Positions 1 to 64,000 of a stretch of 64,000 nucleotides of DNA are shown here, in pieces. The first letter of the stretch is position 1. The number at the start of each line of letters is the position of its first letter. The stretch is taken from the IMG/VR virus record IMGVR_UViG_3300048672_001051, positions 165,657-229,656 of that record. One strand, given 5' to 3'. A program made the position numbers and the translations under genes. The notes under the pieces are model-generated. The model saw nothing but the letters and a program-made list of their open reading frames with translations, searched no databases and was not told the origin of the DNA.

Positions 1-247
1 GTATACACTATATTTTAGTATATTAGTGTATTTCTCAACGCTTAAAAAATTGCTTTTTGACTAAACAAACGGTACGGTTGTCGCACTTTTTAGTCGCTAT
101 AATATTTTAAAAAGTGCGACATTTACTCAGAAAGATGGAATGCCACTTTTGGACATTCAATATACACCCCCTGAGCTATGCTATAAGCGTAAGACGCCTT
201 TTACAAGGCGTCCGGTGACTTTCACACCTTTAAGTACCTAGGGCATT

Positions 248-673
248 TTAAGTGCGGGCTGGTTTTTTGATCTTTGCCAACTCTTTCAAATCTTTTGGAT
301 CCAGAAGAATTTCAAGCGCTTGATCTTTCAATTGGCACTTGCCAACTAGCAACTGCAAAAGCGGTACAGGATTCGAAGATTCACATGCGTAATTTTCTGC
401 TTCTGTAACGTCTTTAAGCAACTTTGTTAGGCGAGTTTCTTGCGCGCGAAGCGAACGAAGCTCGGCCACCATCTTAATGCGAGTTTCTTGGCTGATATTA
501 ATCAAGCGAGTTACACCAGTAGCGTAAACAGTAGCTTTCTCAATTTCAGCTGCAGCATTTTGTTGCGCTAAGATTTGCTTGACCAAGTCGATATTTACAC
601 CAGCTGGTGCCATACTTGTCAAGTCGTCAGGTTTCAAATGTGCTTGAGCAGCACGGCTCAATACGCTAGACAT
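248..673 (-). CDS. Hypothetical protein (coiled-coil)
   Basis: 141-aa ORF with GAGG SD upstream. Confidence 0.7.
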   Translation of the reverse strand: MSSVLSRAAQAHLKPDDLTSMAPAGVNIDLVKQILAQQNAAAEIEKATVYATGVTRLINISQETRIKMVAELRSLRAQETRLTKLLKDVTEAENYACESSNPVPLLQLLVGKCQLKDQALEILLDPKDLKELAKIKKPART

Positions 674-740
674 GGGCTTATCCTCATAAGGGCGGATTGG
701 TATGAAAGATTACTGCAACAACAACACAAACATGCTTTTA

Positions 741-1193
741 CTACTTTGTTAAAACAACACTTCCATTTTGAAAATGTTTACAAAGTTCGTTCGTAGCTAC
801 AGCAGATAAACTTGTAACTAAAGGCAACATTTGATCTGTTGTGCGTAATGAGTTAGCACTACGTGCAAGTTTTCCATTGTTATCGCGATAAGTTTCGTAA
901 ATAACCTCTGAGTTAATTACTAACTTAAATTTTGAAAAATTGTCAAATGTGCATTTTAAAGTTCGAGATTTATTTGTCAAAACTAAAAGACCATTTACTT
1001 TAGTTTTGACAATATCTTTTCGAGCATAAAGATTAAAAATTGTGTAATAAACAACTTTTTTAACAGGATATTTTTGGATAACAATCCAAAAAAGAATTAA
1101 AATCAATAACAAAAAAGCTAGCAGTGTAAAAATTGCTTGTAAGCTTATAAGTATAAAAGACATGGTGGTTGCTACAGTATATGGAGGACACAC
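741..1193 (-). CDS. Hypothetical membrane-anchored protein
   Basis: N-terminal hydrophobic segment. Confidence 0.6.
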   Translation of the reverse strand: MCPPYTVATTMSFILISLQAIFTLLAFLLLILILFWIVIQKYPVKKVVYYTIFNLYARKDIVKTKVNGLLVLTNKSRTLKCTFDNFSKFKLVINSEVIYETYRDNNGKLARSANSLRTTDQMLPLVTSLSAVATNELCKHFQNGSVVLTK

Positions 1194-1203
1194 ACATGCT
1201 TAT

Positions 1204-1836
1204 TTATGGTGCTAATGTTGTACTATCTAAGTGCAGTCCTGCTTTCAAAGCTTCCATGAAATCTACATCCATTCCAGGCGAATACTGAGATTTAATTTTG
1301 GATGCGACATAAGAGGTTCTAGGCTCTGCTAAACCAGTACCATATTGATATTCCCGACTAAAGAAATCTCTTTGGCCATAGCTACCTAACTCAACACCAT
1401 CATACTCCAAATCGCAGTCTACTTTTTTACAATACAAGCCTATGCTTCTAAAAAAAATCAAAGCATCTTCTTGTATATTTCTAGTTGTAGGTCCAATTGT
1501 ACACAACTCTAATTTTAAAAAAATCTTTTGATGTGTCTCATCTTCTACGTCATTTCTAACACAAGGAGTTAGAGCCATGTAAGCTCCATCTTCAAGTTTA
1601 GGTAGTAGACTAAAGAATGACTGTTCGGCACTACCAACATAATATTGATTTGTTGGTGGATAAGCTTTAGAAATTCCTTCAAAGCTTAAATCAATAAATT
1701 CTTTATCAATGATATATGGCACTGATAATGCTTTATAACCTAAACTTTGATAAAAATTTATTGCAGCAGTCAAGTAAGGTAAGGATATCATCATAGCGTA
1801 AATCTCTGTAAATGATACATTGGAAGTTTTTCGCAA
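1204..1836 (-). CDS. Stand-alone class II aminoacyl-tRNA synthetase-like catalytic domain
   Basis: GSAEQSF, TPCVRND (motif 2-like), FLKLEL, GVELGSYG, YGTGLAEPR (motif 3-like). No anticodon-binding domain. Confidence 0.7.
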   Translation of the reverse strand: MRKTSNVSFTEIYAMMISLPYLTAAINFYQSLGYKALSVPYIIDKEFIDLSFEGISKAYPPTNQYYVGSAEQSFFSLLPKLEDGAYMALTPCVRNDVEDETHQKIFLKLELCTIGPTTRNIQEDALIFFRSIGLYCKKVDCDLEYDGVELGSYGQRDFFSREYQYGTGLAEPRTSYVASKIKSQYSPGMDVDFMEALKAGLHLDSTTLAP

Positions 1837-2387
1837 TTATCTAGAAAGCTTAACTCTAATTTAGATTCATGAATAACTCTAAAAACACTGAAATCATGTG
1901 AATTTTGAACAGCAAGTTTATCAATAATTTCAAGATCATTTGTAAAATACATTTTAGAATTAATTACAGGAGTACCTTTAAGAATCTCTAAAATAGCATT
2001 TTTTGAAAAAATTGTCTGATCATTTGAATTAGGGACTGAGTTTTCTGTAACATAGTAAGTTATGTTACCAATAACTACTACATGACAATTATTCTGGCAA
2101 ACAATATATTCACCATTATCTATCAGATACTCAAATAAGTTAAAACAAGGTCTTGAACCTGTTTCAAATACTTCTTTAGTTTTACTAGCCATTATGTCTA
2201 GATCTTTGACAGTTAAGCCTAATTTAAATGCTTCTGATTTTATACATAAAAATAAATCAGACAACTCTGTAGCTGCCATTATTTTATTTTTATGACTAAG
2301 CGCATCAATATATTCTAAAAATTCTTCATAAATTTTAAAAGGTGATGTGTGCGGAACTTTTGGAATTTCAAGTGTATGATAAGACAT
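1791..2387 (-). CDS. MazG-like NTP pyrophosphohydrolase domain protein
   Basis: KIYEEFLEYIDA...ATELSDLF matches the EExxE...ExxD pattern. Confidence 0.6.
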   Translation of the reverse strand: MSYHTLEIPKVPHTSPFKIYEEFLEYIDALSHKNKIMAATELSDLFLCIKSEAFKLGLTVKDLDIMASKTKEVFETGSRPCFNLFEYLIDNGEYIVCQNNCHVVVIGNITYYVTENSVPNSNDQTIFSKNAILEILKGTPVINSKMYFTNDLEIIDKLAVQNSHDFSVFRVIHESKLELSFLDNCEKLPMYHLQRFTL

Positions 2388-2425
2388 ATTTAAATATTTC
2401 TCTAAATTATAATACTTAAATGCTT

Positions 2426-2890
2426 TTATAAATATCTAAGATTGTGTATAGGTACAACTTCACCTGCAATGTAAAAAATTGAAGAGTATCTTTGTCCAGA
2501 ATTTACATTTGAAATTCGTGCAGTAGATCCGTGTAATAAGCCATTTTTAAAAAATCCTTCAGGTACAGTTGAATTATAAGCTCTGCGGCTATTTTTAAAA
2601 TTACCGAACATACGTCTATTTGAAAGGTAAAAAGAATCTTTAAATGTTGCAACAGTTGATTCATAATCAGTAACACACTTACAAGATTTTGGGATATTAG
2701 GATACGTATTATAAAAAACAACTTGATTATAAAAATATTTTAAAATATTTTCAAATTGAAGTAGTCTGTTAGTTTTTAATAAAAATTTTAAAATTTTTAT
2801 TTTTTCAATTAAAGGATACCTTGAAGTCATCCTGTGAGAATTATTTAAAATAAATGTGTAATATTCTTCAGCTTCACTTCTTTTTAACAT
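2426..2890 (-). CDS. LRxL-array paralog
   Basis: FFKNGLLHG, FYIAG, NLRYL end. Confidence 0.8.
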   Translation of the reverse strand: MLKRSEAEEYYTFILNNSHRMTSRYPLIEKIKILKFLLKTNRLLQFENILKYFYNQVVFYNTYPNIPKSCKCVTDYESTVATFKDSFYLSNRRMFGNFKNSRRAYNSTVPEGFFKNGLLHGSTARISNVNSGQRYSSIFYIAGEVVPIHNLRYL

Positions 2891-2891
2891 A

Positions 2892-3278
2892 TTATAAATC
2901 TCTTAGTTGTAAATATTTTGGTAATTCTTCATCATTAATGATAAAAGAAACTAAACTAGTAGCCATATCTTTAAAAGCTCCGTGAAGTTCATAGCTCTCT
3001 AAAAAATACATTTTATTTTGATAAGCATGTTGAAAGCCACTAACTTGTAAACCAATTTTATTTAATTTAGAAGTTAAATAGTATGAGTTATATCTACTCT
3101 TACAAAAACCTGACGGAATTTTAAGAGAACCTTTTCGACAATAAATATCATGAAGTATCGCTCTAAAATACGCATTAAAATCTTTAGGGTTTTCCATTGT
3201 AATTAGATGTTCGTACTGGCTTTTATTAAACTCTTTAAGGTTTAATAAAAAATCTATATATTCTTTTGTATATATCAT
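2892..3278 (-). CDS. LRxL-array paralog
   Basis: FNAYFR, LHG, LRDL end. Confidence 0.8.
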   Translation of the reverse strand: MIYTKEYIDFLLNLKEFNKSQYEHLITMENPKDFNAYFRAILHDIYCRKGSLKIPSGFCKSRYNSYYLTSKLNKIGLQVSGFQHAYQNKMYFLESYELHGAFKDMATSLVSFIINDEELPKYLQLRDL

Positions 3279-3295
3279 ACTTTAAACCTGTAACT

Positions 3296-3649
3296 TTATA
3301 AATGTGCTAAATTTGTTATATTTAAAACTAGTCGTTTATTTATATAAAAAGAATATTTTTTAGTATATTTTTCAAAGTAGCAGCCGTGTTGATTCCCACA
3401 AGTTAAAAAAGAATTTACATATAAACTTTTAGAAATTCCGAAAATATAATTTTCGGAATGTTGATAAAATTCAACATTTCTCCATTTAGCAAAACCTGCT
3501 TTTTTAAAATGTTTTCTTAAATCTTTAAATAAATTAAGCCTGTAGAAACTATAACGCATTAAAATATCAAAATCTACACAAGAACCTACTTTAGCAGTTT
3601 TTATCAGGTCAGTATACAAATCAGTTAAGTATCTTTCGTTCATACTCAT
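3296..3649 (-). CDS. LRxL-array paralog
   Basis: QHG, FYIN, LAHL end. Confidence 0.8.
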   Translation of the reverse strand: MSMNERYLTDLYTDLIKTAKVGSCVDFDILMRYSFYRLNLFKDLRKHFKKAGFAKWRNVEFYQHSENYIFGISKSLYVNSFLTCGNQHGCYFEKYTKKYSFYINKRLVLNITNLAHL

Positions 3650-3650
3650 A

Positions 3651-4052
3651 TTAAAGCTCTCTTAAATTTGAAATTTTTAATCTTTGATTATTTATTGCAA
3701 AATGTGTTTTTTGATATTCTGATGCAACTGCGCCCAAGAATCTGTTAGCCACAACAAAGCCAGTTCTCCTTGTAGTGCTAGTACAAAGACCTATTGCGTC
3801 ACATTTAGTGGTTAAAAAACCTGACAGGCCAGAATCACTTTTAAATTTACCAGCTAAAGGTTGTTTATAATCCCAAGCAATTGTTCGATTACCAGTTGTT
3901 TTGTTAAGATAAACTATAGACCGAGCATACTCCCAAAACATTTTTTTACTTTTAATTCCTAAAAAATATTTATTATTAAAGTACTTTTTATCCCAATTTT
4001 TTGTAACAAATTTACTAGCTTCTGGGTCGTGTTGCCAATCAAATGTTTGCAT
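3651..4052 (-). CDS. LRxL-array paralog
   Basis: FWEYAR, LREL end. Confidence 0.8.
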   Translation of the reverse strand: MQTFDWQHDPEASKFVTKNWDKKYFNNKYFLGIKSKKMFWEYARSIVYLNKTTGNRTIAWDYKQPLAGKFKSDSGLSGFLTTKCDAIGLCTSTTRRTGFVVANRFLGAVASEYQKTHFAINNQRLKISNLREL

Positions 4053-4450
4053 TATAAGTATCTCAAGTTAGTAATTGGTTTTTTGTATCCAGCTATGTAG
4101 TGCGTCAGCTGAGCGTTATAAACCTCTGCACCATGTTGTGCTGAACTATTTAGATGGTACTTAATTCTATCACCACGAACTGATTTGACTAAACCAATTG
4201 TTTTTGCCTTAGCTGTAATAATATAGCTAATATCTGAGTTAGGTGAATACGCAATTCCACCTATATTATAAAAAATATCTAACAGATCATATCTTAGCAT
4301 GTCTCTAACAAGAGAATAAAATTCTTTAGAATTTTTATTTCTAGTTGTATTTTTAAAAATTCCTATTAGTTGTGGAGTTACTTTTGAACAAGCACTAAAG
4401 CCATCTAAAATTTCTTGCGGTGTTGAATTATTAAAATCAATTTTTTTCAT
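4052..4450 (-). CDS. LRxL-array paralog
   Basis: QHG, YIAG, LRYL end. Confidence 0.8.
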   Translation of the reverse strand: MKKIDFNNSTPQEILDGFSACSKVTPQLIGIFKNTTRNKNSKEFYSLVRDMLRYDLLDIFYNIGGIAYSPNSDISYIITAKAKTIGLVKSVRGDRIKYHLNSSAQHGAEVYNAQLTHYIAGYKKPITNLRYL

Positions 4451-4827
4451 AAATGTCTCAAATGTGTAGCTGCTACACGTTCACCATCAATATAAAGTTT
4501 TAAAGAATTTGCGACAGCACCATGACGGATGTCGTTAGCATAAAATATTCTTAAATCGCCTTCCTCGAAAATCCCAAGCATGCCACTATTTTTTAAATAA
4601 TAATTACAACCGTAAGTACTTCGTATAAAGCCATTTTTTAATTTAGCTAGTAACCTATGATTAAATAGAGAAGGGTATACTTGAATCGTATTTCTCAAGA
4701 ATCCCCAAAAATATTTAGGATTTTTTTCGTATGAATATTTTATCAAATATTTATAATAAAGATTGGAAGTTCCTAAATGTTTTTTTATAAGTTTAATAGC
4801 ATCAAAAACATCTTTAATTTCATGCAT
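4447..4827 (-). CDS. LRxL-array paralog
   Basis: FWGFLR, RHG, YIDG, LRHL end. Confidence 0.8.
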   Translation of the reverse strand: MHEIKDVFDAIKLIKKHLGTSNLYYKYLIKYSYEKNPKYFWGFLRNTIQVYPSLFNHRLLAKLKNGFIRSTYGCNYYLKNSGMLGIFEEGDLRIFYANDIRHGAVANSLKLYIDGERVAATHLRHL

Positions 4828-4828
4828 A

Positions 4829-5266
4829 TTACAAATACCTTAAATGTGTACAGGATACAACTTGATCAGCAATATTAAAATAAGTTTCTACGTAAGAGTG
4901 ATATGTGTCTGTCGCGTCGTCATAATCTTCTCCGCTGTAAATAGTAGCTCCATGCTCCCCAACTGAAGACTTAAACCACTGCGAATCTGAAGTGGTAATT
5001 AAGCCTCTGGTGCTATTGTGGTAAGAACTGTAGTAGTGTGTTGGTGGAGAATGTGTAGACTTGAGTGGATCATAACTCTCAGCCGGTCCAGAACTTACTG
5101 TTATAGTTTCGTTTTTAAATGTTCTTCTAATTTTTAAATATCTAACATACCGCCAAAATGATTTTAGATCTTTTTCTAATAATAATTTTTCAAGCATTAT
5201 TACTTCATGCTGATAATTTTTAATTGAGCTAAGCTCTTTAAGTATTTCAAGAGGTGTACTATACAT
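4829..5266 (-). CDS. LRxL-array paralog
   Basis: FWRYVRY, EHG, LRYL end. Confidence 0.8.
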   Translation of the reverse strand: MYSTPLEILKELSSIKNYQHEVIMLEKLLLEKDLKSFWRYVRYLKIRRTFKNETITVSSGPAESYDPLKSTHSPPTHYYSSYHNSTRGLITTSDSQWFKSSVGEHGATIYSGEDYDDATDTYHSYVETYFNIADQVVSCTHLRYL

Positions 5267-5286
5267 TATAAATCTCTAAATTTTAA

Positions 5287-5697
5287 TTACAAGTATCTTA
5301 AAGATGCCGTATCAATAGGTCTGTTGTTAATCCAAAAGCGTTTTGTTCTGTTAGGTTCATATAAACTCCCATGCACAGAACAACGTTCTTTGCAGAAATA
5401 TTTCCTTTTTGTAGGTGATAAGTGAAAACCAATCAGTTCAAGATTTTTTTTACGATAATAGATTTCACTATTAAAGTCTAAGCTGTTGACATATTTACCA
5501 GCACCTAACTCTTTTTTAAATTTTTTTAAAAATTTAGAATTCTGGGAGTTATAATTTTCTAAAAAATGCCTAATTCTTGGAATAATATTTTTTAAATCTG
5601 TAGAATTTTCAATTTTAATATTATTAAAATAATTAAAAAAAACAGTTTGTTCAGAAATTTTTTTAACAAATTTTCTAAATTTTTTTTCGGTTAACAT
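5287..5697 (-). CDS. LRxL-array paralog
   Basis: VHG, FWIN, LRYL end. Confidence 0.8.
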   Translation of the reverse strand: MLTEKKFRKFVKKISEQTVFFNYFNNIKIENSTDLKNIIPRIRHFLENYNSQNSKFLKKFKKELGAGKYVNSLDFNSEIYYRKKNLELIGFHLSPTKRKYFCKERCSVHGSLYEPNRTKRFWINNRPIDTASLRYL

Positions 5698-5714
5698 TAT
5701 AAAGTCCTTAGTAG

Positions 5715-6104
5715 CTACAAACTTCTTAAAGAAGTTATTAATGTTTGGTGCCCATTTAGATATAAAGATATATCATTAAAATGTTTAGAAGCGCCGTGTT
5801 GTTTAGTATCTAGTAAAAAATACATATATTGCTTATTTTGAAATACTAATTTATGTCTACGATTTGGTGGACCTATAGTGTAAATAGCATAAGTAATTTT
5901 ATTAACTTTTAAATATACGCTACAAACATAACCAAAACTGCTGTTAAAATTTGGTAATTTAATATACTTTCTTGATGCTAAAAATCTAACATAAGCCCAA
6001 AAGTCTTTAAGATTACCATTACTACTTAAAGACAGCATATAATTTGTTCTACTTCCAAGAGTATATTTATCAATTTCATTTAGTACAGTTTGAATTTTAT
6101 TCAT
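5715..6104 (-). CDS. LRxL-array paralog
   Basis: FWAYVRF, QHG, LRSL end; start placed at the ATG just after the upstream stop. Confidence 0.8.
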   Translation of the reverse strand: MNKIQTVLNEIDKYTLGSRTNYMLSLSSNGNLKDFWAYVRFLASRKYIKLPNFNSSFGYVCSVYLKVNKITYAIYTIGPPNRRHKLVFQNKQYMYFLLDTKQHGASKHFNDISLYLNGHQTLITSLRSL

Positions 6105-6105
6105 A

Positions 6106-6531
6106 TTACAATTCACTTAATTTTAAATTTGAAATATGTTTATCATTAACATAAATTAGATAAGAAGTAGTACCAATCTGCGCCATACCGTGAGACTCAT
6201 CCTGTTTTTTATAAGTTTTTTGATTTGACATACTAAGTAAACCAAAAGTATTGTCAGAACTATTAACATAACCTACAACTTTTAAGCTGTGCGGTGCTAT
6301 AAGGTGTCCAGCAATTTTTAATTCTAAATCTTCTAGATTAAAAAAAGTGTAACGTTTATAAAATCGCAGAGTACCAAAAAATTTCATTAAATTTTTATAA
6401 TTATTTAATGAAATTTTTTTCAAAGATATCAAAGCATTTGTTGCAAAGTATGAACTAACTACAGAATTTTGCTCTGCAATAGCCTCTATTTCACCTAATA
6501 TTTGTAAACATGAATCTTTAGTTTCTAGCAT
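6106..6531 (-). CDS. LRxL-array paralog
   Basis: FFGTLRF, SHG, LSEL end. Confidence 0.8.
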   Translation of the reverse strand: MLETKDSCLQILGEIEAIAEQNSVVSSYFATNALISLKKISLNNYKNLMKFFGTLRFYKRYTFFNLEDLELKIAGHLIAPHSLKVVGYVNSSDNTFGLLSMSNQKTYKKQDESHGMAQIGTTSYLIYVNDKHISNLKLSEL

Positions 6532-6546
6532 AATTTGTAATAATCC

Positions 6547-6927
6547 TTAAAGATTTCTTAATGTTCTATATGCAGGTACCCTACAGCCTTCAAAATAGAA
6601 GGTTGTTATATTACCTGTCTTAGAGCAGCCGTGTATAACATTTTTAGAATAAAAATTAACTCTAATAAAAGATACTGAAAAACCTACACAACTATTATTA
6701 CTTGTTAGGTAGTAACTTACTGTATTATCTGTTGAAATTATAGCACCATAGCTTTTAGAGCACAGGTACATCTCAAATAAGCCTCTAGATATTTTTTTTA
6801 AATAGCGCACTTTAGCCCAAAAATACTTATATTCACCAGCATCTAAATGTTTTTTTAAAGTTTGGATACTCTTATCTTCGTATATATCTAAATCTATTAT
6901 ATATTTCAAAACATCTTGTGGGGTCAT
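6547..6927 (-). CDS. LRxL-array paralog
   Basis: FWAKVRY, IHG, LRNL end. Confidence 0.8.
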   Translation of the reverse strand: MTPQDVLKYIIDLDIYEDKSIQTLKKHLDAGEYKYFWAKVRYLKKISRGLFEMYLCSKSYGAIISTDNTVSYYLTSNNSCVGFSVSFIRVNFYSKNVIHGCSKTGNITTFYFEGCRVPAYRTLRNL

Positions 6928-7409
6928 AAGTCTCTCAATCTTAAGTTTTTTGGGGCGTAGCAGTCTGGTTTAAATAAAAATTTAAATTTTATAGACTGGG
7001 CTTCGTATACAGTACCGTGTGACCCAGTAAATTTTGTTTGAAAATGTTTAGAATATGTATGCACTACTAACCCTACGTTGTTTAAATTTTTACCATTTGC
7101 GTAATAACTACAGTTTTCTTTATAATAATATCCAGACATATTTAAATTAAGTCTAAAATAGGTTGGAAGTTGATAATTTATATATCTTGCATACCCCCAA
7201 AATTTTTTAAAATCTTTGTCCATAAAAAATTTTAAAAGTTTATCGTATTTTGCGCTTGATACCGTGTCTAGTGCATAAAAATATTGCAAAACTTTTAAAG
7301 GATTAACAATAACTGTGTAGTTAAAGCTTTTATAAAAAAGCATTAAAGTTTTTGTAGAATTATCATATATCTTAATATTTAAAATATAGTTTATAAGCTT
7401 ATTAAACAT
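6924..7409 (-). CDS. LRxL-array paralog
   Basis: FWGYARY, SHG, LRDL end. Confidence 0.8.
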   Translation of the reverse strand: MFNKLINYILNIKIYDNSTKTLMLFYKSFNYTVIVNPLKVLQYFYALDTVSSAKYDKLLKFFMDKDFKKFWGYARYINYQLPTYFRLNLNMSGYYYKENCSYYANGKNLNNVGLVVHTYSKHFQTKFTGSHGTVYEAQSIKFKFLFKPDCYAPKNLRLRDL

Positions 7410-7411
7410 AG

Positions 7412-7810
7412 TTATAAGTACCTTAAATTTGAAATATGTATAAGGTCACCGTCTAGATAATAAGCTACCTCAGAGGAGTTGTGCTGATATGTGCCGTGCC
7501 TTGAAGAGTTTTTTAAAAAATAATTAAAATAATATTTATTGCTTTTAACTAAGCCAATTAAATCTCTAGCTGTATTTATAGTGTATAGTGCGTTTTCACC
7601 CGGAGTGTTTGCACTCCCCGCTACATTATAAAAGTTAGTTAATTCATAAAAATGTACTATATATCTTAAATATTTTAAAGCTTCGTTAAACATTAAATTT
7701 TTAATATAGTCTTCAGCAGTTTTTATATGACTAAAGTGTATCTGAGGTATTTGTTTTAAAATTTTTAAAATCTGCTGAGGTTTTAAATTATTAAAATCTG
7801 TTGTAATCAT
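7412..7810 (-). CDS. LRxL-array paralog
   Basis: RHG, YLDG, LRYL end. Confidence 0.8.
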   Translation of the reverse strand: MITTDFNNLKPQQILKILKQIPQIHFSHIKTAEDYIKNLMFNEALKYLRYIVHFYELTNFYNVAGSANTPGENALYTINTARDLIGLVKSNKYYFNYFLKNSSRHGTYQHNSSEVAYYLDGDLIHISNLRYL

Positions 7811-8178
7811 AAATTCCTTAAACCTGTATACGGTATTTTTTTACCCATCAGATATAACCTTGTATTCTTGCGATCAACATCATCTTTAAAACTTCCATGT
7901 TGCATATTATTACTTGTAAAATATTTTAAATATTTATATTCTAAATAGCCGACTTTATAAAAATCCTTAGAAGTGCCTATAAAAAAAGTATGCCAATTAT
8001 TAATATCTCTAGTTTGACCGGTTTTAAATTTGCCTAGGTTTAGATGAGGAATTAAATAATATCTAGCGCGCTCCCAAAATAATTTAATATCATTTGTAAG
8101 GTAAATTTTATTCAGTGCATTAAAAATTGAAGCATATTTTAAATATTCTAAAACTTTTTCTGGTGTGTCGTAAATCAT
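7807..8178 (-). CDS. LRxL-array paralog
   Basis: FWERARY, QHG, LRNL end. Confidence 0.8.
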   Translation of the reverse strand: MIYDTPEKVLEYLKYASIFNALNKIYLTNDIKLFWERARYYLIPHLNLGKFKTGQTRDINNWHTFFIGTSKDFYKVGYLEYKYLKYFTSNNMQHGSFKDDVDRKNTRLYLMGKKIPYTGLRNL

Positions 8179-8190
8179 TTTATAAGCCTA

Positions 8191-8622
8191 TTAAAGATTT
8201 CTTAAAGTAGTTTTTAAACTTAACTTTTGTCCATAAATATAGTGAAAAGCTGAAGTAATTTTATAATATTCAAAAATGTTGATATCAAAAAATTGTCCAT
8301 GAGGCAAACTTGCAGTGTAGTAACCTTTTTTTGTAGCCCTTTTATAAAGTCCAAATCTTTCTGAGTTATTTTTAATATAATAGTTTGGTGCGTCATTATA
8401 GTCGAACGCTACATAACCTTTAGCAGTATGTGAATTTAAAAATTTTGCATCTAAGCGCCAACGCATAGTGTTAATATATCTAATATTATTCCAAAAATTA
8501 TTTAAATCATCGTTAATAATATTTGTAACTAATTTTTCATAAGTTTTATTATTAAGATTATTTTTTATATATTTTAAAATATCAAATATTTCTCGAGCTT
8601 CTTCAACACTTACTTTACCCAT
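8191..8622 (-). CDS. LRxL-array paralog
   Basis: FWNNIRY, PHG, LRNL end. Confidence 0.8.
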   Translation of the reverse strand: MGKVSVEEAREIFDILKYIKNNLNNKTYEKLVTNIINDDLNNFWNNIRYINTMRWRLDAKFLNSHTAKGYVAFDYNDAPNYYIKNNSERFGLYKRATKKGYYTASLPHGQFFDINIFEYYKITSAFHYIYGQKLSLKTTLRNL

Positions 8623-8623
8623 A

Positions 8624-9013
8624 TTATAATTCCTTTAAAGCTACATTTAAAATATTATTGTTAACCAACAACTCGTAACGTCGCCTATTTAGTTTTGTTG
8701 TTGCAGGTAAAACTCTACCATTCATAAAAGTTTTATGACTGCGGTTGGCTATTACGAGGCCAACTTTTAAGTTATTACTTTTTATGTAAAAAGTGCTTAA
8801 CATACTATGAGTTATAACAAAAGCTTTACCGATGTTGTAAATACCTAAATCAATTTTTAATTTATAATAGGATTTTATTCCACGCGCAAACATCCAAAAT
8901 AACTTATCGTTTTTAGATAACAATTCACGTCTTAGCTTATAAAATTCTAAATAAACTTGAGAATGATTTCTTAAAAGTTCATCCATAAATTCTTCAGGTG
9001 TGTCAAAAACCAT
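8624..9013 (-). CDS. LRxL-array paralog
   Basis: FWMFAR, LKEL end. Confidence 0.8.
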   Translation of the reverse strand: MVFDTPEEFMDELLRNHSQVYLEFYKLRRELLSKNDKLFWMFARGIKSYYKLKIDLGIYNIGKAFVITHSMLSTFYIKSNNLKVGLVIANRSHKTFMNGRVLPATTKLNRRRYELLVNNNILNVALKEL

Positions 9014-9025
9014 TGCATAATGCTC

Positions 9026-9412
9026 CTATATATATCTTAAATTATTTACATTCAAATTTGAACCATTAATAAAATATACACCTGAAACTTTACTAAATCC
9101 GTTTAGCATGTTTTTATTATAAAAAGAACTCGAAGAATCACGGTTGTGTAGTCCAAATTTTACAAAATTTTTTTTAAAATAGTAAAAATTTCTAAAAGAG
9201 TTGCTTGCAAAACGTCCGGTAGATATTTTAGAATTTTTACTGACAGGTTCTAAATCTAAAATACAGTTATTAGTATATCGGATAATTTCCCAAAACTTTT
9301 TATAATCACCTTCGTTAATACTATTTAATAATCTTACACAGAAAGAGTCTTTAGCGCCTAAATTATTTTCAATATATTTAACTATATTAAATATTTCTAC
9401 AACTTCAGTCAT
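9026..9412 (-). CDS. LRxL-array paralog
   Basis: FWEIIRY, FING, LRYI end. Confidence 0.8.
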   Translation of the reverse strand: MTEVVEIFNIVKYIENNLGAKDSFCVRLLNSINEGDYKKFWEIIRYTNNCILDLEPVSKNSKISTGRFASNSFRNFYYFKKNFVKFGLHNRDSSSSFYNKNMLNGFSKVSGVYFINGSNLNVNNLRYI

Positions 9413-9414
9413 AA

Positions 9415-9789
9415 CTACAAATCTCTTAATTTTAAAAATTTTGGTAAAGGTTTATTATCAATAATAAACCTACCCCTAGTATTTTGTCCGTGATAGCAGT
9501 CATTTTTAAAATATTGTACTTTACGGTCATTATAATGTTTTCCAAATCTCTGTCGACGACTGTTTACATAAAATTTATCGTTAAATAAACTGTATTTTGC
9601 AAAACCAGCTTTACGTTTATCGGATAAAATTTTTAACTCTTGAGTAAATTCAATATGTCTACAAATTTTCCAAAAATCTTCTAAAGATTTTTGGAAAATA
9701 ACTTCAAGAATTTTTTTAAGACCGGGAGATTTATTACCCAAGCTTTTTTGAAATTCTTTATATGTTTGAAATATTTCTTCATGATCCAT
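9415..9789 (-). CDS. LRxL-array paralog
   Basis: FWKICRH, YHG, LRDL end. Confidence 0.8.
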   Translation of the reverse strand: MDHEEIFQTYKEFQKSLGNKSPGLKKILEVIFQKSLEDFWKICRHIEFTQELKILSDKRKAGFAKYSLFNDKFYVNSRRQRFGKHYNDRKVQYFKNDCYHGQNTRGRFIIDNKPLPKFLKLRDL

Positions 9790-9790
9790 T

Positions 9791-10216
9791 TTATATATAC
9801 CTTAAGTTTTTTACAGATAGAGGTCGGCCATTAATAATAATTCCAGTTTCACTGCTAGTACCATGATACTGACTATTATTAAAAAAATTTAATTCGCCAT
9901 TCCAGTTATCAAAACCTAAAATACAATGGTCTTTAACATAATTAGTTACAGTTAAAGTTTTACCAGAAATAGCTTTACCAGTAGGATATTTATTAAATAT
10001 CCTACTTAGGTTTAGCTCTTCATTTAAATTTAAATTTAAATAAATATGTCTAACTACACACCAAAACAAATTTATATTTGGAGGTTCAGCCAAAAGGCTT
10101 AGTCTTAATACTTCAACACTAACTTGTGTATCATAAGCTAAAGAATCGTAACAGTTATCTTCAGCTATAAGATTATTAATATAGTTTAAAAATTCTTCAC
10201 ATTCTAATATGTCCAT
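9791..10216 (-). CDS. LRxL-array paralog
   Basis: FWCVVRH, YHG, LRYI end. Confidence 0.8.
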   Translation of the reverse strand: MDILECEEFLNYINNLIAEDNCYDSLAYDTQVSVEVLRLSLLAEPPNINLFWCVVRHIYLNLNLNEELNLSRIFNKYPTGKAISGKTLTVTNYVKDHCILGFDNWNGELNFFNNSQYHGTSSETGIIINGRPLSVKNLRYI

Positions 10217-10596
10217 TATAAATACCTTAAGTTAGTAACATTGCACGCGACAGCATTTACATAAAATCTTCTTGTGTGTTGACAATAACCGTGAACTTTA
10301 CCTAAAAATCTAGCGCGGTACAAATAGCCTGATACTCCTGGGAGCCGAATAACGCCAAAAACTATAGAATTACTATTTACGTAAATTTTAAGGTCTTCAG
10401 CATGTCGGTTACAGACTCCAGCTTCATATTCATATAGTGTAAAAGTAAAATTACATAAATATTTAAAGTATCTTGCAACTTCCCAAAATCTTTTGAAAGA
10501 CTTTTTAATTAAAAGATTTTCCAAATATTCATAATCACGGTGGCTTAAGTGTATAAATCTTTCTAAAACTTCAGTTGCTTTTTGAAACTCACTCAT
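10216..10596 (-). CDS. LRxL-array paralog
   Basis: FWEVARY, VHG, LRYL end; start placed at MSEFQ. Confidence 0.8.
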   Translation of the reverse strand: MSEFQKATEVLERFIHLSHRDYEYLENLLIKKSFKRFWEVARYFKYLCNFTFTLYEYEAGVCNRHAEDLKIYVNSNSIVFGVIRLPGVSGYLYRARFLGKVHGYCQHTRRFYVNAVACNVTNLRYL

Positions 10597-10598
10597 TC

Positions 10599-10982
10599 TT
10601 ATAAATACCTTAAATTTGAACATTGAATATAAATATTTTTTATATAAAATTCAGGGTTAGTCAGACTGCCTGAGCAGCCATGTAAAGTATCATTCACGTG
10701 AAATTGCTTTTTTTCGCAGTAGTTGTGTCGCCCAATTCTTTTAAAATTACTGTTAAAATAACAAAATTTTTTGTCTGTTAAATCTAGACTATATCCACTA
10801 TTATATTTTCCAAAAGATACGTCGTACCTAAAACCGTGCTTAATATAACGAGCTACACTCCAAAATTTTTTTAAGTCTCCAGTTATTAAAATATTATTTA
10901 AAGTTTTTAATATACGTGTTGGGTACTTAAGTGTAGCCATATGGTCTATTATTACGTTTGGATCTTCAATAACTTGTAACAT
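10599..10982 (-). CDS. LRxL-array paralog
   Basis: FWSVARY, LHG, LRYL end. Confidence 0.8.
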   Translation of the reverse strand: MLQVIEDPNVIIDHMATLKYPTRILKTLNNILITGDLKKFWSVARYIKHGFRYDVSFGKYNSGYSLDLTDKKFCYFNSNFKRIGRHNYCEKKQFHVNDTLHGCSGSLTNPEFYIKNIYIQCSNLRYL

Positions 10983-10983
10983 T

Positions 10984-11346
10984 TTAAAGCTCTCTTAATT
11001 TTAAATCGTAAATTGGCTTACCGTTAATTTTGAAACCTAAATAACCTGTGCCATGCAATTTATCTTTATTTACAAACAAATGTCCAATTAAACATTTGTT
11101 TAGACCTACTCGCTCACTTTTTGAATTTACGTAAAAAGTTATTTGACTACTCATATTTTGTGAAAAACCAGAAGTGTGTGAATTTAACTTTAAGTGTGGA
11201 CACAGACCTTTTAAAAACCTTGCATATATCCAAAAAAATTTAGTATCACAACTTTTAACAATAGCTTTTAAATTTTTAAAAATAGTGTCATTAGACTCAA
11301 ACTTAATTTCGTTTAAAAAAGTTAATATTTCTAATTCTTGATTCAT
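10984..11346 (-). CDS. LRxL-array paralog
   Basis: FWIYARF, LHG, LREL end. Confidence 0.8.
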   Translation of the reverse strand: MNQELEILTFLNEIKFESNDTIFKNLKAIVKSCDTKFFWIYARFLKGLCPHLKLNSHTSGFSQNMSSQITFYVNSKSERVGLNKCLIGHLFVNKDKLHGTGYLGFKINGKPIYDLKLREL

Positions 11347-11348
11347 GC

Positions 11349-11732
11349 TTATAAATGCCTTAAACTTGTTATAGGTCGACTATTACTTTTTATATAAAAT
11401 TTTTTTGTAAAATTAGAATAGCCGTGTGCATAACCGTCAAGTCTAAATGTTTCACAAGATTTTCTCTCTAAAAGAAAAGTTTTACCAAATTTTCTGCCAG
11501 TACTATTTAAATAGTAAGCCCAATTATTATCTGATCTTTTGGCAAGACCAGACTCATATTCATATAATCCAATAGGAAGTCTTGATTCATATTTAATATA
11601 TCTAGCTATTTCCCAAAATATTTTAAAGCATTTCTGCTTTAAAATATAATTAAGATTAATGCAAATAATTTTGTAGCGCGCAAAATTTTCAAAATATTCT
11701 AAAACTCTGGTTGCTTTTTCAGATTCATTCAT
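11349..11732 (-). CDS. LRxL-array paralog
   Basis: FWEIARY, AHG, LRHL end. Confidence 0.8.
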   Translation of the reverse strand: MNESEKATRVLEYFENFARYKIICINLNYILKQKCFKIFWEIARYIKYESRLPIGLYEYESGLAKRSDNNWAYYLNSTGRKFGKTFLLERKSCETFRLDGYAHGYSNFTKKFYIKSNSRPITSLRHL

Positions 11733-11733
11733 A

Positions 11734-12132
11734 TTACAAGTACCTTAAGCTATTAACATGGTTAATAAAATTATTTAAAAAATATTTTTGCATAGTAAAA
11801 TTATAACCGTGAAGTTTGTTTTGAATAGTGAAATAACGTTGAGGATCTTTTCTATTGTCAACAACTTTACCTACTCGTCTGCTAATAGAATTAACATACG
11901 CATAGTAGGTATTTGAGCTGTTTATAGCTTTTCCAGCGCTATATTCTGCTAAGTCTAAAGTTATTAAAGATTGATATTTTAATTTCAAATATCTTACATA
12001 CTCCCAATAACGTTTAAAAATTCCTGTCTTTAAACCAAAATTATATTGCTCAGTTAAAAACTGCAAATTAAATTTCTCTTTAGAATTTTTAATTTGCATA
12101 AAAATATTTGCACCAAATGTCAAAACATTCAT
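11734..12132 (-). CDS. LRxL-array paralog
   Basis: YWEYVRY, LHG, LRYL end. Confidence 0.8.
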   Translation of the reverse strand: MNVLTFGANIFMQIKNSKEKFNLQFLTEQYNFGLKTGIFKRYWEYVRYLKLKYQSLITLDLAEYSAGKAINSSNTYYAYVNSISRRVGKVVDNRKDPQRYFTIQNKLHGYNFTMQKYFLNNFINHVNSLRYL

Positions 12133-12135
12133 CAG

Positions 12136-12570
12136 TTAAAGCTCTCTTAATTTTAAATTAAAAACATCTTCGTCATTAACACTAAATCCGAGACTATGAG
12201 TACCATGGCAGGTACTGTCTGTACAGTAGTACTTATGATCATCTGACGAGATATGCAAACCTATTGTAAAATTATCAGATTTTATATAACTAGTTGTTAT
12301 AAGTTTTATCGGATCTATAATAGCACCTACTGGGTACTTATTATAAAATTTATCTAAGTCTGCGTACCAACTAAATATATCATATGCATATCTGACTACG
12401 CCCCAAAAAAAGACTGAATTTAGAGGTTTTTGAGTTGCAATAAAATCTAGCCTATTTACAATATCTATAAGTGTTGGTGAACACTCACCTTCAATACTTA
12501 TTTTCACTATCTCTAAAACTTCTTTGAAGTATTTAACAACCTCTAAACACTCTTTTAATTTCAAATCCAT
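12136..12570 (-). CDS. LRxL-array paralog
   Basis: FWGVVRY, CHG, LREL end. Confidence 0.8.
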   Translation of the reverse strand: MDLKLKECLEVVKYFKEVLEIVKISIEGECSPTLIDIVNRLDFIATQKPLNSVFFWGVVRYAYDIFSWYADLDKFYNKYPVGAIIDPIKLITTSYIKSDNFTIGLHISSDDHKYYCTDSTCHGTHSLGFSVNDEDVFNLKLREL

Positions 12571-12571
12571 A

Positions 12572-12964
12572 CTATAAATGCCTTAAATGCAGGTCAATCA
12601 TGTCGCCATTAATAATAAAATAACTTTTATCGAGAGTATTACTTTGTCCATGGCTTGTACCTTTAAAACGAAAGCTGTGAGTTTTAATCCAGCCGGCTGC
12701 TACACAATTACCTAGTCTTATACCTGAAGTTGTACAGTAAAATTTTCCAAAAAATTTATTTGGTACTTGGCTAAAACCTTCAGAATATTTTTTTAAATCT
12801 ACATTTTTCGTATGACAATTTTTTAAATAACGAGCTGCTTGCCAAAATACTTTAGCACTTCTTTCAATATTAATGACATTTAATAAAATTTTATAAGCTT
12901 CCTCATTTTCTTTTTTAAAGTCTGTTAAAACTTTAAAAATTTCTAACGCTTGAACTTCATTCAT
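12572..12964 (-). CDS. LRxL-array paralog
   Basis: FWQAARY, SHG, LRHL end. Confidence 0.8.
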   Translation of the reverse strand: MNEVQALEIFKVLTDFKKENEEAYKILLNVINIERSAKVFWQAARYLKNCHTKNVDLKKYSEGFSQVPNKFFGKFYCTTSGIRLGNCVAAGWIKTHSFRFKGTSHGQSNTLDKSYFIINGDMIDLHLRHL

Positions 12965-12966
12965 AT

Positions 12967-13347
12967 TTACAGATACCTGAGAGATTTGATACGATTAGGA
13001 ATACCGTTTAAATAATATTTTTTATCTATTTGGTCATAGCCGTGAAGCTCACCTTTAATATAAAAATATTCACGATTATCAAAAATAGCGCGACCAAATC
13101 TTTCGAGAGAGCTTGATAAATATCCTGGACGTCTAGACTCTGAATTAAATATAGGTCCAGCAGTGTATTCTTTTAAATCTATTTCATGTCCAGCACACGC
13201 TTTAAAAAATCTCAGTATCATCCAGTATTTTTTAAAATTGGCAGTTTTTAATGCCAATTTAAATTCGTCTTTTAGTTCACTGCCTAGCTTATGACGCGTG
13301 TCCGGAATAAGTTGAAAAATATGCTGTGCAAATAGTTCTTCTCTCAT
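12967..13347 (-). CDS. LRxL-array paralog
   Basis: YWMILRF, LHG, LRYL end. Confidence 0.8.
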   Translation of the reverse strand: MREELFAQHIFQLIPDTRHKLGSELKDEFKLALKTANFKKYWMILRFFKACAGHEIDLKEYTAGPIFNSESRRPGYLSSSLERFGRAIFDNREYFYIKGELHGYDQIDKKYYLNGIPNRIKSLRYL

Positions 13348-13799
13348 TATAACTCTCTTAGTCTTAAAGTATTTTTTAGTGCGCGATCATTTATATTGAA
13401 ACTAATACTATTATTAATACTGCAAGTCCCATGCTTCATATCTTTAAGTCTATAACTTGTACTCTCCAAGTAATAATCCAAACCTATTAGTTTAAAATCT
13501 GTTGTAAGATAACTTACAATTTTTAAATCTGTCGGTGATCTAGCCAAACCTGCAGGATATTTATTTAAAGTTTTGTCGAAATAATAAAAATAATTTGCCA
13601 AATTTAAATAGACATAACGGGTTATCTGCCAAAAACAAATAATACTTGGACTAGGAGATTTAAAAATGTAGTCTAAAATTTTACAAGCAAGCGATAATTC
13701 ATCAATATATTTTATACGAACATTTTTAAGCATTTCAGGCGTTTCTAAATATTCTTTAAAATATCTTAAGATTTTTTCAGAGTCTTCTAGTTGTGTCAT
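13347..13799 (-). CDS. LRxL-array paralog
   Basis: FWQITRY, KHG, LREL end. Confidence 0.8.
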   Translation of the reverse strand: MTQLEDSEKILRYFKEYLETPEMLKNVRIKYIDELSLACKILDYIFKSPSPSIICFWQITRYVYLNLANYFYYFDKTLNKYPAGLARSPTDLKIVSYLTTDFKLIGLDYYLESTSYRLKDMKHGTCSINNSISFNINDRALKNTLRLREL

Positions 13800-13801
13800 A
13801 A

Positions 13802-14179
13802 TTACAAATCTCTCAGTTTTAAATTAGAATTTAAAACACAATTATTTATTTTTAAAATAAATATTTTTGAAGCCTTATTAACATACACGCCGTGCATTCC
13901 ACCGTTATTTTGAAAAAATTTTAAATTAATATTGTCATATTCGCCGAAAGACCTGAGATAACTATTAAAATAATATTTTCGATTAGTGCCAGGCGATACA
14001 TACAAACCAGCTCTTGTTAGAAAATTTGGCCGTACTGGACGGCCAACATCATATTGTAATTCTCTTAAAACACCTAGGAATTTAGTTGTCTCACCGTCAG
14101 CTAACATTTTTAAACATAAAATATATGCATACGTATTTTTCGGAATATTTTGTAATAAATCTAAAAATAATATTTTCAT
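13802..14179 (-). CDS. LRxL-array paralog
   Basis: FLGVLR, MHG, LRDL end. Confidence 0.8.
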   Translation of the reverse strand: MKILFLDLLQNIPKNTYAYILCLKMLADGETTKFLGVLRELQYDVGRPVRPNFLTRAGLYVSPGTNRKYYFNSYLRSFGEYDNINLKFFQNNGGMHGVYVNKASKIFILKINNCVLNSNLKLRDL

Positions 14180-14586
14180 TATAAATGCCTTAATTCTCTA
14201 GTTTTTACATCACGGCTGTTAATAATAAAAATAAAGCCTCTCTCAATGTCAAAAACCCCATGTTTTCGACTTTGTTTGTAATGCCTTCTAGCTACACTAT
14301 TAAATTTAGCCATACCAATTACTTTGTCTTGTTTGTTTACATAATAATGATAATTACCTAATATTGATGTAGCTAAGCCTGAACGCATGTGGCCTATATC
14401 TACACCCGAAGGCTTTATAGCTTTATGGTAATTATAATGTCTAATAATCTCCCAAAATTTTTTAAAATTGTTAGTAGCAATTAAACTTTCTAATTTTCTA
14501 GTAGTTTTTTTGTCAATACTTGGTTGATTATACTCTTGTATAATTTTTAAAATTTCATAAGGATTTGTAGTAATCATTTGCCACAC
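14179..14586 (-). CDS. LRxL-array paralog
   Basis: FWEIIRH, KHG, LRHL end. Confidence 0.8.
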   Translation of the reverse strand: MWQMITTNPYEILKIIQEYNQPSIDKKTTRKLESLIATNNFKKFWEIIRHYNYHKAIKPSGVDIGHMRSGLATSILGNYHYYVNKQDKVIGMAKFNSVARRHYKQSRKHGVFDIERGFIFIINSRDVKTRELRHL

Positions 14587-14598
14587 CTTTGTTAATAT

Positions 14599-14985
14599 TT
14601 ATAAATACCTTAGATTTTTTTTGTAAAAAAAATCATTATTAATATACATGGTAGTAATATTATTCAGGAAAGCCATGCCGTGAAAATAATTATTTTTAAA
14701 AAATAAACATTCTTTATTAATACCAGTCTTGTGTAAACCTATTCTTAAGCCTAAGGAGTTAATATAAAAACTTTCATTGCCTGAGTTTAGGCTAACAAAA
14801 CCGCTTGCCTTACTTCCTAGCGGTATTTTTAAATCATAATTTTGATTAACATACCGACATACTTCCCAAAATTTTTTAGTATTATTTTGATAAATCAATT
14901 GTGATAGTATTGCAGGGTAATCTTTTAAAGTAATATACTTTTTTGTATATTTTTCAACTTCTTTTATAATTTCTAAGGGTTGCAT
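14599..14985 (-). CDS. LRxL-array paralog
   Basis: FWEVCRY, FHG, LRYL end; start placed at MQPLE. Confidence 0.8.
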   Translation of the reverse strand: MQPLEIIKEVEKYTKKYITLKDYPAILSQLIYQNNTKKFWEVCRYVNQNYDLKIPLGSKASGFVSLNSGNESFYINSLGLRIGLHKTGINKECLFFKNNYFHGMAFLNNITTMYINNDFFYKKNLRYL

Positions 14986-14987
14986 TT

Positions 14988-15383
14988 CTAGAGATTCCTT
15001 AAAGACTTTGTTGGGCATTCAGAATTATTAATATAATTTTGAAAATAAGAATTCACAGTACGAACTCCGTGTAATTTTCTATTTTTAAAAAATAATTTTG
15101 CTTTATGATGGATTGATAAACCCACCACCTTACCTTTACTATTTAAATAGTAACTACTAGATAAGTTATGCATACAAGCTAAGCCCACTAAACGTGGGCC
15201 TGTAATATATTTTAAATCAAATTCATTTTTTAAATATCTGTACAGTTCCCAAAATTCTTTAACATTTTTAGTAGTACTTAAAAGATTGTAAACATAATGA
15301 TTACAGTCAGCAGGATCTTTTAAAATTAATTTTAAAAGATCATATATTTCAATAATTTCGTGTTGTTCAATTGTCTTAGTCAC
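14988..15383 (-). CDS. LRxL-array paralog
   Basis: FWELYRY, LHG, LRNL end. Confidence 0.8.
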   Translation of the reverse strand: MTKTIEQHEIIEIYDLLKLILKDPADCNHYVYNLLSTTKNVKEFWELYRYLKNEFDLKYITGPRLVGLACMHNLSSSYYLNSKGKVVGLSIHHKAKLFFKNRKLHGVRTVNSYFQNYINNSECPTKSLRNL

Positions 15384-15752
15384 TTATAAATACCTTAAGC
15401 TCCGCCATGTCAGTAAATTGCCTTTAAGCCAGAATTTATGAAATCTATCATCGCAACCATGCCTATAGCCTTGACAATAAAAAACTCTATCTCGAGAGTT
15501 TCTTGCAAATCCAAATTCTCTAGCTTCTCTATTAATATAACTTAAAAAATTAGAATTAGAGTTATAAATTTTACCAGCAGTATACTCACCTAAAATTAAA
15601 TTAAACTTTTCTGTTTTTTTAATTCTACGAGCTACACTCCAAAATTCTTTAAAATTTTGGTTAAGAAGACATTCTTGCAAAAGTCTAGTGTCAATATGGT
15701 AACTAAATCTTAAGTGGTCTAAAACATTTTTAGCTGATTCTAATTCAGTCAT
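15384..15752 (-). CDS. LRxL-array paralog
   Basis: FWSVARR, RHG, LRYL end. Confidence 0.8.
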   Translation of the reverse strand: MTELESAKNVLDHLRFSYHIDTRLLQECLLNQNFKEFWSVARRIKKTEKFNLILGEYTAGKIYNSNSNFLSYINREAREFGFARNSRDRVFYCQGYRHGCDDRFHKFWLKGNLLTWRSLRYL

Positions 15753-15753
15753 A

Positions 15754-16230
15754 TCATAAATACCTTAGCCTAGTCACATTACTTCGTATTCCATCAATAT
15801 AAAAATCAGGTGCATTGAATCTTTTATATGCGCCATGTCTAATATTATTTTTAAAATAACATGATTCATTATCAGACCTTTGACACAGACCTATCATGCC
15901 ACTATTTTTTAATTTATAATAAAAATTATTATAACGCATAAACTTACCATTAAAATAATGTTGTAAGTTTATTTCAGGGCAATAAGAAGTACTAATATAT
16001 TTTATTTTAGGCCAAAAATTTTTGGTATTATTGTCTGATAGAGCATTTTTAAAAAGTCGCAAAATATCTACAGACTTTAAAGATCTTTGATAAACAGTTC
16101 TAACTATATCTTCACGAGTGTGACACTTTTTTAAAATTTCTTTTGTATTACAAGGATTGTAAAAAAAAGGAAAAGGACTTGGTGACAATATGGTTGAATA
16201 AGCCATAGACGTAATATCTGTAGGGTACAT
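15754..16230 (-). CDS. LRxL-array paralog
   Basis: FWPKIKY, RHG, YIDG, LRYL end. Confidence 0.8.
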   Translation of the reverse strand: MYPTDITSMAYSTILSPSPFPFFYNPCNTKEILKKCHTREDIVRTVYQRSLKSVDILRLFKNALSDNNTKNFWPKIKYISTSYCPEINLQHYFNGKFMRYNNFYYKLKNSGMIGLCQRSDNESCYFKNNIRHGAYKRFNAPDFYIDGIRSNVTRLRYL

Positions 16231-16242
16231 AAAATATCCGTT

Positions 16243-16461
16243 TTAAAGTTGTAATAGTGTAATATTTTTTGAAAGTTTTTTACCAGCTATATATAATGTA
16301 ATATTCTCTTGATCCTGTAGCGAAGAACCATGTCTTCCAGCTATAGAGTTAAAGAAACTTTCAAAAGAGTCCATATATAACCCAACAATTCTTGCCAAAC
16401 TATCTCTAAAATAATTGCCGTATTCGCCAGTATAGTAACCTGCAACTTCAGATTTTTCCAT
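16243..16461 (-). CDS. LRxL-array paralog, N-terminally truncated first member
   Basis: Only the G/HG/YIAG half is present; FW helix missing; LLQL end. Confidence 0.65.
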   Translation of the reverse strand: MEKSEVAGYYTGEYGNYFRDSLARIVGLYMDSFESFFNSIAGRHGSSLQDQENITLYIAGKKLSKNITLLQL

Positions 16462-16620
16462 AAAAATGACTCGTTATTGTAAACAAAAAAGGGGTTTTAA
16501 GCTAAGATGCTAAAGCTTTGCACCCCTTAAAATAAGTATACTTAAATAATATTGCTTAAAAAAATGACTCGTTATTGTGATAGAAAAATTTTTTAAAAAC
16601 AATTCTAACAACAATAACGA
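16462..16620. promoter_or_regulatory. 19-bp direct repeat plus inverted half-site at the head of the array
   Basis: AAAAATGACTCGTTATTGT at 16462-16480 and 16560-16578; inverted ACAATAACGA at 16611-16620; terminator-like AAGGGG...CCCCTT hairpin between the copies. Confidence 0.55.
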
Positions 16621-16654
16621 TAAAAAATAAAAAGTCAAAAAAGCCTTATAGCTC

Positions 16655-16948
16655 TTAAAGCTTTAAAAAGAATTTATTAGAATTTTCTAAATTAGAAAGC
16701 AGATATACGTGCTTAATATTCAGAAAAGAGTCAATAAATGAATAACCTAAAATATTATTTTGATTTGAAGTTTTAAGAACCTTCAAATCTTTAATAAGAT
16801 TCAAATTATTAATGAAATAATTCAAATAACTATGATTACCTTGAACATTTGGAAAATTAGAATATAAATCTTCTAAAATTTTCCGAGTAGTATTCAAGTT
16901 ACGAGCACGTGTTAAAACATACCGCGGGCGAGTCATTAAAACCTCCAC
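16655..16948 (-). CDS. Hypothetical protein
   Basis: 97-aa ORF; GGAGG precedes an internal ATG (MTRPR). Confidence 0.55.
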   Translation of the reverse strand: MEVLMTRPRYVLTRARNLNTTRKILEDLYSNFPNVQGNHSYLNYFINNLNLIKDLKVLKTSNQNNILGYSFIDSFLNIKHVYLLSNLENSNKFFLKL

Positions 16949-17114
16949 AAAAAGAAAGAATTTTTGATACGGTAAACCAGAGATTGGGGGATTGTTTGCA
17001 CTAGTCCAAGGGGGTTAGACCAGAATTGCAAATAAAAGAACCACTACTACATAAGTTTTCCAAGACTACTCTAACGATCTTCAATGATCATTGATGCTAT
17101 AATGCTTTTTAATT

Positions 17115-17144
17115 GGTGTTTCGGAAGTTAACTTCCGAAACACC
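17115..17144. terminator. Perfect 30-bp palindrome after RNAP2
   Basis: GGTGTTTCGGAAGTT-AACTTCCGAAACACC, 10 bp past the stop codon; no U tract on the minus strand. Confidence 0.5.
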
Positions 17145-17154
17145 GTGTTAAGGA

Positions 17155-20100
17155 TTACATACCTAAACTTTTCATTAGTGCATCTAAGTCATCTGGCGGA
17201 ACGTTACCATTTGAATTAGCGCCTTCTTGAATGTTAAGGTCACTAAACTCTTCAGGATCTGCACAGAAAGCCTCAAATTTCTGACGGATCTCGAAAAGTT
17301 TTGAAACAAGTGAACCGAAATATGTGTTTTCAGAAATGAATGTCTCCCACATTTTCAATTCACTTTCGTCTACCGGAATTCGACCCTTATTGTATAAAGA
17401 GATAAAATTCCGACAACCTTTTAAAGCCTTCGAATGAGAACCCCAAGTGATAATAAACAAAAGTTTATTAATATCACCAAGGGTCATCCGATATTCAGGT
17501 TTTTGCAATTCAGCAATAATAATCTTACGATTTTCAGGCAATGCCATATTGCGCAGAAAGAACATTTCAAAGTCCTTACTACCATTTTTGGCATGCTTAA
17601 TTGCTTCAATAACTTTTTCCTGAACCAAACGAGTATAAGCAAAAGAGAATTGTTTAAATTCTAAATCGCTAAGGGGCTGCAATAAAACAGGGTTAGGGAC
17701 ATTAGCAGTTTTGTATAAACCTTTATTTGCGACAAAGAATGCTTGATAACACTGCATTAAAGCAGTAGCAGTCCAAATGTCTAGGGTGGCAGGGCCAATA
17801 TTAGCTTTAGCAACAGAGGCATTAAGCAAATACTGTTGATAGCATGGAATGCCATTTTGAGGTGCCATTGGAACTTTGTTCAGTTTATAAACATGTTGAC
17901 CAATAGGTAACAACTTGTTAGTTGTTTCATACTCACCATCAATATACTCTTCATTCCAACATAATTCTTGCTCAAGAGGTTGAGGCCGAACAAATCGACG
18001 AAGAATTTCTTGACCAATTGGATTAGGAATAGCTAATGGTAGAGCATCACCATCACAATCACTTCGTGCTTCCAAAGCAATAGTAGGGCTGATTAACAGA
18101 ATGTCACTATTGTACCGAGGATTCAAATACGCGTGCAAATCAATATTATGCACTGTCTTCAAATACATTCGGAACAAGTTAACATCCCAAATACGAGGTA
18201 CTTGTAGCTGCATTTCCCAAAGTACAGGATTACGCACTGCTAAGCTACGAGGAACTTCGTTTAAAGCACGATCTACAGCTTGTTTGTCTAAAGTGCCATG
18301 CTCATTTAAACGCGCTAAGATGTCAATCTGAGAACTAACAAGACGTTCCCAATCATCACCAAAGGCTTCATTCGAGATACGTTCAAATTTAGACTGACTC
18401 ATAACAACAACAACATCAGGTGGTAGATAATGATCAACTACCTGTTTCATACCAAAGCCTTTCATACGAGGCTTGATAAGATGTTGAATTACCATTTGAG
18501 CGGCTTCTTCGTCTGAATAAAGCGTCGATTTAACTGCACGCAAATACTCGTCTAAAGCATAAGACTGTTGTCGATTGTTGTCAGGCATTAACATGTTTCG
18601 GAAAACTTTATTATACCCTTTCAGGTATTTATAGTTTTCACGAACAAGTCGCAAAATCTTAGACAATCGAATTAAAATGTCTGGATAATTTGTTTCGCCA
18701 CTCATAAGTCGACCAGTAAACCGGTTCAACAAATAAGCACTAGGCATCCGGACACAAGGGCCGCCGAGAGAGCTGAAATCCAAATAAAAACCATTCGGAT
18801 TATATTCAGCATTTAACAAGCGAGAATTAGATGGAAAAATTGCCTTCTTTGTTAATACAAAGTCGTCAGGTCCATACATAGGATTCTTACTAATTAAATC
18901 GGCAGGGGTGATAATTGGAAGTTCATCAACTTCTGAAAATACAGCGCGATCATCTGTTAGAATTTTAAACAATTCATAAACAGCTTTAATAGAATCAGGA
19001 TCACGATAACTTTCAAAAATATGATTTGCAAGTTCAAGCGATACGCCACCTTGGAATGTTAACATCTTCAAGGTTTCAAACATTACAGATTGAGGTTTCC
19101 AATCTGCGTAGATGTCAGTAATTTCAGTGTAGTTGATATAGACAAGTCCAATCTCAACGTTAACTTCATTACCAAAATTATCTACATATTTGTATTCAGG
19201 CAAAGACTGAGACGCAGCATTAATTTCAGCTTCATCCAATGAATTTAAATAGCCTGAATTACCACGTTTAACACTGGGTTTATAGTAGCCCAGCTTAACA
19301 GCTAGAGCAGCTCGTGCTAAAACAATGGTGTTTGATGCAGCTTTAACAGCATTCATACCAGTAACAATGTCCGGTACGAGAAAATCTTTTTCATTCCAAG
19401 TGTTATCTGTCGAGGAATCTCCAAGATATTCAGAAGCATTTGGATAACGTTCAGCAATAGCAGAGTCATCAAAAACATTCTTAAACATAATCTTACCAGT
19501 ATTGGTAAGAACTTTAGTAACACCTTTAAGTCCGGTGCTACTTGTGATACGGCAGTTACCTGCACGGCAAATACCTTTAAAACGAATTTTAAAAGAATTT
19601 GCAATGCTTGTCGCATCAATAGAAAGTACAGTAATGGTTTTAAAATTGTACAAGTCGATAGGACTTGACAAGTTATTCAACCCAACTGTAAATGTTTTAA
19701 AAGAAGGCTGATAAGTCTTGCCAGCTTCTACTAAAACTTCAGAAAAAATTTCTTCAATACTGAAAGAAACTTCTAAAGCTTGAGCTGCAATAGTTGCTGC
19801 AATTTCAATTTCACCGGAAACAAAACGTTTAGTGTCTGGGTCCATTGGATGAAATACAATAAAAGCTTCACGTTGGCAATCGTCTTTACGAGTAAAGACG
19901 TCACCATTAATGATATAATCCTGTGTAAAAACAGAATTACTAGGGTTTTCAATCTTTAGATGCTCTCCTAAAGAATGAGTTTTAAGACGAGCAGCTAACG
20001 ACTGTTTATTATCGAAAATAGTCAAGATCGAAGGAACTGTATCTCGAAGATTTTCAGAATAACCTGTGTTGCGAAACATAAAAGGCTGTTCACCTGTAAA

Positions 20101-20778
20101 CAGGCTAACAGTAGCAGTTTTAGACATACTACCTTCAGATGTCAGATGAATCTGACAATCACGGATAATATTTGGCCAATCTTTTTCACGAGGTTGTGAA
20201 TTAGAAATAATTTGGCCAAGAACAAACTTACCATTATTGATTTTGTCCAGATGTTGATTAAAACTAAGAATAACAAAAGAATGTTCAGATTTTTTCTGAG
20301 CATTAAAACTTACAGGCTTGGTATAATTTGCAAAAGACTGCAAATTATTAATATCAGTGTTTAACAAACCTGTATAGATGTCTTTGCTGTACTGTTGATA
20401 CATATTAAGACGATCTACTAAAATAAGATAAAATACTTGATTTTGATTAAGAATCAAATAATTATGATGACCAAAATAATCAATTCGACTATTAGAAGTC
20501 GAGCTGACTTCTACGAGAAAAGGATAATACGTTGTCTGCACTGGTGCAGTGCTAGGTGAAAACAATGTTTTACGAATAATAACTTCCATTGCATGAGTAT
20601 CACTGCGAGGGAAAGCTATAATAACATCATCATCAGCATTAATAGAATAATTGCACAGCCCACTGTAACCTTGAGGCAGGTGTCCAATAAGTTCTTCAGC
20701 TGTGCAATTTGCCGGAATATCACGAAAGGCTTGTGTGCGTACAATACCATCCAAACGTGCAATCGGAAATGAAGACAT
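17155..20778 (-). CDS. Single-chain two-barrel DNA-directed RNA polymerase 2 (putative)
   Basis: 1207 aa. RSDCDGD, AVRNPVL (beta'-like RxP), GNCRITSSTGLKGV (resembles beta GDKxxxRHGxKGV), KANIG and LVQEKVIEAIKH. Confidence 0.8.
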   Translation of the reverse strand: MSSFPIARLDGIVRTQAFRDIPANCTAEELIGHLPQGYSGLCNYSINADDDVIIAFPRSDTHAMEVIIRKTLFSPSTAPVQTTYYPFLVEVSSTSNSRIDYFGHHNYLILNQNQVFYLILVDRLNMYQQYSKDIYTGLLNTDINNLQSFANYTKPVSFNAQKKSEHSFVILSFNQHLDKINNGKFVLGQIISNSQPREKDWPNIIRDCQIHLTSEGSMSKTATVSLFTGEQPFMFRNTGYSENLRDTVPSILTIFDNKQSLAARLKTHSLGEHLKIENPSNSVFTQDYIINGDVFTRKDDCQREAFIVFHPMDPDTKRFVSGEIEIAATIAAQALEVSFSIEEIFSEVLVEAGKTYQPSFKTFTVGLNNLSSPIDLYNFKTITVLSIDATSIANSFKIRFKGICRAGNCRITSSTGLKGVTKVLTNTGKIMFKNVFDDSAIAERYPNASEYLGDSSTDNTWNEKDFLVPDIVTGMNAVKAASNTIVLARAALAVKLGYYKPSVKRGNSGYLNSLDEAEINAASQSLPEYKYVDNFGNEVNVEIGLVYINYTEITDIYADWKPQSVMFETLKMLTFQGGVSLELANHIFESYRDPDSIKAVYELFKILTDDRAVFSEVDELPIITPADLISKNPMYGPDDFVLTKKAIFPSNSRLLNAEYNPNGFYLDFSSLGGPCVRMPSAYLLNRFTGRLMSGETNYPDILIRLSKILRLVRENYKYLKGYNKVFRNMLMPDNNRQQSYALDEYLRAVKSTLYSDEEAAQMVIQHLIKPRMKGFGMKQVVDHYLPPDVVVVMSQSKFERISNEAFGDDWERLVSSQIDILARLNEHGTLDKQAVDRALNEVPRSLAVRNPVLWEMQLQVPRIWDVNLFRMYLKTVHNIDLHAYLNPRYNSDILLISPTIALEARSDCDGDALPLAIPNPIGQEILRRFVRPQPLEQELCWNEEYIDGEYETTNKLLPIGQHVYKLNKVPMAPQNGIPCYQQYLLNASVAKANIGPATLDIWTATALMQCYQAFFVANKGLYKTANVPNPVLLQPLSDLEFKQFSFAYTRLVQEKVIEAIKHAKNGSKDFEMFFLRNMALPENRKIIIAELQKPEYRMTLGDINKLLFIITWGSHSKALKGCRNFISLYNKGRIPVDESELKMWETFISENTYFGSLVSKLFEIRQKFEAFCADPEEFSDLNIQEGANSNGNVPPDDLDALMKSLGM

Positions 20779-20799
20779 AATACGTTCCTTAAAAAATGT

Positions 20800-21150
20800 C
20801 TAAAGTGTTGTGTATAAAAAACACTCTTGACTGTTGAAAAACAACGGTTCAGTTTGAATAAGATAACCATTGGTCATCAGATTCATCTGAATCCTCTTTA
20901 CAGCAGTATGATTTAAGAGTTCTGAATTTTTTAAAAACAAAAATCCTAAACCAGAATCTTTACAATAATCAATATTATTGAAAAAATCTGTGACATCAAA
21001 GTCTTGATAAGACTTAGAGTCAGAAGCTTTAATGACAGACTCAAGATCAATAAAAACATGTTCAACATTTTCAAAGATGTTGACAGATTGATTTTGAGAT
21101 TGTTTGGGTTGAAGAGCCAGTACAACTGGTTTCAAAATAGTATCAGACAT
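20800..21150 (-). CDS. Hypothetical protein
   Basis: 116-aa ORF with AGGA SD. Confidence 0.65.
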   Translation of the reverse strand: MSDTILKPVVLALQPKQSQNQSVNIFENVEHVFIDLESVIKASDSKSYQDFDVTDFFNNIDYCKDSGLGFLFLKNSELLNHTAVKRIQMNLMTNGYLIQTEPLFFNSQECFLYTTL

Positions 21151-21424
21151 GATAATAAGTCCTAAGAGGTATTGATAATAAAAAATCCATTATAGTCTGA
21201 ATTTAAACATGTGGTAACCTCTTTAACCACATTAAAATTCAAACCCTGAAATCGTAAAAACATTACACGATTCATCCTATCTGTTCAAAAGAATTACTGT
21301 AACCAGTAAAGTATTACAAAAATTGAAAGCAATAAAACAAAAAATGTTACATTAAACATCAAAGATGATTAACATTTTAACCTCCGTTAAAAATTGATTA
21401 AACTTAATGTAATGCTCCAACTTA

Positions 21425-21688
21425 TTAAGTCAGAGCATTTTGAACTTGAATGTTTTTAATACAGGCATTTTGTAAATAATGCCTATAAAAATACATCGCA
21501 ATTCTTTCACAACATAAACCTGCAATAAATGTTGTAGCTAATAGCCAACTAACACTCATTACAGGTGCTAATAATGTAACGGAAAACCATGAAATTAAAC
21601 AAAGAGAACTCAAAAGAACTACTGTATAAATTCTTGTAGAGTTTTCAAAAAATTTCATGTTAAGTGTTACTTGCCGCACGGGTTTCAT
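21425..21688 (-). CDS. Small membrane protein
   Basis: Two hydrophobic segments. Confidence 0.6.
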   Translation of the reverse strand: MKPVRQVTLNMKFFENSTRIYTVVLLSSLCLISWFSVTLLAPVMSVSWLLATTFIAGLCCERIAMYFYRHYLQNACIKNIQVQNALT

Positions 21689-21981
21689 GCAGATACAGTT
21701 CGGATGTTGTTAATCATCGAATTGATACCTTCGCCAGCTAAATAAGCAGCAGCAAAGAGCCCCGCATAGTAAAAAACTTCAATGGCTGCATGTGCAAACA
21801 GCATATGAAAGCCAAAGAAATAACCAGCAGCAGCAACAACTGCCATAGTAGCAGCGGTTACAAGAATACGTTGGCTGGTGTTATTGCTAACACAAATTTT
21901 AGCAGCAGGTGTGGCGGTTGCAGTAGTCATGATTTGAATCCTCAAAATTTGATTATGCAGCAACAGAATTGTTACTTGCAT
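21685..21981 (-). CDS. Small membrane protein
   Basis: Two hydrophobic segments; probable start MTTATA after GAGG. Confidence 0.6.
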   Translation of the reverse strand: MQVTILLLHNQILRIQIMTTATATPAAKICVSNNTSQRILVTAATMAVVAAAGYFFGFHMLFAHAAIEVFYYAGLFAAAYLAGEGINSMINNIRTVSA

Positions 21982-22138
21982 TTAAAAGAGTTGAATTTTC
22001 AGCGTATTGTTTATATAACGCAACGCATAAAAATCCAATGGCACTAACTAGCATAATGTTGGTAAAACCAACAACACTGCCAAGAATAATGCCAACAAAA
22101 AGCAGTAACCAGTCTTGGACACTGACTAAGATTTTCAT
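21953..22138 (-). CDS. Small membrane protein
   Basis: Hydrophobic 61 aa; GGAG SD; ATGA overlap. Confidence 0.55.
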   Translation of the reverse strand: MKILVSVQDWLLLFVGIILGSVVGFTNIMLVSAIGFLCVALYKQYAENSTLLNASNNSVAA

Positions 22139-22482
22139 ACAAAAGCTCCCTGAGGTAAACCTGTCCAGTCGCTATAAGCTTTGCCATAACCATGTTTATA
22201 CTGTAAGCCAATGCTTCTGTAGGCATAAACAAGATTTGTAAACATTGTTTTCAAAGCAAACCCGAATTGACCAAATCGAACATTCATTATGTTATACCTT
22301 GCCATTGCAAAGTAATAAATGAAGTAAGATTTAATAGCCCAAACAGGTAAGAATGCAAACATAGGCTTGCATTCATCTGAAAAGATTAAAACCACATATT
22401 CAAACTGCGTTTCCAGCGATCTTCCCATTATTGGTAAATCCTTTAGCAGTTGATTTAAGTTTAGAGAATACTTTACAGCCAA
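22135..22482 (-). CDS. Hypothetical protein
   Basis: ORF within the operon; start uncertain. Confidence 0.4.
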   Translation of the reverse strand: MAVKYSLNLNQLLKDLPIMGRSLETQFEYVVLIFSDECKPMFAFLPVWAIKSYFIYYFAMARYNIMNVRFGQFGFALKTMFTNLVYAYRSIGLQYKHGYGKAYSDWTGLPQGAFV

Positions 22483-22903
22483 TCAAACGAATACCTTGAC
22501 CAACTGTTTCAGCACCCCATTCACTGGGATATTCTACCCACTTACGTTTGCCAGTCACGATGTCTTTCTCATACTTACGATAGCCTAAAAATTTCTTCGT
22601 GAGAGCCAAAGTAATAGAGATAAAAAATCCAGAGACAACGGAAATAACAAGCGCTATCATTGATCCCGTCGAAGCCGCAGCGATAGTCAATACACCGCCG
22701 AAGAATAAATCAATCCAAACTTCATATCCCAAAGCAGTCTTTAGGAATTTTGGACTAAATTTATACAAGATCGCTAACAACTCGTAAGTAGTAAGACAAG
22801 CAGTCACAATGATTAGAGTCATCATGTTAATCACCTCGCTTAATAAACTTACAAAATAGTGATAAACAGTATCAATACACTGTTCACACATATTAGTATT
22901 CAA
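22400..22903 (-). CDS. Membrane protein
   Basis: About three hydrophobic segments; GAGG SD before MMTLI. Confidence 0.6.
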   Translation of the reverse strand: MNTNMCEQCIDTVYHYFVSLLSEVINMMTLIIVTACLTTYELLAILYKFSPKFLKTALGYEVWIDLFFGGVLTIAAASTGSMIALVISVVSGFFISITLALTKKFLGYRKYEKDIVTGKRKWVEYPSEWGAETVGQGIRLIGCKVFSKLKSTAKGFTNNGKIAGNAV

Positions 22904-22920
22904 AAATAAACACTAATATG

Positions 22921-22948
22921 TGTGAACGGTCTATATAGACCGTTCACA
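22921..22948. terminator. Perfect 28-bp palindrome
   Basis: TGTGAACGGTCTAT-ATAGACCGTTCACA just after the stop of the 521-aa gene. Confidence 0.5.
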
Positions 22949-22954
22949 AAATTG

Positions 22955-24433
22955 TTACATACGCTGATTGACATCATCTTCGAGTGAATCAACAACGACT
23001 TCAACATCTGGTTTAGCTGAATTTGTAACTGCCGATTCAGTTGTATCAGAATCGGTAGTGTCCAAATTCAACATATCCAAAAATTGTTCGCCAAGATTAT
23101 CAATTGAAGTGTCAGATACTGCTTCAATAGGTACAGTTTCAGCAAAATTCGGTACAATATCAACTGTACTATTCGGGCGATTTGGATCGTTATGCCCTTG
23201 ATAAGAGAAATTACCACCAAATACAAAAGTACATGCATTAATACGCATGCCTTGAGCATCTTTGTGATAAATCAAGGACAAAGAAGCATTGACGATTAAA
23301 ATCAATCCCGAATTTTTTTGGATATAATTTGACATGATTTGACCACGCAAATTATTGTTGAAAGCATCTTCCATTGAGATAATAATATCTCGTTTGAGCG
23401 AACGATTAAGGAAATCGTAAGCTTGACACATAGCCGTAAAACGTTGACGGCCAGTGGTGGAAGTTTCGGATGAACTAACACTATCAATATCGCCAGTCAA
23501 AACACTTGCAGCACTTTGTTCGGCGCTCATAGCAGGTGTGCGCTGAGTTTGACGGCTAGTGATAGGGCCATAACCAAAAGTAGCATCAGTCAAAGGATCT
23601 TGACTGATTGATGGGTTAGGCAAAACAAAACCATGAAACTTATTGATAATCGGGGCAAAAGTTGCCTGACTATTTTCGTTCGACAAGATTTTTTCAGCAT
23701 TGAAATCAGCACTAGCAGATGAACTGTTTTGTGCAAGACCGATAATTGGCTGAATACCGCTTGGACGGGCAATAAGAATATGGCTCGACACCAGCTTACC
23801 AGCTTCAATTAAAGCTTGTTCAGAGTCATTATAACGCTTGAAAATTTCAGCTAATGACCGAGCTTTCATTTCGGCAGTAATACCAGTACGCTCTAGAAGT
23901 TTAAGAAGACCGGCATAGGCAATCATAGTGTGCTTATTATCTTCAACACTATCCCAATTAGTCGAAGATACTGGAATATAATCTTCGGCAATAGCGGCAT
24001 CAATAATTAAAGCATTATATGCCGAGTGTTGTTTAGTAACTGAGTCGAGACTTAAAAAACGACTCATAATTTGATAATTTGAGTCTTCGAAAAAAATGGA
24101 AGGTTTACCATTTTGTTGACTGACATATGAACCAGAGTCCATAGTGTGAGACAAAGCAATCGGTTGATACATACGATTACTATATGTTGAACGCGGCGTA
24201 TGCATATTCAACATAACAATTTGGTGTAAAGACACATTACCTGTAGGTGAAATAACCAAATACAGGCGACGAATTTGATTGGTACGATTTTCAAAAAGAC
24301 AAATAGTACCATTCATTGAACGTTCTGCGTTACTGGTAGGTTTACCATAACGAGTTTGAGGATTGAAATTGGGTGGCAATTTCAATGTTGGGAAGGATGA
24401 CTTAGCAACAGGGGCTGCGACAGGTGGTAACAT
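22955..24433 (-). CDS. Hypothetical protein with acidic C-terminal tail
   Basis: Long ORF; start placed at MLPPV after GAGG (ORF extends to 24520); D/E/S/T-rich tail. Confidence 0.75.
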   Translation of the reverse strand: MLPPVAAPVAKSSFPTLKLPPNFNPQTRYGKPTSNAERSMNGTICLFENRTNQIRRLYLVISPTGNVSLHQIVMLNMHTPRSTYSNRMYQPIALSHTMDSGSYVSQQNGKPSIFFEDSNYQIMSRFLSLDSVTKQHSAYNALIIDAAIAEDYIPVSSTNWDSVEDNKHTMIAYAGLLKLLERTGITAEMKARSLAEIFKRYNDSEQALIEAGKLVSSHILIARPSGIQPIIGLAQNSSSASADFNAEKILSNENSQATFAPIINKFHGFVLPNPSISQDPLTDATFGYGPITSRQTQRTPAMSAEQSAASVLTGDIDSVSSSETSTTGRQRFTAMCQAYDFLNRSLKRDIIISMEDAFNNNLRGQIMSNYIQKNSGLILIVNASLSLIYHKDAQGMRINACTFVFGGNFSYQGHNDPNRPNSTVDIVPNFAETVPIEAVSDTSIDNLGEQFLDMLNLDTTDSDTTESAVTNSAKPDVEVVVDSLEDDVNQRM

Positions 24434-24597
24434 GACTATAACCTCATTGATTAAAGAAAAACTCATACGATTTATAAATCGTATGTTGATGTATACAAGA
24501 ATAGTAATACACATCAACATAAAATTTAAAATATAGTCAATAGCAAACGAGTTCGCTGTTTAACTATACAGATGCTTCATTGTACTCCCACACGACC

Positions 24598-24612
24598 GAC
24601 CATTTTGCTTTT
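24598..24612 (-). promoter_or_regulatory. Phage promoter-like motif
   Basis: AAAAGCAAAATGGTC upstream of the RNAP2-containing operon. Confidence 0.7.
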
Positions 24613-24904
24613 GATTTTTAATTTAATTAATACATTAAAAAGCTTAATTATATTAATTAAGCATAGTATTGATTTAAGATAATTATTTAAATAAGTATAA
24701 TATTTATATAAGTTATTATTATATAAGATAAGTTAAATTAAGATTAGTATTCACCATAACTTTTAAATATAATCCTCTTAAATGTTTATCTTATTCTTGC
24801 TTTAACCAATGGATCTCGCTTTACAATTCTGTCCCATACTTTTTTAACCATTCCTTGTTAAATAACAATCATGAAAAAGTCGGAGCGAAGCGACGGCATT
24901 GCTT

Positions 24905-24935
24905 AAAAAAACAGGGGCCAAAGGCCCCTGTTTTT
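24905..24935. terminator. Bidirectional intrinsic terminator
   Basis: AAAAAACAGGGGCC aaa GGCCCCTGTTTTT. Confidence 0.8.
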
Positions 24936-25149
24936 ATGTTGTTAATGCCAGCAAAGCTTCCGCCATTGCAATTGCGTCTTTCTTCTTCTCAAAGACTAAG
25001 CCTTTAACGACAAGTTCATCATAAGTCTCTTCAGTGTAATACTGACAAGAGTAAGCTTACTCATCTTCTTTAACCTCTGGTTTAACAAGGACAGTACTGT
25101 ATGAAATACCAGCAAGTAACTTGATACGTTTACGTAAACTGATTGCCAT
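24934..25149 (-). pseudogene. Small gene with an internal in-frame TAA
   Basis: MAISLRKR...KEDE*AYSCQ...YDELVVKGLVFEKKKDAIAMAEALLALTT; GAGG SD; stop at 25057-25059. Confidence 0.55.
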
Positions 25150-25152
25150 AAG

Positions 25153-25686
25153 TCAATCCTCGCTACATTTTGGGTGATTAATCGCATTAGTTTTACGAAT
25201 GCGTTTGTACATCGAATCAAATTCAGATTTGCTTAAAACAACAACATTAAGTTTAGTCTTAAGCATACGTTTTAATCGACGTTTAACAGTTGAAATCCTC
25301 ATAGAGTAATTCAAATAAACACCTCGTACACGTCCAAATAATTCAGAATCATCTACAGATAAAGCATAAATGTATTCTACACATTTACGATTATATCCAT
25401 GATATTTCATGAATTCTTCTTCAGTCCAACCAACATCGTTATAATAACGAGGATCAACTTCAGTTCGCAAATTGCGTTTAGATACGTAATATAACGAGCC
25501 TTCAGCAATAAAAAGCGTATGTTTAGCTTTTGCAAATTTATGGCGATATTTACGAAGAACTTGGATATGATTACGCTTATCAGCATACATAGCCCAACCT
25601 TCATAATCACCAGAAAATTCACAAATTTTGTCAATGCCTGCCATGAATGTTACTCCATCATAAAGTAGTAGGATACAAATCTTCAT
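25153..25686 (-). CDS. Hypothetical phage protein
   Basis: Probable start MAGIDKICE after GGAG. Confidence 0.7.
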   Translation of the reverse strand: MKICILLLYDGVTFMAGIDKICEFSGDYEGWAMYADKRNHIQVLRKYRHKFAKAKHTLFIAEGSLYYVSKRNLRTEVDPRYYNDVGWTEEEFMKYHGYNRKCVEYIYALSVDDSELFGRVRGVYLNYSMRISTVKRRLKRMLKTKLNVVVLSKSEFDSMYKRIRKTNAINHPKCSED

Positions 25687-26068
25687 TCCATATCAGATCG
25701 TATTCTTCAGCTAAAGTTTCTAAGCTTTCTTTCCAGTTTTCAGGCTCAATGGTATCATGTATACACTGAAGTCTTCTCAATAAGTCTAAAATTATTCCAT
25801 CGTTTACAACAAATTCTTTACTTGAATATTGAAGTTTATCAATAGAGGATTGTTCGTATATTGCATTATATTGTCGGTCTGCAATTAAACATCCAACAGC
25901 ACAAGAAGTATTGTCAGGTCCTCGATAAAGACAGTGGATAATACCAGTGCCATCATTAAGGTGATTTGCAGACCGTTTCATCTGCGTTAACAGATGTTTC
26001 AATACATGGTCGAAAACATGTTGCACACCAAGTGCAACATGCTCTTTAAAAAGAAGTTGAGTTTCCAT
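25658..26068 (-). CDS. Conserved-looking phage protein (CxYR...CAVGCLI...LQxIHD)
   Basis: Cys/His motif pattern recalled from a common phage hypothetical family. Confidence 0.65.
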   Translation of the reverse strand: METQLLFKEHVALGVQHVFDHVLKHLLTQMKRSANHLNDGTGIIHCLYRGPDNTSCAVGCLIADRQYNAIYEQSSIDKLQYSSKEFVVNDGIILDLLRRLQCIHDTIEPENWKESLETLAEEYDLIWNEDLYPTTL

Positions 26069-26279
26069 TGCTTTGTTACTCCGTTACAGGTTGTTGTAGG
26101 GTTAGAGCCACGATTGTGTTAGTCCTTGATGGATACGTTTAACATATCAAACAGTTCCTTTACTGTAGGTCCTGTTGATGTTTCTTCGAATGCTAAGAAA
26201 TCTTCGAGTAATTCGTCAAGATCAGCTTCTGCTAATACTTGACGAGCTTCTTGAAGAATATCTAAAAGATATTCTTCCA

Positions 26280-26549
26280 TTAATAGTCCCCTTTATTCAA
26301 ACAACTGTTCGAATAAACTTGATTAAAATCAATAACTTCTTGCAAAGTTTGACCTTTTTTTACTTCATAAATAATAGTACAACTTTTATAAGTACTATTA
26401 ATATGAAAATCTTGAGAATTGTCCATAGAACTTAAGACAATAATACAAAAAATAGTTGCGATAAATAAAATTATCGCAACATTTTTAGATGAAAGCATAA
26501 GTCGATCCCTTAAAATTTGAATGTCTAGATAATTCACCGTTATCAACAA
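26280..26549 (-). CDS. Small exported or membrane protein
   Basis: Signal-like hydrophobic segment. Confidence 0.5.
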   Translation of the reverse strand: MLITVNYLDIQILRDRLMLSSKNVAIILFIATIFCIIVLSSMDNSQDFHINSTYKSCTIIYEVKKGQTLQEVIDFNQVYSNSCLNKGDY

Positions 26550-26748
26550 GTAATGTTAATAATCGTTGAATACCTCGTAAACTCGTCAAATGACCATACT
26601 CACGGAGTACAAATTCAATCTGACGAGTAGTCATAGGTGTTGGATGGTTTAACCTTACAATACTTAAAATATCATTAATGATAAGATAATTATCATAAGG
26701 TGTACTCTTAGCTACCATAAGACAAATCCTTAAAGTGAAGACTTCCAA
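26485..26748 (-). CDS. Winged-helix DNA-binding protein (putative)
   Basis: MTTRQI...SLRGIQRLLTLLVDNGEL pattern. Confidence 0.55.
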   Translation of the reverse strand: MEVFTLRICLMVAKSTPYDNYLIINDILSIVRLNHPTPMTTRQIEFVLREYGHLTSLRGIQRLLTLLVDNGELSRHSNFKGSTYAFI

Positions 26749-27617
26749 ATTGAAAATGAACCGCTTAAAGTGGCATCTTCAACATAGAAATTCTTTTTCA
26801 AAAATTCAGCAAGCTCACGCTCGCCAGAATTATAATCCCGATTACGATTTAAAAGATTGTCGGTAACAAACCAAGCTTTCGCATTAATTGCAGCCATCAA
26901 ATAAATTTGAATAGCTTCAATTTTAACGGCATCTTTACGATTGCCATTAATTGATACAAAAACTTTCTCAGTTTCAGCATAATTAAGCTTATTAGCCATA
27001 AGCCCATAATTACTACGATAAATATCCGTAGAAGAGCCTTCAGCACCAATACCAATGAAAGACTGAGAAATATCAGCTTTCTTTTGATCTTTAGCTGTAT
27101 AAATAGATTTTGTAGTAAGTTTAACAGGGCCACGATTGGCTGTTGCCGCAGCATAAATGCAATGGCAAAGCAATGGTGCACACCAGCAAACTAAATGTTT
27201 ATTACGCATATTTTTAATATTATTTTGAAAAACTAAATTAGTACTCCATAAAGATTTAAAATCATAAGCATAATGAGCAACAGCTTGATCACGAGTATCA
27301 ACCTTTTTCTCAGCAAGATTTTTTGTTGGCAAATGACTATAAGTATTGCCAAAAATACTAGGACGACCTAAATAAACACCATTTGAGTTATTTTTTTTAT
27401 TAAGAATTAAATGGCCATAAACAGCCATCAAATAATAAGAAATTTTATTACGTTGTTCAAACCACAAGTCATAAACTTGTTGAACTTTAGCAGGATTAGA
27501 TCCAGCAAAACCATTATATTGCATAATCAATTTAATAAAATCTTTACTATTAGAAACAGTAAGATTTCCTACTTCAAGAATAGGGTCAAAACCTAATACA
27601 GTTCGTTTAGCTGCCAT
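26730..27617 (-). CDS. DUF4326-domain fusion protein
   Basis: VYLGRPSIFGN...LVCWCAPLLCH plus an extra C-terminal domain. Confidence 0.7.
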   Translation of the reverse strand: MAAKRTVLGFDPILEVGNLTVSNSKDFIKLIMQYNGFAGSNPAKVQQVYDLWFEQRNKISYYLMAVYGHLILNKKNNSNGVYLGRPSIFGNTYSHLPTKNLAEKKVDTRDQAVAHYAYDFKSLWSTNLVFQNNIKNMRNKHLVCWCAPLLCHCIYAAATANRGPVKLTTKSIYTAKDQKKADISQSFIGIGAEGSSTDIYRSNYGLMANKLNYAETEKVFVSINGNRKDAVKIEAIQIYLMAAINAKAWFVTDNLLNRNRDYNSGERELAEFLKKNFYVEDATLSGSFSIWKSSL

Positions 27618-27684
27618 GTCAAAAATTCCTTAAAAGAGTCTGTCAAAATTAACAGACTTGATTGGGGGGGGGGGGTAGAGGTTG

Positions 27685-28197
27685 TTACACAGACTGGAAT
27701 TTTTTAATAAGGTATTCTTTTATGATAACAATACCTTTTAAAATCCAATCATACTGAGGTAACTCAGTCACACGACCAGCATAAACATAATAATGTTTAA
27801 ATGGTAGTGTAGAATCCGCCAGCATTCTAGCAAATTCAGGATAGGCTAATATTTTCGCTTGGATACACCGAAGAATATCTAAGCGAAATTGGTTTAAATC
27901 AACATGAGAATCATGAAGATTATAATTTTTTTGCATAGCTTGTCCAAACTTTTTAGCTTGAAAGCCATTAAGTTTGAAGATCGAGTCAAGTTGCAAAATA
28001 TCAGCACCTTGTACTAAATCTTTAAGCTTCATGTAATACCAATACTGTTCAACATTTAACAACTTAAAAGTTGTACCATGTCTGTCAGTATAGTCGAAAG
28101 GTGTGTGAGACATATTGGTTAAAAATCTACCCAAATCTGTAGCACCTTTGGTGTAAACATTTATATGTGTTACACCATCTTCAACCGGATTAGTCAT
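27685..28197 (-). CDS. NADAR-like phage protein
   Basis: DGVTHINVYTKGATDLGRFLTN...VEQYW...AKKFG...STLPFKHYY. Confidence 0.55.
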   Translation of the reverse strand: MTNPVEDGVTHINVYTKGATDLGRFLTNMSHTPFDYTDRHGTTFKLLNVEQYWYYMKLKDLVQGADILQLDSIFKLNGFQAKKFGQAMQKNYNLHDSHVDLNQFRLDILRCIQAKILAYPEFARMLADSTLPFKHYYVYAGRVTELPQYDWILKGIVIIKEYLIKKFQSV

Positions 28198-28204
28198 AAA
28201 TCAC

Positions 28205-28612
28205 CTATAAGTTTTTCCAATACTCAACGTTAGTGAACAAAGGATTTGATGAACGAATCTGTGTATCAATTTCACAAAAAACTTGATACATAGCTAATTT
28301 CAAAGATGAACGATCTACTTGAGAAGTAAATTTCAAGTCACCACATGAAATTTCAACAGTAACAGCAACTCGGCCATTATAATAATTCTTTGTATCAACT
28401 TTACGTGAACCTTTAAAATGTTCCCGTAAGAAGATATCCAAAGATAAACTTGTATTACAAGCAACTAAAAAATGCTTGCGTGTAGGTAAAGCTGAAACTT
28501 TAGACATAATAGTCTCCTTGAGTGATTGAACAAACATACATATGAGATTTATAAAATAAAATCCCATAAGTCTGTTTATTACAAAATAAATATATGTATA
28601 TATTTCAAGCAC
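28205..28612 (-). CDS. Hypothetical protein
   Basis: Probable start MSKVSA after AAGGAG. Confidence 0.6.
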   Translation of the reverse strand: MLEIYTYIYFVINRLMGFYFINLICMFVQSLKETIMSKVSALPTRKHFLVACNTSLSLDIFLREHFKGSRKVDTKNYYNGRVAVTVEISCGDLKFTSQVDRSSLKLAMYQVFCEIDTQIRSSNPLFTNVEYWKNL

Positions 28613-28634
28613 TTAGCTTTAAAACCAAATACCT
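28605..28634. repeat. 26-bp direct repeat copy 1, overlapping an IHF-like site
   Basis: GCACTTAGCTTTAAAACCAAATACCT identical at 28609 and 29185. Confidence 0.7.
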
Positions 28635-28648
28635 AATCTATATACATA

Positions 28649-29038
28649 TTAGAGTTCATTAGCCATAAGAACTAATAAACGTCTAAAATGAACAGAACCT
28701 TTATTTAAATAAGTTAATAATATAGTATAAGATTCATTAAGTAAACGTAATACAAGATCATCTCCAATATTATAAATATTAGATACAATAGTCATATTAC
28801 TATAGTCACGAGACAACATAATAATGAATGGTTTCTTATCAGAAGTCTGATATAACAAATATGTATATTTATCAGTGTTGAATGTATACAAACCAAACGG
28901 TAATTGATAAATATCTGCATCAGTAAAAATACGATTCAGATTTAAATTCCATTCAGTTTTGTACAAAATTTTGGCAGCCAAACTCACATTATGAAGAAAT
29001 GCAATTCTAGCTACAGCAGGCACCATTAAAGTAGCCAT
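28649..29038 (-). CDS. Hypothetical protein
   Basis: AGGAG SD; downstream of a promoter-like motif. Confidence 0.65.
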   Translation of the reverse strand: MATLMVPAVARIAFLHNVSLAAKILYKTEWNLNLNRIFTDADIYQLPFGLYTFNTDKYTYLLYQTSDKKPFIIMLSRDYSNMTIVSNIYNIGDDLVLRLLNESYTILLTYLNKGSVHFRRLLVLMANEL

Positions 29039-29078
29039 AATATAAACACTCCTAAAACATGGTATAGATTACATGAAA

Positions 29079-29092
29079 GACCATTTTGCTTT
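29079..29092 (-). promoter_or_regulatory. Phage promoter-like motif
   Basis: AAAGCAAAATGGTC. Confidence 0.65.
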
Positions 29093-29180
29093 ATAGGTAT
29101 TTACTATATAGAGAATAGATACCAATAAAACACAATAAACTATATCAGAATAACTCTGATATATAAAAAGCATAAACAAA

Positions 29181-29210
29181 TCAGGCACTTAGCTTTAAAA
29201 CCAAATACCT
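29181..29210. repeat. 26-bp direct repeat copy 2, overlapping an IHF-like site
   Basis: AATCAGGCACTTA fits WATCARnnnnTTR. Confidence 0.7.
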
Positions 29211-29223
29211 GATACAAGTTATA

Positions 29224-29529
29224 TCAACGTTTAACAGCTTCTGACATAACAACAGGATTAGAACGCATAGCAAGTACAGTCTGATCATTAGGTATAAAAA
29301 CATACCCAATAAGATTAATAACAAATGATACACAAGCAATCTTGAATGATAACAATAACTTATCAAGAGTACCATTAGCTTCAGCTTCAATCATTTCTTT
29401 AGAATCAAGAAACATATAGAAGAGAAACATAAGTATCATAGCAATAACAGTAAGAGTCAGTAAGACAGCAAACATCCAACTCAATGATTCAAACACATCA
29501 ATCATATAAGCAGTAAACAATAGGTCCAT
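29224..29529 (-). CDS. Membrane protein
   Basis: Two hydrophobic segments. Confidence 0.65.
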   Translation of the reverse strand: MDLLFTAYMIDVFESLSWMFAVLLTLTVIAMILMFLFYMFLDSKEMIEAEANGTLDKLLLSFKIACVSFVINLIGYVFIPNDQTVLAMRSNPVVMSEAVKR

Positions 29530-29634
29530 AACAAAATACCCCTATGGTAATAACAACAAAGGAAAGGCTCTAATAACAAAACTGTTAACAGAGCCATACT
29601 GATAATCAATAACAATACATTAAGAAACAATACT

Positions 29635-30198
29635 TTAAATACTAAACTCAGTGTTGATAAGCTTTACAGCTTGCTCAAGCATTGGTTGAATATTCAAGAC
29701 AGTTTCAACAGCGAGATTATTATCAAAAGATACTCTCACAACGCCATAGCCGTCTTTGCATAATTTAAATATTAAATAAGTACCATACTTATTAGCAGTA
29801 TGATACGAAACACTATTAGGCATTTTGTTACCAGAAGAAAATGTCATATAAAAATTTAATATATGACCATAGTCATTAAGTTCAAAAAGTGCAAAAGCAT
29901 CATCGGTACTGTAACGAATAGCTTTACCAGCTAGCTTAAAATTATCGCCACAAGAGATAGCTCTATTTTTAAGCCAATCGTAATTGCCACGGCAAATAGC
30001 CATAAAGGTATCATAATCTTTTGCTTTATAAGCAGTTTCAGCTGGCAAGTAATTACATGCACAAGCTTCAGACATCTTTGCTCGTTTCAAAATACGTTTA
30101 CAGACTTTGTCTAATTCCAAATCAGACTTAGGATCAATAGAATCATCAGTATTCATAGCAATAACTCCTTGTTCAATAGTGAGTAGGTTATAGTTCAA
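29635..30198 (-). CDS. Hypothetical protein
   Basis: Probable start MNTDD after AAGGAG. Confidence 0.65.
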   Translation of the reverse strand: MNYNLLTIEQGVIAMNTDDSIDPKSDLELDKVCKRILKRAKMSEACACNYLPAETAYKAKDYDTFMAICRGNYDWLKNRAISCGDNFKLAGKAIRYSTDDAFALFELNDYGHILNFYMTFSSGNKMPNSVSYHTANKYGTYLIFKLCKDGYGVVRVSFDNNLAVETVLNIQPMLEQAVKLINTEFSI

Positions 30199-30472
30199 TA
30201 GTATCTTTCAAAGTGTAGACAAATTCTACAACTTTGAACGTAAGACTTGTATCTGAGAATTCTTCATCAGACCAATATTGACCAGCATTGAGGTCTTTAC
30301 AAATCTCATCGAGATATTCTTTAGAACTTGCCAAGCAGCTCGATGTGATACGTTCTGTTGGCTTTGGTATGCTATACCGATCAATAGATACAGCAATAGA
30401 GCCATCAGTAGATACGATGGCGTAGAGTGGTAGGGTTTGCATGTTACAGTACCTTCTGTTGTAAATACACAT
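30188..30472 (-). CDS. Hypothetical protein
   Basis: ORF in operon. Confidence 0.6.
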   Translation of the reverse strand: MCIYNRRYCNMQTLPLYAIVSTDGSIAVSIDRYSIPKPTERITSSCLASSKEYLDEICKDLNAGQYWSDEEFSDTSLTFKVVEFVYTLKDTIEL

Positions 30473-30502
30473 ATAGGAACCATATAGATTCCTATAAGTT
30501 TA

Positions 30503-31237
30503 TCAACGATGAGTGATTTTTGAATCTTTCAAAGCCTTCTGAATTTCAGGCTTAACGATCATTTGTCGTAACCAATCTTCAACTGGTATCCAACCATCAG
30601 ATGTTTGGCGTACAGTTTGACTGTATGGTTCTACATAGCTTAACAAATAAACCATGAGTAATTGATAGAATTCTAAATCGAATTCATCACCAATATATTC
30701 ATATTGGTAAGCTTTATCACTGTGAGCTATTAATAGCTCACCAATGCTCTCGGGAAGCTTTAGACTTACTGAGAATTCATTGCAAGCAAGAATCTCCAGA
30801 TGAGTCTTATTGCGTAGTGCCAGAAGTTTTTCTGGCAACTCTTCGCCGTTGTCGAGAGAGTCTACTGAGTTAGTTATAGAACTCTTTTTTGAGTGAGTTA
30901 TAGAACTCTTTGAGTGAGTTAAAGAACTCTTTGAGTGAGTTACTTTCTTACTAAACTTCCATTTAAGATAATCCATTGGCCGAGGACAAGACATTTTCCT
31001 ATCCAAGGCTAGATCTGTGATACTGTATTCTTCAACTGTGCTAATAGTTTCAAACTTATTAGCCAGTTTTATAGCATCTTCGAGTTGATGGTATGCAGTA
31101 CTAGACTGCACACCATTAGTCAGAAGATACTTAACTAGGTATCTTTCTACCATAGTCATTTTGCTCCAAGAACAGTTTAAGATCATTAAGCACTTTTTTC
31201 CTATCAGGAAGTCCCAAATTAAATATTGGAATATCAT
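30503..31237 (-). CDS. Hypothetical protein with internal THSKSS repeats
   Basis: About 21-nt tandem repeat at ~30866-30943; probable start MTMVER. Confidence 0.65.
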   Translation of the reverse strand: MIFQYLIWDFLIGKKCLMILNCSWSKMTMVERYLVKYLLTNGVQSSTAYHQLEDAIKLANKFETISTVEEYSITDLALDRKMSCPRPMDYLKWKFSKKVTHSKSSLTHSKSSITHSKKSSITNSVDSLDNGEELPEKLLALRNKTHLEILACNEFSVSLKLPESIGELLIAHSDKAYQYEYIGDEFDLEFYQLLMVYLLSYVEPYSQTVRQTSDGWIPVEDWLRQMIVKPEIQKALKDSKITHR

Positions 31238-31736
31238 GAGCTTGCGCTAGCAATAGTGCAGTTTTAGTGCCACCTTGAATGTTACCATTAGGTGTCCATG
31301 TGCATACAGCATCGACAGGATTATCTAGGTTATAACCTAGAATCTGATGACAGTTGCGAGAATGCATACCGCGAGCATATTCATTGCAACGGCTCCAGTG
31401 ACGTTCGCCTAGCAGTTGTTCAGTTAATGCTTCAGTCTCTTTAATTAAATTAGGATTACGAATAATCGCTAAATGTTTATTTGGTAGTGGACTGTAGTCA
31501 ATTTCTTTTTGATCTGCTACATATACTTCAAAATGATCAGTTGTTACTAAACCTTCTGATAAAGCTTTGCTGTACATTTTTTGAGCAATGCCATCCATTC
31601 CGTCTTTACAAAGACCGCTAACGAATGTAATACCTAGTTCTGCTAAACGATAGCAGAGCTTCTGACATATTAGAATGTCTTTATGATACTGAGATTGTCT
31701 CTCAAGGTCTCTTGAACCTATCAATGCTATTCGCAT
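31131..31736 (-). CDS. SLOG/DprA-like nucleotide-binding protein
   Basis: RIALIGSR, VSGLCKDGMD, RNCHQILG, GGTKTA, IPIFNL. Confidence 0.75.
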   Translation of the reverse strand: MRIALIGSRDLERQSQYHKDILICQKLCYRLAELGITFVSGLCKDGMDGIAQKMYSKALSEGLVTTDHFEVYVADQKEIDYSPLPNKHLAIIRNPNLIKETEALTEQLLGERHWSRCNEYARGMHSRNCHQILGYNLDNPVDAVCTWTPNGNIQGGTKTALLLAQAHDIPIFNLGLPDRKKVLNDLKLFLEQNDYGRKIPS

Positions 31737-31769
31737 AATAACCTGCTCCTAAAGGGTTATATGAAGCCC

Positions 31770-32177
31770 TTAGTGGGCTTCTTTGAGGTGATTGAATACC
31801 TTCTTGTTGTACTCATGAAAATCAGAGTACTTAGAAAGTAATACATACTTTATATGACGCCATGAGACCATAGTCTCAGCTTCATAGTTGTATGGTTCTA
31901 CAGGCCACATGTCTGCGATATGAGGTCCATAGATAAAGCAATGACAAGGTACACCATTTTCATCAAATGTGATAACACTTTCATGTTCAACATCTGATAA
32001 GTCTACGCCAGTTTCTTCGAGGACTTCTCGTACTAATGCAGTACGAAGATTAGTATCGTCTTCGTCGACTTTGCCGCCGATAAGTCCGAATGAGTTGTTG
32101 GAATGCTTACGAGTGATCGTAAGAACTTCTCCAGCTTCATTCTGAACCCACAGTACTACGCATTCAGGTTTGGACAT
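31770..32177 (-). CDS. Nudix hydrolase
   Basis: GGKVD...ALVREVLEETG Nudix box. Confidence 0.9.
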   Translation of the reverse strand: MSKPECVVLWVQNEAGEVLTITRKHSNNSFGLIGGKVDEDDTNLRTALVREVLEETGVDLSDVEHESVITFDENGVPCHCFIYGPHIADMWPVEPYNYEAETMVSWRHIKYVLLSKYSDFHEYNKKVFNHLKEAH

Positions 32178-32240
32178 GTTATGTCTCCCTATTGTTTAAG
32201 TATTCAAGAGATGCTCACGCATCTCTTGAAACAAGTCAGC

Positions 32241-33254
32241 TTAATCTTCAGAAGGTTCTTCTACAACCTTAGGAAGTTTATCGAACAAGCGTTTAGGAAT
32301 CTTGCTCAATACGCCGTTGATCATTTCTGGAATTTGCATTGTCTGTAGTATTTCACCATACGCTACTGTTAACATAGCGTTACTTACAACTTTAGCGCGA
32401 GGGTCGTCGCTCACTACCGTTACGATTGCACTAGCGCTTGTAGCGATAGCTAGATCAGCAAATGGTGTACTTAACAGTACTTTAGCCATTGGCGGTACGT
32501 AAGGCTTTAGCTGTTCTTTGATCAGCTCAATTGCCATGCGACCAATTTCTAGTTTAGAGGCAAGAATCATTGCTTGAGCATGTTCTTGCGCTTGGTCGGT
32601 GATTACTTCTTTACCAGCTTCGGTTAAAGATTTTTTAGGAGCGGCCATGGTTGTTTCCTCTGTATCAGTGGTTGGTTGTGTTACGGTTGATATACTACTT
32701 GGAATCCAGCTGAAGAACTCTTCAGCCCATTCAGAAGCAGTTTCGTGGTCGTATACGCTGGGTTGAAAACTGTCATCTTGGTGCACCAAAGTTTCAATAC
32801 CGGCATAAGGTTCTTGCCAAGGTTTTAAATCTCCGGCAAATGATGCAAATAGCATATAAAAGAACTGGTCTCTTTTAGCTAAATAATTGATATCAAATAC
32901 ACCTCCACCTAGTTTTGAAGTAACTTCAAGTAAGTCCAAAAATTGCTTTTGCAAATGTTGCTCGACAATATTGTCTGCAGGGCAAGTAAGCCACAGCATA
33001 CCTTTGTATCGTCTCACATTTTGCCACTTACTTAAGAACAGTCTAGATGTTTCCGATGGGTTGGCATTTTCTCTTAAAAATGCTAACACATTTTCAACAT
33101 CTTTAAATGACTGTTTGTTTTTGGTCCAGTCGATAGTTGAAGTAGTAATATTTATCACTATTTCAATAAGTCTTTCGACTGCTTCTCCAAAATCGTTATC
33201 ATTCTCATATTGGCTTTGGTACATAGCCTCACTGAGAAATTCACTAATATCCAT
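32241..33254 (-). CDS. Hypothetical protein (possible internal start at 32648)
   Basis: 337-aa ORF; internal GAGG-ATG. Confidence 0.7.
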   Translation of the reverse strand: MDISEFLSEAMYQSQYENDNDFGEAVERLIEIVINITTSTIDWTKNKQSFKDVENVLAFLRENANPSETSRLFLSKWQNVRRYKGMLWLTCPADNIVEQHLQKQFLDLLEVTSKLGGGVFDINYLAKRDQFFYMLFASFAGDLKPWQEPYAGIETLVHQDDSFQPSVYDHETASEWAEEFFSWIPSSISTVTQPTTDTEETTMAAPKKSLTEAGKEVITDQAQEHAQAMILASKLEIGRMAIELIKEQLKPYVPPMAKVLLSTPFADLAIATSASAIVTVVSDDPRAKVVSNAMLTVAYGEILQTMQIPEMINGVLSKIPKRLFDKLPKVVEEPSED

Positions 33255-33266
33255 AAGGTTTAACCC

Positions 33267-33713
33267 TCATAAAGGTTTTAGATGGTATACATGCACATTG
33301 TCAGGCAATGGTACAAGCATAGGCATAATTTCAGCTACCGTTCTCTTACCATTGTTGATGGCAGGGAAGGGCAATCCGAATATCTTGTTAGGATATTTCC
33401 TAGCAAGTTTGTTAAGGATATCGCATGATTTTTGAACAACCTCCAGAGGTGATGGATCAGCGTAGTGAATCTTAGTTTGGAAGGCAATATACTTACCAAC
33501 TGCAACTAAGTTATATACACCCATACGCTTACCTTTATTAGTGATTAGTTCACCAAACAGTTTAGCAATGTTGGGTATTTTTTTCTGAGCTTGGTCAGCG
33601 TTACCTGCACCCATAACCAATTCTCCGTTTTTCTTAACAACAGAGTTGGTAGTGATACAAATATAGTCTAGCTGCTCGTGATCAAGCCAGATGTTTCGTT
33701 GTTTCAATAGCAT
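33267..33713 (-). CDS. Macro domain (ADP-ribose binding/hydrolase)-like protein
   Basis: CITTNS...LVMGAGNA...FQTK...LPFPAINNG. Confidence 0.7.
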   Translation of the reverse strand: MLLKQRNIWLDHEQLDYICITTNSVVKKNGELVMGAGNADQAQKKIPNIAKLFGELITNKGKRMGVYNLVAVGKYIAFQTKIHYADPSPLEVVQKSCDILNKLARKYPNKIFGLPFPAINNGKRTVAEIMPMLVPLPDNVHVYHLKPL

Positions 33714-33729
33714 ACAATATCTCCTGTTT

Positions 33730-34390
33730 AGGTTGCATTAGACTGAGTATTACTCTATAATGAATTTATCAGTAGGGCATACACACCTGTATGTATACCA
33801 AACTTATTGATAGAAACCCTTCTTGATTAGGGTAGTCTAAATAAAAGGTCAAGCTAGGTGAGGAACGTGCTCACCACCTAATAGTGCTGGCAATGTCGAG
33901 ACTGACAACCAGCGACGTGATTCACTCTATGAGTGTCATGGGCTTATCAACCACTTGCTGAAGAATATCCATACCAACCGTATTCAGCATCTTATAAGAG
34001 ATATAAGAACTACCTATTGTAGAGGTACAATAGGTTTTAGTGTCAATCAGGCTAATTAAGTGATTGAGGATATACTGTACTAAGGACAAGTCAGTTCCCA
34101 TAAGGGAGAGTTAAAACTCTATAATAAAGTAATTAACCACTACTTATATAAGCATTGTTGGGCTTACCGTGCTTGTAATATATCGTTATGGTAAGATATA
34201 TAACAAGGTAGTTATTATAACATCTATTAATATAATAACTATATAGACTATCTGTATTAACATAACTATTGATTAGTTTGTTAAGCTACAGGTATCTATC
34301 ACGGATATAGAGTCTTTAGTCACGTCTGGACTTTATGTTGGCATACATATAGAGACCATTTAGATCTCTATAAGTCTAACAACTAGCTGT
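33730..34390. ncRNA. Candidate large structured non-coding RNA
   Basis: About 660 bp with no ORF of 60 aa or more and more than 10 consecutive hairpins. Confidence 0.4.
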
Positions 34391-34391
34391 A

Positions 34392-34811
34392 TTAAATTAC
34401 AGACAATGCGTCTTGAATAATAGCTAAGACTTTTTTAACTGCAGTCTGACCATTATTCAATATTTCAATCCAACCGTCACCTAGGTCAACAATAGCTGGA
34501 ACCATATCGAATGAAATATTATAGCGAATGGTTGTAGCTACCAATACTTTTGGCGTATCTTCGTTTGGAGTGTAGCGTTCGCTAATAACGAATCCCGTGC
34601 GCTCAGAGTCTTTGAAGAGCACGAGGGTACGATTGTTCACCTCGCCTGTGTTAAGGCCGTAGAGGCCCGCTGGAAGCTCTTTAATGGCATCATCTGCAAG
34701 CATTGCATCGTAGTAGCCACCACGGCGATTCCAATCAGGATTGAAGGTCAGTTGTGGCAATGTTTTTGCCCAAGCTTTGAAGTCTTCGTAACGTTGATTT
34801 TGCATGATCAA
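34392..34811 (-). CDS. Hypothetical protein
   Basis: ORF with AAGG SD. Confidence 0.65.
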   Translation of the reverse strand: MIMQNQRYEDFKAWAKTLPQLTFNPDWNRRGGYYDAMLADDAIKELPAGLYGLNTGEVNNRTLVLFKDSERTGFVISERYTPNEDTPKVLVATTIRYNISFDMVPAIVDLGDGWIEILNNGQTAVKKVLAIIQDALSVI

Positions 34812-34834
34812 TACCTTTCAGAAAGAGGTTGATG

Positions 34835-35398
34835 TTAAACTTTGAATTCACGAAACGTAATGCTAAGACGATCTTTAACATTAAGTTTGTAACCTATACT
34901 GTGCATGTATACACTTTGACAGCCGCCTGCCATTATGAATACATCACCATGTTTCAATTCTACACTGTCAGTTATAGGTGGTGGATAAATACCGCCTTTA
35001 ACAATCTCGTGGAAGTTGAATATACAACTTTCGCCTAACGATACAGATACAACTGCACTGCCTTTAACGAGAGTCGATTCTGAGTCTGAATGTGCGTTGA
35101 TACCGCTACGCTTACCAGCAGGATACCAATTCAATAAAGCACTATTGAAATTAGTACCAAGCATGGCATTTATTCGCTTCATAAGTAATTCAAGTGGCGG
35201 ATAAACAGACCAAGGGTAAGCTTTAGTTACTTGGCCAGAATACGGATAATCTACGCCAAGACTGCAGATACGACGTTCAGAGTTTTTAAAAGGAACCCAA
35301 GGGATCTTTTTAATAATCTGTTCGAGATGTCTGTCAGAATTTTGTATCACTACATCTGTTAAAAATCTTGAATCAGGAGATTTTTTTAACATGGTCAT
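34835..35398 (-). CDS. AlkB-family 2OG-Fe(II) oxygenase
   Basis: FNSALLNWY, HSD, VSVSLG, LKHGDVFIM, HSI, RLSITFR. Confidence 0.9.
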   Translation of the reverse strand: MTMLKKSPDSRFLTDVVIQNSDRHLEQIIKKIPWVPFKNSERRICSLGVDYPYSGQVTKAYPWSVYPPLELLMKRINAMLGTNFNSALLNWYPAGKRSGINAHSDSESTLVKGSAVVSVSLGESCIFNFHEIVKGGIYPPPITDSVELKHGDVFIMAGGCQSVYMHSIGYKLNVKDRLSITFREFKV

Positions 35399-35601
35399 AC
35401 CTCGCGGATTTTCATTAGAAGAGTATTGCCAAGACTCCGACGAGTCATTTGCTTACCTTGGTAGTACACATAATAACTTGTACATGCAGGATAAGCTTCT
35501 AGCAAATTGATTAAATTAGTTAGGCTTCCACCATCACTTAATTTAATCAAACTTGTTTTTGATCCGAGTTGATAGTCAACACGGTAGTGGTCTTTAGTCA
35601 T
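35395..35601 (-). CDS. Hypothetical protein
   Basis: ATGA overlap with AlkB gene. Confidence 0.55.
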   Translation of the reverse strand: MTKDHYRVDYQLGSKTSLIKLSDGGSLTNLINLLEAYPACTSYYVYYQGKQMTRRSLGNTLLMKIREV

Positions 35602-35612
35602 GAGGTTTATAC

Positions 35613-35927
35613 CTAATATGCTAAGAAGTTTTGTTGCCGGAAATTTGAGGAGTCTTGAAGTACTTCTAGAGAACTTCTAAGCCCATTGATAAGATGATAT
35701 GAAATACGCCACAGTTCCATTTGCTGTCTGTCTACAGGGCAAGACATCATTTCCAGTGTATTTAAAGCTACTGGAAATGCCTTAACTGTATTCGATTGTG
35801 CAATATATGTATTGCTAATACTACAAAATCGAATTTCAATGGCGCCTACCTTTAAGTAAGCGCCACTGTATTTATCAAGCGTAGCTACTTTTTGAGCCAT
35901 TAGGATTCTGCCTGAGACCAAGGCCAA
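35613..35927 (-). CDS. Hypothetical protein
   Basis: ORF in operon. Confidence 0.55.
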   Translation of the reverse strand: MALVSGRILMAQKVATLDKYSGAYLKVGAIEIRFCSISNTYIAQSNTVKAFPVALNTLEMMSCPVDRQQMELWRISYHLINGLRSSLEVLQDSSNFRQQNFLAY

Positions 35928-35975
35928 TAGAATAAGGCAATTATCACTAGGATAATTGCCTCACGATGCAAGAGG

Positions 35976-36992
35976 TTAAGTAGCCATTCGAGGATCATGG
36001 TTAAATTCTCCTGCACGAATTTCACGATTGGCCTTCCAAGCTAGCCACGGAGATTTGATGACTTGCCATAGACCAAGGCCTGTACCGACTCCTAGGATGC
36101 TGATAGCACTTGCTGCTGCAATCAAGATTGTTTTAATGCCAGCCCATACAGCATCAAGCCAAGCTAATGCTGTATCGCGCCAGCGACTGAACATACGCTT
36201 TACTTTACCTTCAGCGACAACTTCACCATCTTCGTTGTAGAAATAGACAAGGCCTGTCTTTTCGTCAACGCTTACGCTAGTGTCGTCAGTTAGATTTAGG
36301 TGATGTTCGCCTGCAGGTGGCTCATTGGCTGCGTCTGGATCGACATAATCATCTTCAGGTGGTACTACTGCGTCTTTGATTGTATCAGCAACATCAGCAG
36401 CTTTATCCGCCAGAGTTTCAGCAGAGTCTTGTACGATGCCAGCAGCGGCATCAATCGAGTCGATAGCAGCAGTTTCCAACTTATAAGTGTTAGTTGGTTC
36501 AACTGCTTTTTTCGCAGCTGGAGGCTTTTTAACTGCTTTAGCAGCCTTAGCTTCTGCAACCAACTTTTCAGATTCTTCCAGTGACACAGGTCCGGCGGGT
36601 GTCGTAGGTAGTACTTCTTTGTAATCAAACTCGCTAGTAATAAACTTAGCGACTTCGATAATACTTAGAGGTGTCTCTGAATTGATATTTTCTTTGAGTA
36701 GCTTTTCACGAGCTTTGTCAAAGAATGGTTTCAGCATAGCCTGCTTAGATTTTAACGCGACAATTCGCCCAATATGGCCGTTGACCAGATTGATATACAG
36801 CTTGGGCATATTTTGTTGGTCACACTCAATCAAATGAGCAGCAGCCAGTTTGATAGTGAGCTCAACAACGGCTTGGGTACGTTCTTGATTGCTATTCGCA
36901 GCTGCCGGCGTAAGCGTTTGCAGGACTTTGATGTTTTTGTTGATCTCATCAACAACAACCAGAACATTGTTTGAATCGGTTTTGTTAGTCAT
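35976..36992 (-). CDS. Hypothetical protein, low-complexity linker and C-terminal membrane anchor
   Basis: Ala/Lys/Asp-rich middle; hydrophobic C-terminal segment; GGAG SD. Confidence 0.75.
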   Translation of the reverse strand: MTNKTDSNNVLVVVDEINKNIKVLQTLTPAAANSNQERTQAVVELTIKLAAAHLIECDQQNMPKLYINLVNGHIGRIVALKSKQAMLKPFFDKAREKLLKENINSETPLSIIEVAKFITSEFDYKEVLPTTPAGPVSLEESEKLVAEAKAAKAVKKPPAAKKAVEPTNTYKLETAAIDSIDAAAGIVQDSAETLADKAADVADTIKDAVVPPEDDYVDPDAANEPPAGEHHLNLTDDTSVSVDEKTGLVYFYNEDGEVVAEGKVKRMFSRWRDTALAWLDAVWAGIKTILIAAASAISILGVGTGLGLWQVIKSPWLAWKANREIRAGEFNHDPRMAT

Positions 36993-37040
36993 AACGTATT
37001 ACTCCAAGAATATCGGAATGGATTGGTAAAACAGCCAGTG

Positions 37041-37430
37041 TTAGTACTGGCCAAATTCGGTAAGGATTGCTTCAAGTTCAAATACACCTTCAACTCGTTT
37101 GGTGTATTGACCTTTAACATGATTTACTTGCACATGTTTTTTGCTAAGAACTGCTACAACTACAATGTTCAAATACTCATCACGAGTGTGATGTTGTAAT
37201 GAAATTGTATAACCGCATACCTTACGTACGCCTGTCATGCCATCAGCACGATTGCGATCGTTACAGTTGTTCCACAGATACTCTGCGAGCTTGATCTTCA
37301 GATGATTTTGAAGAATGCTTCGAGCACTTTTGGTCTTGTTTTCAGCAACATCATGACCGAAGTTTTCATTCATGAATGTTTGAATAAGACCAGTGCAATT
37401 GCGAGTCTTACGGTTGATAGTTTTTTGCAT
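37041..37430 (-). CDS. Hypothetical protein
   Basis: GAGG SD; downstream of a promoter-like motif. Confidence 0.65.
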   Translation of the reverse strand: MQKTINRKTRNCTGLIQTFMNENFGHDVAENKTKSARSILQNHLKIKLAEYLWNNCNDRNRADGMTGVRKVCGYTISLQHHTRDEYLNIVVVAVLSKKHVQVNHVKGQYTKRVEGVFELEAILTEFGQY

Positions 37431-37483
37431 GATTGTTTCCTCAATGGTTGTACAACAATGTTAGTATTTCGATCTTCATTACC

Positions 37484-37498
37484 GACCATTTTGCTTTT
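37484..37498 (-). promoter_or_regulatory. Phage promoter-like motif
   Basis: AAAAGCAAAATGGTCGGTAATGAAGAT. Confidence 0.7.
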
Positions 37499-37970
37499 AA
37501 AACCAGACGTAGTGTGCCCACCAACGGACGAGTGCCGTATTGTGGAAAAACACAATCAGTAATAAAAAGAAAAAGGTTGTCAAAGCACAAATAGAACCAA
37601 TCAATTCCATGATTTCAGAGTCTGTTTTTTCAGAGATATAGCAATAGATTGCCAAACCTGAAAATGGCATCGCAGTAGCTAGCGCGCCATAAAACAAATC
37701 TTTTAGATCTAGGTCAAGATTGATCCATGTTTTTAAAGCATCAAGGAAATGGCTGTTCAATGGTAAACATACATTGAAACCAAACCATACCTTGTTATTC
37801 ATTAAGAATGAGAATACATGTAACAAGGCAATGATAGAGGCTAGCTCACCAATGCCTCCGTTAAGTCTATGTCTAAACTTGGCTATTAGAAAACAACCAA
37901 GTAAGCCTGTACCAATAGCACCTAATAGGTACAGGCTCAACAGATATACTACTCCGAGGATGAAGAACAT
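37497..37970 (-). CDS. Multi-pass membrane protein
   Basis: About four hydrophobic segments. Confidence 0.65.
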   Translation of the reverse strand: MFFILGVVYLLSLYLLGAIGTGLLGCFLIAKFRHRLNGGIGELASIIALLHVFSFLMNNKVWFGFNVCLPLNSHFLDALKTWINLDLDLKDLFYGALATAMPFSGLAIYCYISEKTDSEIMELIGSICALTTFFFLLLIVFFHNTALVRWWAHYVWF

Positions 37971-38485
37971 GTGGCAGGCTCCTTCGGAATATCCATTGTG
38001 AACTTGACATACGCTGAGGCTTGCTTGAATTCAACTTTCTTGGTGTGAATATAAGCACCATCAAGCCGATTCATTGTTGTCTTAGCATCAACGTTCTTTT
38101 CTGGATCATTGAAGTCTTTAACAAACGTCAGAATAATACGAATCATTTTCAAAGCTAACTTAATTTTTTGAGTATTAAGCTGACGTTGAAATGAATATAC
38201 CTGACGCATCATACTTTTCGGAGTCGAGGTGGAATAAATTTCCAACTCATACTTCAATACAAGTTCTGATTCTTGCATAACAGATACAATTACACTGTTG
38301 TTATCAGTGAATACTACTTTAGCCGTGTACGCTGAAGGCCAGCAGTTAAAACTACGTTGGGCTACATTGTATGAGCAGCCGATGAATATAGTGCTTGCCA
38401 ACATGTCTAACACATCTTTTTGTGTAGGACGTGTTACAGTTGGAACAACTTCAGGAACAGTTTGATTGATAGTCATGACGAGCAC
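37949..38485 (-). CDS. Hypothetical protein
   Basis: ORF in operon. Confidence 0.65.
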   Translation of the reverse strand: MLVMTINQTVPEVVPTVTRPTQKDVLDMLASTIFIGCSYNVAQRSFNCWPSAYTAKVVFTDNNSVIVSVMQESELVLKYELEIYSTSTPKSMMRQVYSFQRQLNTQKIKLALKMIRIILTFVKDFNDPEKNVDAKTTMNRLDGAYIHTKKVEFKQASAYVKFTMDIPKEPATCSSSSE

Positions 38486-38582
38486 CTTGTAATAAAGAGA
38501 TGACTGGAGGATGGGTTTTGTGTTACAGGTTTAGATAAACCACATGATGAATCTCTTTTAAGAAATCCATCAAGTTGTGTAT

Positions 38583-38909
38583 CTACAGCTTTACACCGAG
38601 GTTTTCAAAGACATTTTCGAGCAAATCAAGAATCTGATTGCGACCCCAACTAGTACGCGCCTCAAGAGCTGTCTTGAGCTCATCGTACACTGTCTGCATC
38701 ATTTTGTTGTCTGCGGCTTGACTGCCGTAGACTACTTGGATGTTAAGGGTCTCGCAGGCTTCTAGGAGCTCTTCATAGCCGTGTGGGATTTCGTCTGGTA
38801 CGATTACAGCGAAGTCTCCTGAAAAGGCCTTCACGGCAGCCATAGGTCCAAGAGGGTTCAATGTCCCGACGATTTGACGGAGTTGAGACAACTTAATTGT
38901 TTTTGACAT
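38583..38909 (-). CDS. Hypothetical protein
   Basis: ORF in operon. Confidence 0.65.
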   Translation of the reverse strand: MSKTIKLSQLRQIVGTLNPLGPMAAVKAFSGDFAVIVPDEIPHGYEELLEACETLNIQVVYGSQAADNKMMQTVYDELKTALEARTSWGRNQILDLLENVFENLGVKL

Positions 38910-39240
38910 AACCGGCAGCCTTGATAATGTGCAAGTGTTGTAGCAGTCTATTCATGATAGCTACAAAACTTTGCTTTTTGGTTGAGGGGAGAATTTCAAT
39001 AGCATGCTTAACATGTGGAGACTCTAGTACACGTACCATTTTATTGATGTGTGTACCAGAATGTTTTCCAAATTTAATGTTAAGTTGCCGCCGATTGTGA
39101 CAATCGGATACTTCATTGAAGAGACTATGCAGAACATTTTCAAAATCTTCTACATTTGATGGTGTTGGACTGTCTAGGCACTCGAACCATCTTGCTGTTC
39201 GATGAGCGTACTGGAGATTTTTGTACTCAGGTTTGACCAT
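38893..39240 (-). CDS. Hypothetical protein
   Basis: GGAG SD. Confidence 0.6.
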   Translation of the reverse strand: MVKPEYKNLQYAHRTARWFECLDSPTPSNVEDFENVLHSLFNEVSDCHNRRQLNIKFGKHSGTHINKMVRVLESPHVKHAIEILPSTKKQSFVAIMNRLLQHLHIIKAAGYVKNN

Positions 39241-39550
39241 TGACTTTTACTCCGCCTAGAATACTGACCACAATAATGTTGACATGTAAGTCATCACCTT
39301 TGCGGTAAGTATTTACACGCCCTTTAATGGCCACTGTTAAACTTTTGTCCATAGTAGGACAGGCTCGTCGAAGATATTCCACAATGTTTCGAGGCAACGT
39401 TAATGGAATAGCATCTGTAACAATGCTAGTGCTGTGTTCATTAGAAGGCCTTTCACAATATAGTGTTGCCATCATTGAACCGTGAGCACCAATACCTACA
39501 AAGATTTTACCTGTGTTACCAGATAAGAAAACCGTATTTTCATTGGACAT
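39227..39550 (-). CDS. SSB-like OB-fold protein
   Basis: NTVFLSGNTG...LTVAIKGRVNTYR resembles the SSB OB fold; no acidic tail. Confidence 0.55.
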   Translation of the reverse strand: MSNENTVFLSGNTGKIFVGIGAHGSMMATLYCERPSNEHSTSIVTDAIPLTLPRNIVEYLRRACPTMDKSLTVAIKGRVNTYRKGDDLHVNIIVVSILGGVKVNGQT

Positions 39551-39616
39551 GATATACCTCGTTCAAAAAGGATTTTTGGTAAAGCTTATCCGGAGTTGAA
39601 CAAGCTTCTCTTTGAA

Positions 39617-39631
39617 GACCATTTTGCTTTT
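39617..39631 (-). promoter_or_regulatory. Phage promoter-like motif
   Basis: AAGATCAAAAGCAAAATGGTCT. Confidence 0.7.
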
Positions 39632-39668
39632 GATCTTCGTGTTATGTATCCTAATTGAATACATAACA

Positions 39669-39938
39669 TCAAGATTTAAGCTTACTTGCCTTCTTGTAGA
39701 GTTCTGTAAGAACTCTCACACGAACTAATTTTTCATTGTCAGTTTTTAAATCTAAAGACAACAAGTTGTCTATAGAGTTTCTATATGTTTGTAGTTGTTT
39801 AGCTTTCTTTTTTGATACGCTGTACATAAGTATTACCTTAATAATTAAATAGTTTAAGTTGTTTTTTAACTGACTGACGACATGTCTTAGCTTTACGCTT
39901 CTGATCAACATGGGTCTGTGCTTTGCAGCCTGCGGCAT
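39669..39938 (-). CDS. Small basic hypothetical protein
   Basis: Probable start MYSVSK after AAGG. Confidence 0.45.
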   Translation of the reverse strand: MPQAAKHRPMLIRSVKLRHVVSQLKNNLNYLIIKVILMYSVSKKKAKQLQTYRNSIDNLLSLDLKTDNEKLVRVRVLTELYKKASKLKS

Positions 39939-40172
39939 GCATATGTTTTTTCACAAGATTGTTCATAACAATTTCCTTTAAAGTGAAGTGGATTGAAGTA
40001 GACATAATACTTCAATCCACTATTCAGAGCAAGTTCTAAAAATGGTAAAACCATCCTGTCTTAATACCTAATGTATCGTAAGGTGGAATATAACCTTTAA
40101 ACATAGACGGGATGTAGTATGTTGGTTTCCGTTGACGTTTTAACGGAAACCATTCAATGTCTTTTTCAAGAG

Positions 40173-40868
40173 TCATTTAGTAGAACCTTCGGCATTCAAA
40201 AAGTTTTTAAACTTTTTATGCCAGTCTTCTGTTGATAGATTGAACACTGGAATATCAAAGTGTTCTGCCAGACAAATTTGCAATGAGCAGTTACGTGTTA
40301 ACTCACTGCAATCAGCAGCTACTGTTTCACCATAATATGTTGCACATAAAACTGCATCAATAGGTGAACACAGGTCAGTGCCTAAGATTTCGAATACACT
40401 ACGAATTGCATATTGTTGTGCATTAAAACCTAAGTCACGACCTTTAGCTAACATTGAAGCCCAACCCTTATGGTGTCTTTGGGCAAGTTTACGAGCTTCA
40501 TTCCACAGCTCAGTTTTGTACATCATGTGATATACAGCTGTGCTAGTGTCAAGAGTCCACCCATAATTATCATAAGGTAGGTATATGTTCAAAGCTGTTT
40601 TAGAAAGTTTACCTTCTGCAATAGCTTTTACAAATCCTGCTTGAAATGCTTCTTCTGCCCCTCTAGAATTTCCTGTGTTCAGAGTGACAGTCATGTTCAA
40701 CTCTGGTCGAGAATGTTCAAGAGTGGCTAACCAATAAGACAGTTTTCCAATATTAGTTATTACTTCAGGTTCTAATGTTTTAAGATTATCCGTACCCAAT
40801 CCTGCTAAAGTCAATTTCTTCATACAGTTTATCTTAACCTCTGCTGTTGTGAAAGGAATGAGTTTCAT
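40173..40868 (-). CDS. Second, diverged SLOG/DprA-like protein
   Basis: LNTGNSRGAEEAF, IYLP, RSVFEILG, IPVFNL; paralog of 31131-31736. Confidence 0.65.
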   Translation of the reverse strand: MKLIPFTTAEVKINCMKKLTLAGLGTDNLKTLEPEVITNIGKLSYWLATLEHSRPELNMTVTLNTGNSRGAEEAFQAGFVKAIAEGKLSKTALNIYLPYDNYGWTLDTSTAVYHMMYKTELWNEARKLAQRHHKGWASMLAKGRDLGFNAQQYAIRSVFEILGTDLCSPIDAVLCATYYGETVAADCSELTRNCSLQICLAEHFDIPVFNLSTEDWHKKFKNFLNAEGSTK

Positions 40869-40945
40869 GGCTGCCTACTGTTAGCAATTTAACGCGTAGA
40901 CAGCCATTACTTTTGAAACGTCTTTACTACCTTCGCGGAGCGGTT

Positions 40946-41332
40946 TTATCCAATGCGGAGTTGAGCTGCTAAGCGAGTTACAACTTCAGCATGTTCTTTT
41001 TTATTTTTATAGGCCGACCATACATTGTAAGGTCGTTGGCATTGTACACCACGCACATCGTTACCAGCATTATAGTAGTAAGCTGCTGAATCATTGTATA
41101 CAGTGATTTCATACTCTTCTAATACGAGAGATGTTTCACTGTCTCCTTCGCTGGCCAAGCGCTGATATACATCTGGCGCTACAGCAATTGTGATATCATC
41201 TGCTTCGACAATACCACCAAGTTGTTGTAACGCTAATGCTGAATAACCTGTGACTACATAGTCTTGGTCATCCATACCTTCGCCGATATTGAAAGCTAAA
41301 AGCTTTTGACGGATTTCACTAGGGTTCAACAT
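40946..41332 (-). CDS. Degenerate nucleotidyltransferase-like protein
   Basis: YVVTGYSALALQ...ADDITIAV resembles the GS...DxD pattern but is degenerate. Confidence 0.4.
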   Translation of the reverse strand: MLNPSEIRQKLLAFNIGEGMDDQDYVVTGYSALALQQLGGIVEADDITIAVAPDVYQRLASEGDSETSLVLEEYEITVYNDSAAYYYNAGNDVRGVQCQRPYNVWSAYKNKKEHAEVVTRLAAQLRIG

Positions 41333-41334
41333 GG

Positions 41335-41982
41335 TTAATTTCCTTTGACATAAGTGAATAAATCGCAGTCTAATAATAGACCAGCCTCAGTTTGACCTTT
41401 AAATCCAAAAGGATTCTCAGATCCGATTCCAATCACACTTACTTTAACGTTACCAGTGGCACGATCAACATAGATGTCACCTAATACAGGTTTCATCTCC
41501 GCGATTTGTTTAGCATATTGTTTTGAGCTAGCAGCCCAAGGCAATAACATATCAATATTATCTACACCCACACACTTGTGGTATTCTCGGTACTGATCAG
41601 TCACTGTATAAATAATACCACCAACAGTTGGTTGTACTTCCGTTGCTGTGTGATCAGCAACGTATGCAACATTCACCATAGCACCAATATTCACTAGGTG
41701 AGTTACATTATGCAGGTCTATTACAAGAGCCTTTGCAGCCGGTGTTCTACCAACAGCAATGAAGCCTTTCTTGCTAGCAAATGCTTGATGCTGATCTGTA
41801 ACCTGCCGAGCAAATAATGTACTAGGCATGCCTGTCTTTTCATTGCACTTTTTGCTATACCCAGTAAACATAACATTGTGCTTACCCACCAGTTTAGCTT
41901 TACAGAGAACAACAATACCATCGCGCGTATGCGCAATAGAGTTTGTTGTTCTATTCAGAGCTTCTTTAAATTCAAGAATCAT
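41335..41982 (-). CDS. Hypothetical protein
   Basis: GGAG SD. Confidence 0.65.
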   Translation of the reverse strand: MILEFKEALNRTTNSIAHTRDGIVVLCKAKLVGKHNVMFTGYSKKCNEKTGMPSTLFARQVTDQHQAFASKKGFIAVGRTPAAKALVIDLHNVTHLVNIGAMVNVAYVADHTATEVQPTVGGIIYTVTDQYREYHKCVGVDNIDMLLPWAASSKQYAKQIAEMKPVLGDIYVDRATGNVKVSVIGIGSENPFGFKGQTEAGLLLDCDLFTYVKGN

Positions 41983-42051
41983 GATTGTAACTCCAGTACT
42001 AAAGGAATGGTGGACTGTTTAGATGGGCACAGTCCTGAAGCCTTTATACGC

Positions 42052-42828
42052 TTAGATAAACTTTTTAAGCTTACGCTGAGCTTTTTCAAACAGTGTTTCT
42101 GGTGGCAATTTTGAAACGTGTTGCCACCAGTTTGCAGGTTGATGTTCAGGCTTCAATACATTGTGGCTATATAACAGATTGTTATTCCGTTGATTCGGCT
42201 TAACAACCCGACTGATGCATTCGCTGGCTACATAATATGCAGTAGTAAATACAATTGCCCGTACAGTATTTTTTTTGAAATCAGGCCACTTTTTAGCATT
42301 GTACACTGCCGCTAATCCGGCGATCATCAACTCTGCCTTCAAGCTGTAAGATACACAAGTAACTCCAGTAAGTAAGATTTCACTTGCTGAGGCACCTTGC
42401 CATTTCATAAGCAATGGGATAAGAACAGCATTGCGGCCAATGTTAAGGCCATGCGCACTTGCGTTATATTGAATCTTATCCAAGAACTTGTTCAGGCTAT
42501 CTTGCTGAACTTTAGTATTGCACGGATTAATTTTGTAGCGAAGTTTGTCTTCACCTAGCACTTCGCAATGGCAGTAAAATACTTCTAACCCTGCCTTGCG
42601 TAGCAGACCATAAGTCCGTACAAGTTGTAACTTGTTTTTGAACACAAATGGCGCAACAGCCTTAAAAACTTTCCCATCAACTGTCAGCGGATCAGTCACA
42701 GGCAACTCAATGTTACCAACAGTCAGATAGCCTTCAGTTGTGTCATACAACTGATCATTAACCAATACGAGTAGGGTTAAAGCGATATTTGTAGCAGTCA
42801 TCATACACCTCCAAGGTGTTTTGAACAA
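42052..42828 (-). CDS. Hypothetical protein
   Basis: Probable start MMTATN after GGAGG. Confidence 0.65.
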   Translation of the reverse strand: MFKTPWRCMMTATNIALTLLVLVNDQLYDTTEGYLTVGNIELPVTDPLTVDGKVFKAVAPFVFKNKLQLVRTYGLLRKAGLEVFYCHCEVLGEDKLRYKINPCNTKVQQDSLNKFLDKIQYNASAHGLNIGRNAVLIPLLMKWQGASASEILLTGVTCVSYSLKAELMIAGLAAVYNAKKWPDFKKNTVRAIVFTTAYYVASECISRVVKPNQRNNNLLYSHNVLKPEHQPANWWQHVSKLPPETLFEKAQRKLKKFI

Positions 42829-42843
42829 AGAAACAACGGGGAT

Positions 42844-43098
42844 TTACTGAGGAAATCGGTTTGTACGTCTACGGCGTCTTACAACTGTAGGTACGATAAC
42901 TTTTACGATGTCGTGCTTACAGCGCATGTAGTGGTGTTGACCACTCCACATATAGGAACGAGTAGTTCCATCATCAAACGACAACTTGATCGGATACCAT
43001 GGGATATCATGAGCAGTTACGCCAGTCACAATCAATGTTCGATCATCTTTTGTGACAACTGCATGCCCTACAGCTATGCTTTCTAACATAGTATTCAC
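42844..43098 (-). CDS. Hypothetical protein, Arg-rich C-terminus
   Basis: ORF in operon. Confidence 0.6.
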   Translation of the reverse strand: MNTMLESIAVGHAVVTKDDRTLIVTGVTAHDIPWYPIKLSFDDGTTRSYMWSGQHHYMRCKHDIVKVIVPTVVRRRRRTNRFPQ

Positions 43099-43192
43099 CT
43101 GTTCAAAAGGTTTAGGATTGAAAAACTGTTAACAGTTTATTGACTTATTAAGGTCACATGGATATAGGTTTCATTGTATCATCCTCATTACA

Positions 43193-43207
43193 GACCATTT
43201 TGCTTTT
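43193..43207 (-). promoter_or_regulatory. Phage promoter-like motif
   Basis: AAAAGCAAAATGGTCTGTAATGAGGAT. Confidence 0.75.
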
Positions 43208-43227
43208 AAGATCAATAGGTTAGCAAT

Positions 43228-43488
43228 TCAACGCCACTTATCAATCATGTTAATCAAATCAGTCTGACCACCATTGATGCGAATAAGTCTTGGGTGACTA
43301 CGATACAATTGATGGGCTGTGTGTGAACAAAACTTCACACACAGAATAACTACATCATAAGCACCTTTCTGAAGCTTAGATTGGTTGTCTTGCTGAGTTA
43401 CCCAAGTAAACTTCACTTTGCTACCAAACTTACGTGTTAGATCGTTTGCAGCTTTAGCTCTAACACCAATCACAAGAATGTGTTTCAT
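43228..43488 (-). CDS. DUF2325-like small protein
   Basis: ILVIG...YDVVILCVKFCSH pattern. Confidence 0.5.
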   Translation of the reverse strand: MKHILVIGVRAKAANDLTRKFGSKVKFTWVTQQDNQSKLQKGAYDVVILCVKFCSHTAHQLYRSHPRLIRINGGQTDLINMIDKWR

Positions 43489-43533
43489 AATCCCTCCATA
43501 CGGGGCCGTAGAAGCCCCGTAGAGCGACGTTAG

Positions 43534-43782
43534 TTAAGGGTGTAGACGTTGGTCCCATTCTGCAGTCTTGAGGGCTTCTTGAGCCTCTTCTGCGGTTTTC
43601 CAGTATTGTACGGATTCACGGCTAATAGGCTCACCTTCATGTTCAGTGCCTAAAAAGAAACCGTTATGACTCTTACACACTTTAAGTGGTAAGCGCATGT
43701 TTACGTATTGCAACGCAAGAATACCAATTGCCATAAGAACTGCTCCAAGAGTCCATGTTAAAAAAGAATACAACAATAACAA
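43534..43782 (-). CDS. Phage hypothetical protein
   Basis: LKVCKSHNGFFLG...PISRESVQYW pattern. Confidence 0.6.
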   Translation of the reverse strand: MLLLYSFLTWTLGAVLMAIGILALQYVNMRLPLKVCKSHNGFFLGTEHEGEPISRESVQYWKTAEEAQEALKTAEWDQRLHP

Positions 43783-43985
43783 TAGTCAGTTTACCGTCAT
43801 GACTAAGACCTACAGTATTATCATAAGGAGATTCCTTTAAGATGATGGTTGAAGTTGAGCCCATTGTTCTGTATTAGGTATGGGATTATCAAATCCGTGA
43901 AGATTTGAAAGCCTAAATTCACATTGCAATAATTCACATTAGCATGCGTATATATAACCAGTACATATACGCATTGTAATATAAA

Positions 43986-44513
43986 TTAATGATACTTCAT
44001 TACAATAAAGGGATAGTCTTTACGTTTGGCCTTACCAGCCCATAAAGAGTCCCCAATAGCTGATTCAACACCGATATCTGGTACCAGTGTTTCATCAACA
44101 ACAATGAAGAAACGATCATCACCTTGTTCAGTATTGAAGTCATACTCTGCATGCAATGTAGCACCCACAGAGGTAACAACATATACATCGTATTTCTTCA
44201 ACTCTTCAACACAGAACTCGAGCAACTCCCAACGAAGGGCGCCATATACTGTATGTTTGCTCCAACGATAGGTATAGTCTCGTGTTTTTTCATACGCATC
44301 TTCAGCACTCACGCCATACATGCCAGAAGGAACTGGATAACGTTTATCACCAGAGTGTTTAGGCCATTTCTTCATAACTTTAGCCAATAACTTGCCCATA
44401 TTTCCTCCGTGGCAAGTTATTGTTTCAGCAACTAAGTTACAGATTCCACTCTTTTTGTCAGGCCTGCGTTTAACATAGACTAAGCTCTCGCTTAATTCAT
44501 TTACAATATCCAT
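43986..44513 (-). CDS. Hypothetical phage protein
   Basis: WPKHSGDKRYPVP...YGALRWELL; AGGAG SD. Confidence 0.65.
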   Translation of the reverse strand: MDIVNELSESLVYVKRRPDKKSGICNLVAETITCHGGNMGKLLAKVMKKWPKHSGDKRYPVPSGMYGVSAEDAYEKTRDYTYRWSKHTVYGALRWELLEFCVEELKKYDVYVVTSVGATLHAEYDFNTEQGDDRFFIVVDETLVPDIGVESAIGDSLWAGKAKRKDYPFIVMKYH

Positions 44514-44523
44514 AACAATACTC

Positions 44524-44733
44524 CTATGGCAGATGAGGGACTACGATTGAACCTTTGTGAACATCTTTAAGGATATTCACAGCTTCATCCAGTGTGTGAA
44601 TATTAGCTTTGTGCTGATAATATTCTTCACCACCTTCATGTACAACAATAGTGAATCGACCACCTTGCCACAGGACAGTGGATTGTTCAACCCAAGCTAA
44701 GATGCAAGGTCTTACCGCTATTGATTCAAACAT
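44524..44733 (-). CDS. Hypothetical protein
   Basis: GGAG SD; overlap-coupled. Confidence 0.55.
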   Translation of the reverse strand: MFESIAVRPCILAWVEQSTVLWQGGRFTIVVHEGGEEYYQHKANIHTLDEAVNILKDVHKGSIVVPHLP

Positions 44734-44980
44734 TACTTTGCTCCAAGTGGTAGTGCATGTTTTCTAACAACATTGCACATTGAGACTCAGTAAGCTCAGG
44801 TTTAGCTTGGATGATGCGATGTTGACCGTTGCTCAAGTGTATTGCGATAGTCGCTAAACGCCGACCATCTTCGTAAATTGTGCCTGGAGTGTATTCCAGA
44901 GCAACAACATGTTGTGAAACAGGGCGCCAATAGAGCTGATCCTTGGCAAACTGCTTAAGCTCAATAATGAAATTGGACAT
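44726..44980 (-). CDS. Hypothetical protein
   Basis: GAGG SD. Confidence 0.6.
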   Translation of the reverse strand: MSNFIIELKQFAKDQLYWRPVSQHVVALEYTPGTIYEDGRRLATIAIHLSNGQHRIIQAKPELTESQCAMLLENMHYHLEQSNV

Positions 44981-44989
44981 AGTACCACC

Positions 44990-45403
44990 TCACTTGAAAA
45001 ATGATAACAAAGATTTTGGGATGTCGAGACTCTTGTGAGTGCTCAATACACTGTATAGCGAAGTATCCAGCGTGTGACCCCAGCCTGAAACAAAGTCATA
45101 TACAGCAATTTGCATACTGTATTTTTCCGCATTGATGAGGATGCCTGGACCCCCATCAGTCTCAACTACACCACGCAGTTGCTGATGTAGATATTTCAAA
45201 TCAATCTTCTTGTGCACCAATACAAGGATTGGATTCACACGGCTTGTCTTGATAAGAATACCGTACACCTCTAACGGCTGTGCCGAGTTGTCACGATCCT
45301 TAAAGCATTTAGCCTGAACATCAATAGTCAGGCGATCTGCATCTAAAAATAGTGTCGGAGGAACAGCATCAATAACAGCGTTAAATTCTTGCATGACAGT
45401 CAT
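44990..45403 (-). CDS. Hypothetical protein
   Basis: ORF in operon. Confidence 0.6.
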   Translation of the reverse strand: MTVMQEFNAVIDAVPPTLFLDADRLTIDVQAKCFKDRDNSAQPLEVYGILIKTSRVNPILVLVHKKIDLKYLHQQLRGVVETDGGPGILINAEKYSMQIAVYDFVSGWGHTLDTSLYSVLSTHKSLDIPKSLLSFFK

Positions 45404-45525
45404 CCTAAAATGAGATAGAGGGTTAATAACACACTCAGAACTATGAGTAGATTTCTGAATGTATTAAGCCGTTTTGCATGAGCATTGAGAATACGCTCAA
45501 GCTCTTTACTATAGTCGTCAGTCAT
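45400..45525 (-). CDS. 41-aa membrane-anchored protein (not in ORF track)
   Basis: AGGAG SD; MTDDYSKELER...LLIVLSVLLTLYLILG; ATGA overlap. Confidence 0.6.
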   Translation of the reverse strand: MTDDYSKELERILNAHAKRLNTFRNLLIVLSVLLTLYLILG

Positions 45526-45630
45526 CAGAGACTACTCCTAGTAGTTTTAAGAAAGGTTTACACCTTAAGATTATACTGGCAGGTGCTTACCAGTGAAGAC
45601 TATTATCATAGCTATTTAATCCTCATTAAA

Positions 45631-45651
45631 GACCATTTCGCTTGTGCTTTT
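45631..45651 (-). promoter_or_regulatory. Phage promoter-like motif (variant)
   Basis: AAAAGCACAAGCGAAATGGTCTTTAATGAGGAT. Confidence 0.65.
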
Positions 45652-45659
45652 GAACACAG

Positions 45660-46100
45660 TTATTCAGTGGTCGCGTAGGCAGACGGGATTTTGCTTAAGT
45701 CAATATTAACTTCGCGGCGCGGGTTTTGACTTTGAACTAGATGCCCTGTGCTGCTAATAGCGCTAGACGCCGCTTTAGCTTGCTTAATCACTGCAATAAA
45801 CTCTTCACGAGATAGTGTAGGGATTTCGCTAAGAAAGACAGGTGAGCCGTTATGGAATACACCTTGAATTACCTTAGAGCCGCCTAAGTAGTCTTGGCTT
45901 TGGGTAATACAGGTATAAGGCCCCTTGTTATACTTGTAGACCTTAACAAAGTTACTTGAATAAATAGCAGTAACTTTACTTGATCCAGTAATACCACAGA
46001 TGTCCACTACTGCGATATTTGTATCGTCAGTAGTTAAGTCATATGTGAGTACACTGGCAAAAATAGAAGCCAAAACAACACACAGTATTAGTTTAAACAT
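45660..46100 (-). CDS. Exported hypothetical protein
   Basis: N-terminal signal peptide; GAGGAG SD. Confidence 0.65.
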   Translation of the reverse strand: MFKLILCVVLASIFASVLTYDLTTDDTNIAVVDICGITGSSKVTAIYSSNFVKVYKYNKGPYTCITQSQDYLGGSKVIQGVFHNGSPVFLSEIPTLSREEFIAVIKQAKAASSAISSTGHLVQSQNPRREVNIDLSKIPSAYATTE

Positions 46101-46173
46101 GGTAAGTCTCCTCAGACTTGGTTGAAAGTTTATTCACATGTGGGAACTATAAAAATTCCCACAAATTAATAAA

Positions 46174-46665
46174 CTAAAAAGGTACTTCGAAGCCAGTGTA
46201 TTGACCTGCTTTAATAGCAGAGTCTAAATCACTGTAACGAAAATCTCTTACATGGTCGTTAGAAAATCCTTTACCAACAATCCAATAAATAGTTGGATAC
46301 GCTTGGATTAGAATTTTCTTTTCACCTGAATAGGCTTCGTATGCAAGGTATGCTTCGAAAGGCAGGTCGTACACAGTTAAGCTATTAGCTCTACGGTACT
46401 CAATAACTTCATTAAGCCTAGAGATCTCCAACACAATGCACTCTGCAGGGCTAGTCAAGTTATCAACTAGAGCATGTGACAGCATATGTATATGTTCTAA
46501 ACTACCCGAGCCCATGTACACTATCTGACCATCCTTATGTTCCATTTCATACATATCTGGAAAACAAGAAGATTCCCACTCAAGCTCACCTGCAATATCG
46601 TCGAAGTAAGCACTTGATTCACCTTCGTACATCAGGCTTATTTTAAAATCTGGATGTAAATTCAT
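46174..46665 (-). CDS. Hypothetical acidic protein
   Basis: AAGGAG SD. Confidence 0.65.
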   Translation of the reverse strand: MNLHPDFKISLMYEGESSAYFDDIAGELEWESSCFPDMYEMEHKDGQIVYMGSGSLEHIHMLSHALVDNLTSPAECIVLEISRLNEVIEYRRANSLTVYDLPFEAYLAYEAYSGEKKILIQAYPTIYWIVGKGFSNDHVRDFRYSDLDSAIKAGQYTGFEVPF

Positions 46666-46725
46666 AACAATGCTCCTTGGTTATAATTGTCGTTACTCCG
46701 GAATTAGAGTAACGACATGAAAAGG

Positions 46726-47217
46726 TTAGACCGATGGTTTGTGCAAAGACTTACGAATAGTCTTTGACACCTTAATTGCATCTTTACACCGTAAAAATAA
46801 CAACCCATCAGCTAAAAGCTGTTGATAACTGGGACAACTGGGATTGACTGTTAGCGTCTTGTAAAACGCATGTTGATCCCAGATCTCTTTTTGTACCAAA
46901 TGTAACACAGGCGTATAAACCTGTTTAATGGTACTGCCAAGCACCGTGTCAACACGAATCGGTGCAATAATAGAGCCGTTACCAACATCCATAGACTCCG
47001 GCTTTGTTGGATAACATACCAAGTCGCAGTGCCAAGAGATGTTAGCCATGAGGTATTCCATTGAAGTAACCTCTGTGAACTCTTTGTGCTTGCGTGGCTT
47101 AATCCACAGCTTGTGCTGCGAGCTCATCAACCAGAGGCCTATTTGGCCTCTGTGTTTTGCGAATGATTGACGCTTAGTTGCTTTCATAACAATACTCCAA
47201 AGTGCGACATTGCACAC
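46726..47217 (-). CDS. Hypothetical protein
   Basis: Probable start MKATK after GGAG. Confidence 0.6.
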   Translation of the reverse strand: MCNVALWSIVMKATKRQSFAKHRGQIGLWLMSSQHKLWIKPRKHKEFTEVTSMEYLMANISWHCDLVCYPTKPESMDVGNGSIIAPIRVDTVLGSTIKQVYTPVLHLVQKEIWDQHAFYKTLTVNPSCPSYQQLLADGLLFLRCKDAIKVSKTIRKSLHKPSV

Positions 47218-47427
47218 ATGTACGACCCATAATAAGAGTCGTACAAGTTTGAAATGTCAATCTTCTTCAAGATACAAATAGTCCATTGCGCTATTGTAGT
47301 CGATAACTACAGCTGCAATTTGACCATGAGTAAATTTACCTGAGAACATCTCAAATAAATCTTCTTCACAAGCACCGTTCTCCAGTGCTTGTATTATTTC
47401 TGAAGTGTCCATAGCGTCAGTCCTTTG

Positions 47428-47781
47428 CTAGTAGTCATCACCGTATTCGTTGTCTAGAGCCCTTCTATAACAAGGGTTACAGACTTCGTGTACTGGACCA
47501 CCACCTTCGCTAGGATCGCTGCGGAAATGAACGCGTAAGCCGCTCTTATGGCACCAATCACAAGTACCTGTAGGATTCTCATCCTCAGCCTCTTGCGCGG
47601 CCTTATAAGCGTCTACACACTCTTGACACATAGGGTGATACTCAGACCCCCAAGAGTCTGTCTCACCTACAAGAGTCAAAACCGCAGGCCGATTTTCATG
47701 CCCATCGGTGTGACATAGACTCCCCCACTGTTTTGCAACAGCAGACACTTCTATTAACATACCTGTGATATGTCTTCTCAT
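47428..47781 (-). CDS. Zn-finger (CxxC) protein
   Basis: CQEC, CDWC, CNPC. Confidence 0.65.
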   Translation of the reverse strand: MRRHITGMLIEVSAVAKQWGSLCHTDGHENRPAVLTLVGETDSWGSEYHPMCQECVDAYKAAQEAEDENPTGTCDWCHKSGLRVHFRSDPSEGGGPVHEVCNPCYRRALDNEYGDDY

Positions 47782-47990
47782 GCCTTAACTCCTTTAGCAA
47801 TGCATTGACAAGTATTATCTAGGTTGCCACAAAACTGGCAACCAGACTCGTAGATCGCAAGATGATAATTCAACTGCAACTCGAGCACTTCAATTTCTTG
47901 AAGTGCTTTCTCCCAAGCTGGCCCACACTCTTGCGGAAGCTTTTCTGCGAGGTCTGCAATCTTGGCCTCAATTTCATATGACGGATTCAT
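47778..47990 (-). CDS. Small Cys-rich protein
   Basis: CQFCG...CQC; AGGAG SD. Confidence 0.6.
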   Translation of the reverse strand: MNPSYEIEAKIADLAEKLPQECGPAWEKALQEIEVLELQLNYHLAIYESGCQFCGNLDNTCQCIAKGVKA

Positions 47991-48015
47991 ACTTAACTCC
48001 TAAGCGAGCTGATCC

Positions 48016-48411
48016 TCATAACAGACCATTTTGCTTTTGCTTTTGATTCGCTCCGGCGATACCAGTACAGTTATCCTGCGCTGCTTTAAGCCGCTGAATA
48101 TACACTGTTAAGTCCTGGCCGGTCTTTACGCGAACGTTATTAATAAACAAGGCGATAACACCTTGAGCGAATGAGATGCCTAGCCAGACATTAGCCTTCT
48201 TAGCCAAATAGGCTTCGTCAGAAGGTTTGATGCCAGCCGCTTCCAGCACCAAGTCAGGCGTTACGCCGCTACTAGAGGGCTCGAACGCACCGAAGAGTAT
48301 CGGCACAAAATCATTCGCGCCATACTCTTCGGTGGTATGAGAATCTGCAAAGCATACCATTATGGTGCTCCTAATAATTAACCTTGAAGTGTTTAGCTTC
48401 AAGTGCCGCAA
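48016..48411 (-). CDS. Hypothetical protein
   Basis: Probable start MVCFAD after AGGAG; C-terminus runs through the promoter-like motif. Confidence 0.55.
   Translation of the reverse strand: MRHLKLNTSRLIIRSTIMVCFADSHTTEEYGANDFVPILFGAFEPSSSGVTPDLVLEAAGIKPSDEAYLAKKANVWLGISFAQGVIALFINNVRVKTGQDLTVYIQRLKAAQDNCTGIAGANQKQKQNGLL
48024..48044 (-). promoter_or_regulatory. Phage promoter-like motif
   Basis: AAAAGCAAAAGCAAAATGGTCTGTTATGAGGAT. Confidence 0.75.
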
Positions 48412-48676
48412 TCACATCCGCTTTGTACTGCGGATGATCTTCGGCAGAGTCACTGATGTTCACCTCTTGAGTAGTAGAGGTGAAATGATTCTGCCACGAA
48501 TCATCTGGCCACTGGGCCTGTGGATCGTTACAAGCTGAGTCGTGGCAAGATGCCGACCATAGCTCGTAGCAAGCACTGGCCACTTCGGACGGCGTACCAC
48601 CGTCCGCTATTATTACATCCAAAGCCTTCTTAGCTTTGGCATTTTGATTCTGATGGTGAGTCAGGTTAATTTTCAT
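48371..48676 (-). CDS. Hypothetical protein
   Basis: GAGG SD. Confidence 0.6.
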   Translation of the reverse strand: MKINLTHHQNQNAKAKKALDVIIADGGTPSEVASACYELWSASCHDSACNDPQAQWPDDSWQNHFTSTTQEVNISDSAEDHPQYKADVIAALEAKHFKVNY

Positions 48677-48740
48677 GATGAATCCTCAAGAGCTTTTAGA
48701 AGGGAGCTCTTATTATAAACCCTAAAATCCGAGTGCAGCG

Positions 48741-49004
48741 TTAGTTCAGAAGAAGAAACTCTGGGTCTACTAATTCTTCGATGTAGACCTCCAAAGTTTC
48801 TTCCGCTTTATACCGGCGCACGATGTCGTGCTTGATCCCTGAAGCGACTACCAGAAAATGGTAGTCCCGCTCAAATATCAGGAATGTGCCATCGACGTTT
48901 ATGTCGATGTCGCGCGCTTTAAATGCAGCGCGCAGTTCTTGCACTTGTTGCTCGTTCATGTATTTTCTCCTTATTAAGATGGGCATGACCCCGAATAATA
49001 ACAA
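48741..49004 (-). CDS. Hypothetical protein
   Basis: Probable start MNEQQ after TAAGGAG. Confidence 0.6.
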   Translation of the reverse strand: MLLFGVMPILIRRKYMNEQQVQELRAAFKARDIDINVDGTFLIFERDYHFLVVASGIKHDIVRRYKAEETLEVYIEELVDPEFLLLN

Positions 49005-49015
49005 ACCTCATAACA

Positions 49016-49030
49016 GACCATTTTGCTTTT
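49016..49030 (-). promoter_or_regulatory. Phage promoter-like motif
   Basis: AAGATCAAAAGCAAAATGGTCTGTTATGAGG. Confidence 0.75.
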
Positions 49031-49182
49031 GATCTTTATGGGACGCCAGTGTTTAACGGTACATTGGAAACCGATAGGTTATTATTTTCATAATAATTCC
49101 TCTTTGTTAGCAATCAAACATATAAGTACTATTATCAAATACTTATATGTTTGATTGAGGGTTGTGAGAAACCCTCAAAATA

Positions 49183-49368
49183 TTACTTCTTCCGTCTAGG
49201 TCGCCGACCTTTCCCTGACCCCTTTTTAAGGATCAGGGTTTTAACAATACGATGCTTCCCAAGGCGCATATCACGGGAGGCATAGTACTCTCCGTTATAT
49301 TCAGCTGGCCAAATACTCCAGTCTATTCCTTTGTATTCATCGGGTCCTTCCATTACAAGGACCCCCAA
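49183..49368 (-). CDS. Small basic protein
   Basis: Lys/Arg-rich tail. Confidence 0.5.
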   Translation of the reverse strand: MGVLVMEGPDEYKGIDWSIWPAEYNGEYYASRDMRLGKHRIVKTLILKKGSGKGRRPRRKK

Positions 49369-49646
49369 CCATTAGCCACAGCCCAGTCTCGAGCTGCCTC
49401 AACAGTCTGGAAAGTGTTAAAGGCTACTTTGCTGTAGCCTTTTGAGCGGAAAGGAGAGCACAAATACGTGCTCAAAATTCCTTTAACATGGAGAGTGAAT
49501 ACACCTTCACTCTCTTTCCGGACTATGAATCCGTTAAAACTCCAAGTTTCCATAATGAAACTCCTTAATAAGAACAGGCTCATTACACCTGTACACACTT
49601 TTGGAATGGAGAGTGTGCAAAAGAACTCCAAGGAATTATTCCACAT
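49353..49646 (-). CDS. Hypothetical protein
   Basis: Probable start METWS after TAAGGAG. Confidence 0.55.
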   Translation of the reverse strand: MWNNSLEFFCTLSIPKVCTGVMSLFLLRSFIMETWSFNGFIVRKESEGVFTLHVKGILSTYLCSPFRSKGYSKVAFNTFQTVEAARDWAVANGWGSL

Positions 49647-49732
49647 ATGGATATTATAAAACTAATACCCATAAATTGAATAACTTAAGTAGTTCTTTAT
49701 TTATACTGCCGAACTACGTGAGCAGTCTTCTT

Positions 49733-50035
49733 TTAAAGACCGAAGAGGTCTGCAATGGCATTAGCCACTGCAAGAAGGTCTTGGTCAATGCAGCTCAGGG
49801 GTGTGTCCCCTAAGCTAACGTGTCCGTCAATGACGACCCACAAATAGCGGCCTTCGTCGCCAAAGGTGACAAAGATTTCCGCCATGCCGCCAGCCTCTGC
49901 AGCTTCGACGAGTTGCTCGAAGCTTGCGACCTTTCCGTCAATCTCGACGGACTTTATCAGGCCTTGCAGTTGGTTAATATCCATAATGTATTCTCCAAAA
50001 TGATGGGCATCACCCCAATGTTGACACTTTACCAA
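49733..50035 (-). CDS. Hypothetical acidic protein
   Basis: Probable start MDINQ after GGAG. Confidence 0.6.
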   Translation of the reverse strand: MVKCQHWGDAHHFGEYIMDINQLQGLIKSVEIDGKVASFEQLVEAAEAGGMAEIFVTFGDEGRYLWVVIDGHVSLGDTPLSCIDQDLLAVANAIADLFGL

Positions 50036-50148
50036 TGCGGCAGGTGGTCAACGATAACCCGTATTACAATTATAAGAACCAACTAAGGATTCTCATAAGT
50101 GTAACATGTATGCAATTATACTCCCGCATACAAGGGGAGTTTCGCATG

Positions 50149-50334
50149 TTAGGGATAAACACGAACCCCTAACATGCAAGCCTTCACCTCGATCTCGCGA
50201 GGTGAAGGAGGTAATTGCGTGAACTGGGCGGGGTGGACTTCCCCCAAGACCAGTTCGACCATTGCGTCATACTCGGCCTGACGCGCGGCCTTTTCAGACT
50301 TGCGGGAAGCCTGAAAGAGATCTATGCTGAACAT
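50149..50334 (-). CDS. Hypothetical protein
   Basis: AGGAG SD; downstream of a promoter-like motif. Confidence 0.6.
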   Translation of the reverse strand: MFSIDLFQASRKSEKAARQAEYDAMVELVLGEVHPAQFTQLPPSPREIEVKACMLGVRVYP

Positions 50335-50370
50335 AGAGCACTCCTAAGAAAGAGGACAATCCTCACAAAA

Positions 50371-50391
50371 GACCATTTTGCTTTTGCTTTT
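50371..50391 (-). promoter_or_regulatory. Phage promoter-like motif
   Basis: AAAAGCAAAAGCAAAATGGTCTTTTGTGAGGAT. Confidence 0.75.
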
Positions 50392-50541
50392 GGTCTCGCG
50401 GAGGTACGAATTGGTGAGTTGGTTACAAGTTAGATTTCCCGTCTAACCAACTCACCGCACTATTGTTTCTGCTTCGGATCTTGATCTTGATCTTGATCCT
50501 AGTAGAAACAACCTACAGGGTTTGTGGCAACCCTCGTAACA

Positions 50542-50612
50542 GACCATTTTGCTTTTGCTTTTGCTTTGGCTTTTGCTTTTGCTTTTGCTTTTGCTTTTGC
50601 TTTTGCTTTTGC
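50542..50612 (-). promoter_or_regulatory. Phage promoter-like motif with 10 tandem AAAAGC hexamers
   Basis: Plus strand GACCATTTT then (GCTTTT)x10 at 50551-50610, one copy GCTTTG. Confidence 0.75.
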
Positions 50613-50649
50613 GGAGTGTAGAGAAATTCTACACTCCACCAATAACCCC

Positions 50650-51078
50650 TTAAAGGACAGTTAGATTGCACGGAATAACTGCTAACAATTTAGTCAGCTC
50701 CTCCTTATTTAGAACTGTGTCTCCATTTTTCTTCCTCCAATCATTAGCAGACCAGTACTTGACGTATTTTAGAACCATCTTAAGGTAATCTACCTCTTTA
50801 GCTGGGCCTGACAATATCAAATCGACAGGTCTAGACCTGTCTTTAATTAACCCTAACGAACTAGTTAAGGTGAGGATTGCCTTTGCAGATGGCAATCCTG
50901 TGCTAAATATTTCTAGCTGTTTATGTTTACTCATAGAGAGACCTTGGTAATCTGCCGTCAACAATACGTCTGACTTGTAAGGCACTACTACCTTTTTGTA
51001 GTCCTTGTCTTGTAGGGGTACAGACAATTCTAAATGAATTGTAACTGTGTTATCTGCAGTTTTACTTGATAAGTTCAT
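50650..51078 (-). CDS. Degenerate RNase H-like protein
   Basis: YVKYWSANDWRKKNGDTVLNKEE resembles the RNase HI WxxxGWxxxxxxPVKNxDL segment; catalytic acids not evident. Confidence 0.45.
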   Translation of the reverse strand: MNLSSKTADNTVTIHLELSVPLQDKDYKKVVVPYKSDVLLTADYQGLSMSKHKQLEIFSTGLPSAKAILTLTSSLGLIKDRSRPVDLILSGPAKEVDYLKMVLKYVKYWSANDWRKKNGDTVLNKEELTKLLAVIPCNLTVL

Positions 51079-51124
51079 AATTGTATCCTAGAAGTGGGGC
51101 TGCTATTACACAGCCCCGTTGGGT

Positions 51125-54100
51125 TTAAGCTTGTAAAGCTTGGATTAAACGGTACATCATTGACTCTGTATACATGTCGTATACTTTGCCATCAATGACC
51201 GCACCTTCAGCATCTTTCAACAAGACAAAGTTACTTGTCAATGGTGATTGATCGCTGAACATCAACGCATCGAGGGATGGTGCGCTCAAGTGCAAGGCAG
51301 CTACTTGACGCATCACTGCCATGAACTTAGCGCAGAACTGGTCTACGCTCATGTTCAATGAGCTGAAGTTGAACAGCAAGCCATTTGTGAAAACATCCAC
51401 AACAGCCTCTTTAGCCGCAGCTAGCCGGGCGATATACTCATCACGGCTTTCATCTTTTTTCTGCAAGATGAAACCAGGACGTATTATCTCGCTGACAGCC
51501 AGCTTCGAGCCAAGGCTTGAATGCTTCATGCCGTTCATAGCCTCTTCCTGCACCAACACACCAATTACGTATGCAACGGTGTTAAAGAATTCCTCATGCA
51601 TAGCTGCAGGAATGTCCGCCAATCCTTTACCATCCATACGTACAGAAGTATGGTATGTGAAGAATCGTTGTAGGTTCTTGGTATAAGAACCTACGTTGGC
51701 TTTCGCATCAGCAGATTCCTTGATAGTTGCAAACAACTCAACCCAAGAGAACTGATTAACGCTTGCGCCGCCAAAGCCAAGAGCGTTCATCTCTTTGGCC
51801 AGGTAGTTTTGATGCCACTTAGCAGCGAAGTACTTATCATCAAGCACCTTAGCTTCAAAAGTGTTCAACTTCACTTTACCATGTGAAGTCAAGCGAACCA
51901 AGTCACCGTCTGCATCATTTTGCAATGATAACAAGTAGTTAGCTGGCGCGAACACCGCGCAGTTGAAGATCTCAGCCATGTCTTTGTTCAACATGTCTTC
52001 TTCTACGAAGTTGGCCTCGGCTTCAGCTGCGATGCGCTTAGCTTTCAGGTAAGCGTTGCTGTCACGGCCTTGACCAGCTTTTTCAAACTTGGCGTTGGCC
52101 CGGTTAAGCTGTTGCAGCGCGTGGTGACGCTTAGGCAGCTTACTGTGTACCATCATACCAGTTTGTAGCTCTGGCATGATTACAGGATGCTTGGTAGCCA
52201 GCATTGTGCCACCATTACGCATGGCCAGGCACCACAGCTCATTGGCTTTAGAAGCCCAAGGAGCGCAGATCAAAGCGCCATACATACCCTCAACTTTCAG
52301 GCGACCCAACTGCTTACCCAAGATCTCGCATTGGGTGTATTGGAGCATGTTGACCGAGAAGTTCTCGACAAATGCTCCGATTGTTGGTTTGGCTTTTAAG
52401 TTCAAGGTGTACTCATCAACCTCATACTGACCAACCAGACCGCGAACGGCCTTGAGGAAGGTGTTAAAGTACCCTTGACTTTGAATCATTGTTGCATAGG
52501 CAGATGTTTCAGCCATATTCCCACAAAGGATGCGTTGCCCTGTTAAGTAGGTCAGTGGTGTACCTGCCTTGTCAGTCAACTCAACCCAACGTACATTAGG
52601 ATCGTTGATACCTAATACACAGGCAACGTCCACAAAGAACGCGCGGTGAACATACCCTTCACCTAATGTGTCTAGGTCTAGCCCATATGTTGCCACCAAA
52701 CGGGCGATCTTACCAACAACAGAAGCTAGTGGTAGTGTATATACCCCAGCGGCTGTTTTGTCGCTCAGACGACCCTGCACCCAATCTAGGGCCATGTTGA
52801 CGTCGTCTTTCTTGTCAGAATTAAGCTCGAGAGACATTGCATGTTGCAGCATGTCTTGAACCATCTGTTGGCCGTGAGTGGTACGCATCATGTCGAACTC
52901 GCTCGACACGACGTTAACCACTTTTGGTTTGCGAGTGATAACACCAGACTCGCGCAACTCACGTAGCGCATCTGGCAGTGGAGCCATAGAGCCAGCGTCT
53001 GCCAACTCTGCGACTTTGTTAAACACGACAGCTATCAGCAATGGATCATCGCCAATGATGTCATGTTTCTTATACGCTGCTTCCAACAACTTAGCAGCGT
53101 TATCAATGTAGCTGTTGACCACAAAGTCACGGTCAACAAACTTATAACCATGACTAATTGTGTAATGGTTAGTCGCAACCATCTGTACATCGTTCAGCAC
53201 ACAGACTTCGACCTCAAGTCCGTTGATCTCAACAACTTCCCAAATTGAGTTCAACTCGGTTGGATCGTTGATGATGTCCATAACTTCGCAGTTAGGATGT
53301 TTGGCTTGATACAGACCAGCCAAACCACCTTTATATGAAGCTTTTGAAGCCAGAGATACGCCAGCATCAGCCAAGTCTTTATCGACAAAACCTGCCCATG
53401 AGAGGGTTGACTTAATCAAGCCTTCGGTATTATCGCCAACAGCACGACAGAAACCAACTGTCAGCATTGTATCGCTGTCAGCCAAAATATTACCTGCCAC
53501 AAGAGCGTTACGCAGCTCAGTGGCAGTCTTAAGGTTGCGCTTGGCAACAGCTTTAGCCTTACCGGCTTTAGACGCCTTTACAGCGTCGTAGGCAGCTGTT
53601 GCAGCGTCAAGTGCTACGTTAGGGTCACGCAACACCCAAACCTCACCAAAGGCGAATCCGACGCCGTCCTTATTGCACAGCTTCTCAAAGCGAGAAGCTG
53701 TGTGCTTGATGCTCAAGGCTGACAGCAGTGAACCATCAGCTTGTTCAGTCAGCATGTAGCCTAACTGTTCATGCTCACGAATGTAACCGTCAGCAGCGTG
53801 GCTGCCAGATACCAAGCCATAAACACCTGGCTTGAAATGCTCCAGATACTGGTTTACAGGGTACTTACTGTAAACCATTGGATGTGAAACGGGTGTAACA
53901 GCACCGTTCGCTGCGCGAAGTACGAGGTGCTTCGCTGGATCAGCGATCAGCGCTTCGTAAGACAGGTTGCCAGCGCGCAGGAGGATCAATTTCTCGATCC
54001 AACTCAAGCTCATGAGCTTGATATTAAAGCCACGAGCACCAGTGTCGTGAAACACATGGATACGGCTCAGCGCATCAACCACTTCAGCAGTGGTATTACT

Positions 54101-54760
54101 GCTAGTGATCTTGACACTAGCTTGAACAAAGCCTAGCACAGATTCAACTGCACTGTACTTCATTGCAGTGGCCTTCATGCCATGACCTAGGCGGATATTA
54201 ACACCACCTTTGTCAAACTGAGGCTTTTCCGCAATGTTACGGCGGAAAGCCTCAGCCATCGGCTGAATTGGGTACGAGTCCAATTGGCCCGCGCACTTCA
54301 CAGCCCACTCTATTAGAGCGAGCTTGTCATCTGTCAAGCCGTGACCGAAATAGACCAACACTTTGGCGATGGAGTTAGAGTACTCCAGGCCACGGGTGTT
54401 GACGAATATTGAATAAAGCTCAAGCATCGCCCGAGCCTTGTTCAAACCTCCGACAACTTCTAGGTCCTCCTGATCCAATTCCACTTTCGTGAAACCAGAT
54501 ACAGCAGGGGCGTTAATGACACGCAAGATGTCACCCTTCGCAACGGCCATTGATTCTACATAGTAGAACTCTTTGGCCATGTGCTGGATGGTGGCATCCA
54601 GCTTATCGCGGTCGACAAGGTGTGGGTACACCTCAGCACGGTCTTTTTTGGAGCCGGAAACATAGGCCAAAACAGCGGCCTTGTTGGACCAGTTCAGGAC
54701 TGATTGATACATAGCTGTGGTCTTCATGGTTGAAGTTCCTTTGGTGGTTGAGTTAGTCAT
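51125..54760 (-). CDS. Single-chain two-barrel DNA-directed RNA polymerase 1 (YonO/QDE-1-like fold, putative)
   Basis: 1211 aa. Catalytic-type QNDADGD, upstream ATKHP (RxP-like), beta-like RAVG..GLIKS, C-terminal KANVG and LVQEEAMNGMKH shared with 17155-20778. Confidence 0.75.
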   Translation of the reverse strand: MTNSTTKGTSTMKTTAMYQSVLNWSNKAAVLAYVSGSKKDRAEVYPHLVDRDKLDATIQHMAKEFYYVESMAVAKGDILRVINAPAVSGFTKVELDQEDLEVVGGLNKARAMLELYSIFVNTRGLEYSNSIAKVLVYFGHGLTDDKLALIEWAVKCAGQLDSYPIQPMAEAFRRNIAEKPQFDKGGVNIRLGHGMKATAMKYSAVESVLGFVQASVKITSSNTTAEVVDALSRIHVFHDTGARGFNIKLMSLSWIEKLILLRAGNLSYEALIADPAKHLVLRAANGAVTPVSHPMVYSKYPVNQYLEHFKPGVYGLVSGSHAADGYIREHEQLGYMLTEQADGSLLSALSIKHTASRFEKLCNKDGVGFAFGEVWVLRDPNVALDAATAAYDAVKASKAGKAKAVAKRNLKTATELRNALVAGNILADSDTMLTVGFCRAVGDNTEGLIKSTLSWAGFVDKDLADAGVSLASKASYKGGLAGLYQAKHPNCEVMDIINDPTELNSIWEVVEINGLEVEVCVLNDVQMVATNHYTISHGYKFVDRDFVVNSYIDNAAKLLEAAYKKHDIIGDDPLLIAVVFNKVAELADAGSMAPLPDALRELRESGVITRKPKVVNVVSSEFDMMRTTHGQQMVQDMLQHAMSLELNSDKKDDVNMALDWVQGRLSDKTAAGVYTLPLASVVGKIARLVATYGLDLDTLGEGYVHRAFFVDVACVLGINDPNVRWVELTDKAGTPLTYLTGQRILCGNMAETSAYATMIQSQGYFNTFLKAVRGLVGQYEVDEYTLNLKAKPTIGAFVENFSVNMLQYTQCEILGKQLGRLKVEGMYGALICAPWASKANELWCLAMRNGGTMLATKHPVIMPELQTGMMVHSKLPKRHHALQQLNRANAKFEKAGQGRDSNAYLKAKRIAAEAEANFVEEDMLNKDMAEIFNCAVFAPANYLLSLQNDADGDLVRLTSHGKVKLNTFEAKVLDDKYFAAKWHQNYLAKEMNALGFGGASVNQFSWVELFATIKESADAKANVGSYTKNLQRFFTYHTSVRMDGKGLADIPAAMHEEFFNTVAYVIGVLVQEEAMNGMKHSSLGSKLAVSEIIRPGFILQKKDESRDEYIARLAAAKEAVVDVFTNGLLFNFSSLNMSVDQFCAKFMAVMRQVAALHLSAPSLDALMFSDQSPLTSNFVLLKDAEGAVIDGKVYDMYTESMMYRLIQALQA

Positions 54761-54763
54761 TAA

Positions 54764-55225
54764 TCAGCACTCCTGTGTGAACATGACAGTAAGATCATGG
54801 AACGTTTCATTGCCCCAAGACCAAGGTGTGTCAGTCAGTATCAACAAATCTGACCGACGGTTAATAAACTGCACTAAGCGATAGCTCGTAGACTCACGAG
54901 CATCTAGGCTAAACTTCTTAATGCCAAAATGTTTTTTCAAACACTCCTTAATACTAAGAAGCTCAGCTACGCCGAGCTTGCCGACACACGCGAGATCAAC
55001 TACCTCTCGTTTCGTTACAATGAGGTAACAGTTGTGTGTATAAAACACTGTTACCTTTTTAGCCTCTGCATAGTCCAACACGCACTCGGGGCTTACGATA
55101 TCCTGTAAGCCATGCATGTACTCAGGATACGCCTGAGCTTCGATTGATTGCACCTGAGTACAAACAGCCATGAACTGGGTCAGATCCATGTTCTTGGTGA
55201 CGATAATATTATCCATATTATGCAA
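54764..55225 (-). CDS. GNAT-like fold protein (putative)
   Basis: IEAQAYP...VVDLA...SLDARESTSY. Confidence 0.4.
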   Translation of the reverse strand: MHNMDNIIVTKNMDLTQFMAVCTQVQSIEAQAYPEYMHGLQDIVSPECVLDYAEAKKVTVFYTHNCYLIVTKREVVDLACVGKLGVAELLSIKECLKKHFGIKKFSLDARESTSYRLVQFINRRSDLLILTDTPWSWGNETFHDLTVMFTQEC

Positions 55226-57350
55226 TCACCTGAACACAGTTAGTGCCATCATAGTCCATATAGCTGTACTCACTAATGGATTTAACGGTACCTCGGGCCA
55301 CGTTGACCGTGTCGGCATACCTTGCAACTTGGCTTGTTACACCGTAAGAAGTTGCTGACAAGTACACTGGTACACCTACAGCTCGGACAAAGTCCAAAAT
55401 CATCGGCGTTACCACGCTTGCCGATATTTGTGAACGACCTTCGATAGAGTCGATCATGTACCCACCACATGCGGTTTTAAATACCCACATGTGTCCAAGG
55501 ATGGTGCTACCTTGGCGGAACACGTAGTTAGCCGACTTAGAATCAGTCCAGCTTTCTACGCATACAGCATGGCCTGCACCGCCAAGCTTCTGGCAGCAAG
55601 AGGTCAGCTCTCCGATGTACAAGTTGCGTACATCATTCTTAGCCAACTTCTCCATGACGAACTTGTCATTCTCTGCCACAATTTCTGGCAGTTCACAAAC
55701 AACATGGGAGTTGTTTGTTTTCACGGCAAAAGTCAGTGCCGCCTGAACATCAGGAGTTACCAAGTACTGCTCAGCAGTCTCTTTGGACACTCCTCGGCTC
55801 ACCAGAGTGTTGACAATTGCAGTCTTTGGCGAGTTGCCCAAAGTCCAATCAATTTCAAGCATGTGCTCAAAAATGATTGTTTGCAATTGCTCAGTAGAGG
55901 CAACTTGCTTCTTGAATTTCTCTGGCATTGCAGCCGCACTTGCGTACAAATGCTCGCTACGCCAGTCGATGTGGCGCATCAAATAAATTGCACGGTACTC
56001 TTCCAACGTATCTGCCGCAGCACCCAAATAGTGGCTCATGCGGATTTTTGCAATGACAGCCTCGCCATTGCAGTCGGTGTGCTTGCTGATACGCAAGGAC
56101 TTATCGACTTTAACAAATCCTTCTACTACAAGCATATTGAGCTCGTGCAGATCTTTCACTCCAGCACGCGTCACTAATGTGCCAGCTGGCAAATGTTTTG
56201 CCAACCCTAAGGCTGCAAAAGTGATGAAAGGGTTGAACGCCGAACACACTGGCGTCATTTTGGCCTTTCTCACATGACCTTCTGCGAGGGCTGGCAACAT
56301 CTTGGCCCCGTCCCACCGTGCCTCGTTATACTCGGTCGGGAGCATTGCGTTTTTCTCGCAAAACTGACCACTTGCATACAACCACGCAAGGTCAGTAGTT
56401 GGGTACGAGGAAACTTTCACGCCCCAGTCTGCCTGGTTGCGGTAATACGTAGCCGACTCTTCCAACATAACGACTTGGCTCTCAGTGCCACGGTAGTCTT
56501 GTAGGATATCGAGCGCTACACTTTTTGTAGCTGGGTACCCAGCAGACTCGAGTGCCCAAAAATTTGGGTACTCTTTTGTAAGCTCGCCGTTGCTTATGTT
56601 CAAGCTGTGAACATAGCCGATTAGGCTATGGCCGCAAGTCTCCAAAGACTCTAAGCTTTTCTTGCTGACCGGGTAGGCTCTGTTCACATCGGATTTGAGC
56701 TGGTCTAAAGCAATCAACTGCAGCTTAGGCCAGGCAGCCCGTTCCCCATACAAGCTATACATTAAATCGTACAGCCCAACAACAAAATTATGGGCCGCGT
56801 CAGATCCAACGTCTGGAGCCACTTTATAGTACATGTTGTCGAGTAGACATCCATAGTACTTAAAGCTGTCGACAGCAGCAGATATATCTGCTGACCAGAG
56901 GCAATGGTCAGCCAAGGAGTTAACTTCCCAGCCAGCAAACGCGTTGAAGCGTTTATCCCAGTAACTACAGCGAGCTATGTCGCAGAATTCATCGCGAATA
57001 TCCGCAGTGATCCTAACTGTCATGTCGTGTCTTGTCACGACAATGTTCCACATGTCCAATTCAAAGCCATTTACGGCTGTAATTTGAACATCGTGATTGT
57101 AGCCATCATGGTCGCACAAGGCGTGAATAGCCGCCGCATCGCCAGCGAGTTCTGCTGGGATCAACACCATACGGCTAGATGTATCATAGCCGTAGTCCGG
57201 ATCACACACTGAGAAGCATGTGATCTCAATGTCGATTTGCTCGCCGGCCAACAGCCCACCGATAGCTTGACGACGATCAGCTTTCAAAGCAGCGTAAGCT
57301 GCTTTTTGTGCTGAACGCATGGCTGACTCTTTACGGGTCATATTAGTCAT
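55218..57350 (-). CDS. Large early protein with C-terminal GxxTxCCQ (PcfJ/GNAT-like) domain
   Basis: IGELTSCCQKLGGAG...MWV...IDSIE; start placed at MTNMT after AAGG. Confidence 0.6.
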   Translation of the reverse strand: MTNMTRKESAMRSAQKAAYAALKADRRQAIGGLLAGEQIDIEITCFSVCDPDYGYDTSSRMVLIPAELAGDAAAIHALCDHDGYNHDVQITAVNGFELDMWNIVVTRHDMTVRITADIRDEFCDIARCSYWDKRFNAFAGWEVNSLADHCLWSADISAAVDSFKYYGCLLDNMYYKVAPDVGSDAAHNFVVGLYDLMYSLYGERAAWPKLQLIALDQLKSDVNRAYPVSKKSLESLETCGHSLIGYVHSLNISNGELTKEYPNFWALESAGYPATKSVALDILQDYRGTESQVVMLEESATYYRNQADWGVKVSSYPTTDLAWLYASGQFCEKNAMLPTEYNEARWDGAKMLPALAEGHVRKAKMTPVCSAFNPFITFAALGLAKHLPAGTLVTRAGVKDLHELNMLVVEGFVKVDKSLRISKHTDCNGEAVIAKIRMSHYLGAAADTLEEYRAIYLMRHIDWRSEHLYASAAAMPEKFKKQVASTEQLQTIIFEHMLEIDWTLGNSPKTAIVNTLVSRGVSKETAEQYLVTPDVQAALTFAVKTNNSHVVCELPEIVAENDKFVMEKLAKNDVRNLYIGELTSCCQKLGGAGHAVCVESWTDSKSANYVFRQGSTILGHMWVFKTACGGYMIDSIEGRSQISASVVTPMILDFVRAVGVPVYLSATSYGVTSQVARYADTVNVARGTVKSISEYSYMDYDGTNCVQVIA

Positions 57351-57366
57351 ATTGAATGGCACCTTA

Positions 57367-57552
57367 TTAAGCTGCAAGAGCTTTGATGGCCATTTGATGA
57401 TCAATCATCGCCTCAGCAGCATCGTGCAGATGCTCAGACAATAATGACCAGTCGATTAGTTGATCTTTAGTGTTACAATCAACGGCGTAGGTAACGAAGT
57501 TCAACAAAGGAAGAAAATCCTTTGCTGAAACTTTAACTGCGCAGGCCAGCAT
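57367..57552 (-). CDS. Hypothetical protein
   Basis: TAATG overlap with the upstream gene; AAGG SD. Confidence 0.55.
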   Translation of the reverse strand: MLACAVKVSAKDFLPLLNFVTYAVDCNTKDQLIDWSLLSEHLHDAAEAMIDHQMAIKALAA

Positions 57553-58334
57553 TATGCTGCTACCTTCAAGGCAGCACGCAGGGAGCGGCTTGTAAGAGCC
57601 GCTGCGTTTGCACTCAAGCCATATACCGCCTCAAAGTCGCTGGCAGCCAGAGCTGCTTTCTTACTCAGAGCTGCAACGCGTGCAGCTCCTGCTTTGGTGA
57701 CAACACCACCGTCTTGGGCCGCAACCCACACGAGGTGGGCGCGGGCCTTTTCAGCACGCTTGACCATACGCAGGATTTCTCCTGCGGTTTTGACAGCTTC
57801 TGCTGTCAGTTTACGAGCAGCTGGCGTTGCAGCTTTGACAGCTGCAACTTTAGCTTTTGGTACATACACTTCCGCCGCAAGACGGTGGGTGTACACGTTT
57901 CGACGTACATCCCGGGCTTTGAAGCCAGTGCCACGTTTGGCACGTTTGGCTGCCTTGATGCCACAAGCGTGGCTGCCTGTCGCAGCGATTGCTGCGACCA
58001 CTGCCTTACGGCGAGCGGTTACAACCTCACGGGCGCTGTGCCCGTACTTAGCCGCAACAGCGGCGCTTGCGGCCTTACGGGCTACATTACGTGCAGCACG
58101 TGCAGCAGCGCTGGCTATGTTGCCAGCACGGGTTTTGCTACCGTCCGAACGACGGTTACGTTTGGTGCGTGCTGCGTTACGAGCAGCCTTGCGAGCTGCT
58201 CCTTCAAGTGCACCGTCAATGATGCTTGGGTAAACCCAAGCACCAGCAACTTCGTTAACAAGTTGGGTGTCAAAATCGACACCCATGATGACTGCGAGTA
58301 GTGCAAGCACTGACTCGATGAAGAAATTTTCCAT
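57552..58334 (-). CDS. Very basic Ala/Arg/Lys-rich early protein (histone H1-like composition)
   Basis: AARKAARNAAR-type repeats; AAGGAG SD before MENFF; hydrophobic N-terminus. Confidence 0.7.
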   Translation of the reverse strand: MENFFIESVLALLAVIMGVDFDTQLVNEVAGAWVYPSIIDGALEGAARKAARNAARTKRNRRSDGSKTRAGNIASAAARAARNVARKAASAAVAAKYGHSAREVVTARRKAVVAAIAATGSHACGIKAAKRAKRGTGFKARDVRRNVYTHRLAAEVYVPKAKVAAVKAATPAARKLTAEAVKTAGEILRMVKRAEKARAHLVWVAAQDGGVVTKAGAARVAALSKKAALAASDFEAVYGLSANAAALTSRSLRAALKVAA

Positions 58335-58409
58335 GATTTTGCTCCTTAACAATGAGGTTGGGATCATTAAACCCAAACTGCCTAGTACAGTGGGATAGGA
58401 TAACTAGGA

Positions 58410-58464
58410 TGCTGTTTCGTCCTTGATTGGACTCATCAGTTAGGCAAAGAAGCCTAATACAGCA
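58410..58464 (-). ncRNA. Hammerhead ribozyme, type III (HH-A)
   Basis: Minus strand reads UGCUGU A | UUAGGC uucuuu GCCUAA CUGAUGA GUCC aaucaa GGAC GAA ACAGCA. Complete CUGAUGA/GAAA core, GUA cleavage triplet, three perfect stems. Predicted cut between 58458 and 58457. Confidence 0.93.
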
Positions 58465-58502
58465 GGTAGTTTTTTATAGAAGCATACCTAGGCTTCTCTC
58501 TC

Positions 58503-58670
58503 TTATTTAAGCGCGAGGATTTCTCCTGTGCGCTTAATGAAGAACAGATTAAACCCAACAACTTCCGAAGAAGTTGTTGGGTTGACAATGCTAGCTACGA
58601 ACACGCCTTGGCCGTGCACGGCCAAGGCGTGTGTGTAGTCAGCGACTACGCGAACTTTTGGCTTGTTCAT
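58503..58670 (-). CDS. 55-aa early protein between HH-B and HH-A (not in ORF track)
   Basis: AAGGAG SD; MNKPKVRVVADYTHALAVHGQGVFVASIVNPTTSSEVVGFNLFFIKRTGEILALK. Confidence 0.65.
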   Translation of the reverse strand: MNKPKVRVVADYTHALAVHGQGVFVASIVNPTTSSEVVGFNLFFIKRTGEILALK

Positions 58671-58755
58671 ATGATTTTCTCCTTGAATGAAAGGCTCATT
58701 ACACCTTATCTCTACCTAGTATCGAGATGAATTTATCTAGGATGCTGATGTTACA

Positions 58756-58829
58756 TGTTTGCCTCATCAGTGCATAAGGAACAACCTATATGCAGACGCC
58801 CTTATAAGAATCTATAAGGGCGTTTCGGC
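58756..58829 (-). ncRNA. Hammerhead ribozyme, type II (HH-B)
   Basis: Minus strand: GCC GAAA CGCCCUUAUA gauucu UAUAAGGGCG UC | UGCAUAuAGG uuguu CCUUAUGCA CUGAUGA GGC aAACA. GUC triplet, cut 58795/58794. Loop I UGUU can pair with the 3' tail AACA. Confidence 0.9.
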
Positions 58830-58830
58830 C

Positions 58831-59247
58831 TTATTTCTGGAGCTTATCTAGCTCCTCAGCGAGGAGGTCGCTAAGCTCAACTTTGATCAGCGCTAGCTGA
58901 TCAAGACGGGTGTGGTGACGCGCGTGATACGCGTCATTGAGGGCCTCTTGATGTTCCTTGCGGAACGAGGTCGTAACCTCCTCATGGTAGTACGAGTGGA
59001 GTTTGTACACCAAACTTATTGCATCCTCTCGGGATGCAATTGCAGTGAGAGCCCATTCACGGGCCATCAGCGAACGGCCAGTATTAAGACGGTCAAGACC
59101 GTCACGGACAGCAGCCTCGTACAGTGCTTTGCGAGCAGCGCTCGCATTGTCACGGATGGCGGTGGTACGTTTGGCGTTGCTTGGAGCAACCTCCAGAATA
59201 ATGACGAGCAATGCCAACAACAAGAGTACAACACAATATGACAACAT
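58831..59247 (-). CDS. Membrane-anchored early protein between HH-C and HH-B
   Basis: N-terminal hydrophobic segment; AAGGA SD. Confidence 0.7.
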   Translation of the reverse strand: MLSYCVVLLLLALLVIILEVAPSNAKRTTAIRDNASAARKALYEAAVRDGLDRLNTGRSLMAREWALTAIASREDAISLVYKLHSYYHEEVTTSFRKEHQEALNDAYHARHHTRLDQLALIKVELSDLLAEELDKLQK

Positions 59248-59280
59248 AATGGTATTCCTTTGGTAAGACAGTGATAGACA

Positions 59281-59344
59281 GGTTTGCCTTCATCAGTGCA
59301 TGAGTAACCAACTCATACAGACCTTACAATGTAAGGTTTCGGCA
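59281..59344 (-). ncRNA. Hammerhead ribozyme, type II (HH-C)
   Basis: Minus strand: UGCC GAAA CCUUAC auu GUAAGG UC | UGUAUGAGU ugguu ACUCAUGCA CUGAUGA A GGCA AACC. GUC triplet, cut 59320/59319. One extra A after the core; loop I GGUU can pair with tail AACC. Confidence 0.88.
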
Positions 59345-59388
59345 CAACCCTTTACTTATATACCACCAAGGGTTGGGTGGTCAGTGGA

Positions 59389-59460
59389 TCATTTGTACTC
59401 AGGGAAGAGTACTTTGATCCACTGCTCGTTCTCTAGAACGAGGATTTGAATTTGGTCCAT
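59389..59460 (-). CDS. 23-aa leader ORF (putative)
   Basis: AGGAG SD; MDQIQILVLENEQWIKVLFPEYK. Confidence 0.45.
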   Translation of the reverse strand: MDQIQILVLENEQWIKVLFPEYK

Positions 59461-59762
59461 GACTGGACTCCTATTCAGGTATTGAATCATGTTTGATTAG
59501 GCAATGATCCTTAGCCTTTGAAACGGGGGTAGGGGGCTCAACAGATGGTACCCCCCTATGTTTCCGAGGGTACCCACCCTATACAACACCTAGTCCACAA
59601 AAATAAAAATATTATTTTTAAGATTTTTTAAAGGAATTTTTTAAAGGAAACAAAAATATTTGGGGGTGGGGGCTAAAAACTAACTTTATCTTTGTATGCT
59701 ATCAACTTATTTCAAAAATAATATTTATATAAAATAATAACTATATAAGTATTATTTATACA

Positions 59763-59791
59763 TTGATTTTTATTCAAAACTAGCTCATAAT
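59763..59791 (+). promoter_or_regulatory. sigma70-like promoter
   Basis: TTGATT-17 bp-CATAAT upstream of the 59857 gene. Confidence 0.45.
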
Positions 59792-59856
59792 GTTAAAAAC
59801 AATTCTACTATTTTTATAGTAGGGAAACTATAACTATATTATGGAGGCTGTTAACG

Positions 59857-60162
59857 ATGGTCAATGTTGGTGCTAGAAAACTTACAGATAATTCACTGAT
59901 GCGTTATGGTGTATTGCCAATAGCTGGCGGTACTATGGTTGGAGGTGCTTTTGGAGTTAATGATAAGTATTTTAAAGACAACCCTAACACTAGTGTAATG
60001 GAGAGTATGGGTATTGGAGCTTTAGCTGGAGCAGGTTTGGGATTTGCTGGTATTGGTTTTTCTAAAGGCTACAAGTCTTACAAAACTTCTCTGTTTATTG
60101 AAAACAATGGCGGCTTGTCTGCTGCTCAACAACAAATGGCTAGGAAACTTAATATAACTTAA
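59857..60162 (+). CDS. Glycine-zipper membrane protein
   Basis: GGxxxGGAFG...GIGALAGAGLG; GGAGG SD. Confidence 0.65.
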   Translation: MVNVGARKLTDNSLMRYGVLPIAGGTMVGGAFGVNDKYFKDNPNTSVMESMGIGALAGAGLGFAGIGFSKGYKSYKTSLFIENNGGLSAAQQQMARKLNIT

Positions 60163-60236
60163 GTTTAAATAATGCTGGCCGGTTTAAAAAGAACTAACTG
60201 TATGTGTTGTTTACTAATAACATATATAAAATATAA

Positions 60237-60731
60237 ATGAGAAGAACTAATATGCAAGAACATATTCAAGGAGATACGTCAGCTGTTATAAATGATGACC
60301 TAGGGACAGAAACAACTTATATTAGGTTTACTACTGAAGAACAGATTGATTATAAAATCATAGACGAAGCTCCTGATGGTAGTTTTAAGGTTATTATGGA
60401 CTCTGTTCAAAGTGACCCTGACCCCTCAGGTCACGTATCTATCACTCTACCTAATAGGTTACCATTACCTGTAGTATTTGCTGGTGCTTCATCTTTTGCT
60501 ACTATCATGTTTGGTATACTTGTTATATACTTTACACAACAATCTATTAACGATAGACTTCTTAGTCAATTAGATGATATGTCTAAAGGTCAAGCTGAGA
60601 TACAATCAGAGATTTATACCAAGAAAGAAGCTGCTTTACAATTTGCTGGTTTGAAAGATGAGAACTCTAGGCAAGATGAATCTATACGTGATCTTAGAGA
60701 AGAGTTACGTCAAGTTAAGTATAAACAATGA
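60237..60731 (+). CDS. Single-TM coiled-coil protein
   Basis: Central hydrophobic segment followed by a coiled coil. Confidence 0.65.
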   Translation: MRRTNMQEHIQGDTSAVINDDLGTETTYIRFTTEEQIDYKIIDEAPDGSFKVIMDSVQSDPDPSGHVSITLPNRLPLPVVFAGASSFATIMFGILVIYFTQQSINDRLLSQLDDMSKGQAEIQSEIYTKKEAALQFAGLKDENSRQDESIRDLREELRQVKYKQ

Positions 60732-60756
60732 TGGTTGTATTCGGAGGAAAAGGTAA

Positions 60757-61083
60757 GTGACTGATATTCAAGAAGATTTACTACCAGATCTAGTAATAAA
60801 AAATATTAAAGATAATGGTGATACTAAAACTACTGAGACTATCAAGGTCAATGATAAAGATATTTTATCATTGGGGGACTTTTATAAAGACTGTCGTACA
60901 TTTTTTGAAAAAGCAAGCTCTACGAAGTTTGTAGTGACTATGTTTGTATTGATAACAAACCCACTACTATTGTATTTTGGAGTTTTGCCTTCTCAGGTCT
61001 ATCAAGAAATAATATTATTAACAACACTCACATATCTCGGTGTCGATGTATATGAGAAAAAGATTACACGTAAAAAGGTATAA
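60757..61083 (+). CDS. Holin-like two-TM protein (putative)
   Basis: Two hydrophobic segments; basic C-terminus; GGAGG SD. Confidence 0.45.
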   Translation: MTDIQEDLLPDLVIKNIKDNGDTKTTETIKVNDKDILSLGDFYKDCRTFFEKASSTKFVVTMFVLITNPLLLYFGVLPSQVYQEIILLTTLTYLGVDVYEKKITRKKV

Positions 61084-61086
61084 AAA

Positions 61087-61419
61087 ATGGGTGTAAATGC
61101 AAGTGTAGGTAACTACGCACACGGCCTATTAACTGCAGGTGGTGCACAAGGCGGTATGGCACATATCGGTTGGGGTGCCGCAGGTGGTGCCGGTGTGGGT
61201 GCAGGCGTAGGTCTGTTCTCAGATAATGAATCAATGTTCGGTGGAGCTTTTAAAGGAGCACTGGCAGGCGCTGCAGGTGGTGCCGGCTCGAAATACGTCT
61301 CAGGTCGTTATGCTGCAGGAGTCGAGAGAGCTATGGCAGCTGATCCAATGGGCTACGCTTCCGGCTATAAAACAAGTCATTTTGTAGGTGTTAAATCTAC
61401 AGATTGGAAGTATTGGTAA
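61087..61419 (+). CDS. Glycine-zipper protein
   Basis: GAAGGAGVGAGVG...SMFGGAFKGALAGAAGG. Confidence 0.65.
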   Translation: MGVNASVGNYAHGLLTAGGAQGGMAHIGWGAAGGAGVGAGVGLFSDNESMFGGAFKGALAGAAGGAGSKYVSGRYAAGVERAMAADPMGYASGYKTSHFVGVKSTDWKYW

Positions 61420-61430
61420 TTATATAATTT

Positions 61431-61457
61431 AAAGGCTCTTCTACAAAAGAGCCTTTT
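61431..61457 (+). terminator. Intrinsic terminator
   Basis: AAAGGCTCTT ctacaa AAGAGCCTTTT. Confidence 0.6.
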
Positions 61458-61477
61458 ATAAAAAGGTTTAAATATTT

Positions 61478-62254
61478 ATGGAAATAAAAGCAGAAGGGCT
61501 TAAAAATTTATTAGGCTCAGTAAATGCAAAAAAGATGGGTGCACATGCACTTGTAGGTGGTGGTATAGGTTTAGCTGGTACAGCAGGTTATAATGCTTAT
61601 ACAGGGCAAGACCATAGTATGATGGGTGGTGCTCTTTTAGGCGCTATCGGTGGCGCTGGAGCTGGACCTGCACGTAGAGCTATGAGAGGTACTGCCAACG
61701 GCACAGATGTCCAAGTTGCTGTGACACAGCACGGTCAAATGCCTACTGAGCGACAGCTGGCAGAGTCTTTTGACACACTGACTGGACGCCGTGGAGATAG
61801 CCTAACTGCCTTGCAAAGACAAAACATCGCCAGTGAAGATGCGCGTTACGCAAAGCAGCAAAATAGAATAATTCGCGGAACTAGTACTCTTGGATCTAGT
61901 GGTGAGAGTCCTGTGGCAGCGCCTTTTTGGAGTAAGAGTGCAGAAAAAGCTTCTAAGGACGTAAGTACACGCAACAGAATTCGAACTGCCGGTATAAACA
62001 GAGCTAGTGATGACTTGTACGTAGCTACAGCTGAGGATGCTGCACTAAACTCAGGTAGACAGGGTATAGACGATCGTGTAAGGCCTTTACCTGCGACACC
62101 AAGAGGGACGTCAACTGCTGAAAAAGATGCAATGAGAGATAAGATTAGCTTGCAGGGCAGACAACGACTTGCAGGGAGACCGGCTATAGTTGGAGATCCT
62201 TCGACAATTGAGCAAAGATTTCTAGGACGGCCAGGCCGTGCACCACGAGATTAG
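61478..62254 (+). CDS. Glycine-zipper protein with disordered tail
   Basis: ALVGGGIG...SMMGGALLGAIGGAG. Confidence 0.65.
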   Translation: MEIKAEGLKNLLGSVNAKKMGAHALVGGGIGLAGTAGYNAYTGQDHSMMGGALLGAIGGAGAGPARRAMRGTANGTDVQVAVTQHGQMPTERQLAESFDTLTGRRGDSLTALQRQNIASEDARYAKQQNRIIRGTSTLGSSGESPVAAPFWSKSAEKASKDVSTRNRIRTAGINRASDDLYVATAEDAALNSGRQGIDDRVRPLPATPRGTSTAEKDAMRDKISLQGRQRLAGRPAIVGDPSTIEQRFLGRPGRAPRD

Positions 62255-62315
62255 TGGTTCAGAGTGTAACAACACTTTAAAGAGTGTAAAATAATAACTA
62301 AGATACTGAATTAAA

Positions 62316-63071
62316 ATGACAGCATATATAAATAATGATGTATACACATCACACTTTTTTACAGCATTATCAACAATGTTCCCAGATGGTGAATTGTTTT
62401 TTGTAGAGGCAGTACGAGCAGTACGAGACTTAGTAAAAACACCTGAACTAAAAGAAGACATTAAAAGATTTATTAAACAAGAAGCTATGCATCGAAAAGA
62501 GCATACTAAGTTTAATAAGATGTGGTGGGAGTTAGGCTACAGAACAGACAAGCTAGAGGCTGCAACACGAGCACTTCTTGGCTTGTCTAAAAAGCTTAAG
62601 TTGAGTAACAAATCTAACTTAGCTATAACTGTAGGTTTAGAACATTTTACAGCCACATTATCAGCTATGTTTTTAAGTACAGCAGAACTTAGAGATGGAC
62701 TAGACGATAAATATAAAGACTTATGGCTTTGGCACACTTCAGAAGAAATTGACCACAAGTCAGTAGCTTTTGAAGTGTACCAAGAAATTTTTGGAGATGA
62801 CTCAAACGTATCTGCTTATTTATATAGAGTTCTCTATATGACTCTAGTTACAATAGCTATATTAATAGCTGTACACAAATATACATACACGCTACTTAAA
62901 GATGATAATACAAATACTGTATTAACTATTTTAAAAGGCTTGAACAAAACTTGGGGTGTAAATGGGTATATCTCTAAACTAATTCCAGATATCTTGGATT
63001 ATTATAGACCCGGTTTTCACCCTGCAGATCATGACCACAGAGAGCTTTTAATAAAGTACTTTAAAGGATAA
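62316..63071 (+). CDS. Predicted metal-dependent hydrolase (ferritin-like diiron, PF10118-like)
   Basis: ALSTMFPDGELFF, QEAMHRKEH, LEHFTA, WHTSEEIDHKSVAF, PGFHP. Confidence 0.85.
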   Translation: MTAYINNDVYTSHFFTALSTMFPDGELFFVEAVRAVRDLVKTPELKEDIKRFIKQEAMHRKEHTKFNKMWWELGYRTDKLEAATRALLGLSKKLKLSNKSNLAITVGLEHFTATLSAMFLSTAELRDGLDDKYKDLWLWHTSEEIDHKSVAFEVYQEIFGDDSNVSAYLYRVLYMTLVTIAILIAVHKYTYTLLKDDNTNTVLTILKGLNKTWGVNGYISKLIPDILDYYRPGFHPADHDHRELLIKYFKG

Positions 63072-63078
63072 TACAAAA

Positions 63079-63480
63079 ATGAATAGAACTTTAGCATTAA
63101 ACACAGTAAATAGCTGGGCAGAAGGTTTAAGAGAATTGTTTGCGACAAATATAAAACCAATAGAATTGTTAACTTTTGTCCTTCGGAAAGGTGCGGCTGA
63201 AAGGCTGGTTGCTGGCACAGCAACAGCTACTGACAATTTCTTCATGAACAACCTCGTTGCAAGTAGAGGAGTTTCAGGAGAGACTGTAAGTTCTTTTTGC
63301 CAAGCAGTTATGCAAGATGCTCAAACAATGATGTATATAGTGGCTGTAATAGATGGTTTCAAAAAAAGATGTAGCGACTCGTTGAAAAATTGTGCTGACG
63401 AGGAAGTAGCGGCTAAATTTGAAATTGCGCGTAATGATATGAACTCAATTCGTGATATAATTCTAGGTAACCAAGGATGA
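63079..63480 (+). CDS. Hypothetical protein
   Basis: AAGGA SD. Confidence 0.6.
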   Translation: MNRTLALNTVNSWAEGLRELFATNIKPIELLTFVLRKGAAERLVAGTATATDNFFMNNLVASRGVSGETVSSFCQAVMQDAQTMMYIVAVIDGFKKRCSDSLKNCADEEVAAKFEIARNDMNSIRDIILGNQG

Positions 63481-63486
63481 CCATAG

Positions 63487-63939
63487 ATGCTAGACTACAC
63501 AGAACTTCGCAATACGCTTAAGACTGGCGACCTTGTATTTATACAAGGTACTAGCATCTACTCTAAGATTACAAAAGGACTTCAATATTTAGAAGGTTTT
63601 TCGACATATAGAACAACGCACTGTGGAGTAGTTATTTGGCTAGAAGGTAGATTACTACTCGCAGAGATGGATGGTAAATACAATGTACTCAGACCGCTAT
63701 CTCAACACAAAGAGCATATAATTTATGTATATCATAATCAAGGGTTAATAAAACCTGTTGATAAGCTCTTTACAGATTTGCTTGACATCAAGTTAGAGTA
63801 TGACATTAAAGATTTTTTAAGTATTGCGTTACACAAACTTTTTGGTTTTTATTTGAAAGATGACAAAAATGCTATTGTGTGTAGCGAGTATTGCGCCCGT
63901 TGGTTGGCGCTGTGCGGTTATAACATACCAAACACTTAA
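63487..63939 (+). CDS. Permuted papain-like (YiiX/YaeF NlpC/P60) amidase
   Basis: LKTGDLVF, THCGVV, EYD, IVCSEY (His before Cys). Confidence 0.8.
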   Translation: MLDYTELRNTLKTGDLVFIQGTSIYSKITKGLQYLEGFSTYRTTHCGVVIWLEGRLLLAEMDGKYNVLRPLSQHKEHIIYVYHNQGLIKPVDKLFTDLLDIKLEYDIKDFLSIALHKLFGFYLKDDKNAIVCSEYCARWLALCGYNIPNT

Positions 63940-64000
63940 TGTCTCCAAGCACTTTACACAGTCTACTACTACACAATAATTTTAATATAGGTTAAAAATG

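What the first reader, a model, noticed from the sequence alone, without database searches (positions are those of the whole stretch)
33730..34390. About 650-nt ORF-free stretch packed with hairpins: candidate large ncRNA
In an otherwise dense genome this gap has back-to-back stems, for example TTAGACT/AGTCTAA, TAGGTG/CACCTA, GCTGG/CCAGC, TGCTGAA/TTCAGCA, ACCTATTGTA/TACAATAGGT, TCAATCA/TGATTGA, TAGTTATTATA/TATAATAACTA and TATAGAGA/TCTCTATA. A hexamer-less variant of the promoter motif (minus strand AGATCTAAATGGTCT, ~34353-34367) sits at its upstream end. It matches no RNA class I recognise.
Basis: partly seen in the sequence, partly recalled or inferred. Interest (0 to 1): 0.65.

Follow-up and report, generated by a model that had tools for sequence, protein, structure and literature searches.

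The report
Conserved hairpin-rich non-coding block in jumbo phage
A 678-base gene-free stretch in a 230-kb freshwater phage is full of hairpins and is the best-conserved stretch of the 24 kb shared with a related phage, so it is very likely a functional non-coding element, probably a large structured RNA of no known family, but nothing yet shows that it is transcribed.

Summary
The gap is real. It spans 33714-34391, 678 nt, between two minus-strand genes. It has stops of all three kinds in most frames and no small ORF with a ribosome-binding site.

It holds 7 perfect local stems against 1.3 in shuffles. The fold z-score is -6 to -9, but coding windows of this phage score as low as -10.8, so fold energy does not set the gap apart. 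Conservation does. Against the only long relative, a 25.5-kb wastewater contig, the block 33731-34389 is 97-99% identical. The rest of the shared 24 kb is typically 65-85% identical. Short contigs from three other samples show the same pattern.

More distant relatives of either flanking gene have no gap, so the element belongs to one narrow lineage. Rfam finds nothing, although the same scan finds a group I intron elsewhere in this genome.

No RNA data exist, there is no compensatory covariation, and the strand is undecided.

Best reading: a lineage-specific, selectively kept non-coding element, most likely a large structured RNA (confidence 0.45). Rivals are a DNA-level site, a recombination-spread module, and a small-peptide or antisense locus.

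The parts
33714..34391 (.). ORF-free intergenic stretch, 678 nt
   Evidence: Stops in all six frames, and no ORF with a Shine-Dalgarno motif.
33731..34389 (.). Conserved block with sharp edges
   Evidence: Identity to L002 in 60-nt bins is 0.92-1.00 inside the block. It is 0.58-0.65 just upstream (34390-34510) and about 0.80 just downstream.
33805..34270 (.). Ultra-conserved core: 4 substitutions in 466 nt against L002
   Evidence: The X5 contigs are more than 99% identical here, and the X9 contig about 91% over 33800-34122.
34373..34383 (-). 5' terminal arm (GTTGT + TAGACT) that pairs with 33732-33744
   Evidence: Minus-strand MFE and two-sequence consensus fold. In L002 one G-C pair becomes G-U.
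33732..33744 (-). 3' terminal arm (AGTCTA + GCAAC) that pairs with 34373-34383 and closes the whole block
34348..34372 (.). First hairpin: 8 perfect pairs, 10 with one G-U on the minus strand. Its loop and 3' arm hold AAATGGTCT (34353-34361)
34150..34300 (.). AT-rich segment (22-30% GC) with three hairpins, including the 11-bp perfect stem at 34209-34241 and a weak 15-nt repeat of 2.9 copies
34012..34035 (.). 10-bp perfect hairpin with a 4-nt loop. On the plus strand it is followed by TTTT, so it looks like a terminator there
33922..34101 (-). 59-aa ORF, probably not a gene
   Evidence: No Shine-Dalgarno motif and no Pfam family. Its only relative is the L002 copy. The X9 contig has 1-nt indels inside it.
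34186..34263 (-). 25-aa very hydrophobic ORF, relevant only to the small-toxin rival
   Evidence: It has no Shine-Dalgarno motif, lies in AT-rich DNA, and one X5 contig has a 1-nt deletion at 34227.
33733..33761 (+). Sigma-70-like TTGCAT, 17-nt spacer, TATAAT, pointing into the block
   Evidence: Read. Both hexamers are unchanged in L002, while 7 substitutions lie around and between them. This could be chance.
34392..34811 (-). Upstream gene, 139 aa, no known family
33267..33713 (-). Downstream gene, 148 aa, in the PHROG 'phosphatase' family (phrog_335; one phage record calls its homologue 'Macro domain-like protein')

Best explanation
The block 33731-34389 is a discrete non-coding element that selection has kept in one narrow lineage of freshwater and wastewater jumbo phages. 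Its most likely product is a large RNA of up to about 650 nt that folds into some twenty hairpins, with its two ends paired.

Shown:
- It does not code for protein.
- It holds far more local stems than chance gives.
- It is the slowest-evolving stretch of the shared region.
- Its edges coincide with the edges of the intergenic space.
- It is absent from more distant relatives.
- It matches no Rfam family.

Inferred:
- It is transcribed. Every long ORF from 248 to 59247 lies on the minus strand, so transcription through the region would make the minus-strand RNA, which could then be cut out of the operon transcript. A plus-strand RNA from the sigma-70-like promoter at 33733-33761 is the alternative.
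- The fold is the functional form.
- It may act in the RNA-repair and ADP-ribose-processing setting of its neighbours (AlkB-like oxygenase, 'phosphatase'-family protein, NUDIX), for example as a scaffold or decoy. This last step is speculation.
For: Non-coding.

Stems: 7 perfect local stems against 1.29 in shuffles, 0 of 500 shuffles reaching 7. Fold z is -8.9 on the minus strand and -6.2 on the plus strand.

Conservation against L002: 200-nt identity is 0.98-0.99 at 33800-34300, the maximum over 24 kb, where the typical value is 0.65-0.85 and other gaps score 0.72-0.84. The codons next to the block have high synonymous divergence: 23 of 50 conserved codons at the start of the downstream gene differ synonymously.

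Conservation in other samples:
- X3: element 97-99% identical, upstream gene 87-92%.
- X5: more than 99%.
- X9: about 91% in the core, with flanks too diverged to be laid.
The element stays better conserved than the flanks, and in X9 it is itself clearly diverged.

Substitution placement: only 4 or 5 of the 21 differing columns fall in consensus pairs, and all of those keep pairing. Real substitutions keep the MFE better than randomly placed ones (p about 0.01 on plus, 0.125 on minus).

Not a pseudogene: no residual similarity to the genes that sit in this slot in distant relatives.
Against: - No expression evidence. No holder is on record as RNA, and the one 'RNA-Seq' run laid is flagged as probably DNA.
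- No compensatory pair.
- A consensus fold avoids incompatible columns by construction. On the window's own MFE, 7 substitutions break pairs on each strand.
- The stems are mostly perfect Watson-Crick, shared by both strands, with arbitrary loops. I saw no GNRA or other tertiary-motif loops on reading the fold, which is less like the ornate RNAs.
- Hairpin richness and very negative z-scores are genome-wide.
- Both flanking genes contain patches of low synonymous divergence. Recent recombination therefore happens here and could explain part of the identity.
Confidence: 0.45

Rival explanations
1. It is a DNA-level cis element such as a replication origin with an AT-rich unwinding region, or a site for packaging, recombination or protein binding. 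The palindromes would act as DNA.
For: - Most stems are perfect palindromes that read the same on both strands.
- A segment of 22-27% GC lies at 34150-34300.
- A weak 15-nt repeat of 2.9 copies lies in it.
- The substitution tests do not prefer one strand.
Against: - There are no DnaA boxes in the block.
- No motif recurs across the hairpins; each stem has its own sequence.
- GC skew shows no turn here. The skew minimum and the strand switch lie at 58-59 kb.
- Near-uniform 99% conservation over 466 nt is more than a set of binding sites needs.
- Nested long-range pairings do nothing in duplex DNA.
Confidence: 0.15
2. It is a module spread by recent recombination: a mosaic patch or an ORF-less selfish element. 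Its near-identity would reflect recent shared ancestry, not selection.
For: - It is absent at the equivalent position in all more distant relatives of either flanking gene.
- Its termini are complementary, like inverted repeats.
- Patches of low synonymous divergence in both flanking genes show that recombination tracts exist here.
- The region differs in gene content between the two phages.
Against: - It is single-copy in the genome.
- In the two long records that hold it, it sits in the same place.
- I saw no target-site duplication on reading the two junctions.
- Divergence is graded inside the block: 5-6% in the 5' part, 0.9% in the core, 11% in the 3' part.
- Other samples show a range of divergence, from under 1% to about 9%, which fits vertical descent under constraint.
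- A patch whose two ends both fall on the intergenic borders is unlikely by chance.
Confidence: 0.15
3. It is a small-gene locus. Either it is a type I toxin-antitoxin-like pair (a structured mRNA for a tiny hydrophobic peptide plus an antisense RNA), or the 59-aa ORF is a real small protein.
For: - A 25-aa very hydrophobic ORF lies at 34186-34263 on the minus strand, and a 59-aa ORF at 33922-34101.
- The 5' and 3' ends are predicted to fold back on each other.
- A possible plus-strand promoter faces the minus-strand genes.
- High nucleotide conservation is expected where constraints overlap.
- The module is present in some relatives and absent in others.
Against: - Neither ORF has a Shine-Dalgarno motif, while 23 of 38 sampled genes of this phage do.
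- Hydrophobic peptides are what AT-rich DNA encodes by chance.
- The X5 contig has a 1-nt deletion inside the 25-aa ORF, and the X9 contig has uncompensated 1-nt indels inside the 59-aa ORF.
- There is no family or relative for the 59-aa product beyond L002.
- The block is longer than typical type I loci (my own knowledge).
Confidence: 0.1
4. It is a long structured leader or processing region of the downstream 'phosphatase'-family gene, or of the operon: RNase sites and stabilising or regulatory hairpins rather than a stand-alone RNA.
For: - It lies between co-oriented genes with no convincing promoter or intrinsic terminator on the minus strand.
- It runs up to the ribosome-binding site of the downstream gene.
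Against: - Homologues of the downstream gene in other phages do without it.
- 650 nt and some twenty hairpins are far more than known leaders need (my own knowledge).
- The part next to the ribosome-binding site is the least conserved part of the block.
Confidence: 0.1

Closest known systems
ROOL RNA (Rfam RF03087)
   Same: Both are large structured non-coding units, several hundred nucleotides long, of unknown function. ROOL is encoded in phages and prophages (PMC12286853).
   Different: There is no match to the Rfam model at gathering score, nor at E up to 10. The block is not near the phage's tRNA island, which lies 51-69 kb away. On reading the fold I saw no pseudoknots or tertiary-motif loops. 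It is confined to one narrow phage lineage.
GOLLD RNA (Rfam RF01998)
   Same: GOLLD is phage-borne, very large and was found in lake and marine metagenomes (PMC12286853). The window's phage also comes from a freshwater metagenome.
   Different: There is no match to the model and no adjacent tRNA. GOLLD has a universally conserved 3' region, whereas here the 3' part is the least conserved.
Long non-coding RNAs of Staphylococcus phage K (Kayvirus)
   Same: They are abundant phage transcripts from ORF-free regions, with unknown function (PMC9241854).
   Different: Those are defined by RNA-seq and lie next to tRNA genes. This block has no expression data. I made no sequence comparison with them.
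Group I intron (Rfam RF00028)
   Same: Both are structured, ORF-less RNA elements of a few hundred nucleotides in phage genomes, present in some relatives and absent in others.
   Different: There is no match, although the same scan finds a true group I intron elsewhere in this genome (genome 72,491-72,837). The block lies between two complete genes, not inside one.
hok/sok-type (type I) toxin-antitoxin loci
   Same: Both have a predicted 5'-3' fold-back, tiny ORFs only, possible antisense transcription, strong nucleotide conservation, and a present-or-absent distribution.
   Different: The peptide ORFs have no ribosome-binding site and are interrupted in some sampled contigs. The block is longer than such loci. 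No Rfam match of any kind was found.

Membership tests
ROOL (RF03087) | Match to the family covariance model | tested here: not met
   cmscan of the window at gathering score gave 0 hits. cmscan of 33500-34600 at E up to 10 gave four chance-level hits to other families only.
ROOL / GOLLD | Usual position next to a tRNA island in a phage or prophage (typical, not strictly defining) | tested here: not met
   The 15 tRNAs lie at genome 131,161-147,961 and the block at 199,370-200,047. There is no tRNA in the window.
GOLLD (RF01998) | Match to the family covariance model, with a conserved 3' domain | tested here: not met
   (the L002 copy was also scanned). The 3' part of the block is its most variable part.
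OLE RNA | Match to the family covariance model | tested here: not met
   No Rfam family of any kind reached its threshold in the window.
Group I intron (RF00028) | Catalytic core matching the model | tested here: not met
   No hit in the block. A positive control exists in the same genome, scoring 62.8 bits.
Group I intron (RF00028) | Interrupts a host gene whose exons join to a full-length product | tested here: not met
   Both flanking ORFs are full length compared with their homologues: 148 aa against about 150 aa, and 139 aa against 137 aa.
Structured ncRNA (generic) | Compensatory base-pair changes across relatives | tested here: inconclusive
   Only two full-length sequences with 21 differing columns. 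Of 207 predicted pairs, 0 have both sides changed and 4 have one-sided G-U changes. The same picture appears on the other strand.
Structured ncRNA (generic) | A discrete transcript | not testable with these tools
   No holder is on record as RNA. Contigs cannot show ends or strand.
Type I toxin-antitoxin | A translated small hydrophobic toxin ORF conserved among copies | tested here: inconclusive
   The 25-aa hydrophobic ORF is identical in L002. It lacks a Shine-Dalgarno motif and carries a 1-nt deletion in one X5 contig.
Replication origin | Initiator boxes or iterons next to an AT-rich unwinding element, at a skew inflection | tested here: not met
   An AT-rich segment is present. There are no DnaA boxes, only a weak 15-nt repeat, and no skew turn at this place. 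Phage-specific initiator sites cannot be excluded.

The most novel reading that the evidence does not exclude
The block encodes a new class of large (about 650 nt) phage non-coding RNA, unrelated in sequence to ROOL, GOLLD or OLE. It would be kept almost unchanged in a lineage of freshwater and wastewater jumbo phages, and would work together with the neighbouring RNA-repair and ADP-ribose-processing genes, for example as a scaffold, cage or decoy against a host defence.
Probability: 0.3. Interest if true: 0.7.

Novelty: new variant of a known kind. Interest (0 to 1): 0.5.

Why it matters
Large structured RNAs of phages such as ROOL and GOLLD are few, and their function is still unknown. Each new and unrelated class gives another handle on what such RNAs do. 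This one sits among repair and anti-defence-type genes instead of beside tRNAs, which would point to a different role. It is also a useful caution: in this genome a very negative fold z-score is common even inside genes, so conservation, not fold energy, is what singles the block out.

Tried and rejected
Searches for more copies that found nothing:
- blastn of 33000-35200 against the phage collection.
- Exact hairpin patterns in viral contigs. One found nothing and the other gave three chance palindromes.
- The central 180 nt, back-translated as six peptide patterns, in metagenome, genome and viral contigs.
- Single-protein scans of viral contigs with both flanking genes.
- The word search with the 59-aa ORF, which returned only the L002 copy.

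Gene context:
- Four distant relatives of the downstream gene and three of the upstream gene have no gap at this position.

Ideas tested and dropped:
- Pseudogene: tblastn with the genes that occupy this slot in relatives found nothing.
- Recoded gene: five of the six frames carry all three stop kinds, and the sixth carries TAA and TGA.
- TTATAGAG as a genome-wide promoter word: 3 of its 12 copies lie in the block, and the rest are scattered inside genes.
- Strand assignment from G-U pairs and from the placement of substitutions: symmetric or contradictory.
- Fold z-score as a discriminator: coding windows score as low.
- Function of the upstream 139-aa protein: no family and a poor Atlas model.

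The second metagenome scan was not used, because the first had already probed the 99%-conserved core with six patterns.

Full report
**Setting**

The window is the last 64 kb of a 229,656-bp IMG/VR virus record, estimated 98% complete. It is a jumbo phage from a freshwater metagenome. It carries 15 tRNA genes far from the finding. Its nearest cultured relative, Acinetobacter phage vB_AbaM_ME3, is distant, at about 31% identity over a 1207-aa protein. Every ORF of 110 aa or more between 248 and 59247 that is not nested in a longer one lies on the minus strand.

**The observation**

The gap runs from 33714 to 34391, 678 nt. It lies between a 139-aa ORF with no known family (34392-34811) and a 148-aa ORF of the PHROG 'phosphatase' family phrog_335 (33267-33713). 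One phage record calls its homologue of the 148-aa protein 'Macro domain-like protein'.

Five of the six frames carry all three stop kinds; the sixth carries TAA and TGA only. The longest ORF is 59 aa. No ORF of 10 aa or more on either strand has a Shine-Dalgarno motif, whereas 23 of 38 sampled genes of this phage have one.

Seven are local hairpins. TTAGACT/AGTCTAA joins the two ends of the block across 639 nt.

**Is it more than chance?**

Against shuffles of itself, yes. The gap has 7 perfect local stems of 7 bp or more, against 1.29 +/- 1.16 in shuffles, with 0 of 500 shuffles reaching 7. The MFE z-score is -8.9 on the minus strand and -6.2 on the plus strand with 120 shuffles.

Against the rest of this genome, only moderately.
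- The genome holds 967 such stems against about 430 expected, and 227 stems of 9 bp or more against about 31.
- Coding windows of the same length reach z = -10.8.
- Other gaps reach z = -12.
- The gap ranks in the 95th-97th percentile for hairpin count, and in the lowest 3.5% of windows for GC-corrected local fold energy.

**What does single the block out: conservation**

A word search with the upstream protein found one relative. It lies on a 25.5-kb contig from a wastewater run (L002, habitat). The same gap is there, 679 nt long.

Aligned, the block 33731-34389 is 92-100% identical in 60-nt bins. Identity drops to 58-65% immediately upstream and to about 80% downstream. In 200-nt windows over the 24 kb that the two phages share, identity is typically 0.65-0.85. 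Two other intergenic gaps score 0.72-0.84. The block, at 0.98-0.99, is the maximum.

Inside the block the divergence is graded:
- 5' part: 5-6%
- core, 33805-34270: 0.9%
- 3' part: 11%

Synonymous divergence is high in the codons that abut the block: 23 of 50 conserved codons at the start of the downstream gene differ synonymously.

Short contigs from other runs agree.
- X3 (freshwater): 97-99% in the block, 87-92% in the upstream gene.
- X5: more than 99%.
- X9 (wastewater): about 91% over 33800-34122, with flanks too diverged to be laid.

The block therefore does evolve, but it stays better conserved than its flanks in each sample. That fits long-term constraint better than a single recent transfer.

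The caveat is that both flanking genes contain patches of low synonymous divergence: codons 1-60 of the upstream gene and codons 61-100 of the downstream gene. Recombination tracts therefore exist in this region.

**Distribution**

Parts of the block occur in runs of 12 studies, all freshwater or wastewater except one run with a coded organism name.

It is single-copy in the genome. It is absent from four more distant relatives of the downstream gene, at 55-63% protein identity, where another gene abuts directly. It is also absent downstream of three remote homologues of the upstream gene. It shows no residual similarity to the genes that fill this slot elsewhere. It is thus a gain of one narrow lineage, and it is not tied to either neighbouring gene family.

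**Known families**

Rfam 15 gives no hit in the window at gathering score, and only chance-level hits at E up to 10 in 33500-34600. The L002 copy gives none either. The same scan finds a true group I intron elsewhere in this genome (genome 72,491-72,837, 62.8 bits), so the negative result carries weight for that family. No ROOL or GOLLD is found anywhere in the genome. ROOL and GOLLD are phage RNAs that often lie near tRNA islands (PMC12286853). This block lies 51-69 kb from the tRNAs.

**RNA or DNA, and which strand?**

The two-sequence consensus fold has 207 pairs. Of the 21 differing columns, 4 fall in pairs, and all 4 are one-sided G-U changes. None is compensatory. The plus strand gives the mirror result, 5 of 21. 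On the window's own MFE, 7 substitutions break pairs on either strand.

Real substitutions keep the MFE better than randomly placed ones of the same kind: p is about 0.01 on the plus strand and 0.125 on the minus strand. The fold z-score prefers the minus strand. The strand is therefore undecided.

Two further hints point in different directions.
- Minus strand: transcription through the region would make this strand, because all the surrounding genes are on it.
- Plus strand: a sigma-70-like TTGCAT, 17-nt spacer, TATAAT lies at 33733-33761 and points into the block. Both hexamers are intact while 7 substitutions lie around them. By my estimate this has roughly a one-in-seven chance of arising by itself. 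A terminator-like hairpin at 34012-34035 followed by TTTT would give a plus-strand RNA of about 270 nt (fold z -3.7).

No run gives usable RNA evidence.

**The 'promoter variant'**

A real motif exists: AAAGCAAAATGGTCT followed by N-TTATGAGG-like sequence. It lies on the minus strand at eight sites between 29 and 51 kb, most of them upstream of genes. The site in the block shares only AAATGGTCT with it, and that 9-mer there forms the loop and 3' arm of the first hairpin. The same 9-mer occurs at four other non-motif places in the genome. I do not count it as a promoter.

**Weighing the readings**

A functional non-coding element of some kind is very likely; I put it at about 0.8 (RNA product, leader and DNA-site readings together). 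Junk between two genes would not be the best-conserved stretch of the region in several independent samples, with edges that fall on the intergenic borders.

I give 0.45 to an RNA product of its own. In favour are the nested long-range helices, which mean nothing in duplex DNA, the 466-nt core with no repeated binding motif, and the absence of origin features. Against are the plain perfect stems with arbitrary loops, and the lack of covariation and expression data.

The rivals are:
- a DNA-level site (0.15)
- a module spread by recombination, with no function for the phage (0.15)
- a small-peptide or antisense locus (0.10)
- a long leader or processing region (0.10)

**Novelty**

If it is an RNA, it is a new class within the known kind 'large structured phage RNAs of unknown function'. 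The claim cannot be raised further without transcripts and more diverged copies.

Noticed in passing
window minus strand; the AAATGGTCT core of each copy starts at 29086, 39624, 43200, 45638, 48031, 49023, 50378 and 50549: An eight-copy motif, AAAGCAAAATGGTCT followed by N-TTATGAGG-like sequence. Most copies lie upstream of genes, and some are preceded by runs of AAAGC repeats (clearest at 50549). It is a candidate phage-specific promoter of the 29-51 kb region. One copy is also conserved in L002 (L002 15582-15614).
   Followed up: partly
window 2426-16230: About 38 co-oriented, tightly packed ORFs of 117-161 aa in DNA of 26-29% GC. Six that were sampled have no PHROG hit. Two that were compared are barely similar (E 0.024). 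This may be a very diverged tandem paralogue array.
   Followed up: partly
outside the window: genome 72,491-72,837, minus strand (L019:13091-13437): A group I catalytic intron (Rfam RF00028, 62.8 bits against a gathering score of 50).
   Followed up: no
window 58377-58830 and 59267-59856: Two ORF-free gaps at the minus-to-plus strand switch and the GC-skew minimum, with fold z of -5.6 to -12.5. The first holds two 14-bp GC-rich perfect hairpins. They are candidates for bidirectional terminators, divergent promoters or an origin.
   Followed up: partly
whole genome; for example window 23000-23658 and 19500-20158: Coding regions fold far better than their shuffles (z -10.8 and -9.7). The genome has about seven times the expected number of perfect hairpins of 9 bp or more (227 against about 31). 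The cause is unknown.
   Followed up: partly
window about 28900-33260: About 4.4 kb that has no counterpart in L002. It holds the NUDIX gene, the DUF7566 gene and others. The neighbourhood is an accessory island of AlkB-like oxygenase, 'phosphatase'-family and NUDIX genes. Distant relatives carry RNA ligase, polynucleotide kinase and ADP-ribosylglycohydrolase genes at the same place.
   Followed up: partly
window 34385-34485: The last 100 nt or so of the 139-aa gene are replaced by unrelated sequence of the same length in L002, while the first 60 codons are almost identical, even at synonymous sites. This is fine-scale mosaicism right beside the block.
   Followed up: partly

What the first reader, a model, noticed from the sequence alone, without database searches (positions are those of the whole stretch)
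50341..50640. Hexamer-expanded tandem promoter pair right after RNAP1: tunable promoter or replication origin
Two motif copies lie ~170 bp apart, with 2 and 10 AAAAGC hexamers. Between them is (GATCTT)x3 plus GATCCT at ~50477-50500, an expansion of the other upstream element of the motif, and a long hairpin (GGTGAGTTGGTTA...TAACCAACTCACC). No ORF lies between them. By analogy, the T7 primary origin has two tandem phage promoters just after gene 1. The hexamer number (1, 2 or 10 across sites) could set promoter strength and vary by slippage.
Basis: partly seen in the sequence, partly recalled or inferred. Interest (0 to 1): 0.65.

Follow-up and report, generated by a model that had tools for sequence, protein, structure and literature searches.

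The report
Repeat-expanded tandem phage promoter pair
In an uncultured 230-kb freshwater phage, the first two of ten copies of a phage-specific promoter-like motif sit 171 bp apart just downstream of the phage's own RNA polymerase gene, and one has had part of the motif amplified into ten hexamer copies; this is real and unusual, but nothing tested supports calling it a replication origin.

Summary

The first two copies are 171 bp apart with no credible ORF between them. The upstream copy carries (AAAAGC)10 and the downstream one (AAAAGC)2. Between them, three perfect hairpins use nearly every base, one built around (GATCAA)3GATCC. This 140 bp holds three of the genome's eight perfect short tandem arrays.

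A relative (RNAP 90% identical, neighbouring gene only 52%) keeps the upstream hairpin, with compensatory changes, followed at once by the hexamer array.

Best reading: tandem promoters for the phage RNAP, opening its regulon, with a slippage-expanded upstream element and a structured non-coding leader or small RNA.

Origin reading: not supported. There is no AT-rich stretch, the GC-skew minimum lies 9 kb away, and tandem promoter pairs recur three times in a distant relative. It is not excluded.

Copy-number variation could not be tested, because the only data served were contigs, which break inside the array.

The parts
51125..54760 (-). RNAP1 gene (P0001, 1211 aa): single-chain two-barrel RNA polymerase with an NDADGD metal-binding motif
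50650..51078 (-). 142-aa gene of unknown function, last gene of the RNAP1 operon
   Evidence: ORF list. Its only homologue is the 135-aa gene in the same position in relative L008, at 52% identity.
50614..50638 (-). Hairpin 1: 10-bp stem, 5-nt loop, ending 2 nt before the hexamer array; probably an RNA 3'-end or boundary element of the RNAP1 operon
   Evidence: Fold. It is conserved in L008 with one double compensatory change (A-T to G-C) and two changes to G-U wobbles that pair only in the minus-strand RNA, while the adjacent gene DNA is about 60% identical. No U-tract follows it.
50551..50610 (-). (AAAAGC)10 array (7 perfect units, CAAAGC, 2 perfect units): tandem expansion of the upstream sub-element of the promoter motif
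   Evidence: It is the longest short-period array in the 230-kb genome. Logan contigs of the source run break here. Relative L008 has at least 3 units at the same place.
50528..50556 (-). Promoter-like motif copy P-a (proximal AAAAGC, AAAATGGTCT, GTTACGAGGGTT); no ORF for 206 nt downstream
   Evidence: Perfect core match. Alignment of the 10 sites. ORF distances.
50517..50534 (-). Small hairpin (6-bp stem AGGGTT/AACCCT) overlapping the downstream edge of P-a
   Evidence: Folds.
50463..50511 (-). Hairpin enclosing (GATCAA)3GATCC (plus strand (GATCTT)3GATCC, 50477-50500), closed by TTGTTTCT/AGAAACAA and GGATC/GATCC
   Evidence: It is the densest GATC cluster in the genome. The sequence after the repeat resembles the start of the motif (GATC-CG-AAGCA-G-AAA) but lacks TGGTCT (direct reading).
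50413..50456 (-). Hairpin 4: perfect 13-bp stem with an inner alternative stem; no U-tract after it
   Evidence: It is unchanged in the X2 relative contig. It resembles the U-tract-less hairpins that precede other promoter copies.
50357..50391 (-). Promoter-like motif copy P-b with (AAAAGC)2, 35 nt upstream of the start codon of the 61-aa gene, which has an AGGAG ribosome-binding site
   Evidence: There is no length change in the X2 contig covering 50243-50483.
50149..50334 (-). 61-aa gene, first gene of the motif-driven block
   Evidence: An 89% identical homologue sits in unrelated ~49-kb phage contigs that lack the motif, so this is a real, mobile gene.
24597..49029 (-). Span holding the eight other copies of the motif (cores at 49015, 48023, 45630, 43192, 39616, 37483, 29078, 24597), with 1 or 2 hexamers each

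Best explanation
The region is the head of the regulon of the phage's own two-barrel RNA polymerase (RNAP1). The operon that encodes RNAP1 ends with a conserved RNA hairpin. Immediately after it come two tandem RNAP1 promoters, 171 bp apart.

The 28-nt promoter starts with AAAAGC followed by the near-copy AAAATG, so it is slippage-prone. Replication slippage has amplified that sub-element to 2 copies at three promoters and to 10 at the first one. A neighbouring GATCAA element has been amplified in the same way. Because the promoter-proximal unit stays intact, the promoter should stay functional.

The array probably acts as a graded upstream element: extra partial RNAP contact sites, or a spacer that sets distance to the boundary hairpin. 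It may also be nearly neutral.

Transcripts from the first promoter start with a roughly 125-170 nt ORF-less segment of three stable hairpins. That segment is either a structured leader that is processed or stabilising, or a separate small RNA ended by the 13-bp hairpin. The second promoter drives the first protein gene.

Shown: the sequence anatomy, the motif distribution, the RNAP fold, and conservation of the hairpin plus array in a relative. Inferred: that the motif is a promoter, that RNAP1 reads it, that slippage made the arrays, and any effect on promoter strength.
For: - Motif: 10 sites, one strand only, all between genes, confined to the 26 kb that begins after the RNAP1 operon, none elsewhere in 230 kb. 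A contiguous 28-nt conserved block lies 10-105 nt upstream of ORFs, most with a ribosome-binding site.
- RNAP1 is a two-barrel RNAP by fold, with conserved catalytic motifs across 40 homologues.
- The precedent of two single-chain two-barrel RNAPs, each with its own promoter motif and genome block, is Thermus phage P23-45 (PMC10770324). A second divergent RNAP-like gene is present here.
- Hexamer number is 1, 2 or 10, and the hexamer is part of the conserved motif.
- The locus is the genome's only cluster of short tandem arrays.
- In relative L008, the hairpin (with compensatory changes) and the start of the array (at least 3 units) are exactly conserved, although the adjacent gene is 52% identical in protein and about 60% in DNA.
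- In distant relative L074, 11 copies of a different motif lie downstream of the RNAP module. They include three tandem pairs 65-127 nt apart with short structured ORF-less spacers, and the first two sites after the RNAP module are one of those pairs.
- The inter-promoter interval folds far better than shuffles (z -7.4).
Against: - There are no transcript data, so neither promoter function nor start sites are shown.
- Copy-number variation was not observed. Contigs cannot show it, and the 2-copy promoter is stable between two samples.
- Only one close relative exists, and its contig stops inside the array.
- The hairpins are perfect inverted repeats, so they fold equally on either strand and as DNA. 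An RNA-level role for the interval is therefore not demonstrated.
- 6-bp-phased A-tracts give no net DNA bend (inference from helical repeat), so a classical curved upstream element is unlikely.
Confidence: 0.6

Rival explanations
1. Transcription-activated replication origin, as at the T7 primary origin. RNAP1 transcription from the first promoter opens the duplex, the displaced strand folds into the three hairpins, and the RNA or a primase starts DNA synthesis. The arrays and the GATC cluster would be origin accessory elements.
For: - Tandem phage-RNAP promoters lie just downstream of the RNAP gene, as in T7, whose primary origins are phi1.1A and phi1.1B (PMC8373140).
- An ORF-less transcribed interval made entirely of hairpins.
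- The densest GATC cluster in the genome.
- RNase H genes sit next to RNAP homologues in two distant relatives, which hints at R-loop biology in this group.
Against: - No AT-rich unwinding stretch: the interval is 45.5% GC, the array is 35% GC, and the local AT minima lie elsewhere.
- The RNAP is not T7-like.
- The hexamers are contiguous 6-mers, not spaced iterons.
- No Dam or N6 methyltransferase is encoded.
- Polymerase and helicase genes are about 140 kb away.
- The GC-skew minimum and an AT-rich repeat-laden divergent region lie at 59.3-59.85 kb.
- Tandem promoter pairs occur three times in 5 kb in relative L074, so the arrangement is not unique to one site.
Confidence: 0.12
2. The first promoter exists to make an abundant small structured non-coding RNA of about 115-130 nt (three hairpins, ended by the 13-bp hairpin), early in RNAP1-dependent transcription. 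The hexamer array boosts its promoter. This is compatible with the best explanation as a sub-case.
For: - A promoter with no ORF for 206 nt.
- A compact three-hairpin fold, z -7.4.
- The other transcription units in the block are also bounded by U-tract-less hairpins placed just before the next promoter, so P-a to hairpin 4 looks like a gene-less unit.
- In L074, tandem pairs likewise enclose a short recurring hairpin element.
Against: - No Rfam family matches.
- No covariation data exist. X2 is 97% identical and L008 lacks the interval.
- No U-tract terminator.
- The fold is equally good on the other strand and as DNA.
Confidence: 0.2
3. A DNA-level boundary element unrelated to transcription initiation: a packaging (pac-like) site built on GATC hexamers as in P1, or an injection-stop signal at the end of the first-entering segment as in T5.
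For: - A cluster of GATC-containing hexamers plus inverted repeats at the boundary between the RNAP1 operon and the rest of the genome.
- The RNAP1 operon lies 5-13 kb from the end of the record.
Against: - There is only one GATC cluster, whereas P1 pac has two flanking a cleavage region (from memory).
- No Dam gene.
- The record has no terminal repeats, so the physical ends are unknown.
- The hexamer array is plainly derived from the promoter motif.
Confidence: 0.04
4. A neutral by-product: a promoter duplication followed by decay and runaway slippage, with no function beyond the second promoter.
For: - The sequence after the GATC repeat looks like a decayed third motif start (direct reading).
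- Microsatellites homogenise themselves, so perfect units do not prove selection.
Against: - The hairpin-array junction is conserved in a relative whose adjacent gene has diverged to 52%.
- The interval is almost entirely perfect hairpins, which is not expected of decaying sequence.
Confidence: 0.1

Closest known systems
Thermus phage P23-45 transcription scheme (virion RNAP gp96 and non-virion RNAP gp64; PMC10770324)
   Different: There is no detectable sequence similarity. The motif is different. This phage is a 230-kb freshwater jumbo phage. No repeat-expanded promoter appears in the passages of that paper I read.
T7 promoters phi1.1A/phi1.1B, the primary origin of replication (PMC8373140)
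   Same: Two tandem phage-RNAP promoters downstream of the RNAP gene, at the start of the RNAP-dependent genes.
   Different: T7 RNAP is a Pol-I-like single-subunit enzyme, whereas this one is two-barrel. The AT-rich segment of the T7 origin (recalled from the T7 literature) has no counterpart here. A gene and a hairpin lie between the RNAP gene and the promoters. The hexamer and GATC arrays and the three hairpins have no T7 counterpart that I know of.
Bacterial simple-sequence-repeat promoter 'rheostats' and contingency loci (e.g. the H. pylori sabA T-tract upstream of the promoter, PMC4081817; H. influenzae intergenic SSRs, PMC12721329)
   Same: A slippage-prone repeat directly upstream of a promoter core that could grade output by copy number.
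   Different: Those are host sigma-70 promoters in bacteria, with demonstrated length polymorphism. Here the repeat unit is part of a phage-RNAP promoter motif, and polymorphism has not been shown.
Tandem promoter pairs in distant relative L074 (uncultured phage, RNAP 29% identical)
   Same: The first sites after the RNAP module are a tandem pair. The spacers are short, ORF-less and structured.
   Different: A different motif (AATTTAAATGCTTTGAG), no microsatellite expansion, and three pairs rather than one.

Membership tests
Phage-RNAP-specific promoter class | A conserved 20-30 bp motif repeated in intergenic regions, co-oriented with the downstream genes | tested here: met
   10 sites with a 28-nt conserved block, all on the minus strand and between genes, 10-105 nt upstream of ORFs.
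Phage-RNAP-specific promoter class | The phage encodes its own RNA polymerase | tested here: met
Phage-RNAP-specific promoter class | Transcription starts mapped at the motif, or in-vitro initiation by the phage RNAP | not testable with these tools
   No RNA run holds the sequence.
T7-type primary origin | One or two phage-RNAP promoters | tested here: inconclusive
   Two promoter-like motif copies are present, but promoter function is inferred.
T7-type primary origin | An AT-rich region immediately downstream of the promoters (feature recalled from the T7 literature) | tested here: not met
   The interval 50385-50540 is 45.5% GC and fully paired in hairpins. The local AT minima are at 49.07 and 49.6 kb.
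T7-type primary origin | A T7-like (Pol-I-fold) single-subunit RNAP | tested here: not met
   No Pfam hit. The fold is two-barrel.
T7-type primary origin | Replication initiation mapped to the site | not testable with these tools
   Only contig-level depth was available: 149 against 132 on the two sides, which is uninformative.
Iteron/DnaA-type origin | Spaced iterons of roughly 17-22 bp plus an AT-rich unwinding element and an adjacent initiator gene | tested here: not met
   The repeats are contiguous 6-mers. There is no AT-rich element. The neighbouring genes have no family hits.
Dam/GATC-controlled element (oriC, P1 oriR or P1 pac type) | A GATC cluster together with a GATC methyltransferase | tested here: inconclusive
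   The cluster is present, 4 GATC in 22 bp. No Dam, D12 or N6_N4 methyltransferase is in the phage genome. The host is unknown.
SSR contingency locus / promoter rheostat | A simple-sequence repeat within or directly upstream of a promoter | tested here: met
   (AAAAGC)10 abuts the motif core.
SSR contingency locus / promoter rheostat | Copy-number polymorphism within or between populations | tested here: inconclusive
   Logan contigs break in the array in the source run. The relative's contig ends 19 nt into its array. The P-b repeat is unchanged in run X2.
SSR contingency locus / promoter rheostat | Expression depends on copy number | not testable with these tools
   This needs a reporter series.
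Known RNA families (ribozymes, sRNAs) | A covariance-model match | tested here: not met
   Rfam at E up to 1 over 49-52 kb returns only spurious miRNA rows. The whole window at E up to 0.01 returns only a hammerhead at 58.8 kb.

The most novel reading that the evidence does not exclude
The ORF-less first-promoter unit is a transcription-primed replication origin, or an RNAP-loading site, of a jumbo phage that uses a two-barrel RNAP. Its firing strength would be set by a hypermutable hexamer array, making it a phage 'contingency' origin or promoter that generates population heterogeneity in early timing.
Probability: 0.1. Interest if true: 0.75.

Novelty: new variant of a known kind. Interest (0 to 1): 0.45.

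Why it matters
If the motif is confirmed, it defines the promoter of a previously undescribed family of single-chain two-barrel phage RNA polymerases: about 40 representative clusters in metagenomes and none among 50,697 deposited phage records. That would give a ready-made orthogonal RNAP and promoter pair.

The ten-copy expansion of a promoter sub-element is a natural experiment on how such an enzyme reads upstream DNA. It would also be the first example I know of where a microsatellite sits in a phage-RNAP promoter. If its length varies in populations, it would be a phage counterpart of bacterial contingency loci.

The origin idea, if true, would extend transcription-primed replication beyond T7-like enzymes, but the present evidence does not favour it.

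Tried and rejected
- **Relatives in viral and metagenome collections.** IMG/VR and JGI scans with the RNAP protein, a two-sequence alignment and DNA patterns returned nothing related. The 48 single 16-mer hits are at the rate I would expect by chance, and L057 is unrelated.
- **Deposited phages.** tblastn and megablast against deposited phage records found no match.
- **Raw-read check of repeat number.** Only Logan contigs were served, and they stop at the array. The single read-laying run is now used.
- **Homologues of the 61-aa gene.** The aim was to find the far side of the relative's array. The search found the gene only in unrelated phages that lack the motif.
- **Homologues of the 142-aa gene.** Only L008 was found.
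- **Coding potential of the array.** The (KQ)n and (AK)n frames were rejected: no ATG, no ribosome-binding site.
- **Sigma-70 promoters or intrinsic terminators in the interval.** There is no sigma-70-like promoter. The only terminator-like hit is a weak 5-bp stem just downstream of P-b.
- **A supposed second 'pre-early promoter' motif (ATGCACTGATGA, 58764 and 59290).** I first read it as a promoter. It is a type II hammerhead ribozyme core, so I dropped that reading.
- **IHF-site reading of the GATCAA repeat.** Rejected by eye: the TT part of the recalled IHF consensus is missing.
- **Hammerhead or other ribozyme in the three-hairpin interval.** There is no CUGAUGA core and no Rfam hit.
- **Distant RNAP loci L066 and L068.** No comparable repeat was found. 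L068 has a 14-mer twice, 39 nt apart, at the RNAP stop, but it is too short to judge.

Full report
**Context.** The window is the last 64 kb of a 229,656-bp IMG/VR virus record, with CheckV completeness 98% and no terminal repeats. The sequence was found in freshwater metagenome runs.

**Observation.**
- The core AAAGCAAAATGGTCT lies at 50370-50384 and 50541-50555, 171 bp apart.
- Ten hexamers (7 perfect, one CAAAGC, 2 perfect) occupy 50551-50610, and two occupy 50380-50391.
- (GATCTT)3GATCC lies at 50477-50500.
- The hairpin with 13-bp arms lies at 50413-50456.
- The only open frames between the motif copies are repeat artefacts, (KQ)n and (AK)n, without ATG or ribosome-binding site.

Additional anatomy:
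- A 10-bp-stem hairpin (50614-50638) ends 2 nt before the array.
- The GATC repeat is enclosed in its own hairpin (50463-50511).
- A small hairpin (50517-50534) follows the first motif.
- The 136-nt interval therefore folds into three consecutive hairpins that use nearly every base. The fold is -53.6 kcal/mol against -28.5 for shuffles, z -7.4. It is equally good on the other strand (z -6.6) and as single-stranded DNA (z -6.2).

None of this is chance:
- The genome has only eight perfect arrays of period 4-9 with at least three copies, and three of them lie in these 140 bp.
- The four GATC in 22 bp are the densest such cluster in 230 kb.

One correction: the site is not directly after the RNAP gene. 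A 142-aa gene (50650-51078) intervenes.

**The motif as a promoter class.** With up to 3 mismatches the core gives 13 hits against 4.8 +/- 1.95 in shuffles. Across the whole genome, the ten true sites are all on the minus strand and all within window 24,597-50,555. Aligned, they share a contiguous 28-nt block, atcAAAAGC-AAAATGGTCT-gTnATGAGGat. Each site is between genes and 10-105 nt upstream of an ORF, mostly with a ribosome-binding site. Most are preceded by a stable hairpin without a U-tract. Hexamer number is 10, 2, 1, 2, 2 (imperfect), 1, 1, 1, 1, 1 from the first site onward. Several sites have GATC(A/T) just upstream of the hexamer.

A second 1207-aa ORF (17155-20778, SDCDGD motif) aligns to the family profile over the catalytic barrel and bridge helix, with probability 84% and E 7.7e-6. 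The layout is an RNAP gene in a first operon, followed by a block of genes each preceded by a private motif. This matches Thermus phage P23-45, where a virion RNAP transcribes pre-early genes, including the second RNAP's gene, and each enzyme has its own motif (PMC10770324). That RNAP1 reads this motif is an inference from adjacency and that precedent.

**Comparative evidence.** Close relatives are almost absent.
- **L008.** This 4355-bp Logan contig encodes an RNAP 90% identical and a 135-aa homologue (52% identical) of the 142-aa gene. Its DNA is about 60% identical across the 3' part of that gene. The hairpin is nevertheless kept, with one double compensatory change and two changes to G-U wobbles that pair only in the minus-strand RNA. 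It is followed by the identical GC plus AAAAGC units. The contig ends 19 nt into the array, so at least three units are present. This supports a sense-strand RNA role for hairpin 1 and persistence of the array at this junction.
- **Source run.** Logan contigs stop on both sides of 50541-50618, which is the loop expected at k = 31. Copy number and heterogeneity therefore cannot be read from them.
- **Run X2.** A 241-nt contig from a second sample covers 50243-50483 with six substitutions and no length change, so the two-copy promoter is stable there.
- **L074.** In this distant relative (RNAP 29% identical), a different 17-mer, AATTTAAATGCTTTGAG, occurs 11 times, all co-oriented and all downstream of the RNAP module. 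It forms three tandem pairs 65-127 nt apart, each enclosing a short recurring hairpin element. The first two sites after the module are one such pair. Tandem promoter pairs with short structured ORF-less spacers thus look like a habit of phages with this RNAP family.
- **L072 and L073.** Here the RNAP gene is followed by at least 590 nt without an ORF. That stretch holds a 34-bp inverted repeat and two copies of a 17-mer.

**Origin hypothesis.** T7's primary origins are phi1.1A and phi1.1B, and an RNAP-dependent promoter is essential to every T7 origin (PMC8373140). From my own knowledge of the T7 literature, an AT-rich segment follows those promoters.
- Here the inter-promoter interval is 45.5% GC and fully paired. 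The array is 35% GC. The local AT minima lie at 49.07 and 49.6 kb.
- The repeats are contiguous 6-mers, not iterons.
- The phage encodes no Dam-type methyltransferase.
- The Pol A and DnaB-like genes lie at about 71 and 78 kb of the genome.
- The cumulative GC-skew minimum coincides with the divergent, AT-rich, repeat-bearing region at window 59.3-59.85 kb, although skew follows gene orientation here.

The features of an origin that I could test are thus not met, and the tandem arrangement is not unique within the family. The hypothesis is unsupported but not excluded. An ORF-less, transcribed, hairpin-rich interval could stabilise an R-loop, and RNase H genes sit beside RNAP homologues in L071 and L074.

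**Mechanism proposed.**
- Shown: the anatomy, the motif distribution, the RNAP fold, and conservation of the hairpin-array junction.
- Inferred: the RNAP1 operon ends at hairpin 1. The first RNAP1 promoter follows at once. Its upstream sub-element, AAAAGC next to the near-copy AAAATG, has expanded by slipped-strand mispairing. The proximal unit and the core stay intact, so initiation is preserved. The extra units may provide additional weak contacts or change spacing to the boundary hairpin, or they may be nearly neutral. 6-bp phasing of A-tracts gives no net bend (inference from helical repeat).
- The first promoter yields a three-hairpin leader or a discrete small RNA. The second promoter serves the 61-aa gene, which is a real mobile gene found 89% identical in unrelated phages.
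- The sequence after the GATC repeat resembles the start of the motif but lacks TGGTCT, which suggests a decayed third copy and a history of local duplication.

**Verdict.** The promoter-pair reading is well supported indirectly. Tunability is untested. The origin reading is unsupported. The feature is a new variant of a known kind: a phage-RNAP promoter class carrying a microsatellite expansion.

Noticed in passing
window 2892-16230 (minus strand): 31 of 38 consecutive ORFs of about 120-160 aa hit one another by blastp (20-52% identity, median 29%). This is one very large tandem paralogue array in a 26-29% GC segment.
   Followed up: partly
window 17155-20778 (minus strand): A second, very divergent two-barrel RNAP-like gene (1207 aa, SDCDGD motif). 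It aligns to the RNAP1 family profile over the catalytic barrel and bridge helix (probability 84%, E 7.7e-6). It lies just beyond the last copy of the promoter motif.
   Followed up: partly
window 58753-58830 (minus strand) and about 59285-59370 (minus strand): A type II hammerhead ribozyme sits inside the RNAP1 operon (Rfam RF02276, 35.4 bits against a gathering score of 37, E 0.0018). A second copy shares the 24-nt block and shows GAAAC, GUC and CUGAUGA by eye, but Rfam did not pick it up. Relatives L071 and L066 also have sub-threshold hammerhead hits in intergenic regions.
   Followed up: partly
window 50416-50425, 50444-50453 and 59305-59314: The 10-mer GAGTTGGTTA occurs only three times in the 230-kb genome: in both arms of the 13-bp hairpin and in stem I of the second hammerhead-like copy. 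I have no explanation for this.
   Followed up: partly
window 59250-59856: A 600-bp divergent intergenic region at the strand switch and the cumulative GC-skew minimum. It has a very AT-rich half and tandem repeats (ATTTTTTAAAGGA x2, AAATAATAxCTATAT x3). This is a more classical candidate for an origin or an early promoter region.
   Followed up: partly
L074 10859-15943: Eleven copies of AATTTAAATGCTTTGAG lie downstream of a distant RNAP homologue. They form three tandem pairs, with a recurring AAGGCAGCAGTTTCCTT hairpin about 25-30 nt downstream of several copies.
   Followed up: partly
L072 13372-13961 and L073 9670-10233: At least 590 nt without an ORF follow a distant RNAP homologue. The stretch holds a 34-bp inverted repeat enclosing about 245 nt and two copies of AAACATTGGAGAGGGGT. 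Contigs from two samples both end here.
   Followed up: no
L071 4221-7167 and L074 9354-10730: Genes with an RNase H domain lie directly downstream of RNAP homologues in two distant relatives.
   Followed up: no
window 55218-57404; L072 7784-9964: A gene of 726-728 aa with no family hit immediately precedes the RNAP gene both in the window and in a 29%-identical relative. I judged this conserved synteny by size and position only.
   Followed up: no
window 50149-50334; L058-L064: The 61-aa gene after the second promoter is 89% identical to a gene in unrelated ~49-kb phage contigs that carry a GpA-type terminase and a Prim-Pol. This indicates recent exchange of a small gene between very different phages.
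   Followed up: partly

What the first reader, a model, noticed from the sequence alone, without database searches (positions are those of the whole stretch)
58335..58750. Unrecognised structured 5'-leader motif repeated between ribozyme and SD
Two leaders share the same layout on the minus strand: CAGCAUCCUAG ... stem with loop UACUAGG ... stem with loop UAAUGA ... UCAUU .. AAGGAG.AAAAUCAU (about 58335-58414 and 58671-58747). Stem sequences differ (ACUG/CAGU versus AUCUC/GAGAU; UUGGG/CCCAA versus AAGG/CCUU), but loop CUAGG can pair with upstream CCUAG and loop AAUGA with UCAUU next to the SD, giving two pseudoknots. The second half recurs at ~49560-49592 (ACAGG UGUAAUGAG CCUGU UCUUAUU AAGGAG). 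It could be a 5' nuclease block, a translational enhancer or an operator.
Basis: partly seen in the sequence, partly recalled or inferred. Interest (0 to 1): 0.7.

Follow-up and report, generated by a model that had tools for sequence, protein, structure and literature searches.

The report
Conserved pseudoknotted leader after phage ribozymes
A small group of uncultivated freshwater giant phages places the same folded RNA cassette (a pseudoknotted hairpin, often followed by a second hairpin) between a self-cleaving hammerhead ribozyme and the ribosome-binding site of several genes; no catalogue searched holds it, and it looks like a natural version of the ribozyme-plus-hairpin insulators built by synthetic biologists.

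Summary
The two minus-strand leaders (58743-58671 and 58410-58335) share one layout: AUCCUAGN, a G-poor linker, hairpin 1 (7-nt loop UACUAGG), an abutting hairpin 2 (loop GUAAUGA), AAGGAG, an A-rich spacer ending UCAU, AUG. One follows a type II hammerhead and the other a type III hammerhead. The window is the end of a 229.7-kb IMG/VR phage record.

I recovered 18 leader copies (17 distinct core sequences) from this phage, a 242.6-kb relative and metagenome contigs.
- Hairpin 1: 7 of 8 pairs show changes on both sides.
- Hairpin 2: 3 of 6 pairs show changes on both sides.
- First pseudoknot (CCUAGU with loop ACUAGG): paired in 99% of cells. Both flanking pairs change compensatorily (C-G, U.G, U-A; U-A, C-G).
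Pairing of the loop with UCAU at the start codon fits all 13 but is not proven.
- Hairpin 2 is optional and modular.

No Rfam family matches, and no description turned up in the papers searched. The most likely function is a cis-acting insulator and translation/stability leader of ribozyme-processed, highly structured mRNAs. This is inferred, not shown. A trans-factor operator is the main rival.

The parts
58753..58830 (-). Type II hammerhead upstream of leader A. The predicted cut lies between 58795 (C of GUC) and 58794.
   Evidence: Rfam RF02276, 35.4 bits, E 2.1e-5, just under the gathering score of 37. The core CUGAUGA/GAAAC and the stem I and III hairpins were read.
58736..58743 (-). Leader A: 5' single-stranded block AUCCUAGA. 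CCUAG is the 5' strand of pseudoknot 1.
   Evidence: Columns 3-8 of alignment A5. This copy has the only mismatch, A.A at pair 8-33.
58708..58728 (-). Leader A: hairpin 1 (AUCUC / GAGAU, plus an inner A-U next to a G.A mismatch). The loop holds UACUAGG.
   Evidence: Parse; covariation; centroid fold.
58691..58707 (-). Leader A: hairpin 2 (AAGGU / GCCUU, loop GUAAUGA). It abuts hairpin 1 with no spacer.
   Evidence: centroid fold.
58671..58690 (-). Leader A: tail UCAUUC, SD AAGGAG (58684-58679) and spacer AAAAUCAU before the AUG at 58670.
58410..58464 (-). Type III hammerhead upstream of leader B. The predicted cut lies between 58458 (A of GUA) and 58457. Its stem III 3' strand CAGC(A) runs into the leader.
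   Evidence: Rfam RF00008, 28.8 bits, E 5.9e-4, under the gathering score of 48.5. Core match. Relatives score 43.8-46.5 bits.
58403..58410 (-). Leader B: 5' block AUCCUAGU. CCUAGU is the 5' strand of pseudoknot 1.
58377..58391 (-). Leader B: hairpin 1 (ACUG / CAGU, loop UACUAGG).
58358..58376 (-). Leader B: hairpin 2 (UUGGG / CCCAA, loop UUUAAUGAU).
58335..58357 (-). Leader B: tail CCUCAUUGUU, SD AAGGAG (58347-58342) and spacer CAAAAUC before the AUG at 58334. The gene encodes 260 aa and is conserved in relatives.
49551..49630 (-). Leader C: hairpin 2 alone (49592-49574, ACAGGU/GCCUGU, loop GUAAUGA). It follows a different 7-bp hairpin (49618-49593) whose loop CUCCA complements the upstream UGGAG (49630-49626). 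SD at 49566-49561, AUG at 49553. The loop can form 7 pairs with UCAUUAU at the start codon.

Best explanation
What it is (shown). It is a modular cis-acting 5'-UTR cassette of phage mRNAs. The block CCUAGU pairs with six of the seven loop bases of hairpin 1 (U-ACUAGG). This makes a kissing-type pseudoknot in which the G-poor 7-16-nt linker spans the stacked helices. Hairpin 2 (GG-U.G closed, loop GUAAUGA), when present, abuts hairpin 1 with no spacer and so can stack on it. It is followed within 4-11 nt by AAGGAG, an A-rich spacer and AUG. The cassette always lies near the 5' end of a transcript unit. It sits after a type III or type II hammerhead, whose cut would leave a 5'-OH, base-paired ribozyme remnant, or after the G+C-rich hairpin at the start of the operon.

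How it most likely works (inferred). The operon's coding RNA is unusually structured. The compact local fold would act as an insulator: it keeps the ribozyme and the ribosome-binding site from pairing with each other or with the ORF. Each processed cistron would then get the same exposed, strong initiation site, and perhaps extra stability. That is the logic of the synthetic RiboJ part (hammerhead plus hairpin before the RBS). The hairpin 2 loop may also touch UCAU at the start codon.
For: Structure.
- 17 distinct core sequences come from at least 7 phage genomes or contigs whose gene-B protein is only 36-37% identical by BLASTP.
- Hairpin 1: 7 of 8 pairs have changes on both sides. 0 of 500 shuffles reach the covariation score, and slid controls drop from 88% to 27-42% paired.
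- Pseudoknot 1: 99% of cells are paired. Pair 3-38 is C-G in 13, U.G in 2 and U-A in 2 sequences. Pair 8-33 is U-A in 15 and C-G in 1. The U.G intermediates point to RNA pairing rather than a DNA palindrome.
- Hairpin 2: pairs 3-19 (UA 5, CG 4, AU 2) and 4-18 (AU 9, GC 2, UA 2) covary.
- The two hairpins abut in 12 of 13 copies (the later copies read).
- The longest stems (7-8 bp) have the longest linkers (15-16 nt).

Placement.
- The motif directly follows GAAACAGC of a hammerhead in most copies. Otherwise it follows the operon-start hairpin.
- An SD and a start codon follow every copy.
- There are exactly two core copies per complete genome, both at the head of one operon.

Context.
- ORF RNA in this operon folds far better than shuffles (z -11; z -2.5 to -8.4 for all but one ORF).
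- Clustered hammerheads that cut phage polycistronic RNA are documented (PMC3088659).
- The leader and the ribozyme are separable. A distant relative has the hammerhead with a plain 30-nt leader, and other hammerheads here carry a different leader.
Against: - No expression, cleavage or probing data exist. No RNA run was listed.
- In nested-fold models the SD is not especially open (P unpaired 0.06-0.53). The leaders do not fold better than shuffles (z about 0). Pseudoknots are not modelled in either calculation.
- The four central pairs of pseudoknot 1 (CUAG with CUAG) never vary, and both loops are almost invariant. A purely architectural helix would be expected to drift as freely as the hairpin 1 stem. 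This argues for sequence-specific recognition by something else.
- CUAG is self-complementary, so four of the six pairs would exist even without selection for pairing.
- The copies are few and partly related by descent, so the covariation rests on a handful of independent events.
Confidence: 0.45

Rival explanations
1. It is an operator for a trans-acting factor. A phage-encoded or host RNA-binding protein, or a small RNA carrying CUAG, recognises the invariant loops UACUAGG and GUAAUGA and the block AUCCUAGU. It co-regulates the few cistrons that carry the cassette, in the manner of coat-protein, RegA or ribosomal-protein operators.
For: The loops and the single-stranded block are nearly invariant while the stems drift. 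That is the usual signature of protein-bound hairpins. The central CUAG of both pseudoknot strands never varies. Only 2-3 cistrons per genome carry the motif, like a small regulon. The hairpin 2 loop can pair with or lie next to the start codon, a good place for a repressor.
Against: No candidate binding protein was identified. The neighbouring proteins have no Pfam or PHROG match. The compensatory changes at the two pairs flanking CUAG show that pairing itself is selected, which a pure protein-site model does not need. The two models are not exclusive.
Confidence: 0.25
2. It is a two-state translational switch. UCCU within AUCCUAG is an anti-SD that can pair with AGGA of the SD (off state). 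Pairing of the overlapping CCUAGU with the hairpin 1 loop (on state) frees the SD. Ribozyme cleavage, temperature or a factor sets the balance.
For: Minimum-energy folds of copies A and B pair UCCU with the SD region. Leader C has different letters but the same logic: UCCUUG can pair with UAAGGA, and the overlapping UGGAG can pair with the loop CUCCA.
Against: The anti-SD pairing is only 4-5 bp and closes a large multiloop. In partition-function models the SD's partner differs from copy to copy, and the AUCCUAG block takes at most 0.26 of it. No covariation supports this helix.
Confidence: 0.12
3. It is an accessory of the ribozyme. The cassette stacks on the short stem III, or guides folding, to speed cleavage, prevent re-ligation or regulate cutting.
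For: CAGC(A) of stem III runs directly into AUCCUAG in most copies. After the type II hammerhead of copy A, CAUCAG can pair with the core CUGAUG.
Against: The same cassette follows a non-hammerhead element at the operon start. In two copies it lies about 90 nt from the hammerhead. A relative's hammerhead has no cassette. Hammerheads with another leader exist in the same operon. The cassette keeps a fixed relation to the SD, not to the ribozyme.
Confidence: 0.08
4. It is a small-molecule riboswitch with an H-type pseudoknot aptamer, of the preQ1 or SAM-II kind.
For: The fold is compact and pseudoknotted next to an SD, with invariant unpaired bases.
Against: No Rfam riboswitch matches even at E up to 10. 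The downstream genes are unrelated small orphan proteins and a basic, Ala-rich protein, not metabolic genes. The motif is repeated within one operon. No consistent SD sequestration is predicted.
Confidence: 0.04
5. It is a DNA-level element (an inverted-repeat operator or a promoter), or merely a recent duplication without function.
For: CCTAG and CTAGG are inverted repeats. The two window copies could in principle be a duplication.
Against: The half-site spacing varies widely. U.G (that is, T/G) intermediates keep RNA pairing but not a DNA palindrome. The hairpin stems covary. No sigma-70-like promoter is found in the region. The motif is conserved across phages whose adjacent protein is only 36-37% identical. 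The flanking genes differ.
Confidence: 0.03

Closest known systems
RiboJ-type synthetic ribozyme insulators (hammerhead followed by a hairpin before the RBS; from my own knowledge of Lou et al. 2012, and the part appears in papers listed)
   Same: The order of parts is the same: self-cleaving hammerhead, then local hairpin(s), then SD and start codon. The ribozyme remnant stays on the mRNA. The same cassette is reused before different ORFs.
   Different: This one is natural. The hairpin module is pseudoknotted with invariant loops and often has a second hairpin. It also occurs after a non-hammerhead 5' element. Neither cleavage nor insulation has been tested.
Clustered hammerhead ribozymes in phage and prophage polycistronic transcripts (Perreault et al. 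2011, PMC3088659)
   Same: Several type II and III hammerheads flank single genes in one operon (three within 1.1 kb here). This implies processing into single-gene mRNAs.
   Different: In the passages I read, that work describes the ribozymes and mentions no conserved leader between the ribozyme and the SD. The cassette described here is a separate module.
Pseudoknotted translational operators at initiation sites (E. coli rpsO/S15, T4 gene 32; from my own knowledge)
   Same: A hairpin loop pairs with a flanking single strand next to the SD and AUG. The possible pairing of the hairpin 2 loop with UCAU(G) would put the SD in a pseudoknot loop.
   Different: No sequence or Rfam similarity. No autoregulatory protein is known. 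The well-supported pseudoknot lies upstream of the SD rather than over it.
Loop-strand kissing complexes and antisense recognition loops (7-nt loops with a YUNR turn; from my own knowledge)
   Same: A 7-nt loop has one unpaired 5' base and six bases available for pairing. CUAG fits the YUNR pattern.
   Different: The partner here is in cis, 13-25 nt upstream. No trans RNA is known.
Exoribonuclease-resistant RNAs (xrRNA) of flaviviruses and plant viruses
   Same: A compact pseudoknot near a 5' end could resist 5'-3' decay.
   Different: There is no three-way junction or ring topology, and no Rfam match. The 5' end here is already buried in the ribozyme's stem I.

Membership tests
Any Rfam 15 family (for the leader itself) | Covariance-model match at or near the gathering score | tested here: not met
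   No match at gathering scores in the 64-kb window. At E up to 10 over 58200-58950, only the two hammerheads and chance hits outside the leaders appear. At E up to 0.5, nothing matches the leaders in six related loci.
Hammerhead type III (RF00008), flanking element of copy B | Core CUGAUGA ... GAAA, three stems, cleavage triplet NUH | tested here: met
   The core and stems were read. The triplet is GUA, and stem III is UGCUG/CAGCA. CM score 28.8 bits (E 5.9e-4), below the gathering score of 48.5. Relatives score 43.8-46.5.
Hammerhead type III (RF00008), flanking element of copy B | Self-cleavage activity | not testable with these tools
Hammerhead type II (RF02276), flanking element of copy A | Permuted order (stem II open), core GAAAC ... 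GUC ... CUGAUGA | tested here: met
   35.4 bits, E 2.1e-5, full model 1-66, just under the gathering score of 37. Stem II is only 3 bp.
RiboJ-like ribozyme insulator (functional analogue, not a sequence family) | A hammerhead remnant at the 5' end plus hairpin(s) directly before the RBS | tested here: met
   The anatomy is present in the window copies and in the copies from related contigs that directly follow a hammerhead.
RiboJ-like ribozyme insulator (functional analogue, not a sequence family) | Expression becomes independent of upstream and downstream context | not testable with these tools
   This needs reporter assays.
H-type pseudoknot riboswitches (preQ1-II/III, SAM-II/V) | Match to the aptamer model and association with the matching metabolic genes | tested here: not met
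   No Rfam match. The downstream genes are orphans without Pfam or PHROG hits.
Drum RNA motif (checked because I recalled, wrongly, a link to ribozymes) | Followed by a terminator, rarely in 5' UTRs, associated with particular protein genes | tested here: not met
   The paper describes drum as followed by terminators and rarely in 5' UTRs (PMC5737381). The leader here always precedes an SD. No Rfam match.
New motif proposed here | AUYCUAGN, 7-16 nt G-poor linker, 4-8 bp stem with 7-nt loop URCUAGR whose last six bases complement the 5' block, then an SD within 1-5 nt or after hairpin 2 | tested here: met
   The feature set was derived from these same copies. All 18 copies fit. CM R1 scores 35-51 bits for 16 of them and 20-22 bits for the two U-A variants. 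The best match lacking the CUAG loop scores 19.8 bits in 229 kb, so the two U-A variants are told apart by their layout, not by score.

The most novel reading that the evidence does not exclude
The cassette is a new class of structured regulatory RNA coupled to ribozyme processing. One version: a kissing-type pseudoknot plus a start-codon-contacting hairpin makes translation of a cistron depend on its release by the hammerhead, or on a dedicated phage factor that reads the invariant CUAG and GUAAUGA loops. Another version: it is a bacterial-virus counterpart of exonuclease-resistant RNAs. Either would give clustered phage ribozymes a defined role in gene expression, which has been open since 2011.
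Probability: 0.15. Interest if true: 0.8.

Novelty: new variant of a known kind. Interest (0 to 1): 0.58.

Why it matters
Hammerheads cluster in phage operons, and their biological purpose is still unclear (PMC3088659). Here each ribozyme is followed by a conserved, covarying leader that ends in a strong ribosome-binding site. This suggests a complete natural expression unit: cut, fold, translate. The same design was invented independently in synthetic biology as RiboJ. If confirmed, three things would follow.
- It would show what ribozyme processing is for in these phages.
- It would add a compact pseudoknot motif with clear covariation to the catalogue of phage cis-regulatory RNAs.
- It might supply a new portable insulator part.

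Its known range is narrow: one clade of freshwater jumbo phages, with two or three copies per operon. That limits its general importance.

Tried and rejected
- Phage GenBank megablast of 57000-60000: no match.
- Viral-contig scans with CATCCTAG..ACTAGG: only chance hits outside this genome. Stricter patterns gave 0 hits or one relative.
- The search for related loci with the gene-B protein: nothing.
- Pfam and PHROGs on 18 proteins of the window: almost nothing, and no structural-gene label for the operon.
- ESM Atlas look-alikes for the 728-aa and 260-aa proteins: uninformative.
- Word-index search with the 707-aa protein: one short contig only, which I did not fetch.
- RNA-seq: no RNA run was listed.
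- Drum motif: rejected after reading the paper.
- Amber-suppressor or anticodon-loop mimicry (the loop holds CUA and the partner UAG): rejected. The 15 phage tRNAs include no suppressor, and long ORFs read normally in code 11.
- CTAG avoidance: not seen (690 observed, 668 expected).
- Triple helix between the pyrimidine-rich linker and the purine strand of hairpin 1: I found no mirror-repeat relation on inspection.
- T4-type late promoter in the UAUAAAAAAC element before the type III hammerhead: cannot be judged, because such strings are common in this AT-rich genome.
- The weak model hit at 62304-62271 has no CUAG loop and lies antisense to the genes there. I treat it as chance.

Full report
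**Where the window lies.** The window is the last 64 kb of a 229,656-bp IMG/VR virus record (CheckV completeness 98%, G+C 34.7%). It is a jumbo phage assembled from a freshwater metagenome. The region from about 48000 to 59500 is far richer in G+C (40-56%) than the genome as a whole. Its proteins match no Pfam or PHROG family.

**Checking the observation.** On the minus strand the order of elements is as follows.
- An AT-rich promoter-like stretch.
- A 5' element starting GACUAGGUGU with a G/C-rich hairpin (59594-59500), then a 23-codon ORF.
- A type II hammerhead variant (about 59344-59286), then a 138-aa gene.
- A type II hammerhead (58830-58753), then leader A (58743-58671) and a 55-codon ORF.
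- A hairpin followed by UAUAAAAAACU.
- A type III hammerhead (58464-58410), then leader B (58410-58335).
- A 260-aa gene ("gene B"), a 61-aa gene, a 707/728-aa gene (depending on the start codon) and larger genes.

Rfam finds the two hammerheads next to the leaders at E 2e-5 and 6e-4. Both fall below the gathering scores but have intact cores. Both leaders read the same way: AUCCUAGN, a G-poor linker, hairpin 1 with UACUAGG in the loop, hairpin 2 with UAAUGA in the loop placed directly after hairpin 1, AAGGAG, an A-rich spacer ending UCAU, and AUG. The stems differ between the two copies. The layout occurs exactly twice in the genome and not in the reversed-pattern control. The hairpin 2 half recurs at 49592-49551.

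**Finding homologues.** No close DNA relative exists in the phage collection. The gene-B protein has a few metagenomic relatives at 36-37% identity. Their contigs carry the same leader upstream of gene B and upstream of unrelated small genes. One pattern scan of viral contigs found a second jumbo phage of 242.6 kb. One scan of metagenome contigs found seven more contigs. A covariance model of the core (R1) then found two further diverged copies. In all there are 18 copies with 17 distinct core sequences.

The copies come in two forms.
- Long form: hairpin 1 plus hairpin 2.
- Short form: the SD follows hairpin 1 after 1-5 nt.

Each of the two complete genomes has exactly two core copies, both at the head of the same operon. 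Some contigs have three. Several Logan contigs begin inside the hammerhead that precedes the leader. This is expected if the repeat breaks assemblies.

**Secondary structure.** For hairpin 1, seven of eight pairs show changes on both sides, for example A-U 10 versus G-C 7 at the loop-closing pair. No shuffle of 500 reaches the covariation score. Sliding the 3' partner by 1-3 columns drops the paired cells from 88% to 27-42%. For hairpin 2, the two inner G-C pairs and the U.G closing pair are fixed, and the outer pairs covary (UA 5, CG 4, AU 2; AU 9, GC 2, UA 2). The hairpins abut with no spacer in 12 of 13 long-form copies. The exception has an extra hairpin inserted between them.

**Pseudoknot 1.** CCUAGU pairs with the loop ACUAGG in 99% of cells. 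The four central pairs (CUAG with CUAG) never vary. They would be complementary in any case, because CUAG is its own reverse complement. The informative pairs are the two flanking ones, and both change in a compensatory way.
- Pair 3-38 is C-G in 13 sequences, U.G in 2 and U-A in 2.
- Pair 8-33 is U-A in 15 sequences and C-G in 1. Window copy A has the single mismatch.

The U.G intermediates and the variable spacing argue for RNA pairing and against a DNA palindrome.

The geometry is that of a kissing complex (my reasoning from known RNA stereochemistry). One unpaired U lies on the 5' side of the loop, and six paired bases continue into the 3' strand of the stem. The 5' block must then be joined to the stem by a linker long enough to span both helices. 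The linkers are 7-16 nt, and the longest stems have the longest linkers. In nested-fold models this helix is often as probable as hairpin 1 itself.

**Pseudoknot 2.** In the 13 copies that carry hairpin 2, about nine have at most 3 complementary bases there (for eleven copies; read directly for the other two). It is therefore not a conserved feature.

An alternative partner is UCAU just before, or overlapping, the start codon. It pairs with the loop AUGA in all 13 copies, with two wobble-compatible single changes and no double change. In leader C, whose spacer is otherwise different, all seven loop bases pair with UCAUUAU. UC before AUG is not a general habit of this genome: only 2 of 28 strong-SD starts have it. 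None of the short-form leaders has UCAUG. This pairing is therefore plausible but unproven. Co-inheritance of hairpin 2 and the spacer as one block would give the same pattern.

**Relation to the ribozymes.**
- Most copies directly follow GAAACAGC of a type III hammerhead.
- Window copy A follows a type II hammerhead.
- Two copies lie about 90 nt beyond a hammerhead.
- Four or five copies follow the G/C-rich hairpin at the operon start.
- A more distant gene-B relative has the hammerhead followed by a plain 30-nt leader.
- Type II hammerheads of these phages often carry a different conserved leader.

Ribozyme and cassette are therefore separable modules. What stays constant is the position of the cassette: just downstream of a stable 5'-terminal structure and just upstream of an SD.

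**How it most likely works.** After cleavage the mRNA would begin with a 5'-OH on the first, base-paired nucleotide of hammerhead stem I. That already resembles a 5' stabiliser (established knowledge of 5'-end-dependent decay), so a further nuclease block is not obviously needed.

The coding RNA of this operon is unusually structured. The 55-codon ORF and its 3' flank fold at -93 kcal/mol against -49 for shuffles, z = -11. All but one of the other ORFs tested, here and in relatives, give z from -2.5 to -8.4. In such RNA, a self-contained fold between the ribozyme and the ribosome-binding site would stop both from being trapped in alternative pairings. It would also give each cistron the same initiation region. 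This is the principle of the synthetic RiboJ insulator.

I commit to this cis-acting insulator/leader model at about 0.45. The structure is shown. The function is inferred.

Several points count against it.
- Nested-fold models do not predict an especially open SD.
- The leaders are not thermodynamically exceptional.
- The near-invariance of both loops and of CUAG is better explained if something reads the sequence.

For that reason the main rival, at 0.25, is an operator for a phage or host factor. A switch between an anti-SD pairing (UCCU with AGGA) and pseudoknot 1 is suggested by some folds and by the parallel logic of leader C. It is weakly supported.

**Comparison with what is known.** No Rfam family matches the leader. 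My recollection that the drum motif was linked to ribozymes was wrong. Perreault et al. 2011 describe clustered hammerheads in phage operons and propose processing into single-gene mRNAs. The passages I read mention no leader motif. Literature searches for hammerheads in jumbo phages or for natural RiboJ-like units found nothing relevant. I class this as a new RNA motif of a known general kind (structured 5'-UTR leader), with an unusual and consistent coupling to ribozymes.

**Verdict.** The feature is real, conserved and structured. Interest 0.58.

Noticed in passing
window 59286-59344 (-): A third hammerhead. It is type II with one extra base between A9 and stem II (CUGAUGA-A-GGC / GCC-GAAAC) and a predicted cut after GUC. 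Rfam did not report it even at E up to 10. It is followed by a different conserved leader (AAACCUGUCUAUCACUGUCUUACCAAAGGA...AUG), which also follows type II hammerheads in L130, L136 and L138.
   Followed up: partly
window 58465-58670 (-): The 55-codon ORF after leader A, with its 3' flank, folds at -93 kcal/mol against -49 for shuffles (z = -11). It holds two perfect 14-bp hairpins, one with a UUCG loop. Its protein has no detectable similarity to the small ORFs at the same place in relatives. It could be a ribozyme-excised structured RNA as much as a gene. All but one of the other ORFs tested in this operon and its relatives are also over-structured (z -2.5 to -8.4).
   Followed up: partly
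window 59500-59700 (-); L125 2480-2831; L130 60-243; L131 3718-4000 (-); L134 10000-10188 (-); L136 8168-8330 (-): The operon start is conserved. It has AT-rich, often tandemly repeated promoter-like units (five 27-nt repeats in L131), then GACUAG(G)UGU, then a G/C-rich hairpin of the GGGUGGG...CCCACCC kind. In relatives the AUCCUAG leader follows it directly, so it occupies the place a hammerhead has elsewhere. No Rfam match. Whether it cleaves itself is unknown.
   Followed up: partly
window 58465-58497 (-); L130 520-550 and 1210-1240; L136 about 7868-7907 (-); L138 about 306-345: A conserved hairpin followed by UAUAAAAAACU (GAAGCCUnnnnAUGCUUCUAUAAAAAACU) lies between a stop codon and the next element, usually a ribozyme. 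It could be an internal promoter or a processing or termination signal. It cannot be judged in this AT-rich genome.
   Followed up: partly
window 49593-49634 (-): Upstream of the lone hairpin 2 (leader C), a 7-bp hairpin abuts it with no spacer. Its loop begins CUCCA, which complements UGGAG seven pyrimidine-rich bases upstream. This is the same topology as the main leader but with different letters. The overlapping UCCUUG can instead pair with the SD (UAAGGA).
   Followed up: partly
L136 5843-6339 (-): About 440 nt of apparently non-coding, hairpin-rich RNA lies between a weak type III hammerhead match (27.9 bits) and the third leader copy. It includes an 18-bp hairpin preceded by AUUCUAGU.
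   Followed up: no
L150 284-373: A more distant relative of gene B (AT-rich contig) has a canonical type III hammerhead followed by a plain 30-nt leader without the cassette. The cassette was therefore either gained within the clade or lost in this lineage.
   Followed up: yes
G000 131161-147961 (outside the window): A cluster of 15 tRNA genes, all on the minus strand, with no suppressor tRNA among them.
   Followed up: no
window 48000-59500: This operon has 40-56% G+C in a genome of 34.7%. Combined with the strong RNA folding, this suggests selection on RNA structure, or a module of different origin.
   Followed up: no
L123, L124, L128, L129, L152-L154 (position 1): Independent Logan assemblies all break inside the hammerhead just upstream of the gene-B leader. 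This is consistent with the ribozyme-leader unit being a repeat within those genomes.
   Followed up: no
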